From: an uncultured Gammaproteobacteria bacterium
GTDB taxonomy: Bacteria > Pseudomonadota > Gammaproteobacteria > Eutrophobiales > Eutrophobiaceae
Direction of reading: 5' to 3'
Assembly (NCBI GenBank): GCA_963976795.1
Contig: CAXBLT010000006.1
Coordinates: forward strand, 81,791-145,790
DNA: 64,000 nucleotides
Shown: positions 1-64,000 of the stretch, one piece after another
Position numbering within the stretch: the first letter of the stretch is position 1
How the letters are laid out: each line of letters begins with the position of its first letter
Made by a program: the position numbers and the translations under genes
Notes under the pieces: generated by a model
The model's database searches: none
Told to the model about the DNA's origin: nothing
What the model saw: the letters and a program-made list of their open reading frames with translations, nothing else

Positions 1-457
1 CTAATGTCATAAGTAATTGTTGTCGTCTCATCTCTTGGAAAGCCTTCAAGTATGAGCGGGAAAGAATATTTGGTGCTGTCTCCACCTTCACCTTCCTTTT
101 TAGTTATGCTTTTAGTGCTGATAGCAACAGTAGGGAAATCATCGTTGAGGATTGTGCCTGTAACAGTTTTCTTCTCGCTCAGTGTAACTCCGTCGGTGAC
201 ACTGAGCGTAATCGCGAAGGTTTCGTCTTCCTCAACCTTCTCATCATTTTTAATAGTCAGTGTGATTTCTTTCGACGACTCACCTTTTTTGAATACCAGC
301 TTGCCGTTTAATTTATCCTCGTAATCAGCCGCATCAACGCCGGTGATAGTGTAAGGCACCGTCACAGAATCTTCTTCTGCGTACACGAAAGACAAACCAA
401 ACAGGTTTATCCCTGAGGCAAGGAACAGACTGAATATTGTGTATTGAATAAATTTCA
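1..457 (-). CDS. Secreted Calx-beta domain protein, N-terminal part; the gene runs off the window start.
   Basis: Minus-strand ATG at 457..455 (MKFIQYTIFSLFLASGINLFGLSFVYAEED...) gives a signal peptide. It is followed by Calx-beta-like segments (...KGESSKEITLTIKNDEKVEEDETFAITLSVTDG...). It is absent from the ORF track only because no stop codon falls inside the window. Confidence 0.5.
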
Positions 458-513
458 TCACTTATCTTTGCAGTGAGAAACGTTAACTAGAATAATATTC
501 ACACTTAGCATTC

Positions 514-3500
514 TTAAAATTGATCATTAGGTGAATGTTTAATAGTGATGTTCTGAATTAACGTGTTACCTTCAGAATCTTCTGCTTCGATTGTGAGTTT
601 AATTGTTATTTCACTATTAGCTTGTATGCTCTGATTTGTATCAAAATACCGTAGCTTTCCGTCATTCAATATCTCAAATATTAATCCAATTCGATTTTTT
701 GATTTTGTATGTACTTCGTAAGAATCATCTTCGATACTATAATATACTTCATGCCCTTCGGCCGACTTAATGTGTTCATTTAAATTCAGCACATCAATCA
801 CGGCGCCGCCGGTACCGGCAGTTTCATATAGTTCGTCAAATTTCTTGGCTACATACAGTCCTGTAGTCCCTGTAATTTCCAATGTGAGATTCGCTTCGCC
901 GGATGAGCCATTAGAATCAACTGCTGTAACACTGATGATTTGTGTACGATCTTCATGTTTTGAGGTTGCGAAAGTCAACGTGCTACCGGATATGCTAATA
1001 GTATCACTAGAAGAATCATTTTTAAGCGTGACATCATAAGTCAGTTCATCCTTATCGGGGTAAGAAAAATAATCAGAAAGATTTATTTCATTATCAACTC
1101 CAGAAAATACCTTTAATTCACCATCTATTCCTTTAGGGGCACCGTTAAAAACGGTAATTGCGACTTTTCCCGTAACACTACCTTCATTAGTATCGGTCGC
1201 AATGAAGCTAATACTGCCTTCCCCTCTTTCATTAGCGCTGAATCTTAAAATCCCACTAGGGCTTATCGTCACTCTTCCAAAACCAGGCCCACTCTCAACT
1301 ACAGCTGACAGTTCACCATTATCAAAAGAATCTTTATCGTCAGTAACATATTGAGAAAGATCTAATTCATAACTTTCACCAACAGTTAATCCAATTTCTA
1401 CATTAAATAACTGTCCACTCACCACTGGAGGCTCATCGACGTCTATAACATTAATCTCAACCGTTTTTGAATCTTGTTCTTCACCGTCTTCGTTTCGTAA
1501 GAATATGTCGACATTAAGTTTTTTGTAGCCTTTATCGGATAATGCGTCTGGGTCGCAAGTAAAATCACCTGTTGATTGATCAATATCACAATCCAATGAT
1601 TCATTAGATTTCCATCCATAGATAACGCTGGTGTTATCACCTAGCTCCGCAGTCACTTTGAATTTAAGGGTTTCATTGTCATTTACTGTTAAGGAAATGG
1701 TTTCCTTATCGCTCGCATTCTGACCGGCAATCGTTTTTAATTTAGATGGTTTAGTTTCAATAGCAACTGACACATTCACAGAAGAAGTTGATTTCGCCTT
1801 ATTGCCTTCGTCTGTAACCTCAACACTCAAGGTGCATGTCTGTTCTTCCCCTGTCTCATTCTGCGGCGCAGTCCATTTGCCTTCTTTCTTATTAATTTCG
1901 AACTCACCATTACCAATCTCACCGTCACATGTTGCCGACCATGTATAAGTCAAACCAGAATCCGTTGCCCCTTCCCAATTGTTTGCTGAAACAACGACAG
2001 TGTCTTGTGACTTAACTTCTGTCGATTCCGCTTCGACGGAGCCGCCGCTTGGTGGAATGGCCACTTGACAAGTAACACCCGCATATCCAGCCGCACACGA
2101 ACAGATAGCTTCTGTCTCGCCGTTCGTACACTGCCCACCGTTTTGACAGGGTGAATCTGCACAGTAATCCGGTCTAGTAACATCAATATTAAACGTTAAC
2201 GTGCCCGAGAGTGAGGGATTGCCATCGTCCGTGGCGGTGACCGTGATCGGATGAGTGCCAGCATGTGCGGAGGTTGGTGTCCACGTAAATGCACCAGTGC
2301 CTGTATTAATTGCCATTCCCTTAGCCGCCGAGGCCGAGTCTATCGCGTAACTCAAGGTGTTGGCGGGTATATCAGGATCAGCACTGACCACTGCAAAAGA
2401 AAGTACCGTCGACGCTTCCACACTCGTGTCATTAATCGGGTTCAACGCAGGCGGGCTGTTGCTTTCGAAGACGCCAATGGAAATGGTTTCACGGTCGGTA
2501 ACAGCAGCGTTGTCGCTACGCGTGGCGACAACATCGAAAACGTAGGAGCCCGGGCCGTCGCTCTCGTCTGTCGTCCAAGAAAAAACACCGGTGCTCGGAT
2601 CGATGCTGGCTCCGTTAGGAACGGCACCTTCAAGCGAATAGACCGGGGGCGCGCTTTCGCCAGGCACAGTTGCTGAAGCGCTGAAAGTGAGGAGGCTATT
2701 CTCACTAATGGATTGATCGCCAATCATATCGAGAGTGATGGAAAGGGTGACCTCGACGCTAAAAGTGAAAGTGTCGCTGAGTGAGGGATTGCCATCGTCC
2801 GTGGCGGTGACCGTGATCGGATGAGTGCCAGCATGTGCGGAGGTTGGTGTCCACGTAAATGCACCAGTGCCTGCATTAATTGCCATTCCCTTAGTCGCCG
2901 AGGCCGAATCTATCGCGTAACTCAAGGTGTTGGCGGGTATATCAGGATCAGCACTGGTCACTGCAAAAGAAAGTGCCGTCGACGCTTCCACACTCGTGTC
3001 ATTAATCGGGTTCAACGTTGGAGGACTGTTGACTTCAGCAACTTGAACCGAAACCGTTTTTCTGTCCGTTAGCCCCGCATTACTACTATTCGTCACCACA
3101 ACATCAAATGTAACTGTGCCGGGACCATCAGTTTCGCTTGTTTGCCAACTAAACAGGCCAGTATTTGGATCAATTGACGCTCCGCCTGGAAGATTACCGG
3201 ATTTCCCATCTTCCAAACTATAAATAGGGGTTCCATTATCGCCTGGGATGGTAGCAGTCGCCGTGAAGTTAACTAGGCCATTTTCATTCACAATTTGATC
3301 GCTAATCGGATTTAACACGGGCGTAATGGATACCTGACAATTGTCACCTTCAAATCCAGGCTGGCACGTACATGAATAGTCATTAACGCCGTCGACACAT
3401 TGCGCTCCATTTAGGCATTGGTTCGAGGCACACTCATCAATATTAGTTTCACAATTCTGCCCTGAAAATCCAGCCGCACACTCACAGGTAAAAGCATTAA

Positions 3501-3921
3501 CGCCGTCGACACATTGCGCTCCATTTAGGCATTGGTTCGAGGCACACTCATCAATATTAGTTTCACAATTCTGCCCTGAAAATCCAGCCGCACACTCACA
3601 GGTAAAAGCATTAACGCCGTCGACACATTGCGCTCCATTTAGGCATTGGTTCGGAGTACATTCATCACTACACGCTGCCTCCGTCGTTGCACAAGTACTT
3701 GCAGAACATTCAAAAGGACTCTCATCAGGACAGCTAAGCGTAACCGTAAAAGTTAATGTCTTATCTGTGCCTTCCGTGATTTCTGTTTTTCCTTCTTTCT
3801 GCGTTATAGAAGCGACCTTTTTAACAACTTTAGCGTCAGCGGCCTGTGCATACATAGGGAAAGCCAAGACCAAAAAGAAAAGGCTGGAAAGAAAAAATCG
3901 GGATATGTTTTTCAAGAGCAT
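514..3921 (-). CDS. Large secreted multidomain adhesin (1135 aa). Signal peptide, 3 tandem calcium-binding EGF-like modules plus 1 further EGF-like module, Ig-like (He_PIG / dystroglycan-type cadherin-like) repeats, and cadherin-like repeats.
   Basis: N-terminal signal peptide MLLKNISRFFLSSLFFLVLAFPMYAQA. Three near-identical 38-aa modules DIDECASNQCLNGAQCVDGVNAFTCECAAGFSGQNCETN match the cbEGF D-x-D-E-C pattern with 6 Cys. Repeated '...GASIDPxTGxFSWTxxESDGPG...' and '...LSYAIDSASAxKGMAINxGTGAFTWTPTSAHAGTHPITVTATDDGNPSLS' units follow. A cadherin-like 'INVIDVDEPP' motif lies in the C-terminal half. Confidence 0.85.
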   Translation of the reverse strand: MLLKNISRFFLSSLFFLVLAFPMYAQAADAKVVKKVASITQKEGKTEITEGTDKTLTFTVTLSCPDESPFECSASTCATTEAACSDECTPNQCLNGAQCVDGVNAFTCECAAGFSGQNCETNIDECASNQCLNGAQCVDGVNAFTCECAAGFSGQNCETNIDECASNQCLNGAQCVDGVNDYSCTCQPGFEGDNCQVSITPVLNPISDQIVNENGLVNFTATATIPGDNGTPIYSLEDGKSGNLPGGASIDPNTGLFSWQTSETDGPGTVTFDVVVTNSSNAGLTDRKTVSVQVAEVNSPPTLNPINDTSVEASTALSFAVTSADPDIPANTLSYAIDSASATKGMAINAGTGAFTWTPTSAHAGTHPITVTATDDGNPSLSDTFTFSVEVTLSITLDMIGDQSISENSLLTFSASATVPGESAPPVYSLEGAVPNGASIDPSTGVFSWTTDESDGPGSYVFDVVATRSDNAAVTDRETISIGVFESNSPPALNPINDTSVEASTVLSFAVVSADPDIPANTLSYAIDSASAAKGMAINTGTGAFTWTPTSAHAGTHPITVTATDDGNPSLSGTLTFNIDVTRPDYCADSPCQNGGQCTNGETEAICSCAAGYAGVTCQVAIPPSGGSVEAESTEVKSQDTVVVSANNWEGATDSGLTYTWSATCDGEIGNGEFEINKKEGKWTAPQNETGEEQTCTLSVEVTDEGNKAKSTSSVNVSVAIETKPSKLKTIAGQNASDKETISLTVNDNETLKFKVTAELGDNTSVIYGWKSNESLDCDIDQSTGDFTCDPDALSDKGYKKLNVDIFLRNEDGEEQDSKTVEINVIDVDEPPVVSGQLFNVEIGLTVGESYELDLSQYVTDDKDSFDNGELSAVVESGPGFGRVTISPSGILRFSANERGEGSISFIATDTNEGSVTGKVAITVFNGAPKGIDGELKVFSGVDNEINLSDYFSYPDKDELTYDVTLKNDSSSDTISISGSTLTFATSKHEDRTQIISVTAVDSNGSSGEANLTLEITGTTGLYVAKKFDELYETAGTGGAVIDVLNLNEHIKSAEGHEVYYSIEDDSYEVHTKSKNRIGLIFEILNDGKLRYFDTNQSIQANSEITIKLTIEAEDSEGNTLIQNITIKHSPNDQF
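2207..2460. repeat. Copy 1 of a near-identical 254-bp segment (about 97% identity to 2777..3030), embedded in an older, more diverged 570-bp in-frame tandem duplication inside the adhesin gene.
   Basis: The plus-strand shadow ORFs at 2251 and 2821 both start MSASMCGGWCPRKCTSACINCHSLSRRGR. DNA alignment of 2207-2460 against 2777-3030 shows only about 6 mismatches. The flanking parts of the 570-bp units match only at the protein level. Confidence 0.85.
2777..3030. repeat. Copy 2 of the near-identical 254-bp segment (partner of 2207..2460, offset 570 bp).
   Basis: Same evidence as for copy 1. Confidence 0.85.
3382..3723. repeat. Tandem repeat of period 114 bp, 3 copies (copy starts about 3382, 3496 and 3610). 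Each copy encodes one cbEGF module of the adhesin.
   Basis: Direct reading of the DNA shows 'attaacgccgtcgacacattgcgctccatttaggcattggttcgaggcacactcatcaatattagtttcacaattctgccctgaaaatccagccgcacactcacaggtaaaagc' repeated nearly identically. The third copy diverges at its distal end. Confidence 0.9.
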
Positions 3922-4211
3922 TGAAATATGAAAACTTTAAGGGGAATGAGCTCTTGCGTTATAGCGGTTGCTTGAGTAATACCCATAAACGGCCTATTAA
4001 TTGTTATATTTTATTTTTGTTTAATCTGGACTAAGTCGTTTTTTGACTACACTTAATTCTGAACGATTTTTTTTTAGCCTGCAATCAATAATTTAGTGGG
4101 ACTTTATTAATAAATAATCATGAAGTGATGTGGGGTGTAGAAGTCGACAAGATTGTCGGGGACGATTTTGGACGGCGTCACCGAGCACACTTTTTGACTA
4201 TGTCAAAGAAG

Positions 4212-4287
4212 TGGTGGGCCGTGTAGGGGTCGAACCTACGACAAATGGATTAAGAGTCCACTGCTCTACCAACTGAGCTAACGGCCC
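4212..4287 (-). tRNA. tRNA-Lys (anticodon CUU).
   Basis: Reverse complement: GGGCCGTTAGCTCAGTTGGTAGAGCAGTGGACTCTTAATCCATTTGTCGTAGGTTCGACCCCTACACGGCCCACCA. Cloverleaf with D-arm GCTCAGTTGGTAGAGC, anticodon loop CTCTTAA, T-arm GGTTCGA and an encoded CCA. Confidence 0.9.
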
Positions 4288-4307
4288 AAAGTTCAGATGT
4301 GATTAAA

Positions 4308-4384
4308 TGGGGTGAACGATGGGACTCGAACCCACGACGACCGGAATCACAATCCGGGGCTCTACCAACTGAGCTACGCTCACC
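4308..4384 (-). tRNA. tRNA-His (anticodon GUG), with the extra 5' G-1.
   Basis: Reverse complement: GGTGAGCGTAGCTCAGTTGGTAGAGCCCCGGATTGTGATTCCGGTCGTCGTGGGTTCGAGTCCCATCGTTCACCCCA. Anticodon loop TTGTGAT. The overall pattern is very close to E. coli hisR. Confidence 0.9.
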
Positions 4385-4443
4385 ATAATTAAACTATTAT
4401 CAGCAAAAGACTGACACCACACAATGATTTGGTTTTCATTGAT

Positions 4444-4520
4444 TGGCGCGCCTGAGAGGACTCGAACCTCTAACCCCCGGCTTAGAAGGCCGGTGCTCTA
4501 TCCGGTTGAGCTACAGGCGC
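4444..4520 (-). tRNA. tRNA-Arg (anticodon UCU).
   Basis: Reverse complement: GCGCCTGTAGCTCAACCGGATAGAGCACCGGCCTTCTAAGCCGGGGGTTAGAGGTTCGAGTCCTCTCAGGCGCGCCA. Anticodon stem-loop CCGGC-CTTCTAA-GCCGG. Confidence 0.9.
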
Positions 4521-4555
4521 ATTCATGTCCTTACCCAGAATACTTTAAAGTTAAA

Positions 4556-4632
4556 TGGTCGGGGCAGAGGGATTCGAACCCCCGACCCTCTGCTCCCAAA
4601 GCAGATGCGCTACCAGGCTGCGCTATGCCCCG
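4556..4632 (-). tRNA. tRNA-Pro (anticodon GGG).
   Basis: Reverse complement: CGGGGCATAGCGCAGCCTGGTAGCGCATCTGCTTTGGGAGCAGAGGGTCGGGGGTTCGAATCCCTCTGCCCCGACCA. Anticodon stem-loop CTGCT-TTGGGAG-AGCAG. Confidence 0.9.
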
Positions 4633-4666
4633 ATTGATTAACTCTCCTGCCTCAACAGGACGTGGG

Positions 4667-4695
4667 ATGATACGCAGTACACTGTATCGCGTCAA
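4667..4695 (-). promoter_or_regulatory. Candidate sigma70 promoter of the tRNA operon. On the minus strand it reads TTGACG-N17-TATCAT, followed by a GC-rich discriminator (CCCACG).
   Basis: The minus strand reads ...gaaTTGACGcgatacagtgtactgcgTATCATcccacgtcc... about 28 nt upstream of the tRNA-Pro 5' end. A GC-rich discriminator is typical of stringently controlled stable-RNA promoters. No search was run. Confidence 0.4.
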
Positions 4696-4732
4696 TTCCC
4701 AAACTTAAAATAAACTATACTAAAATAATCAA

Positions 4733-6124
4733 TTAGTTACGCCGCCAAACTGTGCCTTGTGGCGTATCTTCAAGACTAATACCCAAGCTTCCGAGATGAT
4801 CCCGGATCTGATCGGCTTTTTCATAATTTTTGTCTGCTTTTGCGACAACACGCTCATCAATAAAACTTTGGATGGCCGTTTCATCGAGATCGGTTTCATT
4901 CGAGCTGATTTTCGCTTGTAGAAATCCGACTGGATCATCCTGCAACAAGCCTAATATGCCGCCAAGTTTTCTCAACGTCGCCGTTAATTGAATCGCCTCA
5001 ATTGAGCTCTTATTGGCGGTTCGATTTAGATCTCGTGCCAATTCATGTAATAGCGAGATGGCCTTTGCCGTATTAAAGTCATCGTTCATGAATGAATTGA
5101 ACTCATCCAGACTCTTTTGAACCGGTTCAACATCATTAGCGTCAGATGTGTCCCTTAATGCCGTGTAAAGACCACTTAACGCAGCCTTTGCCTCTTCCAA
5201 ATTGTCGACTGAATAATTTAATGGACTACGATAATGACTGGATAGGATAAAAAAACGTATCACCTCTGGTTGAAACTTTTGTAGCACCTCTCTCAAGGTA
5301 AAAAAATTACCTAATGATTTCGACATCTTTTCTTCGTCAACCCGAACAAATCCATTATGCATCCAGACATTGGCAAACTCCTCGCCCGTTGAACACACTG
5401 ATTGAGCGATTTCATTCTCATGATGCGGAAACTGTAAATCTTGACCACCACCATGAATATCAAAATGGTTGCCCAAACAGTGCGTCGACATTGCCGAACA
5501 TTCGATATGCCATCCTGGGCGACCTTCGCCCCATGGTGAAGACCAGCTAGGTTCATTTGCTTTCGATGCCTTCCACAGGACAAAATCCAATGGGTCATCT
5601 TTTTCTTGCTGGACCTCTACACGCTCACCAGCTCTTAACTCATCGGTGTTCTTGCCCGATAAACGACCATAGGCTTCATACGAACTGACATCAAAATAGA
5701 CATCGTTATTACTACCAACATAGGCGTGTTTTCTTTCTATCAACGTTGAGATCATGTCAATAATTTCAGGCATATGCAGTGTCGCTTTTGGTTCTGCGTC
5801 TGGTGCAATAACACCAAGTGCGCTTGCATCCTCGTTCATTGCATCAATAAAACGTTCCGTTAACTCGGAGATAGTCTCTTTGTTCTCATTTGCACGATTA
5901 ATTATTTTATCGTCGATATCAGTGATATTGCGCACATAGGTCACATCATAATGACTGTGTCGCAAATAACGCGAGATCATATCGAAAACCACCATCACAC
6001 GCGCATGACCGATATGACATAAGTCGTACACAGTCATGCCACAAACGTACATACTCACCTTGCCCGGTTCGATTGGGGTGAAGTCTTCTTTTTGCCCACT
6101 TAAACTATTGTAAATTTTTAACAC
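4733..6124 (-). CDS. cysS: Cysteine--tRNA ligase (class I), with a probable GTG start at 6124.
   Basis: HIGH motif (CHIGH) and KMSKS motif. It aligns with E. coli CysS from '[15 protein letters not shown]' onwards (E. coli: MLKIFNTLTRQKEEF). The track ORF extends 20 codons further upstream to an ATG at 6184 that has no counterpart in CysS. Zinc-binding residues and '[15 protein letters not shown]' are conserved. Confidence 0.95.
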
Positions 6125-6347
6125 GCTTATATTTTTAGATTTATTTATGAGTGTTCGTTTAAAACACCTCGTGCCCTGATACATGTAGTCGTCTCAGTTC
6201 ACGACATACGCCCACACCCATGCAGATAATAGACGCGCATCTTATCGGAAAGGACCTTATGCGACAAAAGGAATTTGTCATTCATATCAATCTGGGCATA
6301 ATCACAATATAAAATTCAACACTTAATATTAATACTGGAGATTAATC

Positions 6348-6851
6348 ATGAAGGTTCAAATGACAACAACACTCGGCCCAATAACACTAGAACTCAATTC
6401 GGAAATGGCTCCGAAAACAGTCGAGAACTTTATAGCTTATGTTGAGAGTGGTCATTATGACGGCACTATCTTTCACCGGGTTATCAAAGACTTTATGATT
6501 CAATGTGGCGGCATGGATAAAGACATGAACTCCAAACCTACTCGGGACTCAATTCAGAATGAAGCCAATAATGGATTACCAAATGAATATGGCAGTATCT
6601 CCATGGCCAGAACATCCGACCCACATTCAGCTTCGGCACAGTTTTTTATCAACACTAATGACAATGCGTTTCTGGACTTTAAATCTGAATCCCAAGATGG
6701 TTGGGGCTATTGCGTATTCGGTAAAGTCATAGAAGGAATTGAAGTCGTTAACAGTATCGAAGAAAAAACAACCACGACACGCAATGGGCATCAAGATGTA
6801 CCAGAAGATATTATTGAAATAGAAAAAGCAGTCATACTCGAAGAGGATTAA
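6348..6851 (+). CDS. ppiB: Peptidyl-prolyl cis-trans isomerase B (cyclophilin type).
   Basis: Cyclophilin signature 'FHRVIKDFMIQCGG'. Length is 167 aa. It sits in the conserved divergent cysS / ppiB-lpxH arrangement. Confidence 0.9.
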   Translation: MKVQMTTTLGPITLELNSEMAPKTVENFIAYVESGHYDGTIFHRVIKDFMIQCGGMDKDMNSKPTRDSIQNEANNGLPNEYGSISMARTSDPHSASAQFFINTNDNAFLDFKSESQDGWGYCVFGKVIEGIEVVNSIEEKTTTTRNGHQDVPEDIIEIEKAVILEED

Positions 6852-6895
6852 TTTCAACTTCAATCGTTTTAAATCGCCTTAAAATTAATTCACTA

Positions 6896-7645
6896 ATGAC
6901 AACGCTCTTTGTTTCAGATCTGCACCTGAGTAATCGGCGACCTGAAAAACTTGCCTTATTCAAAAAGTTAATGTCGGGCGCAGCAAAAAAGGCTGATGCG
7001 TTTTACATACTGGGTGATTTGTTTGATGACTTCTGGATTGGTTGCGATGATCAGCATCCACCCAATCAGGAAGTCATTTCTATTTTACGTGATTATTCAA
7101 ACGTTAATTCAACTCAATTATTTGTAATGCGCGGCAATCGAGATTTTCATCTAAACCAGGAATTTGCTAATAAAACGGGCTGTACTTTAATCGAAGATCC
7201 AACTGACATTATGCTTAATGATAAAAAAACTCTGTTAATGCATGGAGACACCTTATGCACTGATGATGTGAAGTATCAGAAATGGCGGAAATTTATTACT
7301 AACCCTGTTATTAAATGGATCTATTTCATTATGCCTCTGAAATTGAGAACACACATATCACATAACGTTCGAGGCTACGCGGCAGAGGCTGTACAGAAAA
7401 AGGCACCGGAAATCATCGATGTGACTGAAGAAGCGGTATTAAATACTTTTGAACGCTTTAACGTAGAAACATTGATTCATGGTCACACGCACCGACAGGC
7501 AAGACATGAAGTACCATTAAACAATAGACAGGCAACAAGATTTGTTTTGGGTGAGTGGTTCGAGCAAGACTGCGTGTTAGTCCATGATAAAACCGGTTTC
7601 AGGTTTGAGCGCGTAGATGACTATATCATCGAATACGGAAAGTAG
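6896..7645 (+). CDS. lpxH: UDP-2,3-diacylglucosamine diphosphatase.
   Basis: N-terminal calcineurin-like metallophosphoesterase motif 'LFVSDLHLS'. Length is 249 aa, and the gene follows ppiB as in enterobacteria. Confidence 0.85.
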   Translation: MTTLFVSDLHLSNRRPEKLALFKKLMSGAAKKADAFYILGDLFDDFWIGCDDQHPPNQEVISILRDYSNVNSTQLFVMRGNRDFHLNQEFANKTGCTLIEDPTDIMLNDKKTLLMHGDTLCTDDVKYQKWRKFITNPVIKWIYFIMPLKLRTHISHNVRGYAAEAVQKKAPEIIDVTEEAVLNTFERFNVETLIHGHTHRQARHEVPLNNRQATRFVLGEWFEQDCVLVHDKTGFRFERVDDYIIEYGK

Positions 7646-8430
7646 GGTCAGATACAACTTTCCTCATCTTTTCTTTGGCCTCCCCATAGTGGCAGGCCTT
7701 ACTCTTTGCCCATATAGTGTTTCCAGTTCTTCTTTAAATCGGTCATTGCCTAATGCCATCCCTTTATTAACCGAGCTACGTATTTGCTCTAATAGCTCAT
7801 CATCAACATGTGCTTTAAACATAGATTTATATGCACTTAACCGTTCCTTTTTATTCGTTCCAAGTCTTAAATACTCTTCATGCGGTTTACAAAGTTCAGT
7901 GTTAATACCAAGAGCATTGCATCGATAGCTTGACCAAAAATACTCAGAGGGATCGTGGACCATGTCTGCCCGAATCGGATTTAACTCAATATAACGGTAA
8001 CACTGCAATAAATACGTTTCTGTCTGAACAAGACTCGATTTAAAACGACCTTCCCAGAGTGTGCCCGATCGTTGATACTGATAATTAAAGTATTGAACAT
8101 AACGTCGGCCCAGTGCCTGCATCATTGCAGACACCCCATCACTACTTGTCGGTGTTACCAGCAAATGAACATGATTTGTCATAAACACCCAAGCATGAAT
8201 CGCAACGTGAAATTTTTGTGAATATTCTTTTAACCAATTTGAATAAGCAGCAAAATCATGTTTGCTTCCAAAACAAACACTCCTATTGTTTCCGCGCTGT
8301 ACCACATGCTGAGGTATGCCCGAAGGACATAATCGAGGTAAACGTGCCATGGTTGCTTCCTTGTAACCAATTAAAAATAAAGTTTAAACTATGCCTGATC
8401 TCTTAGTAAATAATAAGTTGTATCTGACCC
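7645..8430. mobile_element. Miniature RAYT-type element bounded by perfect 16-bp inverted repeats GGGTCAGATACAACTT (7645..7660 and 8415..8430).
   Basis: The inverted repeats are read directly from the DNA. They enclose a single Y1-transposase-like gene. The left repeat begins on the last base of the lpxH stop codon. Confidence 0.55.
7664..8350 (-). CDS. REP-associated tyrosine transposase-like protein (Y1 / IS200-like transposase_17 family).
   Basis: N-terminus 'MARLPRLCPSGIPQHVVQRGNNRSVCF'. HxH motif 'HVHLL' and a downstream Tyr ('CYRYIELNP') are typical of HUH-Y1 TnpA_REP proteins. Length is 228 aa. Confidence 0.8.
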   Translation of the reverse strand: MARLPRLCPSGIPQHVVQRGNNRSVCFGSKHDFAAYSNWLKEYSQKFHVAIHAWVFMTNHVHLLVTPTSSDGVSAMMQALGRRYVQYFNYQYQRSGTLWEGRFKSSLVQTETYLLQCYRYIELNPIRADMVHDPSEYFWSSYRCNALGINTELCKPHEEYLRLGTNKKERLSAYKSMFKAHVDDELLEQIRSSVNKGMALGNDRFKEELETLYGQRVRPATMGRPKKR

Positions 8431-8452
8431 CACTTTTCGCATCGAATGTGAA

Positions 8453-9316
8453 TTAACCCAGCGTGCCTGACAAGGTCATGATACCTAATATGGCAAGCCA
8501 AATAATCAAGGTTCGATTAAGCAATCCTTTAAGCTCATCTATCCAATAAGCCTTTTCTCTGTCAGGTACGTCAATGTCTGTTCTGTATTGTAAGGCCCCT
8601 ATTCCAGCATCTATCAGGACTTGATTATTCACTTCAATGGAAAGATGTTCTGATTTACTCCAACCTGGCATGGCATCAACCAAATGTCCTCCAAGGGCAA
8701 GTCCGAGCACCATTGCCCTTGATGAAGGCCATTCGAGAATGTTGATTAAAATAGATGAACTGTCAGCAAAACCACTGCGTATCTCGCTGAACTCATTATT
8801 TATCTCATCAACCACTCGATAAAGTAATGCGCCAACAGGGCCCAGAATTAAAAACCAGAAAATAACGGAAAATGTACGTTTATGTGATTCCACCAGACTA
8901 GATTTAATGATCGCGATTTCGTTAGAATCATTTTCGCTGAGCAATGTTTCATCGATTAAACCTTCTGCCAATTCAGTCACCGCATCAACCTTACCCTCAT
9001 CTACTGCGGTAATATATTCATCAAGACGGTTATCCAGATCTTCCGGGGCAAGACAATAAATCAATACGATAAGAGAGATAACTATCTCTACTATCCATGA
9101 CAGTGAACAGGCAAGGCATAACACGATAATGAGCCCAGATAGCGCAATAGCTAAGACAAGTAATAAGCCGCATGTCCCATCCCAGAACTTATATTGCGCC
9201 AACCGTTTCTCTAAGCTGTAATACAACGAAACACACCAGTTAAAATTACGATGGCGCTCTAACCCACCCAGAAAAAAATCCAGGCTCAAGGCAATAAGAA
9301 TAACGATTAATGTCAT
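8453..9316 (-). CDS. ampE: AmpE-like inner-membrane protein (beta-lactamase induction signal transducer).
   Basis: 287-aa polytopic membrane protein. N-terminus 'MTLIVILIALSLDFFLGG...' resembles E. coli AmpE. It overlaps ampD by 4 bp (the ampDE operon arrangement). Confidence 0.7.
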   Translation of the reverse strand: MTLIVILIALSLDFFLGGLERHRNFNWCVSLYYSLEKRLAQYKFWDGTCGLLLVLAIALSGLIIVLCLACSLSWIVEIVISLIVLIYCLAPEDLDNRLDEYITAVDEGKVDAVTELAEGLIDETLLSENDSNEIAIIKSSLVESHKRTFSVIFWFLILGPVGALLYRVVDEINNEFSEIRSGFADSSSILINILEWPSSRAMVLGLALGGHLVDAMPGWSKSEHLSIEVNNQVLIDAGIGALQYRTDIDVPDREKAYWIDELKGLLNRTLIIWLAILGIMTLSGTLG

Positions 9317-9885
9317 AGTGTTAGTAAAGAGTAGTAGTAGTTCTTGTCAAAAGCCACCCCAGGATCAGTCTTCCGACCAGGCGCAATATCACTATGACCA
9401 ACAATACGATCTTTTGTGATCTTGTTCCAGCGCTGACAAATCAAGTCCGTTACCATTGCCAGAGTAGTGTATTGAATTTCACAATAAGCTTCTTCATCAC
9501 AACCTTCAAGCTCGATACCAATAGCAAAATCATTGCATTGCTCACGCCCGTTAAAAGATGATTCCCCAGCGTGCCACGCACGTTTTATAAATGGAACATA
9601 TTGTGTTATCTCCCCTTCTCGGTCGATGAGTAAATGGGATGACACGCGTAACGCATGTATCTCGCCAAAATAAGGGTGTGCGTCAGGCATTAATGTATTA
9701 GTAAATAACTGGTCAATAAATCCACCGCCATACTCTTTGGGCGGCAAGCTTATCCCGTGAATCACTAAAAGATCGATGTCCGATAAATCAGGTCGTTCGT
9801 CACAATTCGGCGATTGAACAATACGTACGCCAGACAACCATGCACCATCTGCATCTATCTGATAATTCACTCTATTCAATTTCAA
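9313..9885 (-). CDS. ampD: 1,6-anhydro-N-acetylmuramyl-L-alanine amidase AmpD.
   Basis: Amidase_2 motifs 'LLVIHGISLP', 'SHLLIDREGEITQYV', 'AWHAGES' and 'GHSDIAPGRKTDPG'. Length is 190 aa. Confidence 0.9.
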   Translation of the reverse strand: MKLNRVNYQIDADGAWLSGVRIVQSPNCDERPDLSDIDLLVIHGISLPPKEYGGGFIDQLFTNTLMPDAHPYFGEIHALRVSSHLLIDREGEITQYVPFIKRAWHAGESSFNGREQCNDFAIGIELEGCDEEAYCEIQYTTLAMVTDLICQRWNKITKDRIVGHSDIAPGRKTDPGVAFDKNYYYSLLTL

Positions 9886-9956
9886 TACCTGTTTTGGCCT
9901 GTTAAGCTGATACCTTAAAATAACATAACCGTGACGAATCTAAAGAGAGAATTTTA

Positions 9957-10718
9957 ATGTGCCGATTAGCCGCTTATCTTGGTACTGAGATATCCCTAGC
10001 CGTATTTTTGCAAGAACATGAGCATAGCCTTGTTCAGCAATCATGGGCGCCAAAAGAAATGCAAGGCGGCATTTTAAATGCAGATGGCTACGGTGTCGCA
10101 TGGCTGACAAACAATATTCCCAGTAGCTATAAAAACGTCTTGCCTATCTGGTCTGATATAAATTTGGATAGTCTAGGTCGCTCTCTTAGTAGTCAATTAT
10201 GGCTGGCAAATGTACGCAGTGCTACAACAGGTCAGGGCGTTAGTGAGGCGAATACTCAACCTTTTATAAAAGATAATCTGATTTTTACCCATAACGGTAG
10301 CCTGAAACCATTTGATAAAAATATTAAGGCACGTTTTCTCGATTTATTGCCAAATACAATCAGTGCAGAAATTACGGGTGATTCAGATTCATTGTATTTA
10401 TTCGCTTTGTTACAGCATCACCTACAAAATCAAGATTCATTATCCAATGCCATAATTTCAACAATGAATGATTTAAAGTCGATATGTAGTGACACCGTCT
10501 CGGCACTATTAAATACCGTCATCAGTAACGGGGACTCACTATATGCCTGTCGACATGCATTGAATGGAAACTGTCCCAGTCTTTATTATCTTTACAAAGA
10601 AAATAATGTTTGGCTAGCATCGGAACCTCTCTCTCCAAATGAGACATGGAACACTTTCCCTGAGCATAGCTTTATGCGTTTTGATCATTCTGGAGTGATT
10701 GAAGATTACAAATTATGA
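9957..10718 (+). CDS. egtC: Class-II (Ntn) glutamine amidotransferase, EgtC-like amidohydrolase.
   Basis: Starts 'MCRLAAYLG' with the catalytic Cys2. Conserved 'LVQQSWAP', 'ILNADGYG', 'RSATTG' and 'HNG' match mycobacterial EgtC. It overlaps the next gene by ATGA. Confidence 0.7.
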   Translation: MCRLAAYLGTEISLAVFLQEHEHSLVQQSWAPKEMQGGILNADGYGVAWLTNNIPSSYKNVLPIWSDINLDSLGRSLSSQLWLANVRSATTGQGVSEANTQPFIKDNLIFTHNGSLKPFDKNIKARFLDLLPNTISAEITGDSDSLYLFALLQHHLQNQDSLSNAIISTMNDLKSICSDTVSALLNTVISNGDSLYACRHALNGNCPSLYYLYKENNVWLASEPLSPNETWNTFPEHSFMRFDHSGVIEDYKL

Positions 10719-11869
10719 AGGAATTAATTGCGACGTTTCGCTTATTACAAAACGAAACTCTTGATATTGTCAGTGCCCTCCCGAAAACACATTATCATAA
10801 ACAGTTTCACCCCGACTTAAGTCCGATTGGATGGCACCTTGGGCACTGTGTTTTCACAGAAAGCTATTGGATAAAAGAACAGTTACTCGAAAAAAAAATA
10901 CTCGGCGACTCATTAAAATCACTTTACGTACCTGAATTAAGTGTCAAACAATCCCGCGCCGCAGCGTTACCTGATAAAAAAAGCATGCTTGCATGGGCTA
11001 AAGAGACACAAGTAGAAAACGTTAGCTTGCTTGAATTAGCAACGACACAATTAAGCTCTCATGAGTTATTAAAAAATGATTATTTAATTCATTTTTTAAT
11101 CCAACACTATTCACAACACATTGAAACCATGATGATGGTGCTAACGACAATGCAGATTCAGCGTGGGCACACTGAATTCACGCCATCTCAAGCCCTGGAA
11201 TCTAGTCAACTACAAAAAGAATTTACTACGATTGTATCCAGCACCTACAATATTGGTAACGTAGAAAGCAATGTTCCTTATGATAATGAACACCCGGTTC
11301 ACGACGTAGATTTGAGTAGCTACAATATAGCGCGTTATCCAGTATCAAATGGTGAGTACTTAAGTTTTATGAGTTCAGGGGCTTACTCAACTAAAGAATT
11401 TTGGTCCGAAGCAGGCTGGGAATGGAACATCAATCACAATTCGGCTCACCCATACCATTGGCAAAAACATAAAAACGGGATTTGGTATGGTATCGATCAT
11501 CAAGGACCATTCCCTTTGAAAGAGGCTCATCCCGTACACGGGTTAAACCAGTTTGAAGCAGCGGCCTATGCGAAATGGGCTGGAGCCAGGTTACCGCATG
11601 AATATGAATGGGAGGCAGCGGCTAAAAACCATCTATTACAACAAACCGGATTAGTATGGGAGTGGTGTAATAATCAGTTTCATCCTTATGATGGTTTTTT
11701 GCCTTACCCTTACGCAACTTATTCCGCACCCTACTTTGATGAGCAACATTATGTATTAAAGGGTGGGAGTCGATATACAAAAGAACACATCAAACGGGCA
11801 AGTTTTCGAAATTATTATCAGGCTGACAAACGTCATATTTTTTCAGGTTGTCGATTAGTTTACGATTGA
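10715..11869 (+). CDS. egtB: EgtB/OvoA-type sulfoxide synthase-like protein (N-terminal DinB_2 domain plus C-terminal FGE-sulfatase domain).
   Basis: DinB_2 motif 'GWHLGHCVFTESYW' and His-rich 'HYSQHIETM' form the putative iron facial triad. The C-terminal FGE-like part has 'SNGEYLSFM', 'WEWEAAA' and 'VWEWCNN'. Length is 384 aa, shorter than typical EgtB (about 430 aa). Confidence 0.65.
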   Translation: MKELIATFRLLQNETLDIVSALPKTHYHKQFHPDLSPIGWHLGHCVFTESYWIKEQLLEKKILGDSLKSLYVPELSVKQSRAAALPDKKSMLAWAKETQVENVSLLELATTQLSSHELLKNDYLIHFLIQHYSQHIETMMMVLTTMQIQRGHTEFTPSQALESSQLQKEFTTIVSSTYNIGNVESNVPYDNEHPVHDVDLSSYNIARYPVSNGEYLSFMSSGAYSTKEFWSEAGWEWNINHNSAHPYHWQKHKNGIWYGIDHQGPFPLKEAHPVHGLNQFEAAAYAKWAGARLPHEYEWEAAAKNHLLQQTGLVWEWCNNQFHPYDGFLPYPYATYSAPYFDEQHYVLKGGSRYTKEHIKRASFRNYYQADKRHIFSGCRLVYD

Positions 11870-11923
11870 CACACCCCAATATTAGTTGCCTCAGGCTTCT
11901 CAGCAACGGCTCAATAGGCATAT

Positions 11924-12394
11924 CTACTCAGATGCTGACTCGAGTAATTTGACGAGTTTCTTATTTTTTGTTTTTTCAGCCATCGTGATTGCTGTCTTTT
12001 CTTTTTTATCAGCGAGAGTCGCATCCGCTCCGGCGTTTAATAATACTTCAACAATCTCAAATCGCTTACTGGCGATGGCTAGCATTAATGCCGTCTTGCC
12101 CTGTTCATCGGCAAGATTCACATCGACACCTTCAACAACAAGTTCCCGAACAATGCTTCTATTACCATTATAGGCAGCACTCATTAACGCCGTGCGTCCT
12201 GATTTATTTTTGGCATTGACATTATAACCATTCGACAACATCGATTTGATCTGACTTAAATGCCCTTCTTTAGCCGCTGTGTAGAATTTTAATTCATTGG
12301 TTTCATCAGCAGCGGATCCTTCCTCAGCAAATACACCCGTCAGAAAAAAACAGAATGTAAAGATAATAAAAAAACAGTGCGTCAATCTATGCAT
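11924..12394 (-). CDS. Secreted ankyrin-repeat protein.
   Basis: Signal peptide 'MHRLTHCFFIIFTFCFFLTGVFA'. At least three ankyrin repeats follow (GHLSQIKSMLSNGYNVNAKNKSGRTALMSAAYNGNRSIV / VVEGVDVNLADEQGKTALMLAIASKRFEIV / LLNAGADATLADKKEKTAITMA). Confidence 0.8.
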   Translation of the reverse strand: MHRLTHCFFIIFTFCFFLTGVFAEEGSAADETNELKFYTAAKEGHLSQIKSMLSNGYNVNAKNKSGRTALMSAAYNGNRSIVRELVVEGVDVNLADEQGKTALMLAIASKRFEIVEVLLNAGADATLADKKEKTAITMAEKTKNKKLVKLLESASE

Positions 12395-12465
12395 ATCAAT
12401 AAGCCATCGTTTTAATGTATTGTTTCTATAGAGCTGATATCGGCATTTATGACAAAATCTGAAGT

Positions 12466-12981
12466 ATGAATGAAGACAATTTTCAAAAACGCCTTGGCAG
12501 AGGCATGACCGTTTTAGGCTGGATCGTCGTTCTCGGTATTTTATCAGTCTATTTTTCCCGGTTTCTCGACCAACAAAATAACCCGAACGAAGTCTTATCC
12601 TCTACACAAACGCATGACTACACACAAGTTCAGTTACAACGAAATCGCTACGGCCACTATGTCGCTAGCGGCATGATCAATAACACTGAGGTTGTATTCA
12701 TACTTGATACAGGAGCAACAGACATCAGTGTTCCTGAAAAGATCGCCAAAAAATTAAGACTAAAACCCGGAATAAAAATACCTGTGCATACCGCTAATGG
12801 TCAGATCGATGTTTATGCTTCGACATTAAATAGTGTCAGCCTCGGTAAAATAGAGCTACACAATATCAGCGCCAACATTAATCCCTATATGCAAGGTGAA
12901 GAGGTGCTGCTAGGCATGAGTTTTTTAAAACATCTCGACTTCTCTCAGCAAGGGGATCAGCTACTCATTCGACAATATTGA
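12466..12981 (+). CDS. Retropepsin-like (clan AA, TIGR02281-type) aspartic protease with an N-terminal membrane anchor.
   Basis: One N-terminal TM helix. Catalytic-site-like 'FILDTGATDISVP' (D-T/S-G) and 'LLGMSFLKHL' are typical of the bacterial retropepsin-like family. Confidence 0.6.
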   Translation: MNEDNFQKRLGRGMTVLGWIVVLGILSVYFSRFLDQQNNPNEVLSSTQTHDYTQVQLQRNRYGHYVASGMINNTEVVFILDTGATDISVPEKIAKKLRLKPGIKIPVHTANGQIDVYASTLNSVSLGKIELHNISANINPYMQGEEVLLGMSFLKHLDFSQQGDQLLIRQY

Positions 12982-13051
12982 GTGATAACGATTAAACTAT
13001 CCTCTTTTCAATCAAAGCCTTAAGCAAGCAAACTGGCACTAGGACGGCTAT

Positions 13052-14428
13052 ATGCCCTGGTTACAAGATAAGTTAAACCTTTTAAGCAGCATCATCTGGG
13101 GAGAGTACTTGCTCATTCCTCTGCTCGCTATCGTAGGGATCTACCTGACGATTGGGCTACGTGCCATGCCTTGGCGAAAAATACCTCTCGCATTTCAAAC
13201 CCTGTGGCAAGGCCGAAAGGAGTCCTCTCAAAACAAAGGTGATATCAGCCCGTTTCAGGCCTTAATGACAGCCCTATCGGCAACTGTTGGCACCGGCAAT
13301 ATTGCCGGTGTTGCCACAGCAATTTATTTCGGAGGACCTGGCGCAATCTTCTGGATGTGGGTCATTGCTATTTTCGGTATGGCAACAAAATACGCCGAAG
13401 CAGTGCTTGCCGTGAGCTATAGAGAGACTGATGCACTTGGCAACTACGTTGGCGGTCCAATGTATTATATACGTAACGGCTTGGGGGATAATTGGCGCTG
13501 GATGGCTGCCTCATTCGCTTTTTTTGCCATGATTGCTGCATTTGGTATTGGCAATATGGTTCAATCCAATTCTGTAGCAGACGAGATTCATTCAAGCTTC
13601 AATATTCCCACTTGGCTTACTGGCGCTGTGATATCTGTACTCGCCTCCTTAGTCATTATTGGCGGAGTAAAACGTATCGCACAGGTTGCCTCAAAACTGG
13701 TTCCTTTTATGGCGGCGATTTATATTCTTGCTGCGTTAGTGATCATCCTCCTTAATATAGAAAAGTTACCTGCGGCTTTTTTACTCATTATTGAAAGCGC
13801 GTTCACAGGCTCTGCCGCAAGTGGTGGTTTTCTTGGTGCATCAATCTGGATGGCCATACGTTGGGGTTTTGCCAGAGGTATTTTCTCAAATGAAGCTGGC
13901 CTGGGTAGTGCTCCTATTGCTCATGCAGCAGCTCAAACGACTGATCCGGTAAAACAAGGCATGGTCGCCATGTTGGGTACCTTTATTGATACCCTTATCC
14001 TCTGTAGCCTGACGGCATTCGTCATCATTATTACCGGGGCATGGGATAGCGGCTTACAAGGCGCGCCTATGTCATCACGTGCGTTTTCAATCGGGCTATA
14101 TGGCTATGGCGGTTATATCGTTAGTTTTGGACTGGTTTTATTCGCCTTCTCAACCATACTCGGATGGAGTTATTACGGTGAACGATGTGCCAGTTACCTC
14201 TTTGGCACAAAGATTATTATTTATTATCGAATAGTGTGGATTATAGCTATCTTCATCGGCGCTGTAGTAAAACTGGAATTAGTCTGGGCATTTGCAGATG
14301 TACTCAACGGGTTGATGGCATTACCTAACCTTATCGCCTTGCTACTACTTAGCCCCATTGTCTTTAGCAAAACACGGCAATACTTTAACAATAAAAATTC
14401 AACATGGTCATTAACCAGAAAGATATAA
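13052..14428 (+). CDS. Alanine/glycine:cation symporter (AGCS family).
   Basis: 458-aa polytopic protein. 'FQALMTALSATVGTGNIAGVATAIYFGGPGAIFWMW' matches the AGCS signature region. Confidence 0.85.
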   Translation: MPWLQDKLNLLSSIIWGEYLLIPLLAIVGIYLTIGLRAMPWRKIPLAFQTLWQGRKESSQNKGDISPFQALMTALSATVGTGNIAGVATAIYFGGPGAIFWMWVIAIFGMATKYAEAVLAVSYRETDALGNYVGGPMYYIRNGLGDNWRWMAASFAFFAMIAAFGIGNMVQSNSVADEIHSSFNIPTWLTGAVISVLASLVIIGGVKRIAQVASKLVPFMAAIYILAALVIILLNIEKLPAAFLLIIESAFTGSAASGGFLGASIWMAIRWGFARGIFSNEAGLGSAPIAHAAAQTTDPVKQGMVAMLGTFIDTLILCSLTAFVIIITGAWDSGLQGAPMSSRAFSIGLYGYGGYIVSFGLVLFAFSTILGWSYYGERCASYLFGTKIIIYYRIVWIIAIFIGAVVKLELVWAFADVLNGLMALPNLIALLLLSPIVFSKTRQYFNNKNSTWSLTRKI

Positions 14429-15231
14429 GTGCAAATGTTAAATCGGCATTAGCCGAAGATGTGGGTGATGGTGATGTAACTGCGGAGTTGATCCCGGAAA
14501 CTGCCATGGCATCAGCAACATTAATTACTCGCGAACATGCCATCGTCGCCGGGTGCCAGTGGTTTGATGAAGTATTTAATCAGTTGGCTCCTGCTACATC
14601 GATAAATTGGCAGATTGCAGATGGTGATGCCGTCGTACCAGAACAAATACTATGTACTATCGAAGGTTCAGCTCGATCGCTGTTGACTGGCGAGCGTACT
14701 GCCATTAATTTTTTACAAACACTCTCTGCGACGGCAACAACCGTTGCCAGTTTTGTCGACATCATAAAAGATACCCATACGAAAATATTAGATACTCGCA
14801 AAACTATTCCCGGTTTACGGCTTGCTCAAAAATATGCGGTCGCATGCGGCGGCGGGACTAATCATCGTATCGGTCTTTTTGACGCCATCCTTATCAAAGA
14901 AAATCACATAATGGCAGCGGGTAGCATTACGCAAGCAGTTACACAAGCCAAAGCAAAGAATCTACCTGTGGAAGTAGAAGTTGAATCTTTATCTGAGCTG
15001 GAAGAGGCATTAGAAGCAAAAGCAGATCAAATATTATTGGATAACTTTGATCTGGCATTACTAGAAAAAGCGGTCAATATCAATCAGGGTCGAGCCAAGC
15101 TCGAAGCCTCCGGCAATATTAGCAAAGACGATTTATATGCTATTGCGAAAACCGGTGTTGACTACATCTCTATTGGCGCATTAACCAAACACATTCGGGC
15201 AATTGATTTTTCCATGCGCATTAATCTATAG
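14404..15231 (+). CDS. nadC: Nicotinate-nucleotide diphosphorylase (carboxylating), i.e. quinolinate phosphoribosyltransferase.
   Basis: 'TRKTIPGLRLAQKYAVACGGGTNHRIGLFDAILIKENHI' is the conserved QPRTase core. Length is 275 aa. Synteny with ampDE matches E. coli. Confidence 0.9.
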   Translation: MVINQKDISANVKSALAEDVGDGDVTAELIPETAMASATLITREHAIVAGCQWFDEVFNQLAPATSINWQIADGDAVVPEQILCTIEGSARSLLTGERTAINFLQTLSATATTVASFVDIIKDTHTKILDTRKTIPGLRLAQKYAVACGGGTNHRIGLFDAILIKENHIMAAGSITQAVTQAKAKNLPVEVEVESLSELEEALEAKADQILLDNFDLALLEKAVNINQGRAKLEASGNISKDDLYAIAKTGVDYISIGALTKHIRAIDFSMRINL

Positions 15232-16026
15232 ACCAATACACATGGGAATAATGATTATTAGAGTTTGCTCTTGACCAAACCTTCATGTCTTTTTCACCTA
15301 TCGTAAAATTTACCACCCGCTAATAAAAGCTGCGTCCATAACACCAGAAAGAGGCGCATCACCATCACGCTACCTGACGTTGAAACCTTGCTCATCAAAC
15401 CTTCCAAAAATACTTGAACCACGGTATCTTTAATCTTAACCTACCCCGGAATTTTAAAAAAAACAGCGGCTAATATGACTAAAGCACAAAAACCGGTAAA
15501 TTTTAGCAATCGCTGCCCTCAATCGAACCCTCTTAAATTTGAGCAATCCCCTGTAACTTGAGTAATACCCGGTTGTCGCATGATCCAGCATCGGTTAACT
15601 TATGCGCTTTTTAAATGGGCCTTCGTAGGGGAATGAACCCACTATCTATGTATGTGCTTGATTACATAGGTACAGCCGTTGCTTATGATGACAAGGCTAA
15701 ACATGTTATCGGAGACGGTAACGTCTCTCCAAAGAATGCCGCACCTCTGCTTGAAGGAAAAAAAACAGTAGCGTTAAGATGCAAACGTGCCAATACTCAT
15801 AGGCGTTGATGGTACAGATTATAGAGGGCAAGAACGCTATGGAAAAATAATTTGGGGCGCAATAGGATTTGGTACGTTAAAATTAACATTACAATGAGCA
15901 TGTATTGCAAAACTATTCGAGAACAATAATCAAGTATTTGATGCAGAAAAAATCTTTAGTCTTGCTAAAACAATGGTATAGCTTAATATTCAACCGCTAA
16001 TTAAGCGTAATAATAACAACGTATAA

Positions 16027-17205
16027 ATGAGTACGAACTTGAAATACCCTAATAAAGACACAAAATCATGGCTGAATAAGCACACGATCCTCTTTTTTTT
16101 ATTTTTTCTCTGTTCAACGACAGTTTTTGCTGCAAGTTATGAGGAAGGCAAGCAGGCTTATCTGAAGAAAAACTATGCACTAGCACTTGAGATCCTCAAG
16201 CCTCTGGCAGAACAAGGTGACTCACAGGCCCAAATCACTATGGGCCTAATGTATGACTATGGTCATGGCGTAGAAAAAAGCCCCGCTGAATCGATAAAAT
16301 GGTATCTCATGGCGGCTGAGCAGGGTGTGCCTCTGGTACAGCATGATATTGGAGTAAAATACTTTCAGGGACAGGGTGTAGAACAAAATTACCTTGAGGC
16401 TGCCAAGTGGTGGGAACAATCGGCTAATTCTGGTATTGCTGACTCTCAATTCAACCTTGGCTTAATGTACTATCGCGGGATCGGCATTCCAAAGGATTAT
16501 GTAAAAGCAGCAAAGTTATTCGAGGATGCAGCCGAACAAGGGCATGGCAACGCACAATATAGTCTGGCCGTTATGTACGCCTTTGGTCAGAGTAAAACCA
16601 AGAACTATGCCACAGCCTTAAAATGGTTCAACAAATCTGCGGAGCAAGATATTGCTCAGGCTCAGTTCAACCTTGGGGTATTCCATGAAAATGGATATGG
16701 CGTAGAGAAAGATAACGTCGAAGCAAGAAGATGGTATCAGCTCGCCGCGGATCAAGGCTTAGAGGAAGCAAAGCAGAAGTTGAAAGGACTTGATAATAGC
16801 AAAACAATGGTTGTAACAAATTCCGAAAATCTTAAAAAGCCTGGTAAGACGGAAACGACGTCTGATCCTGGTAACTCAGTCTCAGTAGCTGCGCCTGCCT
16901 CTTCTGAAAACAACTTGAATCTGAGCGATTGGCTAAGGCTACAAGCTACGGATAATTACACGCTACAACTAGGTAGCGTCATTAATGAAAATGATATTAT
17001 TAACTATATAAAAAGGTCAGGTCTTGGTTCAAAGGCAGGATATATTGTCGTCAGTGTGAATGGCGTAACTCGGTACACGGCTATATATGGGCTTTATGAT
17101 AGTTATGCCAACGCAGAAGCTGCCGTCAGCGAACTCCCTTTACCCATTCAGAAGTCTAAACCTTGGGTCCGGAACACGGGCATACTGCAAGGTCTATTAC
17201 TATAA
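16027..17205 (+). CDS. Sel1-repeat (TPR-like) protein with a C-terminal SPOR peptidoglycan-binding domain; a signal or anchor peptide is present.
   Basis: Multiple Sel1 units (e.g. 'AQITMGLMYDYGHGVEKSPAESIKWYLMAAEQG', 'SQFNLGLMYYRGIGIPKDYVKAAKLFEDAAEQG'). C-terminal 'YTLQLGSVINENDIINYIKRSG...YIVVSVNGVTRYTAIYGLYDSYANAEAAVSELP' resembles the SPOR domain of DamX/FtsN-type proteins. Confidence 0.8.
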   Translation: MSTNLKYPNKDTKSWLNKHTILFFLFFLCSTTVFAASYEEGKQAYLKKNYALALEILKPLAEQGDSQAQITMGLMYDYGHGVEKSPAESIKWYLMAAEQGVPLVQHDIGVKYFQGQGVEQNYLEAAKWWEQSANSGIADSQFNLGLMYYRGIGIPKDYVKAAKLFEDAAEQGHGNAQYSLAVMYAFGQSKTKNYATALKWFNKSAEQDIAQAQFNLGVFHENGYGVEKDNVEARRWYQLAADQGLEEAKQKLKGLDNSKTMVVTNSENLKKPGKTETTSDPGNSVSVAAPASSENNLNLSDWLRLQATDNYTLQLGSVINENDIINYIKRSGLGSKAGYIVVSVNGVTRYTAIYGLYDSYANAEAAVSELPLPIQKSKPWVRNTGILQGLLL

Positions 17206-17228
17206 TAGTACCGCGGGGATAAAAAATT

Positions 17229-17957
17229 GTGGCCTCGTTTAAAGAAATTCTAAATTCAAACGAAGAAGAACTGCTTCAGCTTCTTTATAAATTCAATATC
17301 TCGACTGAAAGCAGCGAAGATAAAGCTGAAGCTATCGGAATGAAATTAAAATTACGCGAAGCTCAATTAATCTGTGCGATTGGTTTTAATGAATCAACCA
17401 GAAATTTGCCTGAAATACCTCCTATCCTTGGATTTGATAATTATGATGCTTTATTGAATTCTCGGAACGAATTCTTTACAACAGACATCTACAAATTAGT
17501 AAGTTTAGACAACATCCTTTCTATATACTCAGTCGTAAAAAATGATGGCGCAAGTAAACAAATTCTAGAATACTTGTTATCAAACCGACTTAAGTCAATT
17601 GAAAAACGAATCGATGAAACAGTAAACTCATTGATTATAGATAAATATAAAGAAGAAATGCGTGCCATTTATTCCGATGGCATTGTCGGTATTGATTTTG
17701 CAGAAAATCGACTTGAGCAGTCAGATAGTGGCTTTCGTGCCTTATTAAACGAAGTCACATTGATCGTTGAAAACAAGATTATTCCTATTGGTGAGTTATT
17801 TTTCCGAGATTCCATTTTGCCGCAAGAGAAGAGAAAACTACTCAATAAAGGCCTAATTCCAAGACCTTTAATCGAGGCACGCCTCGAAGATCCAAATATT
17901 TCGGATGTCGAGAAAAAGATCCTTTATGATTACATGAAACTACACCGTGAGAGCTAA
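17229..17957 (+). CDS. Hypothetical cytoplasmic protein, paralog A of a tandem pair (GTG start).
   Basis: 242 aa with no signal peptide. It is clearly homologous to the next ORF (MASFKEILNSNEEELLQLLYKFN.../MISFTELLTASDDELVRIFYKTN...; 'LICAIGFNESTRNLPEI' vs 'LVCALGFNKHIRELTDI'; 'NEFFTTDIYKLVSLDNILSIYS' vs 'NELFTTDTYTQLPIDNILDIYS'). No recognisable family. Confidence 0.7.
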   Translation: MASFKEILNSNEEELLQLLYKFNISTESSEDKAEAIGMKLKLREAQLICAIGFNESTRNLPEIPPILGFDNYDALLNSRNEFFTTDIYKLVSLDNILSIYSVVKNDGASKQILEYLLSNRLKSIEKRIDETVNSLIIDKYKEEMRAIYSDGIVGIDFAENRLEQSDSGFRALLNEVTLIVENKIIPIGELFFRDSILPQEKRKLLNKGLIPRPLIEARLEDPNISDVEKKILYDYMKLHRES

Positions 17958-17967
17958 TTAAACCACT

Positions 17968-18681
17968 ATGATCAGTTTTACAGAATTACTAACCGCTTCA
18001 GATGATGAGCTCGTCCGAATATTTTATAAAACCAACGCTGGTGAAGAAAAAGATTTCATTAAACGTCTTAATATTGTTGCTGCGCAACTCGATCTTAATC
18101 ATTCACAACTAGTCTGCGCCCTGGGCTTTAATAAACACATTCGTGAACTGACTGATATACAACAACAGCTTGGATTTCGTTCTTATAAGTTACTGACCTA
18201 CCGACAAAACGAACTATTTACCACTGATACTTATACCCAATTACCAATTGATAATATTCTGGACATCTACTCAGAGAGACTTGAAGATCAGGAAGTACTC
18301 GATACCTTGAGAAAACTATTACGGCCGCGACTTGAGCACATAGAAAATCAAATTGAAAAAACTGGTGACCCCGGCCATATCATAAGTTATAAAATGGAAA
18401 TACACTCCATATACACTGCCGGCATTGCGGACAAGGCCTTTGCTGATGATCGCCTCAAAAAAGATATTGGAAAATATCGATTAATGGCCAACGAAGCTAA
18501 TGTCATTATCGAGGCCGGTTATCACCCACCCAGCAATCTATTTTTTATGGATACCCTTTCACCCGAAGAAAGAAAATATTTAATAGAAGATGGCCACATT
18601 AACAATGACATGATCAAAAACCGTCTACAGAACGCCAAGATTAGCGAAGAAGAACGTGAAATTCTCGAAGAGCATATATAG
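17968..18681 (+). CDS. Hypothetical cytoplasmic protein, paralog B of the tandem pair.
   Basis: 237 aa. It lies 10 bp downstream of paralog A, with roughly 35-40% identity by eye over the full length. Confidence 0.7.
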   Translation: MISFTELLTASDDELVRIFYKTNAGEEKDFIKRLNIVAAQLDLNHSQLVCALGFNKHIRELTDIQQQLGFRSYKLLTYRQNELFTTDTYTQLPIDNILDIYSERLEDQEVLDTLRKLLRPRLEHIENQIEKTGDPGHIISYKMEIHSIYTAGIADKAFADDRLKKDIGKYRLMANEANVIIEAGYHPPSNLFFMDTLSPEERKYLIEDGHINNDMIKNRLQNAKISEEEREILEEHI

Positions 18682-18682
18682 A

Positions 18683-19210
18683 TCATTTTTTATTAGCTTC
18701 CTCACCTATTTCCCACTTTTCAATTTGAACCTCAACTATATCGCCTGAAGTAGCATCAACTTCTATCTTGAACTCAACTCCATATTTATCAACAATATCG
18801 AATTCATAAGAAACCTGTCCATTTGATTCAATCTCATATTCAACTTCTTCAATAGTGCCTGGGTATAAATCCGTTGCGATTGTACTTGCCTCCTTTTCAG
18901 AAACCTTCATTTTCTTTTTAAACAGAGGTACGTCTGAATTTGCTACTTCCTGTTCTATTTCAATTATCTCTCCACTATGCGCATCACACTCAAACTCCCA
19001 TATCTTGCCATCGAGATCTCTCATTTCAATTTCATAAGCAGAAACACCTTCATCAGTAAAACCCAAGTATTCCACTTTTGTATATGTTCCTGTACGTATT
19101 GCTGTTGTCGCCAACATACAAGCTTCAAGGCCTCCCTGATGATTAGCATTAGCACTGGTATTGGTGGTAGCTAAAAATATTAATAAAAATGGCATGAATA
19201 ACCTAAACAT
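18683..19210 (-). CDS. Secreted tandem PepSY-domain protein.
   Basis: Signal peptide 'MFRLFMPFLLIFLATTNTSANA'. Two PepSY-like units ('...YEIEMRDLDGKIWEFECDAHSGEIIEIEQE' and '...YEFDIVDKYGVEFKIEVDATSGDIVEVQIE'). Confidence 0.7.
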   Translation of the reverse strand: MFRLFMPFLLIFLATTNTSANANHQGGLEACMLATTAIRTGTYTKVEYLGFTDEGVSAYEIEMRDLDGKIWEFECDAHSGEIIEIEQEVANSDVPLFKKKMKVSEKEASTIATDLYPGTIEEVEYEIESNGQVSYEFDIVDKYGVEFKIEVDATSGDIVEVQIEKWEIGEEANKK

Positions 19211-19488
19211 TCTAAATTACCCCTAAGCTTATAAATGACAACCAGATGTTATATCTGAGAAGCAGAATTAATATAGAAGATTTCCTAAAAACACTGTGAT
19301 TTTTTCCTTATTTGGGCTGTGGCTTCTGATTGAAAAGCAGTTTAGATATAAACAGTCTTGTTTGATAAGGTGATTTAAGGATTTTTTCCTATATATTAAA
19401 GAAAATCCCCACTTTAATATTCACGCAAGATTAGCAATGTGCTAGCTCATTGCTTTTTAGCGTATTAATACTATCTGAGGGGGATATT

Positions 19489-21885
19489 ATGACTGCATAT
19501 CGTATCGCAGCCACTACACTATTGTTATCAATTACATACTCAGCGGTTTTTGCTGAAGATGATGTTCAGCAAAAGAGTGCACTTGAAGTTATTGGAATCA
19601 CGCCAACGCACGGCGTTGGGCTTCCGGAAGAACTCATTCCTTATAATGTACAATCTTCCAGCAGTGATGATATCGAAAGAAGCCAAACCTTAGGTTTGAC
19701 CGACTTCATGAACTACAATCTCGGCAGTGTCACGATTAATGATGCTCAGAATAATCCTCTACAAGCAGATGTCCAGTACCGTGGCTATTCACTTTCACCT
19801 CTATTAGGTTTACCACAGGGCCTCGCGGTTTTCCAAAATGGTGTGCGTATCAACGAGCCCTTTGGTGATTCTATGAATTGGGATTTAGTACCGGAATCTT
19901 CGATTGCCAATATTAATTTAATCGGCGGAGCTAACCCGGTATTTGGTTTGAATACTCTTGGGGGCTCACTTTCAATTACAACAAAAAATGGCTTTACACA
20001 CCCAGGCCATAGCATAGAAACCTACGGAGGTTCATTTGATCGTGTAGTAACAACCCTGGAATCTGGAGGTAATAACGGTAACTGGGGTTATTTCCTGACA
20101 GCAAATTATTTCGATGAAGAAGGTTGGCGTGATGTCTCCCCTTCTGATGCGTTAAACTTGTTTGGTTCAATAGGCTACCGCAGTGCCAGCACAACACTCG
20201 ACTTGAGTTTGAATCAAGGCCATACCGATCTTATAGGTAATGGTTCATCGCCTGCTGAATTACTCGAAATAGACCGAGATGCAGTATTCACCTCTCCTGA
20301 CCAAACCAGGAATGAGCTGACAATGCTTAACCTGCAAGGCACACATTGGGTTAACGATACTATTCAGTTAAGCGGGAATAGTTTTTATAGACGAAATCGA
20401 ACAGAAAGTTTTAACGGTGATGGTTCAGAGTTTGAAGACTGTGGTGGTGCCAATGCCGGGCTTTTATGTGAAGAAGACGACCTGACTGCACCTATCGAAG
20501 ATCAGAACGGAAACAGTATTGCTGAAGATAACGTTGATGGTTCTGAACGAAATGCAATTAACAATTTAAGCAATCGTGATCAAGAAGGCTTTGGAGCGAA
20601 CTTGCAAACGACATTTTTGAATGATCTGTTCGGGCACAAAAATCAGTTTATCTTCGGCGCAGGATATCAACAAGGGAACATTGATTTCTTCTCGGCTGTC
20701 GAAATAGCCTCACTTAATTGTGAAATCAGTGGGAATGACTGCACGCTTGCCAGTGCGGACCGTGGCACAACAGGAACTGCTATATTCGTACCAGAAGAAG
20801 GAAATAATATAAAAGCACATAATCGTGTTTGGTCTCTTTATGCTACAGATACTTTCTCAGTAACAGAAAAACTGGCATTAACAGCATCAGTTCGATACAA
20901 CAATTCTCATATTGTTGTCGGTGATCGTTCAACTGATTATCTTTATGCCGATCCAAACGATCCCGATGCATTGAATGGCGAACATGATTATGACCGCATT
21001 AATCCAGCATTTGGTATAACCTATAATTTTGATGACACTAATGGTGTCTATGGTAGTTACAGCGAATCATCAAGAGCACCGACACCGATCGAATTACTTT
21101 GTGCCAGAGAAGATGCCCCTTGTAACCTGCCAAATGCCTTTCTTGCAGATCCTCCTCTTGAACAAGTTGTAACCAAGAGTTTTGAAGGTGGTTTTAGAGG
21201 TACTTTTAGAAATGGGATCAATTACAGCATTAGCGGATTCCACAGTACAAACAACGATGACATCATTTTTGGTTCTACTGGCGGCACAACCTCGAGCCAG
21301 GGTTTCTTTAGAAATGTAGGTGATACTGAGCGTGTAGGGACTGAACTTGGTTTATCTGGTGTTTTCACTAAAAAGCTTAATTGGTATTTAAACTATAGTT
21401 TCGTGGATGCCACATTTCAGGATGCTTTTGTAGGAATCAGTGCCAACCATCCTAATGCCTCTGATATAAATGGCGATGGTGATGCAAATGAAATTCAGGT
21501 TAATTCTGGTGACAAGATTCCTGGCATTCCTGAACATTCTATAAAACTAGGTGGCCTTTTCTCTTTTACAGATAAGTTTTCAATCGGCGCAAATGTAATA
21601 TACAACTCGACTCAAGTACTAAGAGGCGATGAAAGCAACGAGTTGGGACCGGTTGATGGCTATGCGGTAGTAAACTTAAATAGCACTTATAAAATCAATA
21701 AAACTTTTTCACTTTTTGCCCGCGTCAATAATTTATTTGATACCGACTATGAAACCTTTGGCCTGTTAGGCGAAGCAGACGAAGTGTTCGATGGTTCTGG
21801 TAGCACACAGGCATTTTCTGATGCCACATTTTTAGGTGCGGGAGCACCTATCAATGGCTTTGTGGGTGTAACAGCAAGTTTTTAG
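19489..21885 (+). CDS. TonB-dependent outer-membrane receptor.
   Basis: Start at ATG 19489 (MTAYRIAATTLLLSITYSAVFA signal peptide) after a GAGGGGG Shine-Dalgarno. The track ORF begins 13 codons further upstream. Plug-domain motifs ('VQYRGYSLS', 'GLAVFQNGVRINEPFGDSMNWDL') and a C-terminal aromatic residue ('...GVTASF'). Confidence 0.85.
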   Translation: MTAYRIAATTLLLSITYSAVFAEDDVQQKSALEVIGITPTHGVGLPEELIPYNVQSSSSDDIERSQTLGLTDFMNYNLGSVTINDAQNNPLQADVQYRGYSLSPLLGLPQGLAVFQNGVRINEPFGDSMNWDLVPESSIANINLIGGANPVFGLNTLGGSLSITTKNGFTHPGHSIETYGGSFDRVVTTLESGGNNGNWGYFLTANYFDEEGWRDVSPSDALNLFGSIGYRSASTTLDLSLNQGHTDLIGNGSSPAELLEIDRDAVFTSPDQTRNELTMLNLQGTHWVNDTIQLSGNSFYRRNRTESFNGDGSEFEDCGGANAGLLCEEDDLTAPIEDQNGNSIAEDNVDGSERNAINNLSNRDQEGFGANLQTTFLNDLFGHKNQFIFGAGYQQGNIDFFSAVEIASLNCEISGNDCTLASADRGTTGTAIFVPEEGNNIKAHNRVWSLYATDTFSVTEKLALTASVRYNNSHIVVGDRSTDYLYADPNDPDALNGEHDYDRINPAFGITYNFDDTNGVYGSYSESSRAPTPIELLCAREDAPCNLPNAFLADPPLEQVVTKSFEGGFRGTFRNGINYSISGFHSTNNDDIIFGSTGGTTSSQGFFRNVGDTERVGTELGLSGVFTKKLNWYLNYSFVDATFQDAFVGISANHPNASDINGDGDANEIQVNSGDKIPGIPEHSIKLGGLFSFTDKFSIGANVIYNSTQVLRGDESNELGPVDGYAVVNLNSTYKINKTFSLFARVNNLFDTDYETFGLLGEADEVFDGSGSTQAFSDATFLGAGAPINGFVGVTASF

Positions 21886-21914
21886 TCTAGTACCAGGTAA
21901 TCTGGCCCTCTTGA

Positions 21915-21947
21915 GGCGGATTCTATTTTTAGAATTCGCCTTTTTTA
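21915..21947 (+). terminator. Rho-independent terminator after the TonB-dependent receptor gene.
   Basis: GGCGGATTCTA-ttt-TAGAATTCGCC (11-bp stem with one G-U pair) followed by TTTTTTATT. Confidence 0.7.
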
Positions 21948-22067
21948 TTGTAAAATGAAAAGCTCAATATGAATTAGTAAATAAAATATCCCATGAATCA
22001 AAATTTAATAACCTGCGTTAAGGTTTTACTGATTGATCTACAAGTATATGGAATTGATTAAAAAAAT

Positions 22068-23603
22068 ATGAGTAATTTATACGCGCTTTTTGAGGAACGT
22101 TTTTCACCAAACCTGACACAGAGTTTCATAATAACCAAAGACAACAGAACCTACAGCTACCAAGACTTGCTCAGCAGTACTTCACAGATAGCATATATCC
22201 TAAACAGCTATAAACTCAGCAAGGGCGACAGGGTTATCTTTCAGGTTAAAAAATCACCAGAAGCGATCTTTTTATATCTTGCTTGTCTTAAACTTGGTTT
22301 AATATCTGTACCGTTAAACACGTCCTATACAGCATCAGAAATATCCTACTTTCTGGATGATATAGAACCTAGTATCGTCATTTGTGATCCTGAGTCACCC
22401 ATTATTAAAGAGAACCTATTAACAGATCAGAACCAGATACACTTATTGACGCTTGATGGTTCTGGAAAGGGTTCATTAATTGAGAATCTTTCAAATGATG
22501 CTTGCCATGAATCAATAGTAGACACCCAGGTCAATGATACTGCTTGCATACTGTATACAAGTGGCACCACAGGAAAACCAAAGGGCGCGATGATCACGCA
22601 TGGGAACCTCGCGTCGAATGCCATAACCCTTCATCAAATCTGGGGTTTTAGTAAAAATGATATTTTACTACACGCCCTGCCAATATTTCACGTTCATGGT
22701 CTTTTCGTAGCATTAAACTGCGCGCTGCTGAGCGCTAACACAATGATTTTCCTGGAACATTTTGATGTGGACGAAGTTATTCACCATCTACCAAAAGCAA
22801 CCGTTTTGATGGGTGTACCGACCTATTATGCACGTTTACTTTCACACCCGGATTTCACAGCTTCAACATATAAAAACATGCGTTTGTTTATATCAGGCTC
22901 AGCCCCGCTATTAAAAGAAGTGTCAGATAACTTTTTTATTAAAACCGGTCATCGTGTGCTAGAACGTTATGGTATGACAGAAACAGTAATGATAGCGTCA
23001 AATCCATTAAATGGTGAACGTGTACCCGGTTCAGTCGGTACAGCACTGCCCGGCATTGATGTGAGAATCACTGCCGATGATGGGAGAATATTAGCTGAAA
23101 ATGAAACGGGAAACATCCAGGTCTCTGGGCCAAATGTATTTAACGGTTATTGGCGTAAACCAGATAAGACAAAAGAAGAATTCACAGATGACGGTTTTTT
23201 TAAGACTGGCGATGTAGGTTTTTTAAATGACCGTGATTACTTAACGATTATCGGTCGCTCAAAAGATCTTATTATTTCCGGTGGTTATAATGTATATCCT
23301 AAAGAAGTTGAAAACCTCATCAATGACTATGCAAATATTGAAGAATCTGCCGTGATAGGAGTGCCACACCCCGATTTCGGTGAAGGCGTTATCGCAGTAG
23401 TAGTGATGGAGCCAGGGAAAAAAGAAGAATTTGATGCAACAACGTTAATTAAATTTCTCAAACAACATCTCGCCAATTACAAGGTACCCAAATTTGTCTT
23501 TGCGATTGATAAACTGCCTATTAATGTAATGGGGAAAGTACAAAAAAACATACTACGTGATCGGTTTCAGGATGCCTTTGAAAGACAGACAATAGCGAAT
23601 TAA
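22068..23603 (+). CDS. matB: Malonyl-CoA synthetase-like AMP-dependent ligase (MatB family).
   Basis: Very high similarity to rhizobial MatB throughout ('YTSGTTGKPKGAMITHGNL', 'HALPIFHVHGLFVA', 'VIGVPHPDFGEGVIAVVV', 'GKVQKNILR'). Confidence 0.8.
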   Translation: MSNLYALFEERFSPNLTQSFIITKDNRTYSYQDLLSSTSQIAYILNSYKLSKGDRVIFQVKKSPEAIFLYLACLKLGLISVPLNTSYTASEISYFLDDIEPSIVICDPESPIIKENLLTDQNQIHLLTLDGSGKGSLIENLSNDACHESIVDTQVNDTACILYTSGTTGKPKGAMITHGNLASNAITLHQIWGFSKNDILLHALPIFHVHGLFVALNCALLSANTMIFLEHFDVDEVIHHLPKATVLMGVPTYYARLLSHPDFTASTYKNMRLFISGSAPLLKEVSDNFFIKTGHRVLERYGMTETVMIASNPLNGERVPGSVGTALPGIDVRITADDGRILAENETGNIQVSGPNVFNGYWRKPDKTKEEFTDDGFFKTGDVGFLNDRDYLTIIGRSKDLIISGGYNVYPKEVENLINDYANIEESAVIGVPHPDFGEGVIAVVVMEPGKKEEFDATTLIKFLKQHLANYKVPKFVFAIDKLPINVMGKVQKNILRDRFQDAFERQTIAN

Positions 23604-23623
23604 CATGTTTTTTGTTGCTGGAT

Positions 23624-25501
23624 TTATTTTTTAAAGACTTCTGCGATTTCTTCAAGGATAGAGACATCATCAATCGTTGCTGGCACTTTAAATGCTTCAT
23701 CATCAGCAATTTTTTTCATGATGCCGCGTAATATTTTGCCAGAACGCGTTTTAGGTAGTCTTTTCAAAACAAGCACTTTTTTAAAAGCCGCAACAGGGCC
23801 AATATCATTTCGCACACGCGCAATAAGATCTTGCATGATCTTGTCATGGTCAGTAGTAACACCATTATTTAATACAACTAGTCCTATAGGTAGTTGGCCT
23901 TTTAATTGATCATTAACACCTATGACAGCACACTCGGCAACATCAGGATGCGCCGCTAGCACTTCTTCCATCGCACCTGTCGATAAACGATGGCCCGCAA
24001 CATTAATCACGTCACCGAGTCGGCTCATCACCCAGACGTCACCATCTTCATCAATATATCCAGCATCCCAGGTTATATAATAGCCATCATAAACGGAAAG
24101 ATAAGAATCAATATAAGCTTGGTCATTTTTCCATAAAGACTGTAAACAACCGGGGGGCAGAGGTAATTTTAAGGCTATTTTTCCCATTTCGCCTGCGGGC
24201 AATGGAATGCCTTGTTCATCAAGCACTTGCAAGTCATAGCCGGGTACAGGCCTTGATGTAGAACCATGTTTTACAGGTAACTGTTCAAGCCCCATGCAGT
24301 TAGCAGTGATCGCCCAACCCGTTTCAGTCTGCCACCAGTGATCAATAACAGGCACACCTAGTTTATCTTCGGCCCACTCTATAGTGGCAGGGTCACAACG
24401 TTCACCGGCAAGGAAAAGCGTTTGTAGTGAAGATAAATCATAGTCTTTAATAAAATCACCATCAGGGTCGTTACCTTTAATTGCCCTGAAGGCCGTTGGT
24501 GCTGTGAACAGTGCGTTTACTTTATGTTGTTCAATAACACGCCAGAAGGCACCGGCATCGGGCGTCCCTACGGGCTTGCCTTCATAAAGAACCGTGGTAC
24601 AACCACGCAATAAAGGGGCATAGACTATATATGAATGCCCCACCACCCAACCAACATCTGACGCAGACCAAAATACGTCACCAGGATTTATATTATAGAT
24701 ATTCTTCATCGACCAATTCAGCGCAACGGCATGCCCCCCGTTATCTCGCAAGACTCCTTTTGGCGTACCCGTTGTTCCCGAAGTATAAAGAATATATAAA
24801 GGGTCAGTCGCGTCGACAGGAAAACAGTCAACCGCTTCAGCCATTGCACTAGCCTCTTGCCAATCTATATCACGCCCCTCTATCAAATTCACTTTGCATT
24901 GAGGTCGTTGCAGAATAATACAGGCCTCTGGTTTATGATTTGCTGTTGCAATAGCTGCATCAAGTAGTGGCTTATACTCGATGATACGATTCACTTCGAT
25001 ACCGCAGGATGCGGAGACAATCACTTTCGGTTGCGCATCATTAATACGTGCGGCCAGTTCATTAGAAGCAAAACCTCCAAATACAACTGAATGGATAGCA
25101 CCAAGTCGCGCACAAGCCAACATAGCGATCACTGCTTCGGGAACCATTGGCATATAAATAATTACTGTATCTCCTTTACCAACTCCTTGATCGCTTAGTA
25201 CGCCTGAAAAGTTAGCTGTCAGATCGCGTAATTCTCTATAGCTAAATCGCTTAATTGTATCTGTTACGGGACTGTCGTAAATGAGGGCAGTTTGGTCAGC
25301 ATGTCCGTTTTCAACATGTCTATCCAACGCATTAAAGCAGGTATTTAGCTTTCCGTCTGGAAACCATTTATAAAATGGCGGGTTTGCATCATCAAGAACT
25401 TTTGTAAAGGGTTTCTTCCAATCTATGTCCTTTGCTGCATCAGACCAATACGCTTCAGGGTTTTCTAATGAACGTTTATAAGCTTTTAAATATTCAGACA
25501 T
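23624..25501 (-). CDS. prpE: Propionate--CoA ligase (acetyl/propionyl-CoA synthetase family).
   Basis: 625 aa. Collinear with E. coli PrpE ('IHSVVFGGFAS', 'YTSGTTGTPKGV', 'DVGWVVGHSYIVYAPLL', 'LPKTRSGKILRG'). Located in a methylcitrate-cycle gene neighbourhood. Confidence 0.8.
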   Translation of the reverse strand: MSEYLKAYKRSLENPEAYWSDAAKDIDWKKPFTKVLDDANPPFYKWFPDGKLNTCFNALDRHVENGHADQTALIYDSPVTDTIKRFSYRELRDLTANFSGVLSDQGVGKGDTVIIYMPMVPEAVIAMLACARLGAIHSVVFGGFASNELAARINDAQPKVIVSASCGIEVNRIIEYKPLLDAAIATANHKPEACIILQRPQCKVNLIEGRDIDWQEASAMAEAVDCFPVDATDPLYILYTSGTTGTPKGVLRDNGGHAVALNWSMKNIYNINPGDVFWSASDVGWVVGHSYIVYAPLLRGCTTVLYEGKPVGTPDAGAFWRVIEQHKVNALFTAPTAFRAIKGNDPDGDFIKDYDLSSLQTLFLAGERCDPATIEWAEDKLGVPVIDHWWQTETGWAITANCMGLEQLPVKHGSTSRPVPGYDLQVLDEQGIPLPAGEMGKIALKLPLPPGCLQSLWKNDQAYIDSYLSVYDGYYITWDAGYIDEDGDVWVMSRLGDVINVAGHRLSTGAMEEVLAAHPDVAECAVIGVNDQLKGQLPIGLVVLNNGVTTDHDKIMQDLIARVRNDIGPVAAFKKVLVLKRLPKTRSGKILRGIMKKIADDEAFKVPATIDDVSILEEIAEVFKK

Positions 25502-25603
25502 ATCCTAGCCTCGATTCTTCAATATTTGCAATTAAGCTAACCTATTTCCACCTGTGGAATAATCAACTTTATTGCCAACAAACTCAATTCTCTCAAGTGT
25601 CTC

Positions 25604-27988
25604 TCACGCCTCAACTCCGGCAATATATAGCCATGTATCAATAACAGTATCTGGATTTAAAGAGATACTCTCAATACCTTCATCTAATAACCATTTTGCA
25701 AGATCCGGGTGATCAGAAGGTCCTTGGCCGCAAATACCGACATACTTCCCGGCATTTTTACAGGCTTTGATGGCGCGACTTAGCATAAACTTCACTGCTT
25801 CATCGCGTTCATCAAACAAATCGGAAACCAGTCCTGAGTCTCGATCAAGTGCTAAGGTTAATTGCGTCATATCATTAGAACCAATTGAGAAACCATCAAA
25901 ATATTCAAGAAACTGTTCAGCCAAGATTGCATTACTCGGAACCTCGCACATCATAATCAATTTTAAACCTTCTTTTCCTCTCTCCAGACCATATTTTGCT
26001 AATAACTCAACGACTTGCTTCGCCTGTCCTACAGTGCGCACGAAGGGAACCATAACCCATACATTGGCCAAGCCCATATCTTCTCGTACATAACGTAGGG
26101 CACGACATTCCAGCTCAAAACATGCTTCAAACTCATCTGACAAGTAACGTGACGTACCTCGATAACCTATCATAGGGTTTTCTTCTTTCGGTTCATATCG
26201 CTCGCCACCAAGTAAATTAGCATACTCATTAGATTTGAAATCAGATAGACGTACGATAACCGGGTTAGGCGCGAATGCAGCAGCCAATGTAGATATACCT
26301 TCGGCCAGGTTCTGCACATAGAAATCGACAGGACTTGCATAGGCTCCGATACGCTCATCTATAGATGCTTTTATCGATGCTTCTTGATCACCGTATTCCA
26401 GTAACGCTCTTGGGTGGATACCAATCTTGTTATTTATAATAAATTCCAGTCGTGCCAAACCAACACCTGCATTTGGAATAGACGCAAATGACATTGCCTT
26501 ACCTGGGTTACCCACATTCATCATGATTTTTAACGGTGCTGGCGGCATGTTGTCTAGTTCTGCGCGGTTGACCTGAAAGTCCAGTTTACCTTCATAAACG
26601 TGTCCATTTTCTCCTTCAGAACAAACCACCGTGACAACGTCATTATAATTTATCTTCTCAGTCGCATCACCACACCCTACGACGGCGGGAACACCCAGTT
26701 CGCGTGCAATAATTGCAGCATGACAGGTTCGTCCACCGCGGTTAGTCACTATCGCCGATGCGCGCTTCATTATCGGCTCCCAGTCAGGATCCGTCATTTC
26801 CGTTACTAAGACATCACCATCTTGCAGGTCGTCCATATCTTCCAACCTTTCGATGACTTTTGCTTTACCTGCCCCTATTTTCTGGCCTATTGCAGCGCCA
26901 CTAATAAGCAAGTTACCTTTTTCATTTAGCTGATAACGTTCGATTACATTTGTATTCTCTCGGCTTTGTACTGTCTCAGGGCGCGCCTGGACAATGTAGA
27001 TTTTCTTACTCTCGCCATCCAAAGCCCATTCGATATCCATAGGACGGCCGTAATGCTTTTCAATTATCACCGCCTGCCGAGCAAGTTCTTCTAATTGCTC
27101 ATCATTAAGGCAAAAGACCGAAGACTCTTCAGGTGGGACATTAACTGTTTTTACCAATTCACCATTACTAGAATCTTCGTTATATATCATTTTAATCGCT
27201 TTGCTGCCGACACTACGACTTAATACTGATGGCTTATGCTGCGCTAATGATTTTTTATAGACATAGTATTCATCCGGGTTTACTGCACCTTGCACTACCG
27301 TTTCGCCTAAACCATAACTACCCGTAATAAATACAGCATCATCAAAACCAGACTCTGTGTCCAGAGTAAACATTACACCACTTACGCCTAGATCGCTGCG
27401 CACCATGCGTTGTAAACCTGCTGATAAAGCAACTTCTTCATGGGCAAAGTTTTGATGTACGCGATAAGCAATAGCTCGATCATTATATAAAGATGCAAAG
27501 ACCTCTTTAACTCTTAGTAGCACATCATCAATACCACGCACATTTAAAAATGTCTCTTGCTGACCTGCAAATGAAGCATCAGGTAAGTCTTCAGCAGTTG
27601 CAGAAGACCGTACGGCAATAGAACAGTCTTTATCTCCACCGCTCATTTCTTGATAAGCATTTTCCATGGATTCTCGTAACAACGTTTGGAATGGTGCTTC
27701 GATAATCCATTGACGGATTTCTTTGCCAGCTGTCGTCAACTGCTTCACATCATCGACATTTAACCCTTGCAGTCTAAGTTCTATGCGTTCACGTAATTTA
27801 TTATGTTCAAGAAAATCCCAAAAAGCCTTTGCTGTTGTGGCATACCCCCCCGGCACACTAACACCAGCACCAGATAGATTGCTGATCATTTCTCCCAGTG
27901 ATGCATTTTTGCCACCAACAAGTCCCACATCTCCCATGCCCAAGTTTTGTAGTGGCATGATGTAGTCATTTGAAATCAATTTTGTCAT
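25604..27988 (-). CDS. ppsA: Phosphoenolpyruvate synthase.
   Basis: 794 aa. The N-terminus aligns with E. coli PpsA ('[20 protein letters not shown]'). Phosphohistidine-domain motif '[17 protein letters not shown]'. PEP-utilising C-terminal domain. Confidence 0.95.
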
Positions 27989-28029
27989 AGCTTTTCTTTC
28001 TCAATAAACCTTTAAGATTAAATTTCTAT

Positions 28030-28860
28030 TTAGTTGTTCTTTAATAACTGTTTTTCCTTCACTACATTTACTGCGATCTCCTCGATAGACATAGCCGTTG
28101 AATCAAGAATAAATATGCCCGCTTTTTCCATCATTATTCCTGCATGTTTAACTTCATGCTGACATTTTTTCAAAGTCGCATAAACAGTATTTGGTCGGCG
28201 TTGTTGTCGAATAGCACTGAGTTGATCGGCACGGATCGTCAGGCCAACTATTTTATCCAGATACGGTAATAAAAACCCAGGTAATTTATCATTATCAAGG
28301 TCATCATCGGTTAATGGATAATTAGCTGCTTTTATCGAGAAATGCATTGCTAAATATAGACAAGTTGGTGTTTTTGCAGAACGTGACACACCAACCAGGA
28401 TAACATCGGCCTTATCAAATAAATTCGTTCTGATACCATCATCATTTTTAAGTGTAAAGTCGATAGCGTCCATTTGCTTTTTATAATCTTCATCACCAAA
28501 TTCTTCGTGTGCTTTACCAATCGTATGAGATGATTTGATCTGTAAACTCTTTTCGAGTGGCTCTATAAACGAATTAAATAAACTAATGACACAGGCGTCG
28601 GTTGAAGAAATAAACTGTTGAATCTCATCGTTGACCAATGTGCTGAACACAATCGGCTGTACACCACTGGCCTCGTATTCGCGCTGTATCTCACCTGCAA
28701 CAAAATGAGCTTCCATTTCGGTAATGACAAATGCGAAGGTTCTATCTATAAACTCAACACTATCAAACTGAGAGAGTAAACTTTGGCCAAGTGACTCAGC
28801 CGTTTTTCCTGTTCGATCAGAAACATAAAAAACAGCACGTTTATTTTGTTTATTATCCAT
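28030..28860 (-). CDS. ppsR: PEP synthase regulatory protein (bifunctional kinase/pyrophosphorylase, DUF299).
   Basis: 276 aa. 'RAVFYVSDRTGKTAE' and the P-loop-like 'VILVGVSRSAKTPTCLYLA' are characteristic of PSRP/YdiA. Confidence 0.9.
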   Translation of the reverse strand: MDNKQNKRAVFYVSDRTGKTAESLGQSLLSQFDSVEFIDRTFAFVITEMEAHFVAGEIQREYEASGVQPIVFSTLVNDEIQQFISSTDACVISLFNSFIEPLEKSLQIKSSHTIGKAHEEFGDEDYKKQMDAIDFTLKNDDGIRTNLFDKADVILVGVSRSAKTPTCLYLAMHFSIKAANYPLTDDDLDNDKLPGFLLPYLDKIVGLTIRADQLSAIRQQRRPNTVYATLKKCQHEVKHAGIMMEKAGIFILDSTAMSIEEIAVNVVKEKQLLKNN

Positions 28861-28889
28861 TATTGATCTTTATAACAAATAAACCAGCT

Positions 28890-28917
28890 CAGAAAAACAA
28901 AAGCCATCAGAGATGGC
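28890..28917 (-). terminator. Rho-independent terminator after prpC, separating prpR-prpB-prpC from ppsR-ppsA.
   Basis: Minus strand: GCCATC-tct-GATGGC followed by TTTTGTTTTTCT. Confidence 0.5.
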
Positions 28918-28980
28918 AAAGGTTTTGATTGCTTGTAACTGTTTAATTTTTACAATTAATCACTTGTTTTCTATAAAGGA

Positions 28981-30135
28981 TTACTTACGTTTACTAATTG
29001 GTACAAATTTTTGATTATGTGGTCCAACATAATTAGCACTAGGACGAATGATCTTTCCATCTTCACGTTGTTCAATGACATGTGCTGCCCAACCAGAAGT
29101 GCGTGAAATTACAAACAATGGAGTAAACATCGCTGTGGGAACATTCATCAATGAATAAGATACCGCTGAATACCAGTCCAGATTAGGAAACATCTTCTTT
29201 TCTGCCCACATTACCTTTTCAAGTCGTTCAGCAACTTTATACATTTTCAGATTCTTAGCTTGCGTGCCCAATCGTTTCGCCACATCTCTGATCATTTTAT
29301 TACGAGGATCACCTGTAGTATAAACAGGATGTCCAAAACCAATGACTATTTCTTTACGAGCCATACGTTCTTTTATATCAGCCTCCGCTTCATCCGGGCT
29401 TGCGTAACGTGATTGGATATCAAATGCAACCTCGTTCGCACCACCATGCTTTGGTCCGCGCAACGCACCAATGGCTCCAGTTATGCTGGAAAACATATCT
29501 GATCCAGTTCCTGCAATAACACGACCGGTAAATGTTGAAGCGTTATACTCATGTTCGGCATAAAGGTTTAATGAGGTATGCATTGCTCGAACCCATGCGG
29601 CAGAAGGTTTCTTACCATGTAAAAGATGTAAAAAATGGCCGCCAATAGAATCGTCATCTGTTTCAACTTCAATGCGGGTACCATTAACTGCATAGTGGTA
29701 CCAATAGAGCAACATTGAACCAAAGCTGGCCATCAATTTATCTGCAATATCTCTTGCACCAGCTGAATTATGATCTTCTTTTTCAGGCATTACTGCACCT
29801 AATACAGAACAACCCGTTCGTAATACGTCCATTGGATGAGCCGAAGGTGATAATTGCTCCAACGAATTCTTCACTGCGATGGGCAAACCACGCAATAATT
29901 TCAATTTAGTTTTATAGGCAGTGAGTTCAGCCGTTGTTGGTAATTTTCCATGCACCAATAGATGGGCAATTTCTTCAAACTCACAGGTATCAGCAATATC
30001 CAAAATATCGTAGCCACGATAATGCAGATCATTTCCTGTTAAACCAACGGTGCATAAGGCTGTATTCCCAGCAGCAGTCCCACTTAAAGCAACGGACTTC
30101 TTAGGCTTGGGCTTTTGTATTGTTTTCTTGGTCAT
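28981..30135 (-). CDS. prpC: 2-methylcitrate synthase (citrate synthase family).
   Basis: 384 aa citrate-synthase fold protein. It overlaps prpB by 4 bp. The N-terminus '[33 protein letters not shown]' matches PrpC. Confidence 0.85.
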
Positions 30136-31022
30136 GGATTGTCTCCCGAAAATAATTCATCCAGTTTTTGTTCATAATCGTGATACGCAAGGTAATCATA
30201 AAGTTCTGCTCGGCTCTGCATTAGATCGATTACATTTTTTTGAGTGCCTTCTTTACGCAAGCTCGAATAAACTTTAAGTGCTGCGGCATTCATTGCACGA
30301 AATGCTGATAGTGGATACAGCGCCAGACTGACATTGACAGAGGCCAGTTCTTCGGTTGAAAATAAAGGTGTTGAACCAAATTCAGTAATATTAGCCAGCA
30401 CTGGCACACCGACAGCATCGACAAATTTTTGATACATGCTGAGTTCAGTCATCGCTTCGGGAAAAATCATGTCCGCACCCGCTTCAACGCAAGCGCATGC
30501 ACGATCAATCGCTGCATCTAGTCCTTCTACTGATAAGGCATCTGTTCTCGCCATAATCACGAAGTCAGGGTCTGTCTTGGCATCAACAGCCGCCTTAATC
30601 CTGTCGACCATCTCTCCTTGAGTAACTATCGCTTTATTGGGACGATGGCCACAACGTTTTTGTTGAACTTGATCCTCAATATGAACCGCACCAGCTCCTG
30701 CTTTGATCATTGATCGTATTGTTCTTGCTATATTAAATGCACCGCCCCAGCCAGTATCAATATCAACCAACACAGGTAACTCGGTAACATCTGTAATACG
30801 ACGGAGATCAGTTAACACATCTTCCAAACTTGTAATACCCAGGTCAGGTATGCCACATGATCCTGCAGCGACACCACCTCCGGAAATATATAAAGCTTTA
30901 TATCCAGTAGCATCAGCTAAACGTGCATGATAGGCATTTATAGCACCGACTACCTGTAATGGTTTTTCTTCTTCAACAGCAAGCCGAAACCGTGCTCCTG
31001 CTGATATCAATTTATTACTCAT
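30132..31022 (-). CDS. prpB: 2-methylisocitrate lyase.
   Basis: 296 aa PEP-mutase/isocitrate-lyase superfamily protein. '[29 protein letters not shown]' matches PrpB. Confidence 0.9.
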
Positions 31023-31043
31023 TTAAAGTGACTTCCTGTTTGA

Positions 31044-31733
31044 TTAATCTGTAATGGCTAAATGTTCATCAAGCATCTTTTCAACATTTATACGTGAACT
31101 TCTGATATGTCTCGACATTAAAAATTGTGCTAACTCACCATCATGCTGACGTATTGCATCAACAATTTGTCCATGTTCTACGAATGCTCGTGGCACACGT
31201 TTACTGACCATGCCGAATTGATATCGGTAAAGACGGATCAAATGATAAAGGTCATTAGAAAACATATCGATTAAATGGAAGTTTTTACTGCCTTTAATTA
31301 TCCGAAAATGGAAATCCATATCACCTTCTTTTTGATAGTAACTTTGGTCTTGTTTTATTTGATGCCGGTGTTTTTCAAGTAGCACATCGAGTTCGTTAAT
31401 ATCCTTATCACTCATATTTTCTGCCGCCTGTCTTGCCGCCAAACCTTCCAGAGACTCCCGAATAAGGTAAATCTCAACCAAATGTTGTCGCGTTAATGTA
31501 ACAACACGCGCTCCTACATTTGGTTTACGTTCGATTAAATTACATGTTTCAAGTCGACTTAGCGCCTCACGCAAAGGACCTCGACTGATACCAAATTCAT
31601 TTGCCAAAGCCGGTTCACTAATTTTTGATCCAGCTGGTATAATCCCTTCTACAATTGCATTCTGTAATTTACTACAGACTGTATCTGCTATAGTTGAAGC
31701 GATGACTGGCTCATTTTCAAGCGGCTCAGACAT
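31044..31733 (-). CDS. prpR: GntR-family transcriptional regulator with FadR-type C-terminal (FCD) domain; likely regulator of the prpBC operon.
   Basis: N-terminal wHTH 'IPAGSKISEPALANEFGISRGPLREALSRLE'. Length is 229 aa. It lies directly upstream of and co-directional with prpB-prpC. Palindromic operators sit in its own upstream region. Confidence 0.8.
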   Translation of the reverse strand: MSEPLENEPVIASTIADTVCSKLQNAIVEGIIPAGSKISEPALANEFGISRGPLREALSRLETCNLIERKPNVGARVVTLTRQHLVEIYLIRESLEGLAARQAAENMSDKDINELDVLLEKHRHQIKQDQSYYQKEGDMDFHFRIIKGSKNFHLIDMFSNDLYHLIRLYRYQFGMVSKRVPRAFVEHGQIVDAIRQHDGELAQFLMSRHIRSSRINVEKMLDEHLAITD

Positions 31734-31750
31734 AAATATTTAGCCTCATA

Positions 31751-31823
31751 TTGTTGACAATCTATCTATAAAAAGCGGATTTATTCGTTTAATTTAACAT
31801 TTCATATCATAATTGTCGACAAT
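31751..31823. promoter_or_regulatory. Bipartite operator copy 1: TTGTTGACAAT (31751..31761) and AATTGTCGACAAT (31811..31823), 18 bp upstream of the GntR start codon.
   Basis: The core TTGTCGACAA is a perfect palindrome. It fits the GntR/FadR-type t-GT-N-AC-a operator class. The same two boxes with the same spacing recur at 60058..60134 and 60676..60754. Confidence 0.45.
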
Positions 31824-31848
31824 ATAGCGATGATTATGATCAAATTTC

Positions 31849-33177
31849 TTAAAATAAAACAATCATGCCTAGACCCATAACAAAACCAGACCATAACAAT
31901 ATTACAGTGCAATAACCCATAATATCCTTGATACCCAACCCCACTATACCTAGTAGAGGGAGTGCCCAAAAAGGTTGAACCATATTAGTCCATGCATCCC
32001 CAAAGGCAACCGCCATGGCTACATGATTGAGGGGAACTCCAAGCGCTTGAGCGGCAGGAATAACGATCGGGGCTTGCACTGCCCATTGACCACCACCTGA
32101 AGGAACAAAAAAGTTAACTATACCCGCACTAAGAAAGGTAAATAAAGTAAATGTGTCTGCTGTCGAGATACCAATAAACCACTCACTAATCGAAACAGCC
32201 AGGCCTGAACTCACCATCATTCCCATAATTCCGGCATAAAGAGGAAACTGCAATACAATTCCTGTTGTACTTTTGATCGCTTCATTCAAAGCCCGTAAAT
32301 AATTTGCGGGGTTTTTTTGTAATAAAAGTCCTACCATCAGGAAGATCATATTAAGGCTATTGAGCCCGAGTTTCCCCCCATCTATAAAATAACCCAGGAG
32401 ATAGTAGAGACCCATACCACTCAATAATAAGGAGACCAGCGTGCTATTTTCAAGTTTTTCGGCGGGCGTCATATCGCTAGTTATCGATGGAGACTCTTCT
32501 TCATTATCTCTTAACACTGCTGGTATTTCTTTTACTTGATCCGGAGTTGGCATCATTAAGCGATACACTATTGGAACAGTCAAAATTAATAATGCACAGA
32601 TTGTTAGCACTTCTGAACTAAAGATAGTCTCGCCGACTGGAATCGAGCGTCCACCCAATAGTTGCCCCAGACTATCGCCATCAGCAACTGCAATTTTTAG
32701 TGGAATCGTACCAGAAAGACCGGCATGCCAAATCAACATACCTGAATAAGCCGCTGCAACCAGTAGAGGATAGTGTATGCCTTTTATTCTTTGTGCAATT
32801 TCTCTTGCAAAAAGTCCGCTGGCAATTAAACCAAAACCCCAGTTAACCCACCCAGAGAGCAAAGCAATAACCGTCATTAACATTATCGCTTGGCCTGGCG
32901 TCTTGGCGACACCTCCGACCAAATATAAAAGTCTCTTTACAAGTGGTGTCTTCGCCAGCACATAACCCGTAACCAATGTCAGAAGCGCTTGCATAGAGAA
33001 GGTTAATAGATTCCAGATTCCATCGCCCCAAAAATCAATCATCTGATTGACTGTTTTATCTTCTACAACGACGCCACTAATCAACACCACAAATGTAAGA
33101 ATGATTGCGAATAAAAATGCATCGGGTAACCAACGTTGCATTATGTTAGTGAAGAAAGTTGCCAATGATTGAATCAT
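31849..33177 (-). CDS. atoE: Short-chain fatty acid transporter (AtoE family).
   Basis: 442 aa. Collinear with E. coli AtoE ('RWLPDAFLFAIILT', 'WGDGIWNLLTFSMQ', 'FFVPSGGGQWAVQAPIVIPAAQALG', 'DIMGYC'). Confidence 0.85.
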   Translation of the reverse strand: MIQSLATFFTNIMQRWLPDAFLFAIILTFVVLISGVVVEDKTVNQMIDFWGDGIWNLLTFSMQALLTLVTGYVLAKTPLVKRLLYLVGGVAKTPGQAIMLMTVIALLSGWVNWGFGLIASGLFAREIAQRIKGIHYPLLVAAAYSGMLIWHAGLSGTIPLKIAVADGDSLGQLLGGRSIPVGETIFSSEVLTICALLILTVPIVYRLMMPTPDQVKEIPAVLRDNEEESPSITSDMTPAEKLENSTLVSLLLSGMGLYYLLGYFIDGGKLGLNSLNMIFLMVGLLLQKNPANYLRALNEAIKSTTGIVLQFPLYAGIMGMMVSSGLAVSISEWFIGISTADTFTLFTFLSAGIVNFFVPSGGGQWAVQAPIVIPAAQALGVPLNHVAMAVAFGDAWTNMVQPFWALPLLGIVGLGIKDIMGYCTVILLWSGFVMGLGMIVLF

Positions 33178-33313
33178 GGCATGCCCCCCCTGTGATATGT
33201 TAGGCGTCTGTGGGTAGACGATAGACTGTATTATTATTTTTAAACTTTTATATAAATCATATTTTTTGCCAATCCATGCCCTAGCTATTATCTACTGATA
33301 ATGCAGAAGGTTT

Positions 33314-33949
33314 TTATGCTTCAAAGCTAGCGCGTGCCGATACTTTTTCAAACCATATTTTTGTTCTATCATTCGTATCGGGTATATGGATCTCTACCCA
33401 TTCGGCAAACCCAATTGCACAAACAGCTGTGATATCAACCATTGTAAATTGTTCACCGGCCAGGTATGGCCCTTCTTCAAGGTATTTTTCTAACCACCAA
33501 AAAAAACGCTCCAGGGTTTGTGTGCCACGATCAATTAAAGCTGGTATAGCTGGTATATTGGCACTACCAGCGCCAGGAATGCTTCGATTTAAAAACTGCT
33601 CATGCTGATTTCGAAAGACTTCAGATGTGGATATCATGCCATCAAATTCCATCTTACGTTGTCGCATGGTAATGATAGCTTTCTCTTTTAGATCCCGCCC
33701 AAGTAATGCAGGCTCCGGTTGCACTTCTTCAAAATAACGACAGATAGCCATTGCTTCATCAATACGTGTCCCATCATCAAGTTCGAGTACGGGTAATAAA
33801 CCGCGTGGATTAATAGAAAGAAAACCATCTTTAAGATTCTCACCACCTAGAATATCTACTTCGACTTTTTCTAGCTCAATACCTTTTTCAGCTAAAAACA
33901 TGCGTACACGTCGAGGATTTGGCGCTACATGGCAATCATATAATTTCAT
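33314..33949 (-). CDS. Glutathione S-transferase.
   Basis: N-terminal thioredoxin-like GST domain ('MKLYDCHVAPNPRRVRMFLAEKGIELEKVEVDILGGENL...LPVLELDDGT'). Length is 211 aa. Confidence 0.85.
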   Translation of the reverse strand: MKLYDCHVAPNPRRVRMFLAEKGIELEKVEVDILGGENLKDGFLSINPRGLLPVLELDDGTRIDEAMAICRYFEEVQPEPALLGRDLKEKAIITMRQRKMEFDGMISTSEVFRNQHEQFLNRSIPGAGSANIPAIPALIDRGTQTLERFFWWLEKYLEEGPYLAGEQFTMVDITAVCAIGFAEWVEIHIPDTNDRTKIWFEKVSARASFEA

Positions 33950-34042
33950 CTTTTTCTCTTCCAGTTTTATCGTCTAGATTTGCTGTAATATTTATCTAGT
34001 ACAACATAGCTATTTTGATCGTAAAAATTTAAGCATTCTTAT

Positions 34043-34489
34043 TTATTCGCTGGGGATCTCAATTACTTCTTCCATCAGTACTTCAGTTAAATCCAACTTC
34101 CAAACTCCGTCTATAAAGACCCAATGATCGATTTCTTTTTCAATAATGGGAATAACATTAAACACATCACTGGCCTTGGTCCATGCATGTACTTGTGCTT
34201 TATTCCCGTTTACTTCAATAGCGGTCACACCACCATCAACAATATCAACCTGAGCTGATTGCATAACACCAACCCACTCTTCAACATACTTTTCTTTAGT
34301 TCTCCCATCTCGCATATTCTCTGTAACCATATCGTATGCCGTTGCAAAATCTTTTGATTGAACCGCATTAAAATATGTTTGTTGTAATGCTGCTATCGTT
34401 ACGCTTGCTTCATCGCCTCCACACCAACCCACTCTGATCACAGAAAAAAGAAGTAACAGTGTAACTGTCATTATTTTTACTATATTCAT
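34043..34489 (-). CDS. Hypothetical secreted protein (148 aa).
   Basis: Signal peptide 'MNIVKIMTVTLLLLFSVIRVGWC'. No recognisable motifs. Confidence 0.5.
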   Translation of the reverse strand: MNIVKIMTVTLLLLFSVIRVGWCGGDEASVTIAALQQTYFNAVQSKDFATAYDMVTENMRDGRTKEKYVEEWVGVMQSAQVDIVDGGVTAIEVNGNKAQVHAWTKASDVFNVIPIIEKEIDHWVFIDGVWKLDLTEVLMEEVIEIPSE

Positions 34490-34753
34490 AATTTAGTATC
34501 CTTGAAGTTTAGGTTTAATAATGGCTGAGCTTAATATTTTTCTATCTGTTCTCGCGTTAGAGCATGACTACATTTGCCCAGATTAAGCTATAAGCAAGTC
34601 CAATTTTGAGCACTGCTAGTCAACTCTTCCAGTTGGTGCAAACAATTGTTTTGGATCATCCTGACTCCCAGCCCATAAGGTCAGGGAAGTACCATCATAC
34701 TGTACTCTGCTGCTCCCCATATACATGAACTTAATTATGGAATTGTCATTTAA

Positions 34754-35404
34754 TCAGTTTGTTTTTAAATCAGGACTGACCGTGAATTCTGCTTCTGTTT
34801 TCTGTTTAATTTCTTCCAATTCGACTCCAGGTGCTAATTCAATCAACATTGGTTTGTTTCCTTGAAAATCGAATACTGCCATATTCGTAATCAAGAGATC
34901 CGTTACATTAGAACCGGTCAATGGCAAATCACAAGCTTTAAGAAATTTAGGGCTACCATCTTTGGCTGTATGGTCCATTATAACGACGACCTTATTAACA
35001 CCTGCTACTAGATCCATAGCACCACCCATGCCCTTAATCATCTTACCCGGGATCATCCAGTTAGCTAAATCACCATTTTGGGCGACTTGCATAGCACCTA
35101 AAATCGCCAGGTTAATATGGCCACCTCGAATCATGGCAAAACTATCTGCGCTTGAAAAATAACTCGTTTGTGGCAATTCTGAGATAGTTTGCTTACCTGC
35201 ATTAATTAAATCAGGATCGACTTGATCAGGATATGGGAACGGGCCCATACCAAGCATGCCGTTTTCACTTTCTAATATGACGTGTACATTATCGGGAATA
35301 TAATTAGCCACTAACGTTGGTATCCCTATTCCCAAATTGACATAAAACCCATCTTGTAACTCTTGCGCAGCACGTTGTGCTATTTCTTCTCTAGACCATG
35401 GCAT
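34754..35404 (-). CDS. atoA: 3-oxoacid / acetate CoA-transferase subunit B.
   Basis: 216 aa. Family I CoA-transferase beta-subunit motifs ('NLGIGIP', catalytic-Glu region '[10 protein letters not shown]'). Confidence 0.85.
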
Positions 35405-35419
35405 AATTAAAATCCTCTA

Positions 35420-36124
35420 CTAAGCTACGTATTCACGTGTTGTCATAATTTCGATCGGTTTCTTATGGTCAGTGCCAACAATAAAACCATTTACATAAAT
35501 GCCTGGTGTATGAATCTGATCAGGATCAAAATCTCCCGAAGCCACATGTTCTTCAACCTCAGCGATGGTTACTTTTCCAGCTGTTGCCATTACGGGGTTA
35601 AAGTTTCTGGCTGTTTTCCGATAGACTAAATTGCCTTCATCATCAGCCTTCCATGCCTTAACCAGTGAGAGATCAGCGATCAAACCAGTTTCCAGAATAT
35701 AAGTAACGCCATTAAACTCCTTATGTTCCTTACCTTCCGCAATCACAGTACCTACGCCGGTCTTGGTATAGAAACCCGGAATACCAGCCCCACCTGCACG
35801 ACAACGTTCTGCTAATGTCCCCTGCGGGTTAAATTCCAGTTCTAATTCACCACTCATATATTGCTGCTCAAATGTTTTGTTCCCACCAACATAAGATGAG
35901 ATCATTTTCTTGATTTGTCGTGTTTGCAACAGGATTCCCAAACCAAAGTCATCTATACCACAGTTATTTGAGATCACAGTGATGTCTTTCACACCTGAGT
36001 CACGTAATGCAGTTATCAGGTACTCCGGTATACCACAAAGTCCAAAGCCTCCTGCCATTATTGTCATGCCATCAAACAAAACTCCTTCCAGAGCTTCTGG
36101 CGCACTATTTTTCAATTTTTTCAT
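35420..36124 (-). CDS. atoD: 3-oxoacid / acetate CoA-transferase subunit A.
   Basis: 234 aa. 'DGMTIMAGGFGLCGIPE' is a typical alpha-subunit N-terminus. It lies directly upstream of subunit B. Confidence 0.85.
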   Translation of the reverse strand: MKKLKNSAPEALEGVLFDGMTIMAGGFGLCGIPEYLITALRDSGVKDITVISNNCGIDDFGLGILLQTRQIKKMISSYVGGNKTFEQQYMSGELELEFNPQGTLAERCRAGGAGIPGFYTKTGVGTVIAEGKEHKEFNGVTYILETGLIADLSLVKAWKADDEGNLVYRKTARNFNPVMATAGKVTIAEVEEHVASGDFDPDQIHTPGIYVNGFIVGTDHKKPIEIMTTREYVA

Positions 36125-36475
36125 TAGTTACCCTTCTATTTATAACTATATCTAATGCCCAATTAACATAGGTCAATGGCATATTTATGAATACTAAAAC
36201 TATATTTTAAGTGTAAAACTTTATACCGCATTATTCATTCAGTACAAAAAACAATAATTTCATCAACTTGTTAGCCAAAGAATTCTAACGCCAGTCCATT
36301 ATCGGAACTGCTAGATTTATGTGTATTTTACCGAAAAAAAACATCCAGAAACAAACTTTAATATTCTTATAATCAATCAGCGAACAATGAATCTCAAGTG
36401 CCTATAACAAAAATCACTAATGCGGGCATTATGCGAGAATCAATCCGTTTGTAAAAGTGATATTACTTTTCAAAG

Positions 36476-36511
36476 CATTCTCTTCCATGATTAAAACCAT
36501 AGAAGAGAATG
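36476..36511 (-). terminator. Perfect 10-bp inverted repeat (CATTCTCTTC ... GAAGAGAATG, 16-nt loop) downstream of the RND gene. Possibly an operon-terminal hairpin or a protein-binding site.
   Basis: Read from the DNA. There is no U-tract after the stem, so it is not a canonical intrinsic terminator. Confidence 0.25.
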
Positions 36512-36550
36512 TAGAAAACAGGACTACTTCATTTCTTTAAACTAGTTATC

Positions 36551-38989
36551 TTATGCGGGCGCGTTACCTGTTAAGGCTGCATCATTCGCATTATTAGTTT
36601 GTTCCCGTTCTTCATTAAAAATGAATTTTGGTTTAAAAATATATGCCATGGCAGGCATCAAGAACAATGCTGATAAAGCAGATACGGTAAGCCACATGCC
36701 AATTAGCATACCCATTTCAGCCTGGAAGCGTAATGAGGAGAAGAGCCACACTCCAACGCTGACAATCAAGACAAGCGCAGTAACCAATACACCGCGGCCA
36801 GCACAATGCAATGATATTGCAATTGCCTCTAGGTGAGATTTTCCTAAATCATACTCACCCTTAATTCGATCACAAATATATAGTGTGTAATCCACACCTA
36901 GCCCAATTCCTAAAGCAGCAACAGGAACGGTATTAATATTCATACCTATATTTTGCCAAGACATGAAAGCAAAAGTAACAAGATTCGCTAACACAACTGG
37001 CACCATAAAAAACATACCGGCAATACTAGAGCGATATACAACGATACACATCATCACCAGAATGAACAGGGCTAAGGCAATCGATTGTATCTGCCCAGAC
37101 AAGATGACCTCATTCACAGATGCAATTACACCTATAATTCCACCCGCCAATCTAAAGTTAGCAAGTTCTTGTAGCTCGGGGTTATCTTTTATGAATTGTT
37201 TAACACGCGCAATTGCCGTTTGAATCGTCACACCTTTTCTATCTGAAAAATACATCAGCACGGAGGCATAATTAATATCAACATCAGTGAAACGTAACAA
37301 ATCACCTGGTTCAGCCGCTCGTTCAAACATGAACAATAATTCTCCATTCTGATCAGTATTCGTACCTAATTCTGAATATCGAAAGTTACCTTCACGTAAA
37401 GTCTGGTTAACTGAAGGGAGTACGTCGGCTACGGATATAGTAGCTCCAATTTCTTTTTGTTGTTCCATGTACTGCTGAAATCGCAGCATACCATCAAGAA
37501 TTTCAACATCTTTTATCTTCCCTGTGACCTTCCCACCAAACTCATTCTTTGCACCTTCTTCAACACCCCCTACAACAACAAACATCCTGTCTGCACCGGG
37601 AAATTGTTTATTTATGTTTGCAGAATCCACGTTATAACGACCATCTGGCCAAAGAATAGGAGAACCAGGATTAGCATCACCTACTTTTAAGTCAACTGCG
37701 TAGATCCCGCTCACTATGAATAATAAAACTGCCAATGCCACAACAACATATCTTGCTTTAGTCGCAACAACATTAACGCAGATATTTAAGAAAGGTCTGA
37801 TCACTAGCAAATCCAGATTAAGCGGATGCGCATATGACTTTGGCTTTTTGACCCATGACAGTAATACAGGTGTCACGATGATAGAACTAATAGCCACGGT
37901 ACCAACCCAGACAACGGCTAAAACAACTAATTTTTGCAATAATGGAATGGGACTAATCGCGACCACTGTCACGCAACCTGCATCAGTTGCGATCCCTAAC
38001 AAGCCAGGTCTAAGTAGATCTTTCATTGTCACGGTTGCCGCAGACAGGGAGTCTAGATCTTCCTCATGTCCTTCAACTTTATCGATCTCTTCATGGAACC
38101 GAGTCATCATCTGCACTGAGTGAGATACCGCTCGAGCTGTAATCAGCATGGCAACAACAACAACCAGTGGGTCAAAGTGAATACCGCATAATTGCGCTAC
38201 ACCCAAAGCCCAGACAGCACTAATAGCACCCGACAACATAGGCAAGATAGTTCCACGCCAAGTCCTGTTTATAACGAATAACAAGACAAGAAAAATTGCC
38301 GCGGCAATACTGATAAGCTTCATTGTTTCTGGTAGGAAGTGGTCAACCCAGCCATACAATATCGGGTTACCCACCAAACTTATATCAACAGTGTCGTCAT
38401 CAAGCCTTTCCACTAACTCATATGCTTGTTTATACGCAAGATTGAAATCGAGTAGATTGTCGAAAAAATCCACTGTAATGAGTGTTGCCGTTAAGTCTTT
38501 TGATACAAAAGGTCCATAAACCAGTGGGCTACGTAAAATAGCCTCTTTCATATAATCGATATCAGCTTGAGTCTCTGGTAAATCTGGCCACATATACGGA
38601 AAGCTTTCAATACCAACTGTAGACGCTCTGGTTTCTTTAAGTTTTTTACCCGCTATAGAGTAGATCTGAAATTCATTTATGGCGTCAATCTTGTATAAGC
38701 CTTGAGTAAGGTCTCGTATTTTTTTCAAGACCGGCATTTGAAAGATATCACCTTCTTTTGATTGAATCATGAAGGTAATAATACTGGTACCGCCAAAAGT
38801 ATCCTTAAATTGCTCGTGTACTTTTATATAGGGGTGTGAACCAGGCTGTAAATCTTCGAATACCGTTTTGACATCTATTCGATAAGCAAAATTTGCTAAA
38901 ATAGCTGTTACAACAATGACCATTGCGAGCACAACTTTTCTGTGTCTCATACAAAATAAAGCAAAATTCTCTAACATTTCTTTCTCCAA
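36551..38989 (-). CDS. RND-superfamily (MMPL/HpnN-like) inner-membrane exporter.
   Basis: 812 aa. Two repeats of 1 TM plus a large periplasmic loop plus 5 TM. A sterol-sensing-domain-like region. It is the last gene of a four-gene minus-strand cluster. Confidence 0.85.
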   Translation of the reverse strand: MEKEMLENFALFCMRHRKVVLAMVIVVTAILANFAYRIDVKTVFEDLQPGSHPYIKVHEQFKDTFGGTSIITFMIQSKEGDIFQMPVLKKIRDLTQGLYKIDAINEFQIYSIAGKKLKETRASTVGIESFPYMWPDLPETQADIDYMKEAILRSPLVYGPFVSKDLTATLITVDFFDNLLDFNLAYKQAYELVERLDDDTVDISLVGNPILYGWVDHFLPETMKLISIAAAIFLVLLFVINRTWRGTILPMLSGAISAVWALGVAQLCGIHFDPLVVVVAMLITARAVSHSVQMMTRFHEEIDKVEGHEEDLDSLSAATVTMKDLLRPGLLGIATDAGCVTVVAISPIPLLQKLVVLAVVWVGTVAISSIIVTPVLLSWVKKPKSYAHPLNLDLLVIRPFLNICVNVVATKARYVVVALAVLLFIVSGIYAVDLKVGDANPGSPILWPDGRYNVDSANINKQFPGADRMFVVVGGVEEGAKNEFGGKVTGKIKDVEILDGMLRFQQYMEQQKEIGATISVADVLPSVNQTLREGNFRYSELGTNTDQNGELLFMFERAAEPGDLLRFTDVDINYASVLMYFSDRKGVTIQTAIARVKQFIKDNPELQELANFRLAGGIIGVIASVNEVILSGQIQSIALALFILVMMCIVVYRSSIAGMFFMVPVVLANLVTFAFMSWQNIGMNINTVPVAALGIGLGVDYTLYICDRIKGEYDLGKSHLEAIAISLHCAGRGVLVTALVLIVSVGVWLFSSLRFQAEMGMLIGMWLTVSALSALFLMPAMAYIFKPKFIFNEEREQTNNANDAALTGNAPA

Positions 38990-39049
38990 CGAGCCGAAAT
39001 CAAATACTTCGACTACCCCTAATTATTTATTATTATTTGAATAAAAAAT

Positions 39050-40123
39050 CTAATCGGCCAACAATGTCCATGTATCTGTTTTTAGGTCCATTGAGCCTAC
39101 TGTTTGACCAACTGACAAAAAACTAGCCCCATCAATAGATAATTCAGTATGTGATGTTAGATCTGTATCTGACAGGTTTTTTGAATCAAATTGCGTCAAA
39201 TCTGCTGAAAATGTTATCCACTTGCCTTTGTTACCAACGGCCACCCACTCATTTGTCTCATCAGACCACTCCACATCCATTAAATGCTCAGTCATACCGG
39301 ATACTTTGGGTTCGATATAAGTCCAAGTCTCGCCGCCATCTTTTGTTGCCACAATGGCACCGCCCAAGCCTACAACAACACCTTCAGTAGGAGTGCGAAA
39401 CGCCACAGCAGTAAAGCTGTTTGGACTATCAGTTTGGGTATCTTCCCAGGTCTTACCGTTGTCGCTGCTTTTGAATATCAGACCAAACTCGCCAGCTATA
39501 TAAAGCGTAGTCTCATCAACTCGAACAATATCATTCATGAAGACATCCTCTTCTTCACGCATTTGCGTCCATGTATTACCATAATCATGACTATTGAGTA
39601 TCATGCCCATTTCGCCCACTGCCCAGGCTTCTCCGTTTGGATAAGAATGAACACGAAGCAATTTGTTAGCGGTATCTGATTTTGGTGAGTCAACTTCTAC
39701 CCAAGTCTTACCACCGTCATCAGTCCTGAGAGTAACGCCTTCGTTACCGACAGCTACTGATTTATTTTCATCCCAAGAGGTTATGTCTTGCAGGTGAGAG
39801 TCAACAGGTGCTGTTTGGCTTTCCCATGTCCGTCCCTTATCTCTGGAAATGAGAAGTTTCCCATAGTTTCCAGCTGCCATATAGACATCAGAACTTACTT
39901 TGCTTAAACCAAAAATATTATCACGTACATTAATTACAGGAGGGATAACTTCTTCTATCACAGCAGTGGGTTTGACGAAGATACCAGCCCATAGCAAGGT
40001 ACCCACAATAGCCCAAGGCATTATAGAGAGAATAAGCTTTGCAAACTTCTGCCCAAGTGAATCAGCAGTATTAGTTGTTCCAGACATTTGTTCTGCTGCG
40101 GTATTATTTTCTGACATGTTCAT
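39050..40123 (-). CDS. BNR-repeat / Ycf48-like beta-propeller protein (N-terminal membrane anchor).
   Basis: Repeated BNR (Asp-box-like) motifs: 'DKGRTWESQ', 'DGGKTWVEV', 'YGNTWTQM', 'DNGKTWEDT', 'DGGETWTYI'. Length is 357 aa. Confidence 0.75.
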   Translation of the reverse strand: MNMSENNTAAEQMSGTTNTADSLGQKFAKLILSIMPWAIVGTLLWAGIFVKPTAVIEEVIPPVINVRDNIFGLSKVSSDVYMAAGNYGKLLISRDKGRTWESQTAPVDSHLQDITSWDENKSVAVGNEGVTLRTDDGGKTWVEVDSPKSDTANKLLRVHSYPNGEAWAVGEMGMILNSHDYGNTWTQMREEEDVFMNDIVRVDETTLYIAGEFGLIFKSSDNGKTWEDTQTDSPNSFTAVAFRTPTEGVVVGLGGAIVATKDGGETWTYIEPKVSGMTEHLMDVEWSDETNEWVAVGNKGKWITFSADLTQFDSKNLSDTDLTSHTELSIDGASFLSVGQTVGSMDLKTDTWTLLAD

Positions 40124-40316
40124 AACAACCCTTCTTCATAAAGTAATTCTTAACCAAGAGGATCTAAAGAAGCATTAGTAATCCTATGAATGGTTAACGC
40201 GTCATTCGTATTTGATTACACCCCATAAAAATTAAAGTAGGTAGCTGCTAGATAAGGTCTATCTAACAGCTACCATTGAGGGGGGAGAACAATATTAAAA
40301 CTAATTTATTGTTATG

Positions 40317-41594
40317 TTACTTAGCGATACTGATTAACTTCTTAAGAGTCACATCATCCGCTTCAACACCTGCTGGATTGGCTTTCATATTGGATGACCA
40401 AGTAGTAGAGAACTCAGCCTTCCAATCGATGATATGACCAACTACTGGCATAGTAGCTAAATATCCATCATCACCAACATCACGACGGTTTTGGAAAATA
40501 AATGATTTCCAGAATTTGCCGTTTTGGTCAAGTGCTTCACCATAGTATGGGCGAGGATAATCAACTTCCATCCAGACCGTTTTCTGACTGTATGGATGTT
40601 CATCTGGTGGTATACCTTCAATTACCCATACTTCACGAGGCTCCCATTGCACTTGTGGTGCAGGAAAGAAATGCGGAGGAATATCCATACCTACGGCGGG
40701 GAATTCTTTGATGGTGTTCTTATAGGTTAAATCAACAGTCATAAGTGGAGCATGTGCAATCGCAAAGATCCATTCGCGACCTATCAATTTAGTAGACTTG
40801 TATTTAGTTGGTACCGCGTCCCAAATGTCCCAATCATCATACAACTGCACGGTTCCACCAATGGGGTCCATCCACGCATTACCTGTTAAACGACGTGCGC
40901 GACGTACAGACTTCAAGTAAGCCCATGTATCATCTGGTGTCTTTGCAGTAGGATCATTGTAACGAATTGAGAAGATACCTAAACCTTTAATATCTTGTGG
41001 GTAGGTAGCAACCAATACGGTTTTTTGTAAGATAGTACCATCACCCTCAGAAATAGGTCCGCCATCAAGACGTCCTTCCATATAGTAACGCTGAGCCCAC
41101 CAACGTTGAATACGTTCCATACCCTTTGTAGCATCCAGAAACACCCATGAGATGTGACGAAGATCCATAGTTGCGCCATAAGTAGGTCCGCGCAAGTTCC
41201 AAATCAGCTTGTCTCCAGCATAAGGGTCATCCATCTTGATGTCTTGTGGATCAAAAAACATGCCTGCTTCCCATCCAGATACAGTACGATCAGAAGGATT
41301 GAACTTAACGGTTTCCTTACTTTTCTGGGTCCATGTCATGTATTTCTCATCCATAGGAACAGGCTCTGAATGACGAACAGGAATCTTTAAGTGGTGGTTA
41401 CGAATCATCCACTCATATTTACCTGGCAACATATCACCGACACGCTTGCCTTCGAATGTCATGTCGATTACTTGATCGAGGTTCTCTGCACTGATTATGG
41501 TGCCTTCAGGCATCTCTTCAGCAACAGCGCTCAATGGAGCGCCTACAAGCAGCCCCAAAGAAACTACTGATGTAGCTAATATTTTCTTATACAT
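40317..41594 (-). CDS. DUF1329-like periplasmic protein (LolA-like fold family). The family assignment is from memory and not searched.
   Basis: Signal peptide 'MYKKILATSVVSLGLLVGAPLSAVA'. 425 aa soluble protein encoded between a DUF1302-like barrel and a BNR protein, which matches the recurring DUF1302-DUF1329-BNR-RND synteny. Confidence 0.55.
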   Translation of the reverse strand: MYKKILATSVVSLGLLVGAPLSAVAEEMPEGTIISAENLDQVIDMTFEGKRVGDMLPGKYEWMIRNHHLKIPVRHSEPVPMDEKYMTWTQKSKETVKFNPSDRTVSGWEAGMFFDPQDIKMDDPYAGDKLIWNLRGPTYGATMDLRHISWVFLDATKGMERIQRWWAQRYYMEGRLDGGPISEGDGTILQKTVLVATYPQDIKGLGIFSIRYNDPTAKTPDDTWAYLKSVRRARRLTGNAWMDPIGGTVQLYDDWDIWDAVPTKYKSTKLIGREWIFAIAHAPLMTVDLTYKNTIKEFPAVGMDIPPHFFPAPQVQWEPREVWVIEGIPPDEHPYSQKTVWMEVDYPRPYYGEALDQNGKFWKSFIFQNRRDVGDDGYLATMPVVGHIIDWKAEFSTTWSSNMKANPAGVEADDVTLKKLISIAK

Positions 41595-41682
41595 ATAATA
41601 CTCCTACGTTTTAACAATCGTCCTGCATTGCTGCAGGACATAATGAGTAACTAATACTTTTTTACACAACTACTTAATTAAC

Positions 41683-43332
41683 TTAGAACTGTCTTGTAAC
41701 TTTTAAAACTAACTGATTATCATCGGCAAACCAGTCAAACAATGATGCGCTGTTTTCCGAAACACCTAATGGGTTTACTTTGCCGCCTGCAGCAGTACTT
41801 GCAGAGACTTTCTTCTCGTCACCATCACTCCACCAAAGATCAGCTTCTAACTTGACACGCCAATCATCGCCAAAGACTAGCTCAACAGCGGCGATACCAA
41901 AACCACCACCGTTACTTAAGTCAGTACCAACGACAAATGTTGGGTTAATCGTGTCACGTTTGAAGTTTAACAATGAGAATATTGTCAAATAAGCTGTGTG
42001 CTCTCTCTTTTGCGCACCGAAAGAGGCAAACTCAACGATTTCATCTGAGTCTTTATGATCTAATATCCAAGTATCAAATAACTGCACACTAGATAAGGAT
42101 GGGCGGTTGGTACCTAGATATTTTCCCCACTTAAACTCTTTATCGATGCGGAACATGGTAACCAAGGTATCTTTTGTCTTAACACCTTCCCAACCTGGGA
42201 GAGAAGAACCTAAAGCACCAAAGTTGTATGGCTTATTAGGGATAAACGCGACTTCCGCACTCAATGTTGAATCAATAATCGGCGCATAACCGTTTGCACT
42301 GACACCAAATACATTAATATGAGGATAGATCCAATCACCCAACACGCCATTTTGTGCAACCTCACCAAAAGAATTCATTGCACCGACACCAAAAGCGCCT
42401 GGTGTCGCAGAATTCACCGCGGGGTTCATAATAGGAGCAGGGTTGAACGTCCTTAGATATGCTACTGAGTATCCAATTGAACCAATATCACTATTCCAAC
42501 GAAAACCAAAGGTTGGATCGTCTTGTGAACCATCCGTATGATCAGCATTATATTGCGTAAATGCTGTAAAATCGACACCACGATATGGGTGTGGAATCCA
42601 GCGTCCGCCTTCAATATTAAAGTTACTGCCCACATCATCATCACGATCCAGACCCGGGCGCACGAAGAAATTCAGGCTACCACCAAGTTCGTCATATAAA
42701 TCTAAATCAAAATTGACCAAGAATAATGGTTTACGCCAATCTTCGTTATTCTCAAAAAACAGTCTCCAACGATAATCAAAACCATGCACCAAATCCATGG
42801 CCTGGAAGAAATCACTCTCACCCCAAACCAATTGTTGCTTACCGACTCGCATGTTTAACTTACCATCAAACAATGCGAAATCTGCATAGTATTCACGGAA
42901 AAACTCTTGTATATGGTCCGTGTTGTACTGATCGAGATACTGACCACGAGTAGCTGTACCATTGTTTGATGTTAATTTAGTCATGCTTTCGAGTGAATCA
43001 AGATAATCCGTTTGCAACTCCCTATCAAACCGACTAACGATTTTCCAAGAGACTGGACCAGTATAGATATCGGTATCCAGCAACAATGTGGCTCGAGCCA
43101 TAGTAAAATCAAACTGATCGTTTTCAGGTGTTTCAGCGTGATCCTCAAGACCTACCCCAAAATATGTACGGGCATAGCCACTCACAGCAAAGCTCCAATC
43201 TTCTCCAAAGCCGCCTGTACAGGTGTCACAAGCTGGTTCATCTGCAGCCATTACAGAACCAGTCGCAACGGTTCCCCCAAAACACAATAGAAAACCTGCG
43301 GCTTTCAATATATTGCTATTATATTTTTTCAT
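41683..43332 (-). CDS. DUF1302-like outer-membrane beta-barrel protein. The family assignment is from memory and not searched.
   Basis: Signal peptide 'MKKYNSNILKAAGFLLCFGGTVATGSVMA'. 549 aa. A C-terminal Phe ('...VTRQF') is typical of OM beta-barrels. It is the first gene of the cluster. Confidence 0.55.
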   Translation of the reverse strand: MKKYNSNILKAAGFLLCFGGTVATGSVMAADEPACDTCTGGFGEDWSFAVSGYARTYFGVGLEDHAETPENDQFDFTMARATLLLDTDIYTGPVSWKIVSRFDRELQTDYLDSLESMTKLTSNNGTATRGQYLDQYNTDHIQEFFREYYADFALFDGKLNMRVGKQQLVWGESDFFQAMDLVHGFDYRWRLFFENNEDWRKPLFLVNFDLDLYDELGGSLNFFVRPGLDRDDDVGSNFNIEGGRWIPHPYRGVDFTAFTQYNADHTDGSQDDPTFGFRWNSDIGSIGYSVAYLRTFNPAPIMNPAVNSATPGAFGVGAMNSFGEVAQNGVLGDWIYPHINVFGVSANGYAPIIDSTLSAEVAFIPNKPYNFGALGSSLPGWEGVKTKDTLVTMFRIDKEFKWGKYLGTNRPSLSSVQLFDTWILDHKDSDEIVEFASFGAQKREHTAYLTIFSLLNFKRDTINPTFVVGTDLSNGGGFGIAAVELVFGDDWRVKLEADLWWSDGDEKKVSASTAAGGKVNPLGVSENSASLFDWFADDNQLVLKVTRQF

Positions 43333-43825
43333 TCCTCCCCCTTAAAGAGTTTTAAAAAACTAAAATCGTCATAAAAAATTGTTCTTTTTTATTAACAAAA
43401 CTAACACTTCTTATAACGATATCTGAAGATGGGGAACAAGTTTTATGCCAAACAGAGAGAACCTGCCTATTCTAAGGGTAAGCCTCTGATATATAAGAAC
43501 AACACTGTTCACAATTCCATCGCCAATTTGCTTATACCGGACTATATAAGAACGACTGTGTGCTAACATGGAACGGTTTTCTATAAACCGTTCAACCAGT
43601 GTGGTTTTTAAAGGATATTCAACCGTATTTTTTAATAAAATAGTCAGTAATTTGAACTATTTATGCTACTAAATAATCAATTTTGTGGAAGTTAATGAAT
43701 AATGTTAACATTTAGGCCAATTTATCCTTAAACGATACATTGAGTAGGCCTTTGGTTAAGTATTTTCCCGTAAAGACCTTATAAACAAGATTCTTGTACA
43801 CGGTGGTGTTAAATAACTAAATTCC

Positions 43826-45835
43826 ATGAGTCAATCACTAAAAGAAGCCGACATCAATACACACTTTTATTCCCAAAAAGATGTTGACCAAGCTTGGGAT
43901 AGTTTTCTTTGCTCAGGAGGGGCGTCAAAGAATCTGCCTGTACGCGATATGATAGCCAGCTCATGGGAGCGCTGCCTATCTCAAGGTGTCAATCCTGAGC
44001 AAACTGCAGCGCCGCTCTTAGCCACCGAGGGCACCTTACATATCCTTCGCCAAAATAATACTGATCTCATGAAATGCGCACGACCTGTCTTAGCACAGGC
44101 CAGGGTCTTTTTACGCGATCTTGACACAATATTAATTCTGACTGACTACAACGGGGTCAATCTGGATGTTGTCGGAGATCCTAAGTGTGTTGAAGATGCT
44201 GTCGGAATTGGAATGGTGCCAGGTAGTGGCTGGAAAGAGACTGTTTCCGGATCAAATGCTGTAGGTACAGCGATGGCAACGGGGATGCCTACACAAGTCC
44301 ACGGAGAAGAGCATTTCATACAAGGCTTTAAGCCCTGGACATGCACTGCTGGGATAATAAGCGATCCATATGACAATCAATTGATCGGCGTAATTGACGT
44401 TTCTGGCTTATCAGCCACATTTGATAAATTCCACGTCCCTTTAGTCGTATCATGGGCCAATCAAATTCAATTGTCACTCGCCAAAAACACCTCTGAGCAA
44501 TGGAGTCTCATCAGAGAAAACAGCCAGTGTGACTTTAAAAATAGTCACCGAAATGCTGGGAGAATGTTATTTGATACGCAAGGAAGGCTGGTTGACCACT
44601 CTCAAAATGCCTGTTCAATACTCAATTCACTCGGTATTGGATATGATCTTTCTATGAAGTCTCGCTTATCGCTAGAGCGTTTTGGCGGAGACGAGATTGT
44701 GTATCCTCATGACGCAGGGTTATGGCTATCAAGTGATTGGATCGAACCCGTCAAGGATAAAAACGAGGTGATAGGTTTCAAGATAGAACTACCCACAAAC
44801 AAACGCTCCTCGCAACGAACAAACCCATCGTCTGCTATTGCAGCGGTTAAAATCAACTCACAAGCAGATCCTTTTGGCAAAATATCAGGACAAAGTGCAT
44901 CAGTTAGAGCCAGCATTGAAAAAGCTAGTAAAGCAGCTACGACACCACTTCCTGTTCTAATTTTAGGCGATACAGGTGTCGGAAAAGAAATGTTTGCTCG
45001 AGCTATACATGAAGCGAGTAACTTCGCTAATGGTCCATTTATTGACCTGAACTGTGGCGCTTTCACTAAAGATATTTTAAGCAGTGAACTATTTGGTCAT
45101 GTCGAGGGTGCTTTCACAGGCGCAAAAAGAGGCGGTATGATGGGGAAAATTGAAGCTGCAAATGGCGGCACACTATTTCTGGATGAGATAGGTGAAATGC
45201 CACTTGAGATTCAACCTGTTTTTCTAAGGGTTTTACAAGAAAGAAAGATACATCGTGTTGGTGCTATTGCACCAATTCCAGTCAACTTTAGACTCATTGC
45301 TGCCACAAATAGTTATCTTAAACGAGAAGTTTCTGAAGGCCGATTTAGAAAAGATTTATTCTTCCGTTTATCCACAGTTGCAATTGCGCTTGATCCTCTT
45401 TCAAGACGAAAAGAAGACATTGAAGAGATTGCACACTTAGTTTTAAAAGAAATTCAAAATTCTCAAGAGATTGTGCCTAAACGAATATCCGCCTCTTTAA
45501 TAACCTCACTAAAAAACCGGGAATGGCCAGGCAACATTAGAGAGTTAGTAAATGTGATTGAATGCATGTGTTATATGTCTTCAAATGAGACCCTAACCAT
45601 TGAGGATTTACCTGCCGGTTATCAACCGGGAGAATCACTGATCAGCGGAGTACCTTCTGAACAAAATCAACCGTCTGAGTCTCTATCGAACCTGGATATT
45701 GCAGAACAACAAGCAATTGAAAATGCAATTATTGAGTTTGGTGGCAATATCACTCAAGCAGCTAAAAACCTGGGCATCGCAAAAGGTACCCTCTATCGAA
45801 AAATGAAAAAATATAAATTAGAAAATCCTCGTTAG
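43826..45835 (+). CDS. Sigma-54-dependent enhancer-binding transcriptional activator of the AcoR/AcxR type (N-terminal sensory domain, AAA+ sigma54-interaction domain, C-terminal Fis-type HTH).
   Basis: AAA+ motifs: Walker A 'GDTGVGKE', GAFTGA motif 'GAFTGA', 'GGTLFLDEIGEMP'. C-terminal HTH 'AAKNLGIAKGTLYRKMKKY'. N-terminal '...ASSWERCLSQGVNPE...' as in AcoR-family regulators. Confidence 0.85.
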   Translation: MSQSLKEADINTHFYSQKDVDQAWDSFLCSGGASKNLPVRDMIASSWERCLSQGVNPEQTAAPLLATEGTLHILRQNNTDLMKCARPVLAQARVFLRDLDTILILTDYNGVNLDVVGDPKCVEDAVGIGMVPGSGWKETVSGSNAVGTAMATGMPTQVHGEEHFIQGFKPWTCTAGIISDPYDNQLIGVIDVSGLSATFDKFHVPLVVSWANQIQLSLAKNTSEQWSLIRENSQCDFKNSHRNAGRMLFDTQGRLVDHSQNACSILNSLGIGYDLSMKSRLSLERFGGDEIVYPHDAGLWLSSDWIEPVKDKNEVIGFKIELPTNKRSSQRTNPSSAIAAVKINSQADPFGKISGQSASVRASIEKASKAATTPLPVLILGDTGVGKEMFARAIHEASNFANGPFIDLNCGAFTKDILSSELFGHVEGAFTGAKRGGMMGKIEAANGGTLFLDEIGEMPLEIQPVFLRVLQERKIHRVGAIAPIPVNFRLIAATNSYLKREVSEGRFRKDLFFRLSTVAIALDPLSRRKEDIEEIAHLVLKEIQNSQEIVPKRISASLITSLKNREWPGNIRELVNVIECMCYMSSNETLTIEDLPAGYQPGESLISGVPSEQNQPSESLSNLDIAEQQAIENAIIEFGGNITQAAKNLGIAKGTLYRKMKKYKLENPR

Positions 45836-45918
45836 CACATACTCTGTTGGCTAGTGGGAGTCGAGTTCCGTATGCTCACCTTAATTCTTTGTTATAATTC
45901 AAACCATCAAGAAGATCA

Positions 45919-46905
45919 TTATTCATTATTCACAAGCACCATCCCATAAAAACCAGCTTGTTCAATTAGCTCATGTGATTCTACGATTTTATCCAATGCT
46001 ATTATGTGTGCGATCCTGTGCTGTAATAAACCTCTTTCCAGAAAATCTGTGACATCGTAGATTGCATCTGCCTTAGCTGACTCTGGCATCGCATAAACCA
46101 ATACCATGCGTATCGTTAGATCCATAAACATCATTCGTTTAAAAGGTATCACGGGTTCTGGAACCTGCATTGAAGCATAAGTCGCAATCGTAGCACCTAT
46201 ACGTGCCACATCTAAAAGTACAGGCAGATTCCCGCCAAACTCACCATCAATAATACGTTCAACACCCTGACCATTTGTCATTTCAGCAACCGTATCAAGC
46301 AATTCAACTCCTTGATGTGGACAAACTACATCGGCACCCGCAGCATAGCAATGCGCTTCTGCCTCAGAATTACTCGCTGTCGCAATTACATTGGCGCCGG
46401 CATATTTTGCAAGCTGAATAACATAATGACCTACTCTTCCAGCACCGCCCGTTACCAAGATTGTTTGACCTTCGACCGGGCCATCAGCAAAGATACATCG
46501 ATGTGCCGTCATGGTGGGTATCCCTATACACGCACCAATATCAAATCCAATATTATCGGGTAGTAGCACTGCTCTATTGGAATCAACTGACACGTATTCA
46601 GCGGCGGTTCCAAAACGGCGGCCATACTGAGCTTGATAAACCCAAACGCGCTCACCTATCCGCGAATGTGGTACACCACGGCCAACGGCTTCTATTACGC
46701 CTGAGCCATCACTATGAGGGATAATAAAACCATCTTTAAGTAAATCTGGAAACGCACCTGCACGTTTTTTCACATCTGACGGGTGTACTGCAGAATAATT
46801 TAACCGTACTAAAACCTCTCCATGTTCTGGTGAAGGGACATCAAGCTCAACGATATTCAACACATCATGTGCCGAACCCATCTTATTATATTGTGCTGCC
46901 TTCAT
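45919..46905 (-). CDS. MDR-family NAD(P)-dependent oxidoreductase (quinone-oxidoreductase-like), distal gene of the carboxylase operon.
   Basis: 328 aa. GroES-like N-domain and Rossmann motif 'ILVTGGAGRVGHYVIQLAK'. Confidence 0.8.
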   Translation of the reverse strand: MKAAQYNKMGSAHDVLNIVELDVPSPEHGEVLVRLNYSAVHPSDVKKRAGAFPDLLKDGFIIPHSDGSGVIEAVGRGVPHSRIGERVWVYQAQYGRRFGTAAEYVSVDSNRAVLLPDNIGFDIGACIGIPTMTAHRCIFADGPVEGQTILVTGGAGRVGHYVIQLAKYAGANVIATASNSEAEAHCYAAGADVVCPHQGVELLDTVAEMTNGQGVERIIDGEFGGNLPVLLDVARIGATIATYASMQVPEPVIPFKRMMFMDLTIRMVLVYAMPESAKADAIYDVTDFLERGLLQHRIAHIIALDKIVESHELIEQAGFYGMVLVNNE

Positions 46906-46999
46906 TAACTTACCTTTTATCCTTTACTTGATTGTGCATCAAGTCTAATAACCATAATTAAAAGAATATCGCTCATTAATCAACCTGATGAATAGCACA

Positions 47000-48016
47000 C
47001 TATCGGTCATTAACAATAACGATTTTGCCAAAATGCTTAGCTGCAGTGAGATGCTCATAAGCACCCATTGCATCGCTAAATGCAAATGACTTATCAATAG
47101 TTGGCTTAAGATTATTATCAATAATAACCTTGTTCATCGCATTAAACATCTCAACACTACCGACATAAATCCCGTGAACCCGCAGTAGATTAAATATTAC
47201 GGATAAATTAAATGCTGGTCCATCAAACCCGGATAACAATCCAATCATTGAAACGATACCATTGACCTTTGCCGAAGCTATCGATTTTTCAAAAGTGCCT
47301 ACACCACCAACTTCCAATACATTATCAACACCATTTCCATCCGTAATTTTTAAGACTTCATCTTCCCAGTCAGGATGTTCACGATAATTAACTGTATGAT
47401 CAGCACCCATCTTACGAGTCCGTTCTAATTTTTCATCACTGGATGAAGTAATAATAACTCTTGCGCCCAAAGCTTTTGCCAACTGTAAACCAAAAATGGA
47501 AACACCTCCGGTTCCCAACAACAATACTGTATCACCTTTTTTTAAGTCCCCCATTGATACTAATGCATGCCATGCAGTAACGGCGGCGCAAGGCAAAGTC
47601 GCAGCTTCTTCATACGATAATTGTTCAGGAATGGGTAATGCAGCATTTGCTTTTAAAACAAAGTAATCAGCCAAAACACCATTAATTGAACCACCTAATG
47701 CAGAGTGCAAACCTGCCATACTCATCGGTCCGTCAATCCATTCCTGAAAGAAATTACCAACAACCCTATCCCCTACCTTATGAGTTGTAACCGAACTACC
47801 AACAGCAACAACTTCTCCGGCACCATCTGACACAGGAATAATGGGTCTAATATCATTGCGTACATAACCACCTTGTGGAATCAGCAAATCACGAAAGTTA
47901 AGTGAACATGCTTTCATTTTCACCAAAACCTCATCCGCTGCCGGTTTTGGTTCGTTTAACTCGATCAGTTTTATATCTTCAAAACCATCTGTTGTTTGTA
48001 CCTGATATGCACGCAT
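47000..48016 (-). CDS. MDR-family zinc-type alcohol dehydrogenase / quinone oxidoreductase.
   Basis: 338 aa. 'LVKMKACSLNFRDL', 'VLLLGTGGVSIFGLQLAKALGARVI'. Confidence 0.8.
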   Translation of the reverse strand: MRAYQVQTTDGFEDIKLIELNEPKPAADEVLVKMKACSLNFRDLLIPQGGYVRNDIRPIIPVSDGAGEVVAVGSSVTTHKVGDRVVGNFFQEWIDGPMSMAGLHSALGGSINGVLADYFVLKANAALPIPEQLSYEEAATLPCAAVTAWHALVSMGDLKKGDTVLLLGTGGVSIFGLQLAKALGARVIITSSSDEKLERTRKMGADHTVNYREHPDWEDEVLKITDGNGVDNVLEVGGVGTFEKSIASAKVNGIVSMIGLLSGFDGPAFNLSVIFNLLRVHGIYVGSVEMFNAMNKVIIDNNLKPTIDKSFAFSDAMGAYEHLTAAKHFGKIVIVNDR

Positions 48017-48090
48017 AAACTTTTAAACCTCTTTAAAAATTATTGTGAATTGTAAAGCGTTAAATTTCTGTTTGTAAATCACAGTCTAAT

Positions 48091-49356
48091 TTATTTCACA
48101 CGCCGCATAACAGAAACGCAGTTTGTTACCCCTGAACCGCCTATGTTAACGGTCATCGCCAATTCCGGCTGCCCTTTTGCAGCAACACCAATAGGATCGC
48201 CGATTAGTTGTTTATAAGCCAACGCATGCATAGATGCACCTGTTGCGCCAACAGGGTGCCCCTTTGACTTAAGACCTCCGGAAAGATTGATAGGACAACT
48301 CCCGTCCGTATCATATTTTCCTTCCATAAAGTCGTACCCTGCACGACCCGATTCAGATAGTCCCATCGCTTCTGCACAGAGCATTTGGTTTATGGTAAAG
48401 CAATCGTGAACTTCTGCTAACTCCATATCTGTCACCTTCACCCCTGCCTCGGTACACGCTTGTTGTACAGCGTGTTTTGCCGCTTGAAGCTCATGTAAGG
48501 TTTCTTTGCGCTCGCTCATCATCATACGTTGTGTCACATGACCTATACCAGAAAGTTCAACAGCATGGTTAAAGTTCGCTTTAGCATTCTCAGTTGATGT
48601 AAGAACAACTGCAGCAGCGCCATCAGAAATCAAAGAACAATCATGCAGTCTTAATGGTGGTGCAATCAGTGGATTACTGCCTTTACCTGAGTCAGGTAAA
48701 TCAAGAATAGCATCTGCGGTCACTAATTGCTTTTTATCAGGCAGGCTTCCAGGCCCAAAGTGAGCTAGCGGATTATGAATGCCATTGCGATAATTTTGCG
48801 CAGCAATATGCGCAAACATAATGCGAAGTTCTTCATCACTCATTCCATGTTTTGCTTGATAGGCTTTTGCTAACTCACCAAACAAGCCAGGGAAAGTCAC
48901 ACCCATAGAACCCTCTTCGGGCCAATATGAACTACACGCCAAGGCATGAGTAACACCTTTAGTATCCAACAGACTCATTTTCTCAACACCAAGCGCAAGG
49001 ACATTCTTAAAACGACCACTGGCCACGGCATAAGCTGCGTTATATATAGCAACAGATGAAGTTGCACAAGCGCCTTCCGTACGTGTTGTTGGTTTATAGA
49101 GTAATCCATCGGGATCAATTTCCAACGCCAATGGTGCCACATGTTCCTGATTTACGAACATGGAAGGAGAACAAGAGCCGAGCCAAACTGCATCGATATC
49201 CTTTGCCTCCAGACCGGCATCGGCAATTGCACCTGCCCCTGCTTCTATTATTAATTCATAAAACGATTTTAAATCTTCTACTTCACCTGTTTCTCTATCA
49301 CGCTTAACAAACGCACCGAACTGAGTATTGTGTGCACCAACTATACTAATATCCAT
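48091..49356 (-). CDS. Thiolase-superfamily protein (SCP-x / nonspecific-thiolase-like), a candidate beta-ketoacyl-CoA thiolase.
   Basis: 421 aa. The N-terminus 'MDISIVGAHNTQFGAF' and C-terminal 'NLSGGLKSKGHPVGATG' are thiolase-fold signatures. Confidence 0.8.
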   Translation of the reverse strand: MDISIVGAHNTQFGAFVKRDRETGEVEDLKSFYELIIEAGAGAIADAGLEAKDIDAVWLGSCSPSMFVNQEHVAPLALEIDPDGLLYKPTTRTEGACATSSVAIYNAAYAVASGRFKNVLALGVEKMSLLDTKGVTHALACSSYWPEEGSMGVTFPGLFGELAKAYQAKHGMSDEELRIMFAHIAAQNYRNGIHNPLAHFGPGSLPDKKQLVTADAILDLPDSGKGSNPLIAPPLRLHDCSLISDGAAAVVLTSTENAKANFNHAVELSGIGHVTQRMMMSERKETLHELQAAKHAVQQACTEAGVKVTDMELAEVHDCFTINQMLCAEAMGLSESGRAGYDFMEGKYDTDGSCPINLSGGLKSKGHPVGATGASMHALAYKQLIGDPIGVAAKGQPELAMTVNIGGSGVTNCVSVMRRVK

Positions 49357-49431
49357 CTGACTGTCCTCTCCACATAAAAACGTGGATTAAAAATGTGAAA
49401 AATAAAATTAAAGATATAACAAAATTTGAAT

Positions 49432-50997
49432 TTATATTTTGCGATCAAGCTTGTCCCAAAAATATTTACGGATTTCTTTTTTCAATACTTTGCCAACAGA
49501 GCTACGAGGTAATTCATCCCAAATTAAAATCTCTTTTGGCGATTTAACGCTGCCTAATTTTTGCTTACAAAGTTCAATTATTTCTTGTGTATTCGGTTTA
49601 ATAGCAGCTTCCTTTAGTTCAACTACGGCTGTTACTTGCTCACCCCATTTTTCATCCGGGATACCAATAACTGCACAGTCTTTTATTGCTGGATGCCCCC
49701 AGATAAGTTGTTCAATCTCCCCGGGGTACACATTAAACCCGCCAGATATGATCATATCGCGTTTGCGATCGACAATAGATAAATATCCATCATTATCAAA
49801 GACGCCAACATCTCCGGTTTTTTGCCAGCCATTTACACGTATCTCTTGCGTTGCATCTGGGTTATTGAAGTAACAACGCATTATTAAGTCCCCTTTTACG
49901 GCAATTTCACCTTCTTTTCCTGCTGGAAGCGTATTCCCATCATCATCCAGAATTGCTAGATCAATATGTGGTGCTGTTTTGCCACAAGAACGAATCCTGG
50001 AAGAATCACCGCTTTCAACTGCATGAACATGATCATCAACTGAGAGAAAAGTACAAACCATTGGCGATTCTGCCTGCCCATATGTTTGAACCATCACAGG
50101 ACCAAAAACCTCAATGGCTTCTTTGAGTTTTTCTACGGACATCGGCGCAGCGGCATACCAAAAATACCTTAAACTTGAGTAATCATAATTCCTGACGCCT
50201 TCATGAGCCAATAGCATATATATGGCTGTGGGTGGCAAAAATAGATGCGTGACCTTATATTTTTCGATAACAGATAATAAAATATCGGGGATCATGCCTT
50301 CCATTACAACGATGTTTGAGCCTTGTAAAATCGGTGCAAATGACGCAACACCTGCGGCATGCGTCATCGGCGCACTCACAAGATAGCATGAAGGTATATC
50401 AGGTTCTGGCATTAATTCTATTTGAATAGACACCATCGATTGCCATGTTAAGTATCCCCACTCTGCTAATTTAGAATCACCTGTTGTACCTCCCGTTGGG
50501 AACAAACTTACTAATTTAGACTCATCTCTTCTTGTTAGCTTTTCTTCTGTGTCTTGATCAATACTCTTTATAAAATTTTCAATTGCAACTCCAGCTATTT
50601 CTTTAGCTGTAAATGACAAACAATTCTCACCCTTATATTGTTCGCCAAGCTCAGGATTAGAAGCAAGGATGTTCGAGTCAACAAAAAGTAACCTTGTATC
50701 AGATTTTTTTAGTAACTTTAAATTAGCTTCCAGAGTATTTCTAACATTGAGTGGTAACCAGATCGCACCTAATTGGGAAATTGCAAAAATACAGCAATAG
50801 GCGGCAACAGAATTTGGCGCATAACTTGCGACAACATCCTGCTCATGAACACCTTTGTCTCTTAACTGTACGGCAATATGTTGTGCTACATTAAATACTT
50901 CTTGATAGCTAAGTGAAACATCATTGTCGATATCGATAAACTTTGCATCACCCTCGGCAAACGCAGGGCTATGTTCGAGAAAATCAATAATGCGCAT
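49432..50997 (-). CDS. AMP-dependent acyl-CoA ligase, a candidate beta-ketoacid--CoA ligase.
   Basis: 521 aa. AMP-binding motifs 'FPTGGTTGDSK' and 'YGQAESPM'. C-terminal 'SSVGKVLKKEIR'. Confidence 0.85.
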   Translation of the reverse strand: MRIIDFLEHSPAFAEGDAKFIDIDNDVSLSYQEVFNVAQHIAVQLRDKGVHEQDVVASYAPNSVAAYCCIFAISQLGAIWLPLNVRNTLEANLKLLKKSDTRLLFVDSNILASNPELGEQYKGENCLSFTAKEIAGVAIENFIKSIDQDTEEKLTRRDESKLVSLFPTGGTTGDSKLAEWGYLTWQSMVSIQIELMPEPDIPSCYLVSAPMTHAAGVASFAPILQGSNIVVMEGMIPDILLSVIEKYKVTHLFLPPTAIYMLLAHEGVRNYDYSSLRYFWYAAAPMSVEKLKEAIEVFGPVMVQTYGQAESPMVCTFLSVDDHVHAVESGDSSRIRSCGKTAPHIDLAILDDDGNTLPAGKEGEIAVKGDLIMRCYFNNPDATQEIRVNGWQKTGDVGVFDNDGYLSIVDRKRDMIISGGFNVYPGEIEQLIWGHPAIKDCAVIGIPDEKWGEQVTAVVELKEAAIKPNTQEIIELCKQKLGSVKSPKEILIWDELPRSSVGKVLKKEIRKYFWDKLDRKI

Positions 50998-51027
50998 TTT
51001 GTTTCCTGAGCAAAACTTGCCCGGAGA

Positions 51028-51882
51028 CTAAGTTCTTAAACGAGAAAGCGTATCAAGTACTAATTCAGGTGTTGTATCTTCAGGAATAGTAAGATAGTTA
51101 AAATTATTTCCTGATGAAACAGTTTCCTGCCCTTCCCATAATGGTTTGCTGATATCCTTACCGATAGAACTTTCTGTTCCTGCGCTGTCTACAGGGGCAA
51201 TAGAGAAATTAACATCTTCAGGTACACTAAAACCAGCATCTGAAAAAGGAAGGTGTAATCCCACTGACCAACGGTAATGTTTAGTAACGTTATATATCGG
51301 CTGATACCAGGTCAATTCTTCTATGCTTTGGGGCATTGAATCAGGATCTTCTCTCAGTAACACACCTGATAAATCCACTTCGCTAAAGTATCTCAAATAA
51401 TCAGCTACATACATTGAGACAGTGTCTATATGTGTTTCTTCGGGTTCTACATCGACCCCATTAGCAGCCTTGTTTGCTTTGATTAACAAACAACGTGGTG
51501 ACGGTATAACTAATACAATCGGCACTGAGCCGCCATAGTTATTCCCAATTGCCGTTAGCACTTCTGCTAACAACTCCCTTGGAGCAAAAGCTTCCAGCAT
51601 TGTTTTTACCGCAACTGTTATGCGTTTTTTACCAGCCATCGATGGGATAGCTTCTTCATCTTCTTGCATCCAATGATGAAACAGATCCCAGATGTCGATT
51701 ACAACAACGTCTGCATTTACTAAACCATGTGCCTGTCCATAAAAAGACATATAAGCAGGAGGATTAGTCCATGGGTTTTCTCCTTCTGCTAATAACAACT
51801 TTTTGGTATAGGCATTGAAATCAATCCAAAGCTTAGGAGGTCCGTCTCCAACAGATAAATAGTTAACTAAATCTATAGCCAT
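51028..51882 (-). CDS. Conserved hypothetical protein (about 32 kDa). It is a candidate fifth (epsilon-like) subunit of the carboxylase complex. This is inferred from position and size only.
   Basis: 284 aa. It is 2 bp downstream of the HyuB-like gene and 30 bp upstream of the CoA ligase. Acetophenone carboxylase has a 34-kDa epsilon subunit in the same operon position (remembered from the literature, not verified by alignment). Confidence 0.45.
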   Translation of the reverse strand: MAIDLVNYLSVGDGPPKLWIDFNAYTKKLLLAEGENPWTNPPAYMSFYGQAHGLVNADVVVIDIWDLFHHWMQEDEEAIPSMAGKKRITVAVKTMLEAFAPRELLAEVLTAIGNNYGGSVPIVLVIPSPRCLLIKANKAANGVDVEPEETHIDTVSMYVADYLRYFSEVDLSGVLLREDPDSMPQSIEELTWYQPIYNVTKHYRWSVGLHLPFSDAGFSVPEDVNFSIAPVDSAGTESSIGKDISKPLWEGQETVSSGNNFNYLTIPEDTTPELVLDTLSRLRT

Positions 51883-51883
51883 T

Positions 51884-54163
51884 TTACTTACGTTTATCCT
51901 TAGCTTCTATACCAGATTTTTTTCTAACGGCTTCAAGTTCTTCTTCAAGCTTTCTAATTTCGACATCTTTAGGATGTTCAAAATAAACCGGCCCCGGGTT
52001 GTTAGGATCACGTTTATCATCAGGGCTACCTGCATAAACTGTACTCAAATCACTATTCCAGGAACCATAAAAAGGAATATCTTTTGGAGGAACATCGCTC
52101 ACATGCTTCTTGACAAACTCAGCATACGGGACACCTTGTTTCTTGCGTTGTTCTCTGTAAGCATCGCGCAGTTTTTTGGTTCCTTCTTCATCAACAACCA
52201 ATGTCTCTTCATCAAATTCAACTTTATAAAGCTTCTTTGCCCACTCAGGAGTCGTCAACCGTTCTTCGATATCTTTAATAACCAAAGCAGGGTCACGTTC
52301 TAATGGATCGCCATAACCACCACCTGAACCTTGAGAGATCATGTACAACTCACCACGTTTTGAGATAGAGAAACCCATCCCCATGTGGTGCGACGTATAA
52401 TTTGCACCTTCATAAGGCTCTTCGTTCATCGTCTCTTCAATCGAGTGTTTAAATTTATCCGGATCTTTCAGCATGATGTCATAAACATCGACACCAGAAA
52501 CTTTACATAAGGGGTATGCCCCTGGTGCATAACCACCAAATAAACCTGAGAGTGATGGAACTTTGGATCCGACACAAGTCGTCATAAAACCCCACTGGTC
52601 ACTATCTTTCGTCGCAACCATTTGTGTATAGCCCATACCACCACGATACTTTCCTGCTGCTTGTGTATTCGTCGTCATTTTTTTCGAGACCAACTGCAAG
52701 AATGGCACATCTTCTTCATTCATCTCTTGCTCACCAATATCTGCCATTGAAGCAAAAATAGGAGCCAAGGCATGTTCACCGTCCATATCCATACGTGCAC
52801 CACCGCCCATACCATTTAGATCTGCACAAAGGTTACCGAGCATCTCGCCATGTTGACTTACGCCACCCCAAATATAAGTACAGATCATGTTAAACCAGGG
52901 TGCTAAAACACGCGTGTATTTAACCGGTACACTATACAAGAATTTAGCGGTAGCTTGTTGAGCAACAGTAAAGGATAAAAAGATCGACATCAAACTCTGA
53001 GAGTTAGGTGCATCAACACTGGCATTAACAATCGAATATGGAGGTGTAATCACTTCAATCGGTGCAAAACCTGCCTGACCTCGTGGCAAATCTGGCCAGA
53101 TATGGTTTAGAAATGCTTGAGACATCATGCCTTTACATCCTGGTATAGCCGTATTGATCGCACGGTTAGTAATCTCAGGACTAGAACCTCTAAGGTCGAA
53201 TATCAAGCGGTCGTCTTTTTTCGTCAAGGTACAATTCAATTTGATTAATGCATTTTCGCGTAAGGTACTATCCATTGTGCAGTAGGTACGAACGGTCATG
53301 TCAGGCCATTCCTTAATACGACGACGTACTTCAGTCATTACATCATCATTAGTACTACGTAGGCATGCGATTAATGCATCAGGGCCATCTAATGCCAAAA
53401 TTTCCCTAAGGCGTTTTTCAAGACGCATACAAGCGAAGAGCTTTACCTTCATATCTTCGTATTGCAGCTTTGGTTCACGCACCGAGTTTTGCAAAAAGGT
53501 TAGAAGATCTTTTTTAATCTCATAGTTTTCTACAACCCTGAAAGGCGACATCTTCAGGCCTTCATCAAACGGTGATTCCGCCATTGATGGCATACCACCG
53601 GGTTCGATGGCTCCATTTTCACCTTCATGTACAGTCGACGCCACCCAAGCAACCAGTTCGCCTTCATGAAAGATAGGCATAATCATACTTTGGTCGGTAT
53701 TATGTACATTACCGTAACGTGAATCATTATGAATAAATCCATCACCCTGTTTCAAACCAACAGTATGTTCATTGATCCAGTTCTTAATAATGAATTTAAT
53801 CGGATGGTGAACTACTACATTAAAAATAAGTACACCGCCAGCACTACCAATAGTTAAATCACCCGAGGCTGAATAGATCCCGGTAATAACGTCCCCCCAT
53901 TTTGCACCTGGGGCGGCACCCATTTGTTCCAGCATCTCATAACTCTCGTCGCAAGCAGATTGCATACGGTCACGGATTGAAGCCATCTGATGTGGATCAT
54001 TATGTTTCTTAATAGACTCTGTTTCGCGATCTGTAATCGGCATAATGTCATGCGATTGCATTATTTCCTGATCCGGTCCGAGGAATAAAGTCGTTTCCTT
54101 TAGAAATTTTGCAACTAATTCCTGATCTTCAAGAACTGCTTCTGCACTAAGTTTATCGTTCAT
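51884..54163 (-). CDS. Hydantoinase B / oxoprolinase-family subunit (acetone/acetophenone carboxylase HyuB-like subunit).
   Basis: 759 aa. HyuB core motif region 'GFIHNDSRYGNVHNTDQSMIMPIFHEGELVAWVASTVHEGENGAIEPGGMP'. Confidence 0.85.
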   Translation of the reverse strand: MNDKLSAEAVLEDQELVAKFLKETTLFLGPDQEIMQSHDIMPITDRETESIKKHNDPHQMASIRDRMQSACDESYEMLEQMGAAPGAKWGDVITGIYSASGDLTIGSAGGVLIFNVVVHHPIKFIIKNWINEHTVGLKQGDGFIHNDSRYGNVHNTDQSMIMPIFHEGELVAWVASTVHEGENGAIEPGGMPSMAESPFDEGLKMSPFRVVENYEIKKDLLTFLQNSVREPKLQYEDMKVKLFACMRLEKRLREILALDGPDALIACLRSTNDDVMTEVRRRIKEWPDMTVRTYCTMDSTLRENALIKLNCTLTKKDDRLIFDLRGSSPEITNRAINTAIPGCKGMMSQAFLNHIWPDLPRGQAGFAPIEVITPPYSIVNASVDAPNSQSLMSIFLSFTVAQQATAKFLYSVPVKYTRVLAPWFNMICTYIWGGVSQHGEMLGNLCADLNGMGGGARMDMDGEHALAPIFASMADIGEQEMNEEDVPFLQLVSKKMTTNTQAAGKYRGGMGYTQMVATKDSDQWGFMTTCVGSKVPSLSGLFGGYAPGAYPLCKVSGVDVYDIMLKDPDKFKHSIEETMNEEPYEGANYTSHHMGMGFSISKRGELYMISQGSGGGYGDPLERDPALVIKDIEERLTTPEWAKKLYKVEFDEETLVVDEEGTKKLRDAYREQRKKQGVPYAEFVKKHVSDVPPKDIPFYGSWNSDLSTVYAGSPDDKRDPNNPGPVYFEHPKDVEIRKLEEELEAVRKKSGIEAKDKRK

Positions 54164-54177
54164 AGTTTATTACCTCG

Positions 54178-56325
54178 TTATTTCTTTGCTTCGTCGCGCA
54201 GGAACCAAACGGCACCCTGTTCAGCAGACACATAATTCCAACCTTTTTCGATAAGGTAGGTCGTTACATCAGATGCCACGATACCCGGGCCTTCAATTTG
54301 AGTTCCCGCTGGAATATCATCTTTATTCCAAACTGGCGTATCAATCGCCTTACTTTCACCAACAAAATAACACTTACGTGTTGATGATGGTTTCGGCGGC
54401 GCCTTTCGTTTATCTTCGGCTATAGGCTTAATATGTTTAAAGTGAACCGTGTCATGCTCCACATATGAAGCGACGCGAATGGTATTGATACGAATACCTG
54501 CCTCAGGGGCCTGGCTACCTTCACCAAAACGCTTGCCATAATCTGTAGAAAACAGATCGAGTATATTCAATACATCTAACGCTGATTCGACAGTGTGTTT
54601 TGGTATAACAACTGTGGTTTGTACAAGCTGGTTACCGTAACGCATATCAAGCTCAAGCGAATGTAGAATATCGCCTTCGTCTGCACCCTGTCTGGCTAAG
54701 TCAGCTCTGCCTTTTTCACTTAGACCAGCGACAATGTCGTTGAATCGAGCATAATTATCAAACACATGTCGACTATTAGAATCATAAAGAACCATGAATA
54801 ATGAGGCTTCATGAATATGCATCTGATGCATATTACCCGCACCAACCGCAGAGAATACAGAACTCATCGGCGTTGCTAAAATCTTGTTGATGTTCAAACG
54901 GCCCGCGATACCACAGCAATGTAATGGACCATTACCACCATAAGCCAGCATGGTAAAATCTTCAGGGTCATAACCTCGAGCACGTAACTCGGTATTCACA
55001 CCATTAGCCATATTAGCATCAACTTTTTCCTTAATCATCAGGGCAGCTTCAACCACTTCAACATCCAGGTCATCACAAAGTGTTTCTTCGATTGCGAAGT
55101 TTGAACGCTTGGGATTCAGAGGAATTGCACCACCTGCATAATTCTCTGCATCGAGATAACCCAAAACCAAATCTGCATCAGTAACAGTCGGGTTCATGCC
55201 ACCACGGTCATAACATGCTGGACCTGGATCAGAACCTGCACTCTTAGGCCCTACAGCAACCGTGTTATACATACGATCATAAGAGGCGATAGAACCACCA
55301 CCTGCACCCAATGTCACCAAGTGAACCATCGGTACAGAAACCATCCAACGATCAATAACAGGGTTGAAGTCATAATGTTTAATACCACCCTCAACAACGA
55401 TACCAATGTCATAACTGGTACCACCCATATCGGTAGCGACAACACTACCCAGATCAGCTTCTTTAGCTAGATGTTCAGAAGCACTGATCCCAGAAACTGG
55501 ACCAGAGTGAATAGTTTGCAACGCATCAGTTGAGTTTAACTGCGCCATACCACCTGAGTTATGAATAACCAACATGGGTTTCACGTAAGCATGTGCGCGC
55601 AGATTTTGTTCCAACTGAGTCATCGCGTGGTACATAGTCGAATGCAAATAACCATCAACGACTGCTGAAGAGGCTCGAACATATTCACCTTTTCGCCCTG
55701 CAACACGATGAGAAAGAATGACCGGGATAGCACCTAACAGATGCGAGGGATATTCCTCAAGAATAATCTGCTCAACACGTTTTTCATTCATTGGGTTAAC
55801 CACTGAATTAACAAAACAGATAACAATAACTTGAGCCCCTTTATCAAATAAGGTCCTGATCTTAAGTCGGACATCATCTTCATTAAGTGGCATAACGACC
55901 TTACCTTCAAAGTCCAGACGCTCACGCACACCTTCTATCATATTTGGCAATACTAATGGATCAGGACGTCGGGCATCAGGCAAATTGGCCTTACCTAACT
56001 TGTCCAGACCTTCACCATAACCACGCGCACGACTAAGAGGCACTGTTGCTTCAAAACCTGCTGTAACCAGCATGCCCATGCGAGGGCCTTTGTGTTCTAT
56101 TAATGCATTTGTCCCAAGCGTTGTCGCATATCGAACCGAATCAACTTCAGATAGAATTTCTTCCATAGTAATATTCAATTCGCTATATGCTTTTTCTACA
56201 GCCTCATTAAACCCTAAGGCTAAATTTTGGTGTGTCGTTAACGCTTTGGTTTCGATATATTTATTATCCCAAACCAAAAAACAATCGGTAAAAGTGCCGC
56301 CGATATCAACTGATATTCGTTTCAT
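54178..56325 (-). CDS. Hydantoinase A / oxoprolinase-family subunit (HyuA-like, 715 aa).
   Basis: N-terminal Hydant_A_N motif 'MKRISVDIGGTFTDCFLV'. C-terminal hydantoinase-A domain. Confidence 0.85.
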   Translation of the reverse strand: MKRISVDIGGTFTDCFLVWDNKYIETKALTTHQNLALGFNEAVEKAYSELNITMEEILSEVDSVRYATTLGTNALIEHKGPRMGMLVTAGFEATVPLSRARGYGEGLDKLGKANLPDARRPDPLVLPNMIEGVRERLDFEGKVVMPLNEDDVRLKIRTLFDKGAQVIVICFVNSVVNPMNEKRVEQIILEEYPSHLLGAIPVILSHRVAGRKGEYVRASSAVVDGYLHSTMYHAMTQLEQNLRAHAYVKPMLVIHNSGGMAQLNSTDALQTIHSGPVSGISASEHLAKEADLGSVVATDMGGTSYDIGIVVEGGIKHYDFNPVIDRWMVSVPMVHLVTLGAGGGSIASYDRMYNTVAVGPKSAGSDPGPACYDRGGMNPTVTDADLVLGYLDAENYAGGAIPLNPKRSNFAIEETLCDDLDVEVVEAALMIKEKVDANMANGVNTELRARGYDPEDFTMLAYGGNGPLHCCGIAGRLNINKILATPMSSVFSAVGAGNMHQMHIHEASLFMVLYDSNSRHVFDNYARFNDIVAGLSEKGRADLARQGADEGDILHSLELDMRYGNQLVQTTVVIPKHTVESALDVLNILDLFSTDYGKRFGEGSQAPEAGIRINTIRVASYVEHDTVHFKHIKPIAEDKRKAPPKPSSTRKCYFVGESKAIDTPVWNKDDIPAGTQIEGPGIVASDVTTYLIEKGWNYVSAEQGAVWFLRDEAKK

Positions 56326-56382
56326 AATCTACTTTCCTATAACTTTTTAGTAGTTTGACTTATTGTTCGTAGTATTTATTAA

Positions 56383-56790
56383 CTAGTGGCTATGTTTATG
56401 ACGCTCACGTTCACCTAAAACGTCAGGACCAATCGTTGCCTCTGTAATCTCTTCTCGATGACTCCACTGCTCTTTCAGAGCGTCTACATCAACTTCCATA
56501 TCATAGAGTGGCTCATGATTTGGCATAGTGTTCTCAACTTCAACCTGCGTACCACAACTTGGACAATAAAACTCAAGAATATTGACCCAGTCTTTATCAG
56601 GACAAAATGTGAATTTATATTTTTCGGGATCGATAATATGAGGATGGATATCTGCCGGGTCGCGATTATAAACCAACAAACCTTCCTTGTAATTCCCACG
56701 AGCAGAGCCAATCACATGCTCACAAACACGACATTCCCAATTTTCTGTATCCAAATCGATACGAAGGTATTCGGTCATTAAAACTTTCAT
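56383..56790 (-). CDS. Acetone/acetophenone carboxylase gamma-subunit-like small zinc-ribbon protein.
   Basis: 135 aa with two Cys pairs 'CRVCEH' and 'CPSCGT'. 'EFYCPSCGTQVEVE' parallels acetone carboxylase gamma 'EYFCPECGTLHDVE'. It overlaps the upstream HyuA-like gene by 1 nt. Confidence 0.75.
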   Translation of the reverse strand: MKVLMTEYLRIDLDTENWECRVCEHVIGSARGNYKEGLLVYNRDPADIHPHIIDPEKYKFTFCPDKDWVNILEFYCPSCGTQVEVENTMPNHEPLYDMEVDVDALKEQWSHREEITEATIGPDVLGERERHKHSH

Positions 56791-58727
56791 TATTTAGCCC
56801 CCTTAGTCAGACAGATATCACCTGCCTCTGTCACAACAAATTCCCAACCTTCACGTACAAGGCAGGTAAAGTAATCTTCTTCAATAACTGCTGGTCCAGC
56901 AGCATGTGCACCCGGCTTCATCTCATTCACGCTATAGACTGAAACGTCCTGGCTCTTCAGATCACTGCCAACAATTGTTCGTGTACCTGATGCTGTAGCC
57001 GCCTTGCCTTTTTTGGTTTTGACCTGCTTGTTATCTTCAGTCTTCAAAGGTTTAGTCGCTATCACTTCGAGCGTGACTGAATCCGCTTTTTCTAAAGCTT
57101 TTGGCAATGTCACTTTCCCATCTAATTGATGAGTAGATTCTTCTGAACCTGACTCACTTACCAACTGTGCACTTATTTCAATGTCGCCTTTAGCGAAACC
57201 TTCTGCAAACATATCACGTTCAGCACGTTCAATAAGATCATCGTAAGCTGATTTGAGCGAGTCTTGATTATTAGCAGATAGCACGACAGCATAGCTCTGC
57301 CCAATATCGCAAGATCCTATACCGAAAGCACTGAACACAGCGGCAGTCTTTGGCACATAGACTGTATTAATACCTGCCAACTCTGCTACGCCACAAGCAT
57401 TCATGGGGCCAGCGCCACCAAATGCCAATAGCACAGTATCATTCGTAACATCACCAAAACCTTTGAGACCGTCAGCAATCTTTTGCTCATAAGCATCACG
57501 CAGTTTGTGCAGTGCTTCATCAACGGAAATGCCTAATGGTGATGCAACATTTTCATCTATAGCTGCACGACCACGCTCAATATCGAGCTTTAAGCCACCA
57601 CCGAAATAGGTTGATGGATCGAGCAAGCCCAAGAGTAGATTAACATCTGTAATTGTTGAACTTTTACCACCTCGACCAAAACTAGCTGGCCCTGGAACTG
57701 CGCCAACACTTTCAGGTCCTACCTGAATAGCACCGTCTTTAACAGACAGAATAGAACTGCCACCAACACCTTCACTGTGAATCTCACACAAACCAAAAGA
57801 AATAGGCACGCCTTCTACTTTACCGCGTCGCTCTTCATTTAGATTCAAATCAACAAGGTGACCAATATCAGTTGTCGTTCCACCCACATCCATAGTCATT
57901 GCGTTTGAAAGACCATATTGCTTACAGAATGTCTTCACACCTTCCATTCCGCCGCGTGGACCTGAGCTATACGTCTTTAGCGCGATTGTCTTTGCGACAC
58001 GCGATGCGTTGCCATCATTACGAAATATCAGCAATGGATTTTTCGTACGATACTCACGTAGTCGATTCTCAGCATTGTAAAGAAAGCTTTCCATAGCAGG
58101 ATGCAAAAATGAGTTGGTCAATGCAGTCCAACCGCGTCTTTCAGTTGACACATCATCAACCAGCTCGCTAGCAAACAGCATCGGTACGGCACCTAACAAG
58201 TGACGCGGATAAACATCAAATGCCAGTGTTTTGAATTGGGACTCAAACTTCGCAGCCTGATCAGCATCGAAACACACAACGAGGCGATTGGCACCCATAG
58301 ATGTAAGACCGGTAATAACGGTCGCTGTATCGGCAGCTTTTGCTTCATCACCCAAATCGGCAAGATCAACTTCAGAGATTCGGTCGCCGACTAAGAAGTC
58401 GAACAAATCTTCATCTTGCGCGCGCATACGCTTAGCTAAGTCTGCATTGCCTTTATTCAGTATCAATCCCAGTTTTGGCCCCTTACGCTCTACAATAGCG
58501 TTAGTCCCCTGAGTGGTTGAATAACGAATATGCTCAACTTCCATCAGAAGTTTTGCGACATCTTCTTCACCGTAAATCACAGTTGAGATTGATTTTAGAC
58601 CGTCGAAAAAACACTTACTTAAATCATACGGCGTAGTAAGCGTTTTTGTTTTATAAACACTTTTATCTTTCAGTACACATATATCAGTCAACGTTCCACC
58701 GTTGTCGATATTAACTAACATTCCCAT
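56790..58727 (-). CDS. Second hydantoinase A-family subunit (HyuA-like paralog, 645 aa), first gene of the operon.
   Basis: N-terminal 'MGMLVNIDNGGTLTDICVL' (Hydant_A_N). It is paralogous to 54178..56325. Confidence 0.85.
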   Translation of the reverse strand: MGMLVNIDNGGTLTDICVLKDKSVYKTKTLTTPYDLSKCFFDGLKSISTVIYGEEDVAKLLMEVEHIRYSTTQGTNAIVERKGPKLGLILNKGNADLAKRMRAQDEDLFDFLVGDRISEVDLADLGDEAKAADTATVITGLTSMGANRLVVCFDADQAAKFESQFKTLAFDVYPRHLLGAVPMLFASELVDDVSTERRGWTALTNSFLHPAMESFLYNAENRLREYRTKNPLLIFRNDGNASRVAKTIALKTYSSGPRGGMEGVKTFCKQYGLSNAMTMDVGGTTTDIGHLVDLNLNEERRGKVEGVPISFGLCEIHSEGVGGSSILSVKDGAIQVGPESVGAVPGPASFGRGGKSSTITDVNLLLGLLDPSTYFGGGLKLDIERGRAAIDENVASPLGISVDEALHKLRDAYEQKIADGLKGFGDVTNDTVLLAFGGAGPMNACGVAELAGINTVYVPKTAAVFSAFGIGSCDIGQSYAVVLSANNQDSLKSAYDDLIERAERDMFAEGFAKGDIEISAQLVSESGSEESTHQLDGKVTLPKALEKADSVTLEVIATKPLKTEDNKQVKTKKGKAATASGTRTIVGSDLKSQDVSVYSVNEMKPGAHAAGPAVIEEDYFTCLVREGWEFVVTEAGDICLTKGAK

Positions 58728-58845
58728 ATCAATTTACCTGTTTTGATTTTTGTTTTGCTTCACTTAACTGGACATTTAATATTTTCTAGATTCAGAAAGA
58801 AATTAAATTTAATTTTTTGTAACTTTTCAGCCATATACTACTAAT

Positions 58846-58861
58846 AGCATTTATCATGCCA
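58846..58861 (-). promoter_or_regulatory. Candidate sigma-54 (-24/-12) promoter, TGGCAT-gataa-ATGCT, about 120 nt upstream of the first carboxylase gene.
   Basis: The minus strand reads TGGCATGATAAATGCT. GG and GC are spaced exactly as in the TGGCAC-N5-TTGCW consensus. Confidence 0.5.
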
Positions 58862-58962
58862 TAAACTTAATCAACACTTTTTAAACTATATCTAACTGTT
58901 TTATTAGATAGTTTGCTAAAAGAATTAAAATAATTCTTGCATATTGCTCGTTCTATAATCGA

Positions 58963-58996
58963 ACGTTTGAATGCAGATCGTACTAATTTCAAACGT
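58963..58996. promoter_or_regulatory. Inverted repeat ACGTTTGAA-N16-TTCAAACGT, about 110 bp upstream of the sigma54 promoter. Candidate enhancer (UAS) for the AcoR-type activator.
   Basis: Read from the DNA. Its position relative to the -24/-12 element is typical for bEBP sites. It also lies just after the stop of the convergent reductase gene, so it could alternatively be an atypical terminator hairpin. Confidence 0.3.
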
Positions 58997-59008
58997 CGAT
59001 AAAGCCTG

Positions 59009-60022
59009 CTATACATCCTTGACACGAATTATCAACTTGCCTGTATTTGCGCCCGAATATAATTTTTTAACTGTTTCCAAGGCATTCTCCAAGCCATCAA
59101 CAACATCCTGGCGTACCTTTACCCTGCCTTCGCCCATCCATTGAGTCAGTGCGCTAATAGCCTCAGGATATCTATCCATATAATCAAGAATGATAAACCC
59201 TTGGATCTTAAGACGCTGCATTAACACCATTCCGTAATTTTTCGGCCCATGAACTTCACCAACAGCATTGTATTGAGACATGAGTCCGCAGGTTGAAATA
59301 CGTCCATTTAAATTCATTTGTTTTAGACAGGCATCAAGTATTTCGCCACCGACGTTGTCGAAATAAACATCAATTCCAGCTGGGCACGCTTGATGTAATG
59401 CCTCACTTATATTTTCAGTTTTGTAATTTATGGCCTTATCAAAGCCAAGGTCTTCAGTAATCCATCGGCATTTTTCATCCGTTCCTGTAAGTCCAACAAC
59501 ATGGCAACCTTGAATCTTGGCAATCTGTCCAACAATCGATCCGACTGCTCCTGCAGCGGTAGAAACAACAACTGTTTCACCTGCTTGTGGATGAGTAATA
59601 TCAAGTAAGCCGAAATAAGCTGTCGGGCCAACGAGGGCGAATGTGCCAAAAGCATCAACAATCGAAACAGAGCCCGTATCACCCATAACACTGACTGTTT
59701 CAGGTGTGCCAATTTGGTAGTCCGCCCAAGAACCTAAGCCGCTAACAATATCGCCTTCTTTAAAAACGGCATTCTTGCTTTTAACAACCGTCCCACATAC
59801 TACGCCGCGCATCGGATCATTGAGTGCTACTGGCGGCATATACTGATCCATATCGCTCATCCAGATACGGTTAGTAGGATCTAAAGATAGGTAATTAAGA
59901 CGAAAGAGGCATTCTCCCGTATCAGGTTCAGGTAGAGATTCTTCTTCAAGACTTAAGACGTCGTTCGTAATATCCCCAATAGGACGCTTACGCAATCGCC
60001 AGACACGGTTGATTTCAGACAT
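59009..60022 (-). CDS. NADPH-dependent alkenal/enone oxidoreductase (MDR family, YncB/CurA/PTGR-like).
   Basis: 337 aa. 'RLNYLSLDPTNRIWMSD' aligns with E. coli YncB/CurA 'RTVYLSLDPYMRGRMSD'. C-terminal 'GKLIIRVKDV' resembles 'GKVVIRVAGDD'. Confidence 0.85.
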   Translation of the reverse strand: MSEINRVWRLRKRPIGDITNDVLSLEEESLPEPDTGECLFRLNYLSLDPTNRIWMSDMDQYMPPVALNDPMRGVVCGTVVKSKNAVFKEGDIVSGLGSWADYQIGTPETVSVMGDTGSVSIVDAFGTFALVGPTAYFGLLDITHPQAGETVVVSTAAGAVGSIVGQIAKIQGCHVVGLTGTDEKCRWITEDLGFDKAINYKTENISEALHQACPAGIDVYFDNVGGEILDACLKQMNLNGRISTCGLMSQYNAVGEVHGPKNYGMVLMQRLKIQGFIILDYMDRYPEAISALTQWMGEGRVKVRQDVVDGLENALETVKKLYSGANTGKLIIRVKDV

Positions 60023-60057
60023 TAACTTAAAGACTACCCCTGAACTGTTATTTTATT

Positions 60058-60134
60058 ATTGTTGACAATTATATCGATAAAAACGAGTTTATAACGCGTA
60101 AATTAGCATTTCAACCCTATATTGTCGACAATTA
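60058..60134. promoter_or_regulatory. Bipartite operator copy 2: ATTGTTGACAATT (60058..60070) and ATTGTCGACAATTA (60121..60134), upstream of the YncB-like reductase gene.
   Basis: Same two boxes and about 60-bp box-to-box spacing as at 31751..31823. The intervening sequence is also conserved with copy 3 ('aaattagcatttcaaccctat'). Confidence 0.45.
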
Positions 60135-60200
60135 CCATAGTAATTGAAAAATGAAAGGACTATGTAGGAATGATAATGTATTTTCTATCTATTAGGGTGC

Positions 60201-60659
60201 TCAATCATTTACTACCTGAAATACTTCGTATTCCACCTTACCAGGCACCAAACGCCCGCGTGCAACACAAAAGATATTATTCACCCAACTATATCGTGCG
60301 TCGCCAGTTTGCATCCGTGGGTTAGTAAAAAAATATTGGTCTCCGAAATTTGTCCCGCTTTCGCCTTCAAGAGCCGCCATCGTTCCGGCAGTAAGTTCTA
60401 TTACCCCCGAATACTGAACATATATATTTGCACCATCATCTGTCTCGAAACTTGCCCTTACGTCTAGATGACCGTAGCCTTCCTCACTAATTGTCATCCA
60501 ATCTGCACAACTTGCGTCACGGATCTTACCGTTGAGTCTTTCACCCTTAAATTCTCCACCGTGTACTTCAAAGGTCATTCGTTTGCCAAAAGGACCATTA
60601 CCGATATCAAGCGCTGTACCTAAATTTGCATAATAAGTGAAAAGTGGTTCAAGTTTCAT
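60201..60659 (-). CDS. DUF3237-like small beta-barrel protein of unknown function (ATG start at 60659).
   Basis: The track ORF starts at a TTG (60686) that lies inside the operator box. The ATG giving 'MKLEPLFTYYANLG...' is preferred. 'GPFGKRMTFEVHGGEFKGERLNGKI...ADWMTISEEGYGHLDVRASFETDDGANIYVQYSG' resembles the DUF3237 family (assignment from memory). Confidence 0.6.
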   Translation of the reverse strand: MKLEPLFTYYANLGTALDIGNGPFGKRMTFEVHGGEFKGERLNGKIRDASCADWMTISEEGYGHLDVRASFETDDGANIYVQYSGVIELTAGTMAALEGESGTNFGDQYFFTNPRMQTGDARYSWVNNIFCVARGRLVPGKVEYEVFQVVND

Positions 60660-60675
60660 TGGATATCCTCTAAAA

Positions 60676-60754
60676 ATTGTTGACAATACTATGTGGTAAA
60701 TGCCAGTTTAGTTTGCTTAAATTAGTTTTTCAACCGTATATTGTCGACAATTAT
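60676..60754. promoter_or_regulatory. Bipartite operator copy 3: ATTGTTGACAATA (60676..60688) and TATTGTCGACAATTA (60738..60754), upstream of the DUF3237 gene.
   Basis: Same as copies 1 and 2. The spacer 'aaattagtttttcaaccgtat' is nearly identical to the copy 2 spacer. Confidence 0.45.
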
Positions 60755-61095
60755 GCCAGAGAGAGGCCACTATTATTGTAAGCCGAACAACGCGTAGTAT
60801 AGCTTTTTAGCATTTAAGTCTTAATTATAAACGGACATTAACATAATATTAACAAACCAAAACACTTGGTTTTCATTAATCCATACAGATCGAATGCAGT
60901 CATAAATAATACTGATATTAAACGTCCGATTCATTTTCGATCGTTTTACCTGAATACAGGCGAAACCTCTAATTGTTCAAAGACTAAAAGAATCAAGCAG
61001 ATAAAGGCAAAAAAAACGTCATTACGATTCTGGCATAATGGTTGCTGGCACAGAGCGGATTAATAATAAATTAAATAAATATTTAACGAGGAGAA

Positions 61096-63336
61096 ATGAA
61101 GATTACTACGGGAAATTCAAAAATTATATACACACTAACTGACGAAGCACCACTGTTAGCGACATACTCTTTGCTCCCCGTCATCAGAACATTTACCTCA
61201 GCAGCAGGTATAGATGTTGAGGTAAGTGACATTTCGGTGGCAGCTAGAGTACTTGCTACATTTCCTGATTACCTCACAGACGATCAAAAAGTTGAAGATA
61301 ACTTGGCAGAACTGGGGCGCCTAACTCAAGTACCTGATACAAATATTATCAAGCTTCCCAATATCAGTGCTTCAATTCCTCAATTAATAGCCACCATTGT
61401 TGAGTTGCAGTCAAAAGGCTACAACATTCCTGATTATCCTGAAGATCCAAAATCGGATGAAGATAAGCTTATTAAAGAACGCTATTCAAAAGTGCTCGGA
61501 AGTGCTGTCAATCCAGTACTTCGGGAAGGGAACTCAGATCGACGCGCACCCGATGCAGTTAAGCGAAGTGCACGCAAAAACCCACATTCAATGGAAAAGT
61601 GGAGCCCTGCGTCCCGCACCCATGTATCACATATGCATGGCGGTGATTTTTATAGTAGCGAAATTAGCATCACCATGGAACAGGCTTGTGATGTCAGGAT
61701 GGAACTGGAAACAACATCTGGTGAAATCATCATTCTGAAAGAAAAAACATCTTTACTGGAAGGTGAAATCATTGATGGTATGTATATGTGCAAACAGGCA
61801 CTTTGCGATTTCTATGAAGAACAAATGGAAGATGCTCGAGAGACAGGCGTCATGTTCTCCTTGCATGTAAAGGCCACCATGATGAAAATTTCTCACCCCA
61901 TCGTATTTGGTCATGCGGTTAAAGTTTTTTATAAAGAACTGTTCACTAAGTATGGCAACCTGTTTGATAAATTAGGGGTCAACCCGAATAATGGTATCAG
62001 TAGCGTTTACGATAAAATTCAAACCCTGCCCACTTCATTTCGCGAAGAGATAGAGCATGATATCCATGCCTGTTACCAACACCGCCCTGAACTAGCAATG
62101 GTTGATTCAGCAAAAGGAATTTCTAATCTACATGCACCCAATGATGTAATCGTTGATGCTTCTATGCCAGCAATGATTCGCTCAGGCGGCCAAATGTGGG
62201 GCCCAGATGGCAAACTAAAAGATACCAAGGCCGTGATTCCTGAAAGTACATTCGCACGCATTTATCAAGAAATGATTAACTTCTGTAAAACGCATGGCGC
62301 CTTCGATCCAACGACTATGGGTAGTGTGCCTAATGTTGGATTAATGGCCCAGAAGGCAGAAGAATATGGATCTCATGATAAAACCTTCGAGATCCAAACT
62401 GATGGTATCGCACGAATCGTCGATGATAAAGGTAATGTGCTGATCGAACAGAATGTGAAAGAAGGTGATATATGGCGCATGTGTCAAACTAAAGATGCTC
62501 CCATACGCGACTGGGTAAAACTGGCGGTAAATCGCGCACGCCAATCAGGCATGCCTGCCGTATTCTGGCTGGATGAGTACCGTCCGCACGAAATGGAATT
62601 AATAAAGAAAGTAAATCTTTATCTTCAAGATCACGACCTGACTGGACTCGATATCCAGATCATGTCCCAGACCCGCGCTATGCGTTATACCCTTGAGCGA
62701 ATTATTCGTGGTAAAGACACTATTTCTGTCACCGGCAACATCTTACGTGATTACCTCACTGACCTATTCCCAATTATGGAATTGGGAACCAGCGCCAAGA
62801 TGCTGTCGATCGTCCCTCTGATGGCAGGCGGCGGACTGTTTGAAACTGGTGCCGGTGGTTCTGCGCCGAAACATGTTAAGCAACTCATTGAAGAAAACCA
62901 TTTGCGCTGGGACTCTCTGGGTGAGTTTCTGGCCTTAGCCGTATCGCTGGAAGATATCAATATAAAAACGGGTAACAACAAGGCAAAAATATTAGCAAAG
63001 ACGCTAGATGAGGCCACCGGAAAATTACTGGATACTAACAAAGGTCCCTCACGAAGAACCGGTGAATTAGATAATCGTGGCAGTCATTTTTATCTTGCTA
63101 TGTATTGGGCGCAAGCGCTTGCAGAACAAACAGAAGATACAGAGCTACAATCTCAATTTTCTACATTGGCAAAATCGTTGGGAGAAAATGAACAAACGAT
63201 CGTTGAAGAACTAAACACTGCACAAGGCAAACCAGTTGATATCGGCGGTTACTTTATGCCAGTCATCGAAAAGGTAAGTAGCGTAATGCGTCCCAGTGCA
63301 ACGCTCAATAATATTTTGGGTACAGCACTGAAATAA
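61096..63336 (+). CDS. icd: Isocitrate dehydrogenase (NADP+), monomeric type.
   Basis: 746 aa. The N-terminus '[26 protein letters not shown]...[15 protein letters not shown]...[12 protein letters not shown]' is nearly collinear with the Azotobacter/Corynebacterium monomeric IDH. Confidence 0.95.
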
Positions 63337-63340
63337 AACA

Positions 63341-63380
63341 AAAACGGGTACAACTTAGTAAGTTGTACCCGTTTTATTTA
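63341..63380. terminator. Bidirectional Rho-independent terminator between convergent icd and the TetR gene.
   Basis: AAAACGGGTACAACTT-agta-AGTTGTACCCGTTTT. This is a 15-16-bp perfect stem flanked by A/T runs on both sides. Confidence 0.8.
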
Positions 63381-63961
63381 TACACCGTTTTCATAATCAT
63401 ATTTACCAGCGGGGCTAGTTCATTTTTGTTAGCACCACTCTTTACCATCGTTCTTAAACCGCTAACGTTAGAAACGATATAGTTAACCAGAATATCTGTG
63501 CTCACTGTTGATGTTATCGCGCCCTCTTTTTTTCCGAGCTTGATGGCTTCTTTAATCACCCCTGCTATATTGGCAAATCCATTCAGCACCACTGTAGACA
63601 CCGTTTTGTCTCTGTGTGATAACTCGTTCGCGGTATTGACTAAAAAACAACCTTTTTTCTTTTTTGATGCAGCTTCGGCAATGACATCTTCTAGTAATTT
63701 TTTCATAAACGCCTTACTAGTGGGAGAATCATTTAAGCATTGTTGCAATGCATCAACTGAGGTTTGTTGATAGAAATCTATGCTGCGTAAAAACAATTCA
63801 TGTTTACTACCATAGGTCTGATACAAACTGCTTTTTGACAATTTCATCACATCAAGCAAATCCTGAAGCGAGGTCGCTTCATAACCTGCGCGCCAAAACT
63901 GTTGCATAGCAACCTCTAACGCGTGCTCAGTATTAAATTCTCTTGGTCTTCCCGGGTTCAT
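63374..63961 (-). CDS. TetR/AcrR-family transcriptional regulator. The probable start is the ATG at 63961; the track ORF continues to the window edge.
   Basis: N-terminal HTH 'GRPREFNTEHALEVAMQQFWRAGYEATSLQDLLDVMKLSKSSLYQTYGSKHELF' is typical of TetR. About 195 aa from the internal Met. Confidence 0.75.
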   Translation of the reverse strand: MNPGRPREFNTEHALEVAMQQFWRAGYEATSLQDLLDVMKLSKSSLYQTYGSKHELFLRSIDFYQQTSVDALQQCLNDSPTSKAFMKKLLEDVIAEAASKKKKGCFLVNTANELSHRDKTVSTVVLNGFANIAGVIKEAIKLGKKEGAITSTVSTDILVNYIVSNVSGLRTMVKSGANKNELAPLVNMIMKTVYK

Positions 63962-64000
63962 TATGTAGACTATTGTGGACTTAGCAGTCCTTATTTTCAA

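Follow-up and report, generated by a model that had tools for sequence, protein, structure and literature searches.

A probable TIRtron between lpxH and ampE in an uncultured gammaproteobacterium, delimited by comparison with empty sites

The window analysed here, a 64-kb stretch of DNA from an uncultured Gammaproteobacteria bacterium, contains one HUH-Y1 transposase gene that is bracketed by inverted repeats and located between lpxH and ampE. The features of the locus, numbered from the first position of the window, are as follows.

6896–7645, + strand: lpxH, encoding UDP-2,3-diacylglucosamine diphosphatase, 249 amino acids (NCBIfam PRK05340, 267.5 bits; TIGR01854, 249.6 bits).
7627–7634: left copy of the 8-bp direct repeat CATCGAAT, resembling a target-site duplication.
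7636–7660, + strand: lpxH-side inverted repeat CGGAAAGTAGGGTCAGATACAACTT, downstream of the transposase gene, with a perfect 16-mer at 7645–7660.
7661–7670, − strand: 10-nt insertion relative to homologues, reading AAGAAAAG then ATGAGGAAAG (inserted) then TTGTATC; its placement is ambiguous by a few nucleotides.
7664–8350, − strand: probable TIRYT/group-1 RAYT gene (TnpA_Y1 subclass 2.1), 228 amino acids, with the HUH motif H60-V-H62 and the predicted catalytic tyrosine Y120 in YIELNP.
8351–8414, − strand: 64-nt leader and putative promoter that separates the ATG from the upstream repeat, conserved among members of the close clade.
8415–8439, − strand: ampE-side inverted repeat, upstream of the transposase gene, reading CGAAAAGTGGGGTCAGATACAACTT on the gene strand.
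8440–8447: right copy of CATCGAAT, from which point the window is again homologous to the empty sites, without mismatch over GAATGTGAATTAACCCAG.
8453–9316, − strand: ampE (CobD/CbiB-AmpE family, Pfam PF03186/PF17113), 287 amino acids, intact.

The only open reading frame between the repeats is the intact 228-residue HUH-Y1 gene, in agreement with the original prediction of a single such gene at this position. Residues 14–122 match Pfam PF01797 (Y1_Tnp) with 48.5 bits (cut-off 23) and span profile positions 7–119 of 121. The HUH and tyrosine residues of the predicted enzyme are present on alignment: residues 60–62 (HVH) and Y120 align with HMH and with the tyrosine of DYIYINP in Escherichia coli TnpA_REP (PDB 4ER8), and both are invariant across 24 homologues. 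The corresponding motifs in the protein read TNHVHLL, LWEGRF and RYIELNP. An AF2 model of the 228-residue protein (pLDDT 79.3, pTM 0.79) finds 4ER8 as its top match in a Foldseek search of the PDB, with an E value of 8e-8 and a TM-score normalised to the target of 0.71, followed by the TnpA proteins of IS200, IS608 and ISDra2 with E values of ~1e-5. Identity to 4ER8 is 18% over the structural alignment and sequence similarity gives an E value of 0.008; the NCBIfam models REP_Tyr_transpos (64.6 bits, cut-off 80) and transpos_IS200 (23.5, cut-off 55) are not reached. The locus had been proposed to be a RAYT unit. Motif and fold match to 4ER8 place the enzyme on the RAYT branch of HUH-Y1 proteins, but the unit corresponds to the TIRYT/TIRtron type rather than to the REP-associated groups 2/3 (PMC6006769, PMC3733652). 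The C-terminal extension (residues ~140–228), which is modelled by AF2 as helices with a pLDDT of 57–91, is conserved among homologues, contains an invariant G223-R-P225 and ends in GRPKK. Pfam detected no helix–turn–helix (HTH) or other domain in residues 140–228 at E values of up to 10, apart from an insignificant match to Phage_T7_Capsid. C-terminal HTH-like similarity (Bac_DnaA_C, HTH_23, HTH_28) is heterogeneous within subclass 2.1 (PMC6006769) and is therefore a weak criterion for membership.

The 16-mer GGGTCAGATACAACTT that had been reported to bracket the gene is located at 7645–7660 (+) and, inverted, at 8415–8430 (−). These are its only two copies, since no third copy occurs in the 64-kb window with up to three mismatches tolerated; the 10-nt core GTRGGGTCAG is likewise confined, within the 64 kb, to the two flanking copies. 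The perfect inverted repeat is actually 17 bp in length (7645–7661/8414–8430), and a repeat search extends it to 28 nt with 89% matching (7633–7660/8415–8442). With limits set by comparison with empty sites, the terminal inverted repeats (TIRs) proper comprise 25 bp (7636–7660/8415–8439; 23 of 25 positions matching), GGGTCAGATACAACTT being their perfect core, and are adjoined by the 8-bp direct repeat. The perfect repeats of the predicted 786-bp element are thus real, but its 16-bp termini are replaced by TIRs of 25 bp and its length by an insert of 805 bp plus an 8-bp duplication. The TIRs are not a product of chance, as none of 200 flank shuffles reached the observed inverted-repeat score and the motif recurs on either side of homologous genes at dozens of unrelated loci.

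Both copies begin with GT[AG]G (AAGTAGGG and AAGTGGGG). The lpxH-side repeat includes GTAG and the invariant core GGG-T-CAG and reads AGGGTCAG, which agrees with seven of the eight positions of the published GGGGWSAS, while the ampE-side repeat holds GGGGTCAG, which matches that consensus (PMC3733652). When folded as single-stranded DNA, the lpxH-side repeat (7637–7663) pairs GGAAAGT with ACTTTCC in a 7-bp stem that closes a loop of 13 nt (−4.3 kcal/mol, z = −2.95), and the ampE-side repeat has a 4-bp stem only with no stable fold (~0 kcal/mol). In the window, a convincing fold is thus seen for the lpxH-side repeat only. A search of Rfam with positions 7300–8800 matched no family at E values of up to 1.

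The two ends of the transposase gene differ in their relation to the repeats. Alignment of the 3′ ends with L018, L004, L008, L012 and L016 (handles denote homologous or empty-site loci) shows that the 10-nt insertion creates an earlier TGA, and the repeat in the window therefore sits 3 nt beyond the stop codon; unlike in the window, the repeat of the homologues codes for the final codons K-S-C-I-stop. At the 5′ end, the ATG directly adjoins TGGTTACAAGGAAGCAACC of the leader, which includes a Shine–Dalgarno (SD) sequence, AAGGA; a TAAACT box is located ~25 nt farther upstream. Conservation of the leader sequence TGGTTACAAGGANGCAACC is limited to the close clade (the window, L004, L008, L012, L013, L016, L018 and L152). 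A consensus scan detected neither a strict σ70 consensus on the transposase strand nor a terminator-like site; the leader is accordingly a putative promoter region. A leader hairpin that sequesters the SD sequence, as in IS200, was considered and rejected as a family feature, with seven stems of ≥5 bp observed versus 8.1 expected from shuffles. Striking individual cases are present at L150, L166, L192, L210 and L218.

Relatives that lack the unit define its borders. In L140, L141 and L145 the order cysS-ppiB-lpxH><ampE-ampD is kept with the unit missing, and lpxH and ampE converge directly, overlapping or abutting, whereas in the window the unit separates them; the proposal of an insertion into a conserved neighbourhood is therefore upheld. 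An intact 253-residue LpxH overlapping ampE represents the empty state in L140, L141 and L144, with L145 as a 246-residue variant, and the lineages concerned include some that branch outside the window–L018 pair. The window differs from the relatives by one 813-nt gap in flanks that are 85% identical across 896 nt, corresponding to 805 bp of inserted DNA (7635–8439) and an 8-bp duplication, and the boundaries of presence and absence coincide with the ends of the repeats. The whole unit is accordingly missing in the relatives and is not shared with them as ancestral sequence. Around the insertion point, a synthetic empty allele would read TATATCATCGAAT on one side and GTGAATTAACC on the other.

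The insertion modifies lpxH and leaves ampE unaffected, the AmpE C-terminus (LSGTLG) being identical in the window, L140, L141 and L145. The final lpxH codons, GGA AAG TAG (7637–7645), come from the inverted repeat, so that LpxH ends in DDYIIEYGK in the window versus DDYIKECELTQST (253 residues) in the empty-site relatives. The original prediction placed the insertion exactly at the lpxH stop codon. The TAG (7643–7645) does share its final base with the opening G of the 16-mer; the repeat nevertheless reaches 9 nt deeper into the gene, and the last ~7 codons are replaced, with new codons and the TAG supplied by the insertion. L018 contains a related unit in the same tail of lpxH, at a distance of 8 nt, yet the L018 host resembles the empty-site genomes L140/L141 (90–92% identity at the protein level) more than the window (85%). 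Genes that end inside the repeat are lpxH (window and L018) and a GFA-domain gene of L004.

The two copies of CATCGAAT correspond to a single CAAGGAAT in the empty sites L140/L141. Among 200 000 random flank pairs, 106 had a direct repeat of at least 8 bp immediately at the two ends (a chance of ~5e-4). This duplication-like flank is the one unexpected detail of the unit, and it is found at this locus only. No flanking duplication was detected at ~50 metagenomic loci, at L035, L081 and L085, or at the Iodobacter and Pseudomonas aeruginosa copies of a plasmid collection, and none was found at the loci with perfect repeats (L004, L151, L156, L196, L199, L204 and L210). Contigs of 754 and 786 bp that appeared to show the unit in several contexts were rejected as such evidence, as the alternative flank in L229–L231 is the end of an IS4-family IS that abuts the repeat core and not a second insertion site; the IS4-family junction may include an ~11-bp duplication of GGGTCAGNNNN.

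The arrangement of repeat, gene and repeat recurs at ~50 homologous loci in unrelated neighbourhoods, which differ in every lineage sampled, so that the terminal inverted repeats originally proposed for the window are a family-wide feature. Most of the analysable loci contain inverted repeats of 15–34 bp with the core GGG[TA]CAG, located upstream of the ATG, at a distance that is conserved across the loci, and at or overlapping the stop codon. The core is the sole family-wide invariant, and GT[AG]G is limited to the close clade. Each repeat also contains an internal dyad with a stem of 4–7 bp and a 13-nt loop that contains the core. In this AT-rich dyad, 35% of cells do not pair and 64.5% do, versus 48.9% paired after shuffling (none of 500 shuffles as high; slid controls ≤53.5%), and the arms co-vary across the family (covariation score 0.401 versus 0.177).

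The window contains a single copy of the unit and, within its 64 kb, no additional dispersed copy of the repeat; a REP-like population is absent from this stretch. Some relatives possess dispersed repeats in solo, dimeric and clustered forms: L008 has an inverted doublet resembling a REPIN 3.4 kb from the gene, L018 has five clustered direct copies, and in one Ca. Endobugula MAG the copies are spread over at least four contigs. A scan of a genome collection for GGGTCAGRTACAACTT returned at least 120 matches; of the 120 matches listed, 24 have the extended motif, and none comes from the source genome. Most of the matches listed are due to chance, since by our own arithmetic ~550 chance matches are expected in 596 Gb. 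Strong purifying selection acts on the transposase gene (dN/dS ~0.06–0.09), and its synonymous divergence between the window and L018 (dS 1.4) is about equal to that of the host genes (dS 1.6). Homologues are present on 27 plasmid records, and one 24-kb P. aeruginosa record contains three copies with differing upstream flanks. Multiple plasmid copies were rejected as evidence of transposition, as a segmental duplication includes two of these three; the second 'place' on an Iodobacter plasmid is probably an annotated IS200/IS605 tnpA (33761–34192).

We consider with good confidence that the unit is a TIRtron, consisting of one TIRYT gene of TnpA_Y1 subclass 2.1 (RAYT group 1) and 25-bp inverted repeats. 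The placement is based on the motifs NHVH, LWE and YIELNP, on the length of the protein and on the GGGGTCAG-type repeats. The unit belongs to an already described class and is a clean example rather than a novel type of element. By analogy with E. coli TnpA_REP and IS608 TnpA, the protein would be a nuclease/ligase for single-stranded DNA that recognises the repeat through its conserved loop, probably as a hairpin on single-stranded DNA at replication forks, and then cleaves and rejoins beside it. The unit is likely to be a long-term resident that is mainly inherited vertically and rarely relocates. In some genomes the enzyme may also spread solo or paired repeats, as RAYTs supposedly do with REPs, and the upstream repeat may double as an operator, a role suggested by its fixed distance from the start codon. 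Published surveys report no evidence of mobility for tnpA_REP genes and state that REPtrons do not transpose as a unit (PMC8266576, PMC6006769).

The strongest of the competing explanations, which we nonetheless regard as unlikely, is an active autonomous insertion sequence with an undescribed mechanism, in which the Y1 enzyme nicks opposite strands at the inverted ends and a staggered target cut yields the 8-bp duplication in a process resembling cut-and-paste. It would account for 25-bp TIRs that are directly adjoined by a perfect 8-bp repeat present once in the empty sites and for filled/empty boundaries that fall at the repeat ends. The unit of L018, located 8 nt away in a host nearer to L140/L141, suggests repeated insertion at the site, and the changing neighbourhoods of the homologues and their plasmid copies, with the differing upstream flanks in P. 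aeruginosa, point in the same direction, as does the rank of group 1, second among RAYT groups in the frequencies of duplicate and plasmid copies (PMC5581495). Against this, the duplication is restricted to one locus and missing at perfect-repeat loci, at L035/L081/L085 and at the P. aeruginosa copies, the window has one copy, and the gene diverges with its host at a dN/dS of <0.1, which is housekeeping-like and unlike a recently spreading insertion sequence. Moreover, to our knowledge no HUH-Y1 enzyme generates target duplications. It is similarly doubtful that this clade's TIRtrons retain mobility as whole units, along a route not known for HUH-Y1 enzymes that involves symmetric action on inverted hairpin-like ends, a staggered cut and an 8-bp duplication, and prefer the extreme 3′ ends of converging genes, to which they supply stops; in support of such a view, lpxH (window and L018) and the L004 GFA-domain gene end inside the repeat.

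A canonical REPtron, in which an E. coli/Pseudomonas-type RAYT mobilises a large genome-wide population of REPs/REPINs of which the flanks are members, is markedly less probable. The GT[AG]G start resembles the 5′ tag of REPs (PMC8266576), the repeats are inverted around the gene, L008 and L018 contribute the REPIN-like doublet and the cluster of copies, and TnpA_REP is the best fold match. The protein nevertheless remains below the REP_Tyr_transpos cut-off, with its weak sequence match to 4ER8, and its motifs agree with subclass 2.1 and not with 2.2 or 2.5. The GT[AG]G tag is a property of the close clade, whereas the family invariant is GGG[TA]CAG, and the repeat, with a 4–7-bp stem around its 13-nt loop that is stable at one end only, seems unlike the 20–50-nt palindrome that follows GT[AG]G in REPs. 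E. coli has about 600 REPs per genome (PMC8266576), or by our arithmetic ~1 REP per 8 kb of a 4.6-Mb genome, so that ~8 copies would be expected in 64 kb at this density, versus no extra copy observed.

We find it very improbable that the gene is an ancestral chromosomal gene that never moved and was lost in relatives, with repeats of purely regulatory or terminator function. The equal divergence of gene and host between the window and L018, the strong purifying selection and the conserved distance of the upstream repeat from the ATG would fit such a history. However, the empty state is common to L140, L141 and L144 (with the L145 variant), including lineages outside the window–L018 pair, and it would have to have been regenerated precisely several times; in addition, the homologues of every other lineage have unrelated neighbourhoods, and the target sequence is duplicated in the window. 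An ordinary insertion sequence of the IS200/IS605 family, to which the Pfam name 'Transposase IS200 like' and the significant fold matches to IS200, IS608 and ISDra2 TnpA might point, is refuted by the motif and model-score tests and has almost no probability left, given a tyrosine motif of the type Y-x3-NP (class 2) instead of Y-x3-Q (class 1), a transpos_IS200 score far under its cut-off, a protein ~75 residues above the subclass-1.1 median of 152 (PMC6006769), inverted repeats in place of two different subterminal hairpins on one strand, a missing tnpB and a single copy in the window.

Under the preferred TIRtron assignment, the locus provides an unusually clean natural experiment, in which one lineage has the unit at a site that is vacant in three close relatives. 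Should the 8-bp repeat be a true target duplication, the class would move as a unit, with a mechanism unlike that of IS200/IS605; if it is due to chance, the locus is a well-delimited example of a known and probably domesticated element. There is also a point for annotation: the unit gives an essential lipid-A gene a new C-terminus and stop codon, and the gene is not inactivated.

The IS200/IS605 elements (IS608 and ISDra2 TnpA) share the HUH-Y1 fold, presumed recognition of single-stranded DNA hairpins and insertion without large rearrangement with the unit. They differ in having Y-x3-Q, multiple copies and often tnpB, and in lacking inverted repeats and target duplication; an 8-bp flanking duplication is not expected from IS200/IS605-type transposition. 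The inverted ends of the unit place the recognised strand on opposite strands, which does not fit the one-strand mechanism of IS608. The E. coli TnpA_REP REPtron (RayT/YafM, 4ER8; RAYT group 2, subclass 2.2) is similar in fold, in HUH and Y-x3-NP motifs, in its single-copy gene and in its inverted cognate repeats with a GTAG-type tag. It differs in sequence (18% identity, with the window protein under the NCBIfam equivalog cut-off), in its high-copy REPs, a population missing from the window, in its long bulged palindrome compared with the short stem and large loop observed here, and in the absence of the extra ~85-residue C-terminal domain of the window protein.

Subclass 2.1, as defined by Quentin, Siguier, Chandler & Fichant (2018; PMC6006769), is characterised by NHVH, W[EQ] and YIELNP (their Table 1; alternatives NH[YF]H and Y[IV]HLNP; core ~111 residues), a median length of 238 residues (window 228) and a conserved C-terminal extension, all in agreement with the window protein. 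Two features depart from that description: no REP-like structures are reported near 2.1 genes, whereas a statistically supported dyad and a close-clade GT[AG]G are present here, and the reported HTH-like similarity was not recovered by Pfam. The subclass-2.1/group-1 RAYTs are the largest RAYT-like class, occurring in ~15% of strains (PMC6006769), and housekeeping-like selection with occasional plasmid and duplicate copies is shared with RAYT Group 1 (Bertels, Gallie & Rainey, 2017; PMC5581495), whose low copy number would agree with the single copy in the 64-kb window. TIRYT genes in TIRtrons were described in 2013 by Di Nocera, De Gregorio & Rocco (BMC Genomics 14:522; PMC3733652). The repeat of the window clade adds a GT[AG]G start and a co-varying dyad, its lpxH-side copy deviates from the published consensus at one of eight positions, and the passages of that paper compared here contain no mention of a filled/empty comparison or an 8-bp direct repeat. 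In all other respects compared, the correspondence is close: TIRtrons contain one RAYT-like HUH-Y1 gene flanked by TIRs instead of REP palindromes, their repeats occur as singles, dimers and clusters in some genomes and in none of these forms in others, the downstream repeat may overlap the 3′ end of the gene, and the GGGGWSAS repeats are located at a comparable distance from the coding sequence.

Relatives retrieved by an LpxH search (79–87% identity) include three loci, L140, L141 and L145, with the gene order of the window, cysS-ppiB-lpxH><ampE-ampD-(GATase)-(DinB/FGE-sulfatase), and with no gene between lpxH and ampE, which supports the original prediction of an insertion into a conserved neighborhood. 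The two genes converge; L140 and L141 show an 18-nt overlap, and in L145 the genes abut. Global alignment of window positions 7200–9000 with L140 or L141 contains a single 813-nt gap, placeable at 7627–8439 or equivalently at 7635–8447, and identity in the flanks is 85% over 896 nt. A direct repeat of 8 bp without mismatch abuts the 25-bp inverted repeats of the unit, and a single empty-site segment is the counterpart of its two copies; direct repeats of at least 8 bp (offsets of 0–3 nt) occurred by chance in 106 of 200 000 random flank pairs. The presence/absence difference is bounded by these repeats.

Features of the unit and its insertion site
7636–7660: 25-bp inverted repeat on the lpxH side, downstream of the transposase gene
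7664–8350, − strand: transposase gene, 228 amino acids
8415–8439: 25-bp inverted repeat on the ampE side, upstream of the gene
Empty site: GACTATATCAAGGAATGTGAATTAACCCAG
Window, left junction: GACTATAT, direct repeat CATCGAAT, A-CGGAAAGTAGGGTCAG...
Window, right junction: ...CTGACCCCACTTTTCG-, direct repeat CATCGAAT, GTGAATTAACCCAG
7643–7645: lpxH stop codon inside the repeat (window)
5696–5698: lpxH stop codon inside the repeat (L018, a related filled locus)
5700–5702: stop codon of a GFA-domain gene inside the repeat (L004, a further homologous locus)

AmpE is unchanged by the insertion. The original LpxH tail (...DDYIKECELTQST, 253 residues) is replaced in the window by ...DDYIIEYGK (249 residues), the inverted repeat encoding its final codons and the TAG; the G at 7645 is the final base of this TAG, so that the left 16-bp repeat does start on the lpxH stop. 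The stop codon of the converging neighbor lies inside the downstream inverted repeat at all three loci listed, and as a tendency the unit occupies the very 3′ terminus of a convergently oriented gene, for which it provides the stop. A relative with 81% LpxH identity (L143 2153–2850; L144 4763–5520) also has an empty site, and its ampE seems degraded, with only a 168-residue CobD_Cbib fragment 189 nt from lpxH. The cysS gene of the window (4733–6184, − strand) has a mechanical ORF of 483 residues compared with 463 in four relatives, and translation probably begins some 20 codons beyond the first ATG. A GATase_4 gene and a DinB_2 + FGE-sulfatase gene (9957–11869) adjoin ampD; the pair is kept at the same position in L140 and is also present in L143, and the pairing may resemble EgtC/EgtB of ergothioneine biosynthesis.

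The single ORF between the repeat arms, as predicted, scores 48.5 bits against Pfam PF01797 (Y1_Tnp; cut-off 23). Its scores against NCBIfam REP_Tyr_transpos (64.6; cut-off 80) and transpos_IS200 (23.5; cut-off 55) both fall short, and the protein therefore belongs neither to the RAYT equivalog of the E. coli type nor to the IS200 transposases. The only solved structure matched by sequence is E. coli TnpA_REP (PDB code 4ER8), weakly (E = 0.008), in an alignment that places HVH (residues 60–62) on the HUH motif and Tyr120 of YIELNP on the tyrosine of Y-x3-NP. An AlphaFold model (24 homologues in the alignment; pLDDT of 79.3) has 4ER8 as its best fold match in the PDB (E = 8e-8), followed by the TnpA proteins of IS200, IS608 and ISDra2. 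The protein has both the catalytic residues and the fold. A word-indexed search gave at least 8000 candidate homologues; conservation is high, with 65–78% identity across SAR86, Porticoccus, Endobugula, Eionea and others; homologues on plasmids are rare (27 of 72 556 records). Residues His60, His62, Tyr120, Asn124, Pro125 and a C-terminal G-R-P are invariant. The gene is under purifying selection, with dN/dS values against five homologues of 0.06–0.09 where synonymous sites are unsaturated.

The 16-mer GGGTCAGATACAACTT lies, as originally reported, at 7645–7660 (+) and 8415–8430 (−), and no further copy occurs in the 64-kb window with up to three mismatches permitted. One additional inner T makes the perfect repeat 17 bp, and a repeat search extends the pair to 28 nt with 89% complementarity (7633–7660/8415–8442); the observed inverted-repeat score was reached by 0 of 200 shuffles of the flank. 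Folded as single-stranded DNA, the lpxH-side repeat forms a stem of 7 bp closing a 13-nt loop (−4.3 kcal/mol, z about −3), and the ampE-side repeat has no stable fold. Strain variants L227 and L228 (99.2–99.8% identity) have the arrangement of the window; L227 (reverse complement, equivalent to window ∼8431–8439; 99.2% identity) carries, in the outer part of the ampE-side repeat, an additional tandem CACTTTTC, which resembles the stacked partial copies (CCCCACTTATTTGACCCCACTTATTT) beside homologues in L016 and L021. In many Tara/ENA assemblies there are contigs whose ends coincide exactly with those of the element interior (L003 and L233; 754 bp, window 7661–8414) or of the 786-bp unit (L232; window 7645–8430), one of which recurs in 19 samples. 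Assembly thus breaks off at the borders of the perfect 16-mer, which fits either population heterogeneity at the repeats, such as presence or absence of an insertion sequence (IS), or inverted-repeat ambiguity.

Flanking DNA of homologues was taken from assemblies and a metagenome scan. In the close clade (L004, L008, L012, L013, L016 and L018) the motif AAGT[AG]GGGTCAG[AG]TnnnACTT lies 59–101 nt upstream of the ATG, and its inverted counterpart overlaps the 3′ end of the coding sequence, final codons and stop included, as in ...AAG AAA AGT TGT ATC TGA CCCTACTT. The window gene differs in having a 10-nt insertion just ahead of the repeat and an earlier end (GRPKKR*), with the repeat beginning 3 nt past the stop. 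Across the wider family (49–65% identity), most loci with enough flank have inverted repeats of 15–34 bp at the same two positions, with an invariant core, GGG[T/A]CAG. Each repeat has an internal dyad in which pairing joins seven positions on the 5′ side of the core to seven on its 3′ side: 64.5% of cells are paired compared with 48.9% after shuffling, and the covariation score is 0.401 compared with 0.177 (0 of 500 shuffles as high in each case), with slid-register controls all lower, at most 53.5%. The arms vary by lineage (AAGT/ACTT, ATCAAT/ATTGAT, AAACC/GGTTT and AATT/AATT). The dyad is real at the family level but weak, because in the window only the lpxH-side copy folds. A leader, TGGTTACAAGGANGCAACC, directly precedes the ATG in the window (8351–8375, − strand), in the close clade and in L152, and is nearly invariant in the close clade despite saturated synonymous sites. 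Its sequence could form a TGGTT/AACCA stem around the Shine–Dalgarno; a family-wide test for such leader stems was negative (7 observed, 8.1 expected).

The filled locus L018, from an NCBI MAG, has a RAYT 78% identical to that of the window, likewise at the lpxH end, with its junction 8 nt deeper in lpxH (...GAATGCGAATTG/GAAAAGTAGGG; LpxH ends ...ECELEK*). On its other side lie not ampE but a repeat cluster and, beyond it (1–4895), a HigB/HigA pair and a large RHS-repeat gene. Two independent gains at a preferred site would agree with the different junction positions, with the cysS, ppiB and lpxH genes of L018 being closer to those of the empty-site L140/L141 (90–91% identity) than to those of the window (85%), and with the derived TC in both copies of the window direct repeat, where every relative has AG. 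A single gain followed by precise loss is also compatible with the data, which accommodate both histories. Long residence in both lineages is favored by the RAYT dS of 1.4 between window and L018, about equal to the host-gene dS of 1.6.

In relatives, repeat copies also occur away from the gene. In L008 an inverted doublet lies 3.4 kb from it, partial copies are stacked on either side in L016 and, in L018, five direct copies (3962–4260) precede the unit at spacings of 52–103 nt, every copy being followed by a ∼45-nt stretch that is similar among them. Among the matches listed in a genome-collection scan, copies are present on at least four contigs of a Ca. Endobugula MAG and at two sites each in Porticoccaceae NORP16 and a Pseudomonadales chromosome. 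P. aeruginosa NZ_CP116719.1 (L234) has three homologous units (14239–14931, 16538–17230 and 22170–22862; 41% identity). They carry repeats of the GGGGACAG type, ∼35 bp long, and are scattered among orphan toxin/immunity cassettes (DUF637/CdiA-like, EndoU, deaminase and glutamine deamidase). Two of the three lie within a segmental duplication, the three upstream flanks differ and no target duplication was seen at these units. On the mobilizable MOBP plasmid pl1 of Iodobacter fluviatilis (L235), a homologue with 63% identity and AATAACTGGGGTCAGAG-type repeats (4933–5800) adjoins a HipA/HTH toxin–antitoxin pair, with a third, solo repeat copy at 4483, 450 bp away.

Past the 16-mer, contigs L229–L231 continue into the end of an IS4-family IS (terminal ∼30 nt GAATGGCACTTACTTAAGC...; transposase ending ...GHPKKLK*). 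The same end abuts repeat cores in four unrelated loci and, in further Tara/ENA samples, both repeats of the element found in the window.

Junctions between the IS end and the repeats
L229: 1–32
L230: 754–801
L231: 752–799
L120: 287–330
L079: ∼1258–1300 and ∼2140–2160
L209: ∼2005–2050
L156: ∼1328–1345

The two junction forms, GGGTCAGNNNN/IS and IS/GGGTCAG, fit insertion into the repeat core with a putative ∼11-bp duplication of GGGTCAGNNNN; no contig carries the two together. This suggests that the IS may target these repeats, as some ISs target REPs; chimeric assembly could also produce such junctions.

By analogy with the biochemistry of TnpA_REP and IS608, the enzyme would bind the repeat as a hairpin on single-stranded DNA, read its conserved loop, cleave nearby through Tyr120 with an HUH-bound metal and then religate. 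As the ends are inverted, the recognized strand differs at the two ends, which does not fit one-strand excision of the IS608 type. The 8-bp direct repeat would be explained by a symmetric reaction at both ends with a staggered cut of the target, but we consider such a reaction improbable since, among the loci examined, the direct repeat is found at the window locus only.

The original reading of the element holds overall; its boundaries are corrected and its family is named more precisely (TIRYT/TIRtron). In the portions of the literature used here, TnpA_Y1 subclass 2.1 is defined by NHVH, W[EQ] and YIELNP with a median length of 238 residues (Table 1 of Quentin et al., 2018; PMC6006769), takes in 291 of the 292 RAYTs that Bertels et al. 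(2017) place in Group 1 and is equated with the TIRYTs described by Di Nocera et al. (2013; PMC3733652), RAYT-like genes with terminal inverted repeats at both sides ('TIRtrons'). Many TIRtron repeats share GGGGWSAS and a similar distance from the gene, sometimes overlapping its 3′ end, and in some genomes they form moderately abundant solo, dimeric or clustered copies (PMC3733652). The sequence in the ampE-side repeat of the window is GGGGTCAG. The window protein has exactly the subclass 2.1 motifs, and because these and the repeats match the descriptions the element is a member of this described class. Relative to the same portions, in which Quentin et al. describe 2.1 genes as lacking nearby REP-like structures, the statistically supported dyad, the GT[AG]G tag of this marine clade and the filled/empty site pair with its flanking 8-bp repeat appear to go beyond published descriptions. 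The view expressed there is that there is no evidence for tnpA_REP mobility and that REPtrons (RAYT genes with cognate REPs) do not move as a unit (PMC8266576; PMC6006769), with Group 1 the second most IS-like RAYT group (Bertels et al.). The main value of the locus is as a well delimited natural insertion of the subclass 2.1/TIRYT class.

Follow-up and report, generated by a model that had tools for sequence, protein, structure and literature searches.

Introduction

A PrpR regulon of the Gamma- and Betaproteobacteria was reportedly reconstructed by comparative genomics in a study by Suvorova, Ravcheev and Gelfand in 2012. In-phase dual operators featuring cooperative binding or looping are known for AraR of Bacillus subtilis, a regulator with a GntR-type DNA-binding domain, as well as for GalR and LacI of Escherichia coli. 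The cooperativity of AraR is also mentioned in PMC4494728, where PrpR is grouped with the FadR-subfamily regulators featuring a GT-N2-AC core.

The GntR-family PrpR of Pseudomonas aeruginosa (PA0797), also referred to as PmiR, has been described to bind its own promoter and to repress the prp operon; deletion of the gene derepressed prp, and complementation brought the repression back (PMC9765439, PMC9728974). Its consensus, derived from phylogenetic footprinting, is ATTGTCGACAAT, located 84 bp upstream of prpR in P. aeruginosa on DNA that is shifted by the purified protein (PMC9765439). For PmiR, a promoter footprint, solved structures (7xp0 and 7xp1), and a proposed response to 2-methylisocitrate were reported (PMC9728974). 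In the site table of PMC4494728 (S1), PA0797 is represented by the sites ATTGTCGACAAT and ATTGTCGACACA, and most prpR operons have two to three sites.

In this study, a two-box element was analyzed in a window, i.e., the whole stretch of 64,000 nucleotides, originating from an uncultured gammaproteobacterium. A preliminary description of this window had proposed a bipartite palindromic operator in front of a GntR-family gene heading prpB-prpC, together with two further copies of it.

Three Two-Box Modules in the Window

Three modules were identified, each composed, on the gene strand, of ATTGTCGACAAT, 50–52 nt, and ATTGTCAACAAT, and each located immediately upstream of a minus-strand gene:

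31750-31823, minus strand: module copy 1, upstream of prpR, spacer of 50 nt
31812..31823, minus strand: distal operator O1 of copy 1, ATTGTCGACAAT, perfect 12-bp palindrome, invariant in five related genomes
31750..31761, minus strand: proximal operator O2 of copy 1, ATTGTCAACAAT, 16 nt to the prpR ATG, invariant in five related genomes
60058-60132, minus strand: module copy 2, upstream of the CurA-like reductase gene, spacer of 51 nt
60121..60132, minus strand: distal operator O1 of copy 2, ATTGTCGACAAT, invariant in four related genomes
60058..60069, minus strand: proximal operator O2 of copy 2, ATTGTCAACAAT, 35 nt to the reductase ATG, invariant in four related genomes
60676-60751, minus strand: module copy 3, upstream of the DUF3237 gene, spacer of 52 nt
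60740..60751, minus strand: distal operator O1 of copy 3, ATTGTCGACAAT
60676..60687, minus strand: proximal operator O2 of copy 3, ATTGTCAACAAT, 13 nt to the DUF3237 ATG

Read on the plus strand, the proximal boxes correspond to ATTGTTGACAAT (31750-31761, 60058-60069, and 60676-60687). The module pattern ATTGTCGACAAT-N{45,57}-ATTGTCAACAAT matched three times in the 64-kb window, always on the minus strand, compared to 0.00 matches expected. Searching both strands for ATTGTYGACAAT with at most one mismatch yielded 12 matches from the six boxes versus 1.37 expected, a number reached in none of 100 shuffles. Full boxes beyond the six were absent from the 64 kb, and the remaining 10-mers with one mismatch occurred at about chance level.

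The proposed two-box module and its two recurrences are therefore confirmed, as is the position of each recurrence just upstream of a minus-strand gene (reductase, 59009-60022; DUF3237, 60201-60662). A random genome-wide frequency of the motif with no promoter association had been named at the outset as evidence against function; in the 64-kb window, the boxes are in excess and all modules are located at promoters. Several measurements had to be corrected: the palindrome comprises 12 bp instead of 10 bp; the spacing, described as identical at about 48 nt, is only similar, at 50, 51, and 52 nt; and the proximal box ends 16 nt, and not 18 bp, in front of the prpR start codon.

The order of elements on the gene strand is the same in all three copies, the perfect palindrome being distal and the one-mismatch box (ATTGTCAACAAT) proximal, followed by the ATG after 13–35 nt. 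The 12-mers agree pairwise between the copies and show the same perfect-distal and imperfect-proximal asymmetry. The spacer had been regarded as partly conserved, which holds true: alignment of the three copies revealed a mean column identity of 70% over the aligned regions, with TGAAA, TAA.TT, and TTTA among the invariant columns. The spacers of copies 2 and 3 resemble each other.

A lone weak box without partner, TTGTTGGCAA, was found on the minus strand at 25572-25581, about 70 nt upstream of a propionate-CoA-ligase-like (prpE-like) gene (23624-25501). This gene was rejected as a target within the window on account of the single weak box in place of a module. Full two-box modules precede prpE in other taxa (L011, L064, L091, and L111).

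The Regulator Gene and the prp Operon

The gene downstream of copy 1 encodes a GntR-type regulator and is followed by two genes of the methylcitrate cycle:

31044..31733, minus strand: prpR, regulator with GntR winged helix-turn-helix and FCD domains, orthologue of P. aeruginosa PrpR/PmiR (PA0797)
30132-31022, minus strand: prpB, methylisocitrate lyase, NCBIfam equivalog with 538 bits (cut-off 353)
28981-30135, minus strand: prpC, 2-methylcitrate synthase, NCBIfam equivalog with 693 bits (cut-off 550)
28903-28917: terminator-like hairpin downstream of prpC, closing the prpR-prpB-prpC unit

Heading the unit, prpR is predicted to share its transcript with prpB and prpC (28981..31022), and the same gene order was found in L047, L088, L039, and L063. 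Upstream of prpR, genes for an AtoE-type short-chain fatty acid transporter, a GST, and a CoA-transferase A/B pair are located. A 148-aa ORF between the CoA-transferase and GST genes (34043-34489, minus strand) has no Pfam or NCBIfam match and shares 54–64% identity with its counterparts in relatives. Beyond the hairpin (25604-28917, minus strand), ppsR and ppsA, encoding a PEP synthase regulator and the enzyme itself, are arranged co-directionally, these genes being usually divergent; the prpE-like gene follows. Neither prpD nor acnD/prpF was found in the window.

The prpR product contains the Pfam domains GntR (PF00392, E=1e-16) and FCD (PF07729, E=4e-25) and matches PDB entry 7xp0 with E=1.8e-64 and 53% identity over 211 aa. 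The N-terminal, helix-turn-helix-containing sequence of 7xp0 is that of the PrpR_PAE (PA0797) entry in PMC4494728 S1. PMC9728974 names six residues as indispensable to PmiR (R95, H147, R184, H192, H214, and S218); in the window regulator, each of them is retained, as counted manually on the alignment. The distal boxes correspond letter for letter to the PrpR consensus (PMC9765439); apart from the P. aeruginosa paper, a literature search for the 12-mer returned only unrelated primers.

The initial assignment to a GntR/FadR-type operator thus agrees with boxes representing the PrpR consensus and with a GntR and FCD gene 53% identical to PA0797. As the orthologue PA0797 is a repressor of the prp operon that also binds to its own promoter, autoregulation together with a small local regulon represents the best reading, and it is supported by the consensus boxes, the orthologous regulator heading prpB-prpC, and the invariance of the boxes in relatives. 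The three modules would accordingly represent the known two-site PrpR operator, one of them autoregulatory and two at nearby genes; since motif and two-site arrangement have already been published, the element is of a known kind. The probability that each module is an operator pair of PrpR, the GntR/FadR-type repressor whose gene lies at 31044-31733, is estimated at roughly 0.8.

Copies 2 and 3 might instead be bound by another FadR-type GntR regulator encoded elsewhere, e.g., a PhnR-like paralogue, and form a separate regulon. PhnR sites were tabulated as ATTGTTGACAAT/ATTGTCAACAAT (PMC4494728 S1) and are nearly identical to the boxes of the window, and two-box modules also precede GntR/FCD genes only 24–27% identical to PrpR in Paraburkholderia and Novosphingobium. 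However, the 12-mers are pairwise identical between the copies, with the same asymmetry and a spacing of 50–52 nt, prpR is the only GntR gene among the annotated ORFs of the window, and relatives feature the same type of module upstream of prpR, the reductase gene, and a carboxylase gene. A second regulator is therefore considered improbable; because the PhnR motif is nearly the same, copies 2 and 3 are attributed to PrpR on the basis of the identity of the boxes and of the absence of another GntR gene from the window.

Predicted Core Promoters between the Boxes

Candidate sigma-70 promoters were located by a consensus scan, and all promoter positions given in this study are consensus matches only:

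31791..31819, minus strand: candidate sigma-70 promoter of prpR, -35 TCGACA inside O1, 17 nt, -10 TAAATT
60086..60114, minus strand: predicted core promoter of copy 2, -35 TTGAAA, 17 nt, -10 TAAACT
60705..60733, minus strand: predicted core promoter of copy 3, -35 TTGAAA, 17 nt, -10 TAAACT

The prpR promoter was inferred to lie at 31791..31819, and the arrangement of TCGACA, 17 nt, and TAAATT, TAAAAT, TAATTT, or TAGAAT is retained in L047, L088, L039, and L063. An alternative -35 element of copy 1 is ATGAAA, 6 nt past O1, a position that is canonical in other taxa. For copy 2, four genomes share without change the TTGA part of the -35 element and the AAACT part of the -10 element, and its geometry agrees with that of most PrpR promoters elsewhere.

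Box Spacing across Genomes and Metagenomes

To place the modules in a wider context, 185,579 species genomes were scanned for the pattern ATTGTCGACAAT-N{44,58}-TTGTYRACAA, resulting in at least 118 loci. Among the matches listed, the spacer measured 50 or 51 nt in 98 of 123 modules, and 55 of the 123 were located immediately upstream of PrpR orthologues, including those of Acinetobacter, Vibrio, Alcanivorax, Glaciecola, Moraxellaceae, and Burkholderiales. Further genes preceded by a module, again among the matches listed, encode PrpE, PrpD, an AcnD-type aconitase, AceE, an acyl-CoA ligase, and an ADC-family protein. The module upstream of prpR is kept from Vibrio to Burkholderiales with unrelated spacers.

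At a P. aeruginosa-type locus, box 1 is followed by 14 nt, TTGACC, 17 nt, TAGCTT, 8 nt, and box 2, amounting to a spacer of 51 nt; in P. syringae, the spacer comprises 61 nt, the extra turn falling between the -10 element and box 2. A metagenome scan allowing spacers of 35–65 nt yielded at least 131 modules, of which 99 were non-redundant among the matches listed. In these matches, the spacer lengths showed modes at about 40, 50–51, and 60–61 nt. The vector strength was highest for a 10.5-bp period (R=0.74 for the 99 non-redundant modules), compared to a maximum of 0.30 in 20,000 uniform nulls; the nominal Rayleigh p-value of about 2e-24 is overstated, because related sequences are not independent of each other.

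Both the 51- and the 61-nt spacer class are represented in the Pseudomonas-type PrpR group, whose members share at least 70% identity with PA0797, and several PrpR protein clusters contain mixed spacing classes. The -35/-10 pair with the best score falls inside the spacer, and its distances to the two boxes, measured from box to -35 and from -10 to box, likewise vary in increments of about 10 bp. The spacing classes, together with the bracketing of the core promoter by the pair, point to phase-dependent repression, which is probably cooperative. Spacing quantized in this way could also be obtained if each box were phased separately to RNA polymerase, with the dimers making no contact.

Some loci deviate from this scheme or extend it. 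In the Vibrio splendidus group (L019, L020, L026, L059, and L082), a third perfect ATTGTCGACAAT box is located upstream of prpR, over the -35 element (TTGATTGTCGACAAT) and in the middle of the pair. Modules with a spacing of 48–50 nt also precede GntR/FCD genes 24–27% identical to PrpR in L034, L040, and L079 (Paraburkholderia) and in L086 (Novosphingobium), and the two-box architecture may thus reach past PrpR. Furthermore, a membrane-like protein of about 231 aa is encoded right after PrpR modules in seven loci (L036, L037, L068, L075, L093, L107, and L007) from Colwellia, Pseudidiomarina, Bowmanella, and Pseudoalteromonas; the one representative searched, from L036, has no Pfam match. This protein is a candidate regulon member, possibly a transporter.

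Proposed Mechanism of Regulation

Each 12-bp palindrome would be occupied by one PrpR dimer. The perfect distal box is predicted to lie at or just upstream of the -35 element and the proximal box in the early transcribed region, directly ahead of the ribosome-binding site, so that the pair would bracket the core promoter. In the window copies, the box centres are 62–64 bp apart, corresponding to about six helical turns, and both dimers would therefore face the same side of the DNA. Their binding is probably cooperative, may involve a small loop, and would shut the promoter.

For PmiR, a fragment containing both halves of the promoter was bound in EMSA experiments, whereas three truncated fragments were not (PMC9728974), a pattern that fits cooperative two-site binding. 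However, its second footprint site was placed over the -35 region (-71 to -55; PMC9728974), and not at the proximal box at -33 to -22. Against a loop stand the dimeric state of PmiR in solution (PMC9728974) and the centre distance of 62–63 bp, which would be short for it.

When propionyl-CoA enters the methylcitrate cycle, 2-methylisocitrate, or perhaps 2-methylcitrate, would bind to the FCD domain, PrpR would leave the operators, and transcription would start. Initially, 2-methylcitrate or propionyl-CoA had been suggested as effectors; the one reported for the characterized orthologue is 2-methylisocitrate. Repression by PrpR, binding to its own promoter, and the effector are carried over from P. 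aeruginosa by analogy. In the window, the units controlled in this manner would be the autoregulated prpR-prpB-prpC, the enone reductase gene, and the DUF3237 gene.

It was also considered that PrpR activates or acts dually from the distal box (about -46 to -56), repression being exerted by the proximal box alone. In most taxa, the distal box is located just upstream of the -35 element, a typical class I activator position, and the perfect box is more often distal (68 modules) than proximal (33). Deletion of the P. aeruginosa orthologue, however, derepresses prp and complementation restores repression, and the distal box of the window lineage may itself hold the -35 element, which together make an activating role very unlikely.

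Conservation and Turnover in Close Relatives

Among public genomes, the gammaproteobacterial MAGs OFTM147, B_MB66, and SFB_Poly_Co_19 are the nearest, with 82–86% nucleotide identity. In the alignment of the prpR upstream region from five genomes, the two boxes are invariant, whereas flanks and spacer drift; the genomes aligned share roughly 80–86% nucleotide identity. The same was observed for the reductase upstream region in four genomes, where the two boxes and parts of the -35 and -10 elements are invariant and the other flank and spacer positions drift. Three adjacent genes, which carry modules in differing combinations, were compared between the window and these relatives:

Window: DUF3237, intact module; reductase, module; carboxylase gene (apcA-like), no module, sigma-54 promoter only
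L069 (SFB_Poly_Co_19): DUF3237, upstream region outside the locus; reductase, module; apcA-like, no module, sigma-54 promoter only
L071 (OFTM147): DUF3237, module largely deleted; reductase, module; apcA-like, module just downstream of the conserved sigma-54 promoter
L090 (B_MB66): DUF3237, boxes decayed and promoter spacer kept; reductase, module; apcA-like, module just downstream of the conserved sigma-54 promoter

In L090 (3020-3120, compared to 60676-60751 in the window), the boxes are mutated to AATTTCGGCAAT and ATTGTTAACAAa, and the spacer with the promoter is retained; in L071 (1640-1683), most of the DUF3237 module is deleted. The location of a PrpR module just downstream of the sigma-54 promoter in L071 and L090 suggests dual control of the carboxylase operon. 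A module likewise precedes the carboxylase gene in L051. At the orthologous locus beside an EF-G-like gene, a module lies upstream of a GST gene in SFB_Poly_Co_19 and of an ADC-family (acetoacetate decarboxylase) gene in B_MB66 (module coordinates in the relatives: L046, 5334-5407; L117, 2137-2211). Between close relatives of this marine gammaproteobacterial lineage, modules have arisen, decayed, or disappeared. In the metagenome sample, reductase and DUF3237 targets were not seen outside the lineage by the scan, which demanded a TGTCGACA second box, so that the TGTCAACA type of this lineage would escape it.

Such turnover might recall a selfish or structural repeat (MITE/REP-like) of about 75 bp with terminal inverted repeats, present by insertion. 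The module ends are indeed mutually inverted repeats, module presence varies before the same genes in close relatives, and copies 2 and 3 resemble each other in their spacers. Nevertheless, every copy has the same orientation and a short distance to the start codon, the -35/-10 pair is found at fixed offsets within the spacer, and modules with unrelated spacers precede prpR from Vibrio to Burkholderiales. Only three copies exist in 64 kb, all of them at promoters, and the decay in L090 strikes the boxes but spares the promoter. A mobile repeat, which should appear in many dispersed, gene-independent copies with target-site duplications, was rejected, given that such copies were not found in the 64 kb and that position, orientation, and conservation across families argue against it; its probability is considered minimal.

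Equally little credence is given to the boxes pairing in the mRNA leader as a regulatory hairpin (attenuator or riboswitch-like), which was rejected because the pairing seen in RNA folding (z=-2.6 for copy 1, but +0.1 for copy 2 and -1.9 for copy 3) follows trivially from near-identical palindromes, the invariance of the boxes leaves no covariation, the distal box at or upstream of the predicted -35 element is probably untranscribed from this promoter, and Rfam returned no match for the copy 1 region and, for the region of copies 2 and 3, one sub-threshold chance match to a miRNA family elsewhere (E=0.56).

Predicted Additional Target Genes and Neighbouring Clusters

The operator pairs of copies 2 and 3, read as PrpR sites, would place two further genes under the control of the regulator. 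These genes and the adjacent regulatory features are as follows:

59009..60022, minus strand: CurA-like NADP-dependent double-bond (enone/alkenal) reductase, CurA/PTGR1-type, predicted target of copy 2
60201..60662, minus strand: DUF3237 (UPF0311) protein, 153 aa, PF11578 with E=1.2e-40, predicted target of copy 3
58846-58861, minus strand: sigma-54-type promoter TGGCATgataaATGCT, 119 nt upstream of the acetophenone-carboxylase-like operon
43826-45835, plus strand: sigma-54 GAF activator gene, adjoining the nine-gene cluster

The reductase contains the Pfam domains ADH_N_2 and ADH_zinc_N and scores 360 bits against the NCBIfam curcumin reductase model, under the cut-off of 440; its best PDB match is 4b7c (E=2e-95), followed by double-bond reductases. 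PDB matches of the DUF3237 protein are 4pux and 3c5o, and the characterized DUF3237 members PhcF and PhcG are cofactorless decarboxylases (PMC9942872).

Downstream of the reductase gene, a nine-gene cluster extends on the minus strand (45.9–58.7 kb), encoding four acetophenone-carboxylase-like subunits, a 284-aa protein, an acyl-CoA ligase, an SCP2-type thiolase, and two MDR dehydrogenases. The ORF for the 284-aa protein (51028-51882, minus strand), located in the ketone-carboxylase operon, has no Pfam or NCBIfam match. In the window, a PrpR module is absent upstream of the carboxylase operon, and the sigma-54-type promoter is found there instead. This promoter TGGCATgataaATGCT and an element upstream of it, TTAGAACG...CGTTCGATTATAGAAC, are both kept in L069, L071, and L090. 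A second sigma-54-like motif, TGGCATaatggTTGCT, of a kind for which 0.5 occurrences are expected in the window, is located on the plus strand (61031-61046), 50 nt upstream of the monomeric isocitrate dehydrogenase gene (61096-63336).

The gene content suggests a single route, in which an enone would first be reduced to a saturated ketone by the enone reductase; its carboxylation by an ATP-dependent ketone carboxylase would lead to a beta-keto acid, and CoA ligase and thiolase would then release acyl-CoAs, including propionyl-CoA in the case of odd or branched skeletons. It is hypothesized that enone/ketone catabolism feeding propionyl-CoA is the physiological logic of the extra targets; a route yielding propionyl-CoA would explain their control by a methylcitrate-cycle signal.

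A more far-reaching proposal combines the spacing and turnover results: a phase-locked operator pair (five, six, or seven turns) around the core promoter would mediate cooperative, possibly looped, repression as a general feature of GntR-type PrpR throughout the Proteobacteria, and, in this lineage, the operator-promoter-operator unit of about 75 bp would serve as a portable cassette repeatedly placing enone reductase, DUF3237, ADC-family, GST, and acetophenone-carboxylase-like genes under methylcitrate-cycle control. This combined proposal is tentative, and somewhat less than even odds are assigned to it.

Comparison with Known Systems

The findings leave the overall picture of the PrpR family unchanged. 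A reading of the raw sequence alone recovered a true regulon, for which the regulator, the probable effector, and the targets can now be named; helical phasing of the box pair and the lineage-specific expansion and turnover of the regulon are modest additions to that first reading. Phasing by five, six, or seven turns represents a testable prediction on repression by GntR-type PrpR and offers a new view of the truncation EMSAs published for P. aeruginosa. For DUF3237 proteins and for the uncharacterized ketone-carboxylase cluster, a functional lead is obtained from the additional targets, in that they would feed propionyl-CoA to the methylcitrate cycle. Moreover, the operator-promoter-operator unit could act as a compact expression cassette responsive to propionate or methylisocitrate.

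PhnR, the GntR regulator of phosphonate utilization in Burkholderiales, recognizes a nearly identical palindrome (ATTGTTGACAAT) and is the best NCBIfam match of the window regulator, far below threshold (115 bits versus a cut-off of 271). It differs in its phn gene context, as opposed to prpBC in the window, and the window protein is much closer to PA0797.

With AraR and GalR/LacI, the modules have in common two palindromic operators at the core promoter, separated by integral helical turns and consisting of one strong and one weaker site. PrpR carries an FCD effector domain and is not of LacI type; the likeness concerns the proposed mechanism only and not the protein family.

The accessible part of the PrpR site table (PMC4494728 S1) agrees with the window in the consensus, in the two to three sites per prpR operon in Pseudomonas, Acinetobacter, Alcanivorax, Shewanella, Colwellia, and others, and in occasional extra single-gene targets per genome. 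Unlike the present analysis, that part of the table contains neither inter-site distances or phased spacing nor reductase, DUF3237, ketone-carboxylase, GST, or ADC-family targets.

Compared to P. aeruginosa, the operon of the window is restricted to prpR-prpB-prpC, with prpD and acnD-prpF unlinked in the window; the proximal box is ATTGTCAACAAT in place of ATTGTCGACACA, and the predicted -35 element is nearer to or inside the distal box. In the window, the enone reductase and DUF3237 genes are the predicted additional targets, whereas those reported for P. aeruginosa, pqsR and pqsH, are reached via an unrelated GC-rich motif. The two systems also have features in common: the window regulator is an orthologue of PrpR/PmiR with the same domains and conserved effector-site residues, both genes head prpB-prpC behind the same distal box ATTGTCGACAAT, and in the P. 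aeruginosa-type promoter, too, a second box follows 51 nt downstream, the pair bracketing the -35 and -10 elements.

Follow-up and report, generated by a model that had tools for sequence, protein, structure and literature searches.

The four genes described here very probably constitute an AmeABCD-type module that is, at the same time, a member of a ketone regulon under a sigma54 activator of the AcxR/MimR type. Judged by its predicted parts (outer-membrane barrel, periplasmic lipid-carrier-like protein, propeller protein and RND pump), it is an envelope transport module. The module type has already been described in the literature and no biochemical function is defined for it; the latter had been stated correctly in an earlier, sequence-only reading of this DNA, whereas its treatment as an unrecognised entity did not stand (PMC6394551, 10.1101/072470, PMC10866462, PMC6449761).

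The four predicted envelope proteins

Four co-directional minus-strand ORFs were found in the window, i.e., the whole stretch of 64,000 nucleotides that was analysed:

41683..43332, minus strand: DUF1302 protein, predicted outer-membrane beta-barrel, AmeA-like; 549 aa, signal peptide, C-terminal Phe
40317..41594, minus strand: DUF1329 LolA-like protein, AmeB-like; 425 aa, predicted soluble, periplasmic
39050..40123, minus strand: Ycf48-like BNR/Asp-box beta-propeller, AmeC-like; 357 aa, N-terminal membrane anchor
36551..38977, minus strand: MMPL/HAE3-like RND transporter, AmeD-like; 808 aa counted from ATG

The gene coordinates given in the sequence-only reading were confirmed except for the RND start. 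This ORF is open from a TTG at 38989 (36551-38989, 812 aa), and the ATG at 38977, giving 808 aa, is the likeliest start because GGAG lies 7 nt upstream and metagenome gene calls use the same position. The family assignments made earlier were borne out by Pfam, and the predicted topologies agreed as well (barrel with C-terminal Phe, soluble periplasmic DUF1329 protein, anchored BNR protein, 12-TM RND protein with two loops).

The DUF1302 match (E = 4e-15, 56 bits versus a cutoff of 23.2) covered residues 141-549 only, and PF06980 was carried by all 120 homologues of this protein among the matches listed. The protein has a signal peptide ending in SVMA, followed by ADE, and the C-terminus TRQF. 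Its AF2 model (pTM 0.74) contained 18 long strands, and structure comparison with the PDB gave matches at the porin/AlgE level only; no solved relative was found by sequence. The DUF1329 protein matched its Pfam family at 1.4e-44 and LolA_like as well. The presence of a signal peptide (SAVA, followed by EE) and the absence of a lipobox Cys point to a soluble, periplasmic protein. Its AF2 model (pTM 0.84) returned LolA3, 3bk5, 4z48 and 3buu as Foldseek matches. Of the four proteins it is the best conserved: its gamma- and betaproteobacterial versions are 59-64% identical, even though the catabolic enzymes at its side are not the same.

The BNR protein matched PSII_BNR/Ycf48 at 2e-25 and Ycf48-like proteins in the PDB at 1e-17; its single N-terminal TM anchor (about residues 27-50) is predicted to lie in the inner membrane. 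For the RND protein, the MMPL match was 1e-22, and the best NCBIfam match was HAE3 (TIGR00921; 8e-46), whose 156 bits lay below the 352-bit cutoff; the AcrB Pfam model scored 19.8 bits, below its 28-bit cutoff. Similarity to lipid exporters was weak, with 25-32 bits to PDB chains and scores far under the NCBIfam cutoffs. The hydrophobic stretches are compatible with 12 TM helices, TM1 being predicted at residues 16-40; two loops, about 41-217 and 438-611, would lie in the periplasm. The TM10 motif GLGVDY aligns with the Asp-Tyr proton relay of MmpL3 (D645/Y646) and was invariant in 72/72 orthologues; in TM4 the Asp-Tyr pair is replaced by Ser-His here and by Ser-Asn in Betaproteobacteria.

AmeABCD, a tetrapartite HAE3-type RND system named and deleted in Castellaniella defragrans 65Phen, was associated there with monoterpene tolerance and Nile Red efflux (PMC6394551). 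It shares with the window the four protein types in order, namely DUF1302, DUF1329/LolA-like, COG4447 BNR/Ycf48-like and an RND protein of ~790-810 aa with 12 TMS, the likeness being drawn from composition and order. Each module sits in a catabolic island whose substrate is lipophilic or volatile; the partner pathway is monoterpene degradation in C. defragrans and ketone carboxylation in the window, whose host is a marine gammaproteobacterium. The four families are also common to Sama_1588-1591 of Shewanella amazonensis, to Kangiella, and to Psest_1122-1123/Psest_1923-1924 and PP_0765-0766/PP_2018-2019 (10.1101/072470; 10.1101/2020.07.04.188060; PMC10866462). The sequence-only reading was right that the gene set recurs in Pseudomonas and among hydrocarbon degraders of the sea (e.g., Porticoccus). 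The four genes were cofit in Shewanella, Kangiella and Pseudomonas (10.1101/072470), and the sub-units of that cluster are those of the window, a DUF1302-DUF1329 pair and a BNR-RND pair, which are split in the Psest and PP loci. The Pseudomonas pair goes with a LuxR-type regulator and fatty-ester use, whereas the window's module goes with a sigma54 AcxR/MimR-type activator and ketone enzymes.

Presumed regulator, promoters and hairpins

The following features surround the module:

43826..45835, plus strand: divergent sigma54 enhancer-binding activator, AcxR/MimR-like; MimR_N + GAF + AAA+ + HTH_8 (Pfam; MimR_N from precomputed annotation)
45919..58727, minus strand: associated catabolic operon; Apc-type carboxylase, acyl-CoA ligase, thiolase and two Zn-ADHs, in that order
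43542..43577, minus strand: conserved upstream element ACCGTTCCATGTTAGCACACAGTCGTTCTTATATAG, candidate activator-binding site; two CGTTC..TAG repeats, 21 bp apart; footprint from the window and L004-L008
43479..43491, minus strand: putative IHF site TATCAGAGGCTTA between the upstream element and -24/-12; one mismatch to WATCAANNNNTTR, a weak call
43435..43450, minus strand: sigma54-type -24/-12 element TGGCATAAAACTTGTT of the DUF1302 promoter; -12 is GT, not GC
58953..58965, minus strand: second CGTTC..TATAG copy CGTTCGATTATAG, within the palindrome CGTTCGATTATAGAACG, upstream of the carboxylase operon
58846..58861, minus strand: sigma54-type -24/-12 element TGGCATGATAAATGCT of the carboxylase operon
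40240..40274, minus strand: intercistronic hairpin with 16-bp stem just 3' of the DUF1329 stop; terminator- or attenuator-like
36476..36511, minus strand: hairpin with 16-bp stem, 40 nt past the RND stop; terminator-like, no clear U-tract

The activator is the presumed regulator of both the module and the carboxylase operon, and the module and the ketone-breakdown genes probably share this one regulator. An orthologue (37-93% identity) was present in 50/80 related loci. Exact CGTTCNNWTWTAG occurred at two sites only, one preceding the DUF1302 gene and one preceding the carboxylase operon, the motif having been defined from these very sites. At the carboxylase operon the CGTTC..TATAG element lies 104 bp upstream of -24, a distance identical to that at the DUF1302 promoter. 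The block TTGGCATAAAACTTGT of the DUF1302 promoter is kept in L004-L008, where the IHF-like site has the counterpart TATCAATGATTTA in L004; a canonical TGGCAC/T-N5-TTGC stands at the equivalent place in L011, L012 and L018-L022.

The hairpin after the DUF1329 gene was found at the same position, with different sequence, in 16/16 gammaproteobacterial loci checked; it lies between the two gene pairs, DUF1302-DUF1329 and BNR-RND. At the hairpin 3' of the RND gene, a 91-nt stretch folded with -27 kcal/mol (z = -4.5).

A comparable regulatory arrangement is found in the AphS/AphR/AphT regulons of Betaproteobacteria, where the four-gene module (COG4447-COG1033-PF07044-DUF1302 operons) is a predicted member together with catabolic genes under a sigma54 enhancer-binding protein, interpreted as 'solvent stress' (PMC6449761). 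Those activators are XylR/DmpR-type phenol sensors, whereas the window's activator combines MimR_N with GAF and belongs to a ketone carboxylation pathway.

Linkage to ketone-activating enzymes

The module had been described as lying next to the ketone-carboxylase operon. The operon is indeed its neighbour, but the genes for the carboxylase itself do not directly abut the module: the activator and the distal operon genes (two ADH, thiolase, CoA ligase) lie between. The carboxylase genes encode, in order, HydA (645 aa), gamma (135 aa), HydA (715 aa), HydB (759 aa) and a 284-aa protein. An acetone-carboxylase-type identity was rejected for this enzyme, its type being Apc. The CoA ligase scored best against long-chain/fatty acyl-CoA ligase models, yet below their cutoffs, a preference that hints at substrates larger than acetone.

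For 48 loci, counted at species level, the sequence reached at least 9 kb beyond the module in either direction, and in 40 of these a ketone-activating enzyme adjoined the orthologous module: acetone carboxylase (Acx) in 20, an Apc-like enzyme in 16, and a Baeyer-Villiger monooxygenase with esterase in 4. A module of Burkholderia sp. 383 likewise adjoins a flavin monooxygenase and an esterase (PMC6449761). The betaproteobacterial partner is a genuine acetone carboxylase (1140 bits against 5m45_B). Gene order differs between Gamma- and Betaproteobacteria, the DUF1302-DUF1329 and BNR-RND pairs being permuted as blocks in the latter, which argues for selection and against inherited synteny. Given this linkage in two gene orders and the sigma54-type promoter architecture matching that of the carboxylase operon, the coupling of the module to ketone catabolism, suggested earlier from gene position, is well supported.

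That the module works independently between two catabolic blocks, or that DUF1302 and DUF1329 are themselves esterases, as was raised for the P. putida proteins (10.1101/2020.07.04.188060), appears highly improbable. No ketone enzyme was nearby in 7/48 fully flanked loci, and one lineage has a formamidase/ABC cluster instead, both of which would suit independence; against it, the linkage spans two classes, three enzyme types and a permuted gene order, and the promoters share their architecture. The models of the putative esterases are a porin-like barrel and a LolA fold, with no hydrolases among the best structural matches of either.

Direction of transport and cargo

To our knowledge, characterised bacterial RND proteins all move cargo outward and none is known to import. 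We favour, at slightly under an even chance, an outward direction with substrate-like cargo. A molecule would be handed to the abundant, soluble DUF1329 carrier, taken through the periplasm to the DUF1302 barrel and released into or through the outer membrane. The sequence-only reading had pictured a trans-envelope conduit; instead of a continuous duct we infer a carrier-mediated shuttle from the soluble LolA-like protein. The P. putida proteins have been modelled as a transport system by AlphaFold co-folding, in which DUF1329 touches the barrel as well as the RND/BNR pair (PMC10866462), and the DUF1302-DUF1329 complex was predicted with an ipTM of 0.84 (PMC13499233).

As in the Lol pathway (LolCDE-LolA-LolB), a soluble LolA-fold carrier would connect an energised extractor in the inner membrane with an acceptor in the outer membrane. 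The energiser is an ABC protein and the acceptor LolB in Lol, versus an RND protein and an 18-strand barrel here; DUF1329 is roughly double LolA in size, and the module gives no sign of lipoprotein cargo. HAE1 tripartite pumps (AcrAB-TolC, TtgGHI/SrpABC) are likewise RND systems powered by protons, and they can be encoded beside genes for the catabolism of toxic hydrophobic compounds; the module has no membrane-fusion protein or TolC-family duct, and the architecture speaks for shuttling and not for passage through a sealed channel.

Less likely, though a serious contender, is import: the barrel would admit a poorly soluble substrate (methyl ketone, ester or hydrocarbon), DUF1329 would bind it, and the RND/BNR pair would unload it into the inner membrane, driven by the proton gradient, with cytoplasmic enzymes trapping it. 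The sole precedent for such an inward handover is eukaryotic NPC1/NPC2, in which an RND protein takes sterol from a small soluble carrier, an analogy with homology shown for the RND superfamily only. The module always lies within catabolic, never stress, gene clusters. Two copies occur in one Methylibium MAG (L048, L065), and some related loci carry further outer-membrane channel families nearby, OprD-like in L009 and Phenol_MetA_deg in L041 and L085. The module is kept beside the carboxylase operon in the streamlined 1.44-Mb genome of an Arctic Porticoccus (L032), an oligotroph with very few annotated transporters, and the hairpin 3' of the DUF1329 gene resembles the binding-protein over-expression arrangement of ABC uptake operons. 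In pooled P. putida assays the genes were needed on Tween 20 and butyl stearate but not on free fatty acids (10.1101/2020.07.04.188060), as the sequence-only reading had stated for fatty esters; shared extracellular hydrolysis would mask defects in such pools, and acquisition is here the likelier reading than tolerance. C. defragrans mutants fail on hydrocarbon, not oxygenated, monoterpenes (PMC6394551), which also suits uptake. The ame deletion lowered limonene tolerance even with acetate present (PMC6394551), and killing by high limonene on acetate runs contrary to what a mutant lacking uptake should show. The lack of any known bacterial RND importer counts against import as well. Small ketones such as acetone cross membranes unaided, yet the module is tightly linked to a true acetone carboxylase.

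That link would be explained without acetone as cargo if a cell-made envelope lipid were moved from the inner to the outer membrane, adapting the surface when solvent-like substrates are sensed. We consider this unlikely. Its models are HpnN (hopanoids), MmpL3 (mycolates), BstABC (sterols) and the LolA-like/RND pairs of aryl-polyene and flexirubin clusters. MmpL3, HpnN and BstA, HAE3/HAE2-type lipid exporters, are the closest characterised RND relatives by sequence and share with the window's protein the small size, two ~175-aa periplasmic loops and, if the analogy holds, hydrophobic cargo, but their systems have no DUF1302 barrel, DUF1329 or BNR partner. The LolA fold is a carrier fold for lipid or acyl chains, and the unusual conservation of DUF1329 fits a constant cargo. 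Export of a cell-wall component was proposed by Price et al., who saw pleiotropic phenotypes and noted DUF1302 and DUF1329 in Delftia outer-membrane vesicles (10.1101/072470). Conversely, no lipid-biosynthesis genes lay beside the module in any locus inspected; the two copies in one MAG and the separate substrate-specific regulators of such modules in other species (PMC6449761) fit a substrate-related cargo better; and there is no evident reason for envelope remodelling at nanomolar ketone.

The favoured outward movement of substrate-like cargo meets difficulties of its own. Substrate efflux makes little sense in Betaproteobacteria, since the partner is a true acetone carboxylase, and acetone does not poison membranes and could not be held back by a pump. 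A role in solvent tolerance is difficult to defend for the L032 Porticoccus, because its lineage inhabits seawater with nanomolar acetone (10.64898/2026.08.16.745133).

The ame deletion raised Nile Red accumulation, the effect being small (PMC6394551). This small effect, the GT at -12, the self-defined motif and the sub-cutoff HAE3 score were all counted against the favoured explanation as a whole.

We propose that in the window's locus a protective job is likeliest, like the one reported for AmeABCD with monoterpenes (PMC6394551). Membrane-partitioning pathway substrates, with medium-chain or aromatic methyl ketones, secondary alcohols and related lipophiles as candidate cargo, would be prevented from building up during their consumption by the slow, ATP-dependent carboxylase route. 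To the module type already known, this analysis adds the ketone-enzyme linkage of the orthologous subfamily, the shared promoter architecture and the positionally conserved hairpin between the gene pairs.

Composition, predicted structures and known relatives of the module

The four co-directional minus-strand ORFs of the module (36551-43332) were recovered with exactly the coordinates of the sequence-only reading, and its placement of 41683-43332 in DUF1302 and of 40317-41594 in DUF1329 was confirmed by Pfam search.

Genes of the module
41683-43332, minus strand: DUF1302 barrel gene (Pfam E = 4e-15, residues 141-549 only)
40317-41594, minus strand: DUF1329 gene (Pfam E = 1.4e-44, plus LolA_like)
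39050-40123, minus strand: BNR propeller gene (Pfam PSII_BNR/Ycf48, E = 2e-25)
36551-38989 (ORF), minus strand: RND gene (Pfam MMPL, E = 1e-22)

The DUF1302 protein (PF06980, 56 bits against a cutoff of 23.2) has a signal peptide at its N-terminus and Phe at its C-terminus, and the DUF1329 protein (PF07044, 153 bits) carries a signal peptide that lacks a lipobox. The BNR protein (PF14870, 90 bits), which matched Ycf48-like proteins of the PDB at 1e-17, carries a single, N-terminal membrane anchor, while the RND protein has two periplasmic loops of ~175 aa each and a hydropathy profile compatible with 12 TM helices. Signal peptides, anchor, loops and hydropathy thus bear out the topology that had been proposed for all four proteins. 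The RND start is almost certainly the ATG at 38977, giving 808 aa, as judged from a GGAG 7 nt upstream and agreeing metagenome gene calls.

The AlphaFold2 model of the DUF1329 protein, built with 62 homologues, reached a pTM of 0.84. Its best PDB matches were P. gingivalis LolA3, 3bk5, the DUF1329 protein 4z48 and 3buu, at target-normalised TM values of 0.62-0.78, with RseB/MucB and LolA itself ranking next; we regard the predicted LolA fold of this protein as solid. The DUF1302 model (pTM 0.74) has 18 long strands and matched only generic porins and AlgE in the PDB, at query-normalised TM values of at most 0.44, and searching the PDB by sequence gave no solved relative. Both observations agree with the ECLIPSE paper (2026, PMC13499233), which describes an 18-strand barrel without a PDB structure.

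Alignment of the RND protein with MmpL3 was confined to the region around TM10-12, where GLGVDY, invariant in 72/72 RND orthologues extracted, sits on the Asp-Tyr proton-relay pair of MmpL3. At the corresponding TM4 position, Asp-Tyr is replaced by Ser-His in Gammaproteobacteria and by Ser-Asn in Betaproteobacteria. With only the TM10 Asp-Tyr conserved, the RND relay appears asymmetric, unlike that of MmpL3.

Putative RND relay positions
residues 286-293: TM4
residues 696-703: TM10

The best NCBIfam match of the RND protein was HAE3 (TIGR00921), sub-threshold at 156.4 bits against a cutoff of 351.9; no NCBIfam models for DUF1302 or DUF1329 were found. Several other identities were discarded. 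The propeller resembles cyanobacterial Ycf48 at the fold level only, and it is not assigned as a Ycf48/HCF136 photosystem II assembly factor (NF010237, 80 bits against a cutoff of 326). A HAE1 tripartite pump of the AcrAB-TolC type does not apply (ACR_tran 19.8 bits, under the 28-bit cutoff), and no HlyD- or OEP-family gene was found among the module's neighbours. For the Lol pathway, the LolA fold is present but the locus has no ABC transporter or LolB. AupA/AupB of Marinobacter alkane uptake (a FadL-like and an unknown protein) and PahS/PahP of Cycloclasticus PAH sensing (a TonB-dependent receptor and a binding protein) are unrelated.

The module is of an already named kind and is in itself no discovery. 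Under the name AmeABCD, Puentes-Cala & Harder 2018 (PMC6394551) described such a set of four genes in Castellaniella defragrans, identical in families and in gene order. Common to both are DUF1302, DUF1329/LolA, a COG4447/Ycf48-like BNR protein and an RND protein of ~790-810 aa; gene order A-B-C-D and the presence of catabolic-gene neighbours also match, and the BNR protein of the window has a membrane anchor instead of a cleaved signal. Deletion of AmeABCD impaired growth on hydrocarbon monoterpenes, reduced limonene tolerance also when acetate was present and slightly raised Nile Red accumulation, and phylogeny put AmeD in a separate lineage within HAE3 (PMC6394551). Cofitness of the four genes in Shewanella, Kangiella and Pseudomonas was found by Price et al. 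(10.1101/072470), who suggested that a cell-wall component is exported. The fitness link to fatty esters in P. putida that the sequence-only reading named corresponds to Thompson et al. (10.1101/2020.07.04.188060), where PP_0765/0766 and PP_2018/2019 were required on Tween 20 and butyl stearate. In the Foldy paper (PMC10866462), the P. putida proteins were co-folded, DUF1329 touching the barrel and also the RND/BNR pair, and a transport system was proposed. Suvorova & Gelfand (PMC6449761) assigned the four genes to the AphS/AphR/AphT sigma54 regulons of Betaproteobacteria and interpreted them as 'solvent stress' genes. The earlier remark that the module has no defined biochemical function still holds.

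Gene neighbourhood and regulation in the window

Housekeeping genes around the module (cysS, a tRNA cluster, ppsA, prpBC, icd) indicate a chromosomal locus. The window has a G+C content of ~41%, a 21-kb stretch is found in identical form on several scaffolds of Tara polar metagenomes, and the nearest genomes are those of uncultured marine Gammaproteobacteria. The tRNA cluster (4212-4632, minus strand) comprises Lys-CTT, His-GTG, Arg-TCT and Pro-TGG genes and adjoins cysS. The gene at 514-3921 encodes 1135 aa with repeats of the EGF-like, He_PIG, bacterial Ig and cadherin-like types; EGF domains are unusual in bacteria.

Features flanking the module
43826-45835, plus strand: sigma54 activator gene, upstream of the module and divergent (domains MimR_N, GAF, AAA+, HTH_8)
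45919-58727, minus strand: nine-gene operon beyond the activator (carboxylase genes, acyl-CoA ligase, thiolase, two Zn-ADHs)
51028-58727, within this operon: Apc-type carboxylase with two HydA paralogues, gamma, HydB and a fifth gene, in the order HydA (645 aa), gamma (135 aa), HydA (715 aa), HydB (759 aa), 284-aa protein; also found in comparison loci L032 and L086
51028-51882: gene of the 284-aa protein, which always follows HydB, at the position where apc5 would be
28981-36124, downstream of the module: AtoDA-like CoA transferase, exported 148-aa protein, GST, AtoE-type short-chain fatty acid transporter, GntR regulator and prpB/prpC (methylcitrate cycle)

HydA scored 536 bits to the gamma subunit of acetophenone carboxylase (Apc) against 275 to the beta subunit of acetone carboxylase (Acx); for HydB, the scores were 275 bits with Apc delta and 120 bits with Acx alpha. 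The best PDB and NCBIfam matches were likewise Apc subunits, far under the cutoffs (578 against 1500, 306 against 1500). By sequence comparison, the enzyme is classified as Apc-type and not Acx-type, all scores being far below the equivalog cutoffs, and acetone may not be its substrate, or not its only one. Porticoccus sp. Uisw_050_02 has the same Apc-type layout together with a CoA ligase and a thiolase. For the 284-aa protein, no Pfam, PDB or named homologue was found, and its family comprises just 97 clusters among 5.8 billion proteins; the label 'Apc epsilon' was rejected, homology being undetectable. The genes at 28981-36124 would fit a pathway with acetoacetate-like and propionyl-CoA products, such as that of butanone or odd-chain ketones. 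The exported 148-aa protein (34043-34489) gave weak, sub-threshold NTF2-like matches and is conserved downstream of the module, a homologue lying directly after the RND gene in L009 (16801-17241); it could be an accessory component.

Candidate regulatory elements of the module and the carboxylase operon
43450-43435: sigma54-type -24/-12 element TGGCATAAAACTTGTT, upstream of the DUF1302 gene
43577-43542: 36-bp upstream element ACCGTTCCATGTTAGnACACnnTCGTTCnTATATAG, conserved in the intergenic alignment
58965-58953: second copy of CGTTCNNWTWTAG, upstream of the carboxylase operon
40274-40240: hairpin with a 16-bp stem, just after the DUF1329 stop

In the putative DUF1302 promoter, the -24 GG is present and the -12 position reads GT instead of GC. 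Since a sigma54 consensus scan of the whole window gave 39 matches against 35 expected, and hence no enrichment, the promoter call rests on position and conservation instead. When the region between the activator and DUF1302 genes was aligned for the window and relatives with 79-86% identity in DUF1302, the -24/-12 block proved conserved, as did the 36-bp element; an IHF-like site lies between the two and a ribosome-binding site further downstream. The more distant loci L011, L012 and L018-L022 have a canonical TGGCAC/T-N5-TTGC at the matching place. Exact CGTTCNNWTWTAG occurs only twice in the 64 kb, in the DUF1302 upstream element and upstream of the carboxylase operon, an occurrence that is partly circular because the motif was defined from these two sites. 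The distance from each copy to the first base of the -24/-12 element downstream of it is 104 bp, and this identical spacing was not built into the motif definition. A perfect palindrome, GAACGGTTT-N5-AAACCGTTC (43571-43593), was dismissed as the activator site, only its right half being kept in relatives, and the CGTTC..TAG repeats were retained as the candidate element instead. We consider the predicted membership of the module in a ketone-linked, sigma54-type regulon to be solid.

The gaps between the four module genes measure 88, 193 and 60-72 bp. The hairpin after the DUF1329 stop was found at the same position, with unrelated sequence, in 16/16 gammaproteobacterial loci folded (within the L004-L035 range), often followed by a T-run, and another strong hairpin lies after the RND stop. 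The hairpin after DUF1329 splits the module into two pairs, DUF1302-DUF1329 and BNR-RND. In ABC operons, intercistronic hairpins raise binding-protein levels. By analogy, the arrangement in the module is reminiscent of these binding-protein hairpins, and the post-DUF1329 hairpin may set the DUF1302-DUF1329 transcript level above that of BNR-RND. The same two pairs are separated in Pseudomonas, according to the papers cited, and permuted in Betaproteobacteria.

Linkage to ketone-activating enzymes across loci

Aligned DUF1302 homologues served as the query for a scan that covered a single genome of each species and returned 80 loci, onto which the window proteins and extra queries were mapped. 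The scan patterns were specific to this DUF1302 subfamily, so that the result covers the orthologous group down to ~36% identity. Linkage was counted in those 48 loci that extend 9 kb or more to either side of the module. An acetone carboxylase lies beside the module in 20/48 and an Apc-like carboxylase in 16/48, while a Baeyer-Villiger-type flavin monooxygenase with an alpha/beta hydrolase accompanies it in four and a formamidase/ABC cluster in one; no recognisable neighbour enzyme was found in the remaining 7/48. Baeyer-Villiger oxidation, which turns ketones into esters, is the other known route of attack on ketones. In 50 of the 80 loci, the module is accompanied by an orthologue of the activator (37-93% identity).

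The betaproteobacterial enzyme is a true AcxABC, with 1140 bits to Acx beta of A. aromaticum, and the gene order there is acxABC, BNR, RND, DUF1302, DUF1329, often a CoA transferase, and then the activator. The gene order of the window is common to marine Gammaproteobacteria (Porticoccus, Cellvibrionales and others). Association with three enzyme types, in two gene orders and two classes, argues for selection on the association itself, beyond inherited synteny; a purely coincidental location, or an esterase function, is very improbable. Together with the shared promoter architecture, the linkage counts support the coupling of the module to ketone catabolism, which the sequence-only reading had proposed from its position beside the carboxylase operon.

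In L011, L013, L014, L015 and L017 (Neptuniibacter, Pseudomaricurvus), module and activator adjoin the BVMO-type enzyme and the alpha/beta hydrolase without a carboxylase; the same combination of module, monooxygenase and hydrolase has been reported for Burkholderia sp. 383 (PMC6449761). L074, L078, L080 and L081 belong to a single Burkholderiales lineage, in which a formamidase/acetamidase gene and two genes of Liv-type ABC ATPases precede the module. The FmdA proteins of these loci are 98-99% identical, so that this context represents one event and no trend. Short-chain amides are isosteres of small ketones.

In the streamlined 1.44-Mb genome of Porticoccus sp. Uisw_050_02 (L032), the module lies directly after the carboxylase operon, and no activator gene was found in the 10-kb flanks. 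L086, a similar metagenome contig, shares this layout; a search upstream of its DUF1302 gene found no promoter of the sigma54 type. L029 and L033, also of the Porticoccus/Cellvibrionales group, resemble these two in having no activator gene in the flanks and the module still directly after the carboxylase operon. Together, the missing activators and the missing promoter of L086 suggest constitutive expression. In the results and discussion of a preprint on Arctic acetone carboxylation (10.64898/2026.08.16.745133), the carboxylase operon of P. arcticus, a relative of L032, is among the most highly expressed genes; these sections do not mention the four module genes.

Three Apc-like operons were sampled for co-occurrence from the carboxylase side: L086 has the module, the contig of L084 is cut, and L085, a distant Apc-like operon with a Phenol_MetA_deg protein, has too little downstream sequence to show it. 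The latter outer-membrane protein (L085, 2112-3035) heads the operon, with a CobW metallochaperone alongside. A Phenol_MetA_deg protein also follows the module in Methylibium (L041, 12875-13816), together with two SRPBCC lipid-binding proteins, and an OprD-like porin lies ahead of the module in L009 (8212-9516).

In the literature covered, which does not extend to Schuhle & Heider 2012 on the Aromatoleum acetone cluster, no published link of the module to ketone carboxylases was found. Added here are the ketone context, consistent across Acx, Apc-like and BVMO loci, the promoter architecture common to module and carboxylase operon, and the two-pair operon structure.

Direction of transport, cargo and implications

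The four parts, their predicted locations and the conserved TM10 motif are solid. In the proposed shuttle, a hydrophobic molecule would pass, by way of DUF1329, between an RND/BNR complex in the inner membrane and the barrel in the outer membrane, a picture supported by published co-folding (PMC13499233, PMC10866462).

As to direction, we lean, with less than even confidence, to export, by which the module would give tolerance to membrane-partitioning substrates. One reason is that, to our knowledge, bacterial RND proteins work outward, and the other is that the only deletion study found a loss of tolerance independent of the carbon source (PMC6394551). Three points speak against export: the betaproteobacterial partner is a true acetone carboxylase, acetone being neither toxic at relevant levels nor pumpable; a streamlined oligotroph retains the module; and the P. 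putida phenotypes resemble failed ester acquisition (10.1101/2020.07.04.188060). Import, in analogy to NPC2/NPC1, would reverse the direction and appears rather unlikely to us. Spelled out as RND-energised import of poorly soluble carbon sources from the barrel via the LolA-like carrier to the inner-membrane RND, with the ketone-linked subfamily as the methyl-ketone version, it is slightly more doubtful. Export of an endogenous envelope lipid, as by HpnN or MmpL3, gains from the unusually high conservation of DUF1329 across contexts; it is improbable, though clearly more likely than mere coincidence of location.

Among the proteobacterial envelope systems that lack an assigned cargo, the module is comparatively widespread, its four families occurring in degraders of terpenes, PAHs, phenols, steroids and esters as well as in P. 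aeruginosa. If the import reading were true, the module would be a bacterial counterpart of NPC2/NPC1 with the first inward-working bacterial RND, and it would explain how very hydrophobic substrates such as esters, terpenes, long ketones and perhaps alkanes cross the periplasm. The module is relevant to marine acetone and ketone cycling. The ties of this subfamily to three unrelated kinds of ketone-activating enzyme and an AcxR/MimR-type activator provide a narrow, testable chemical context, namely ketones and their derivatives, and point to cultured and genetically tractable hosts (Aromatoleum, Neptuniibacter, Porticoccus) for work on cargo and direction.
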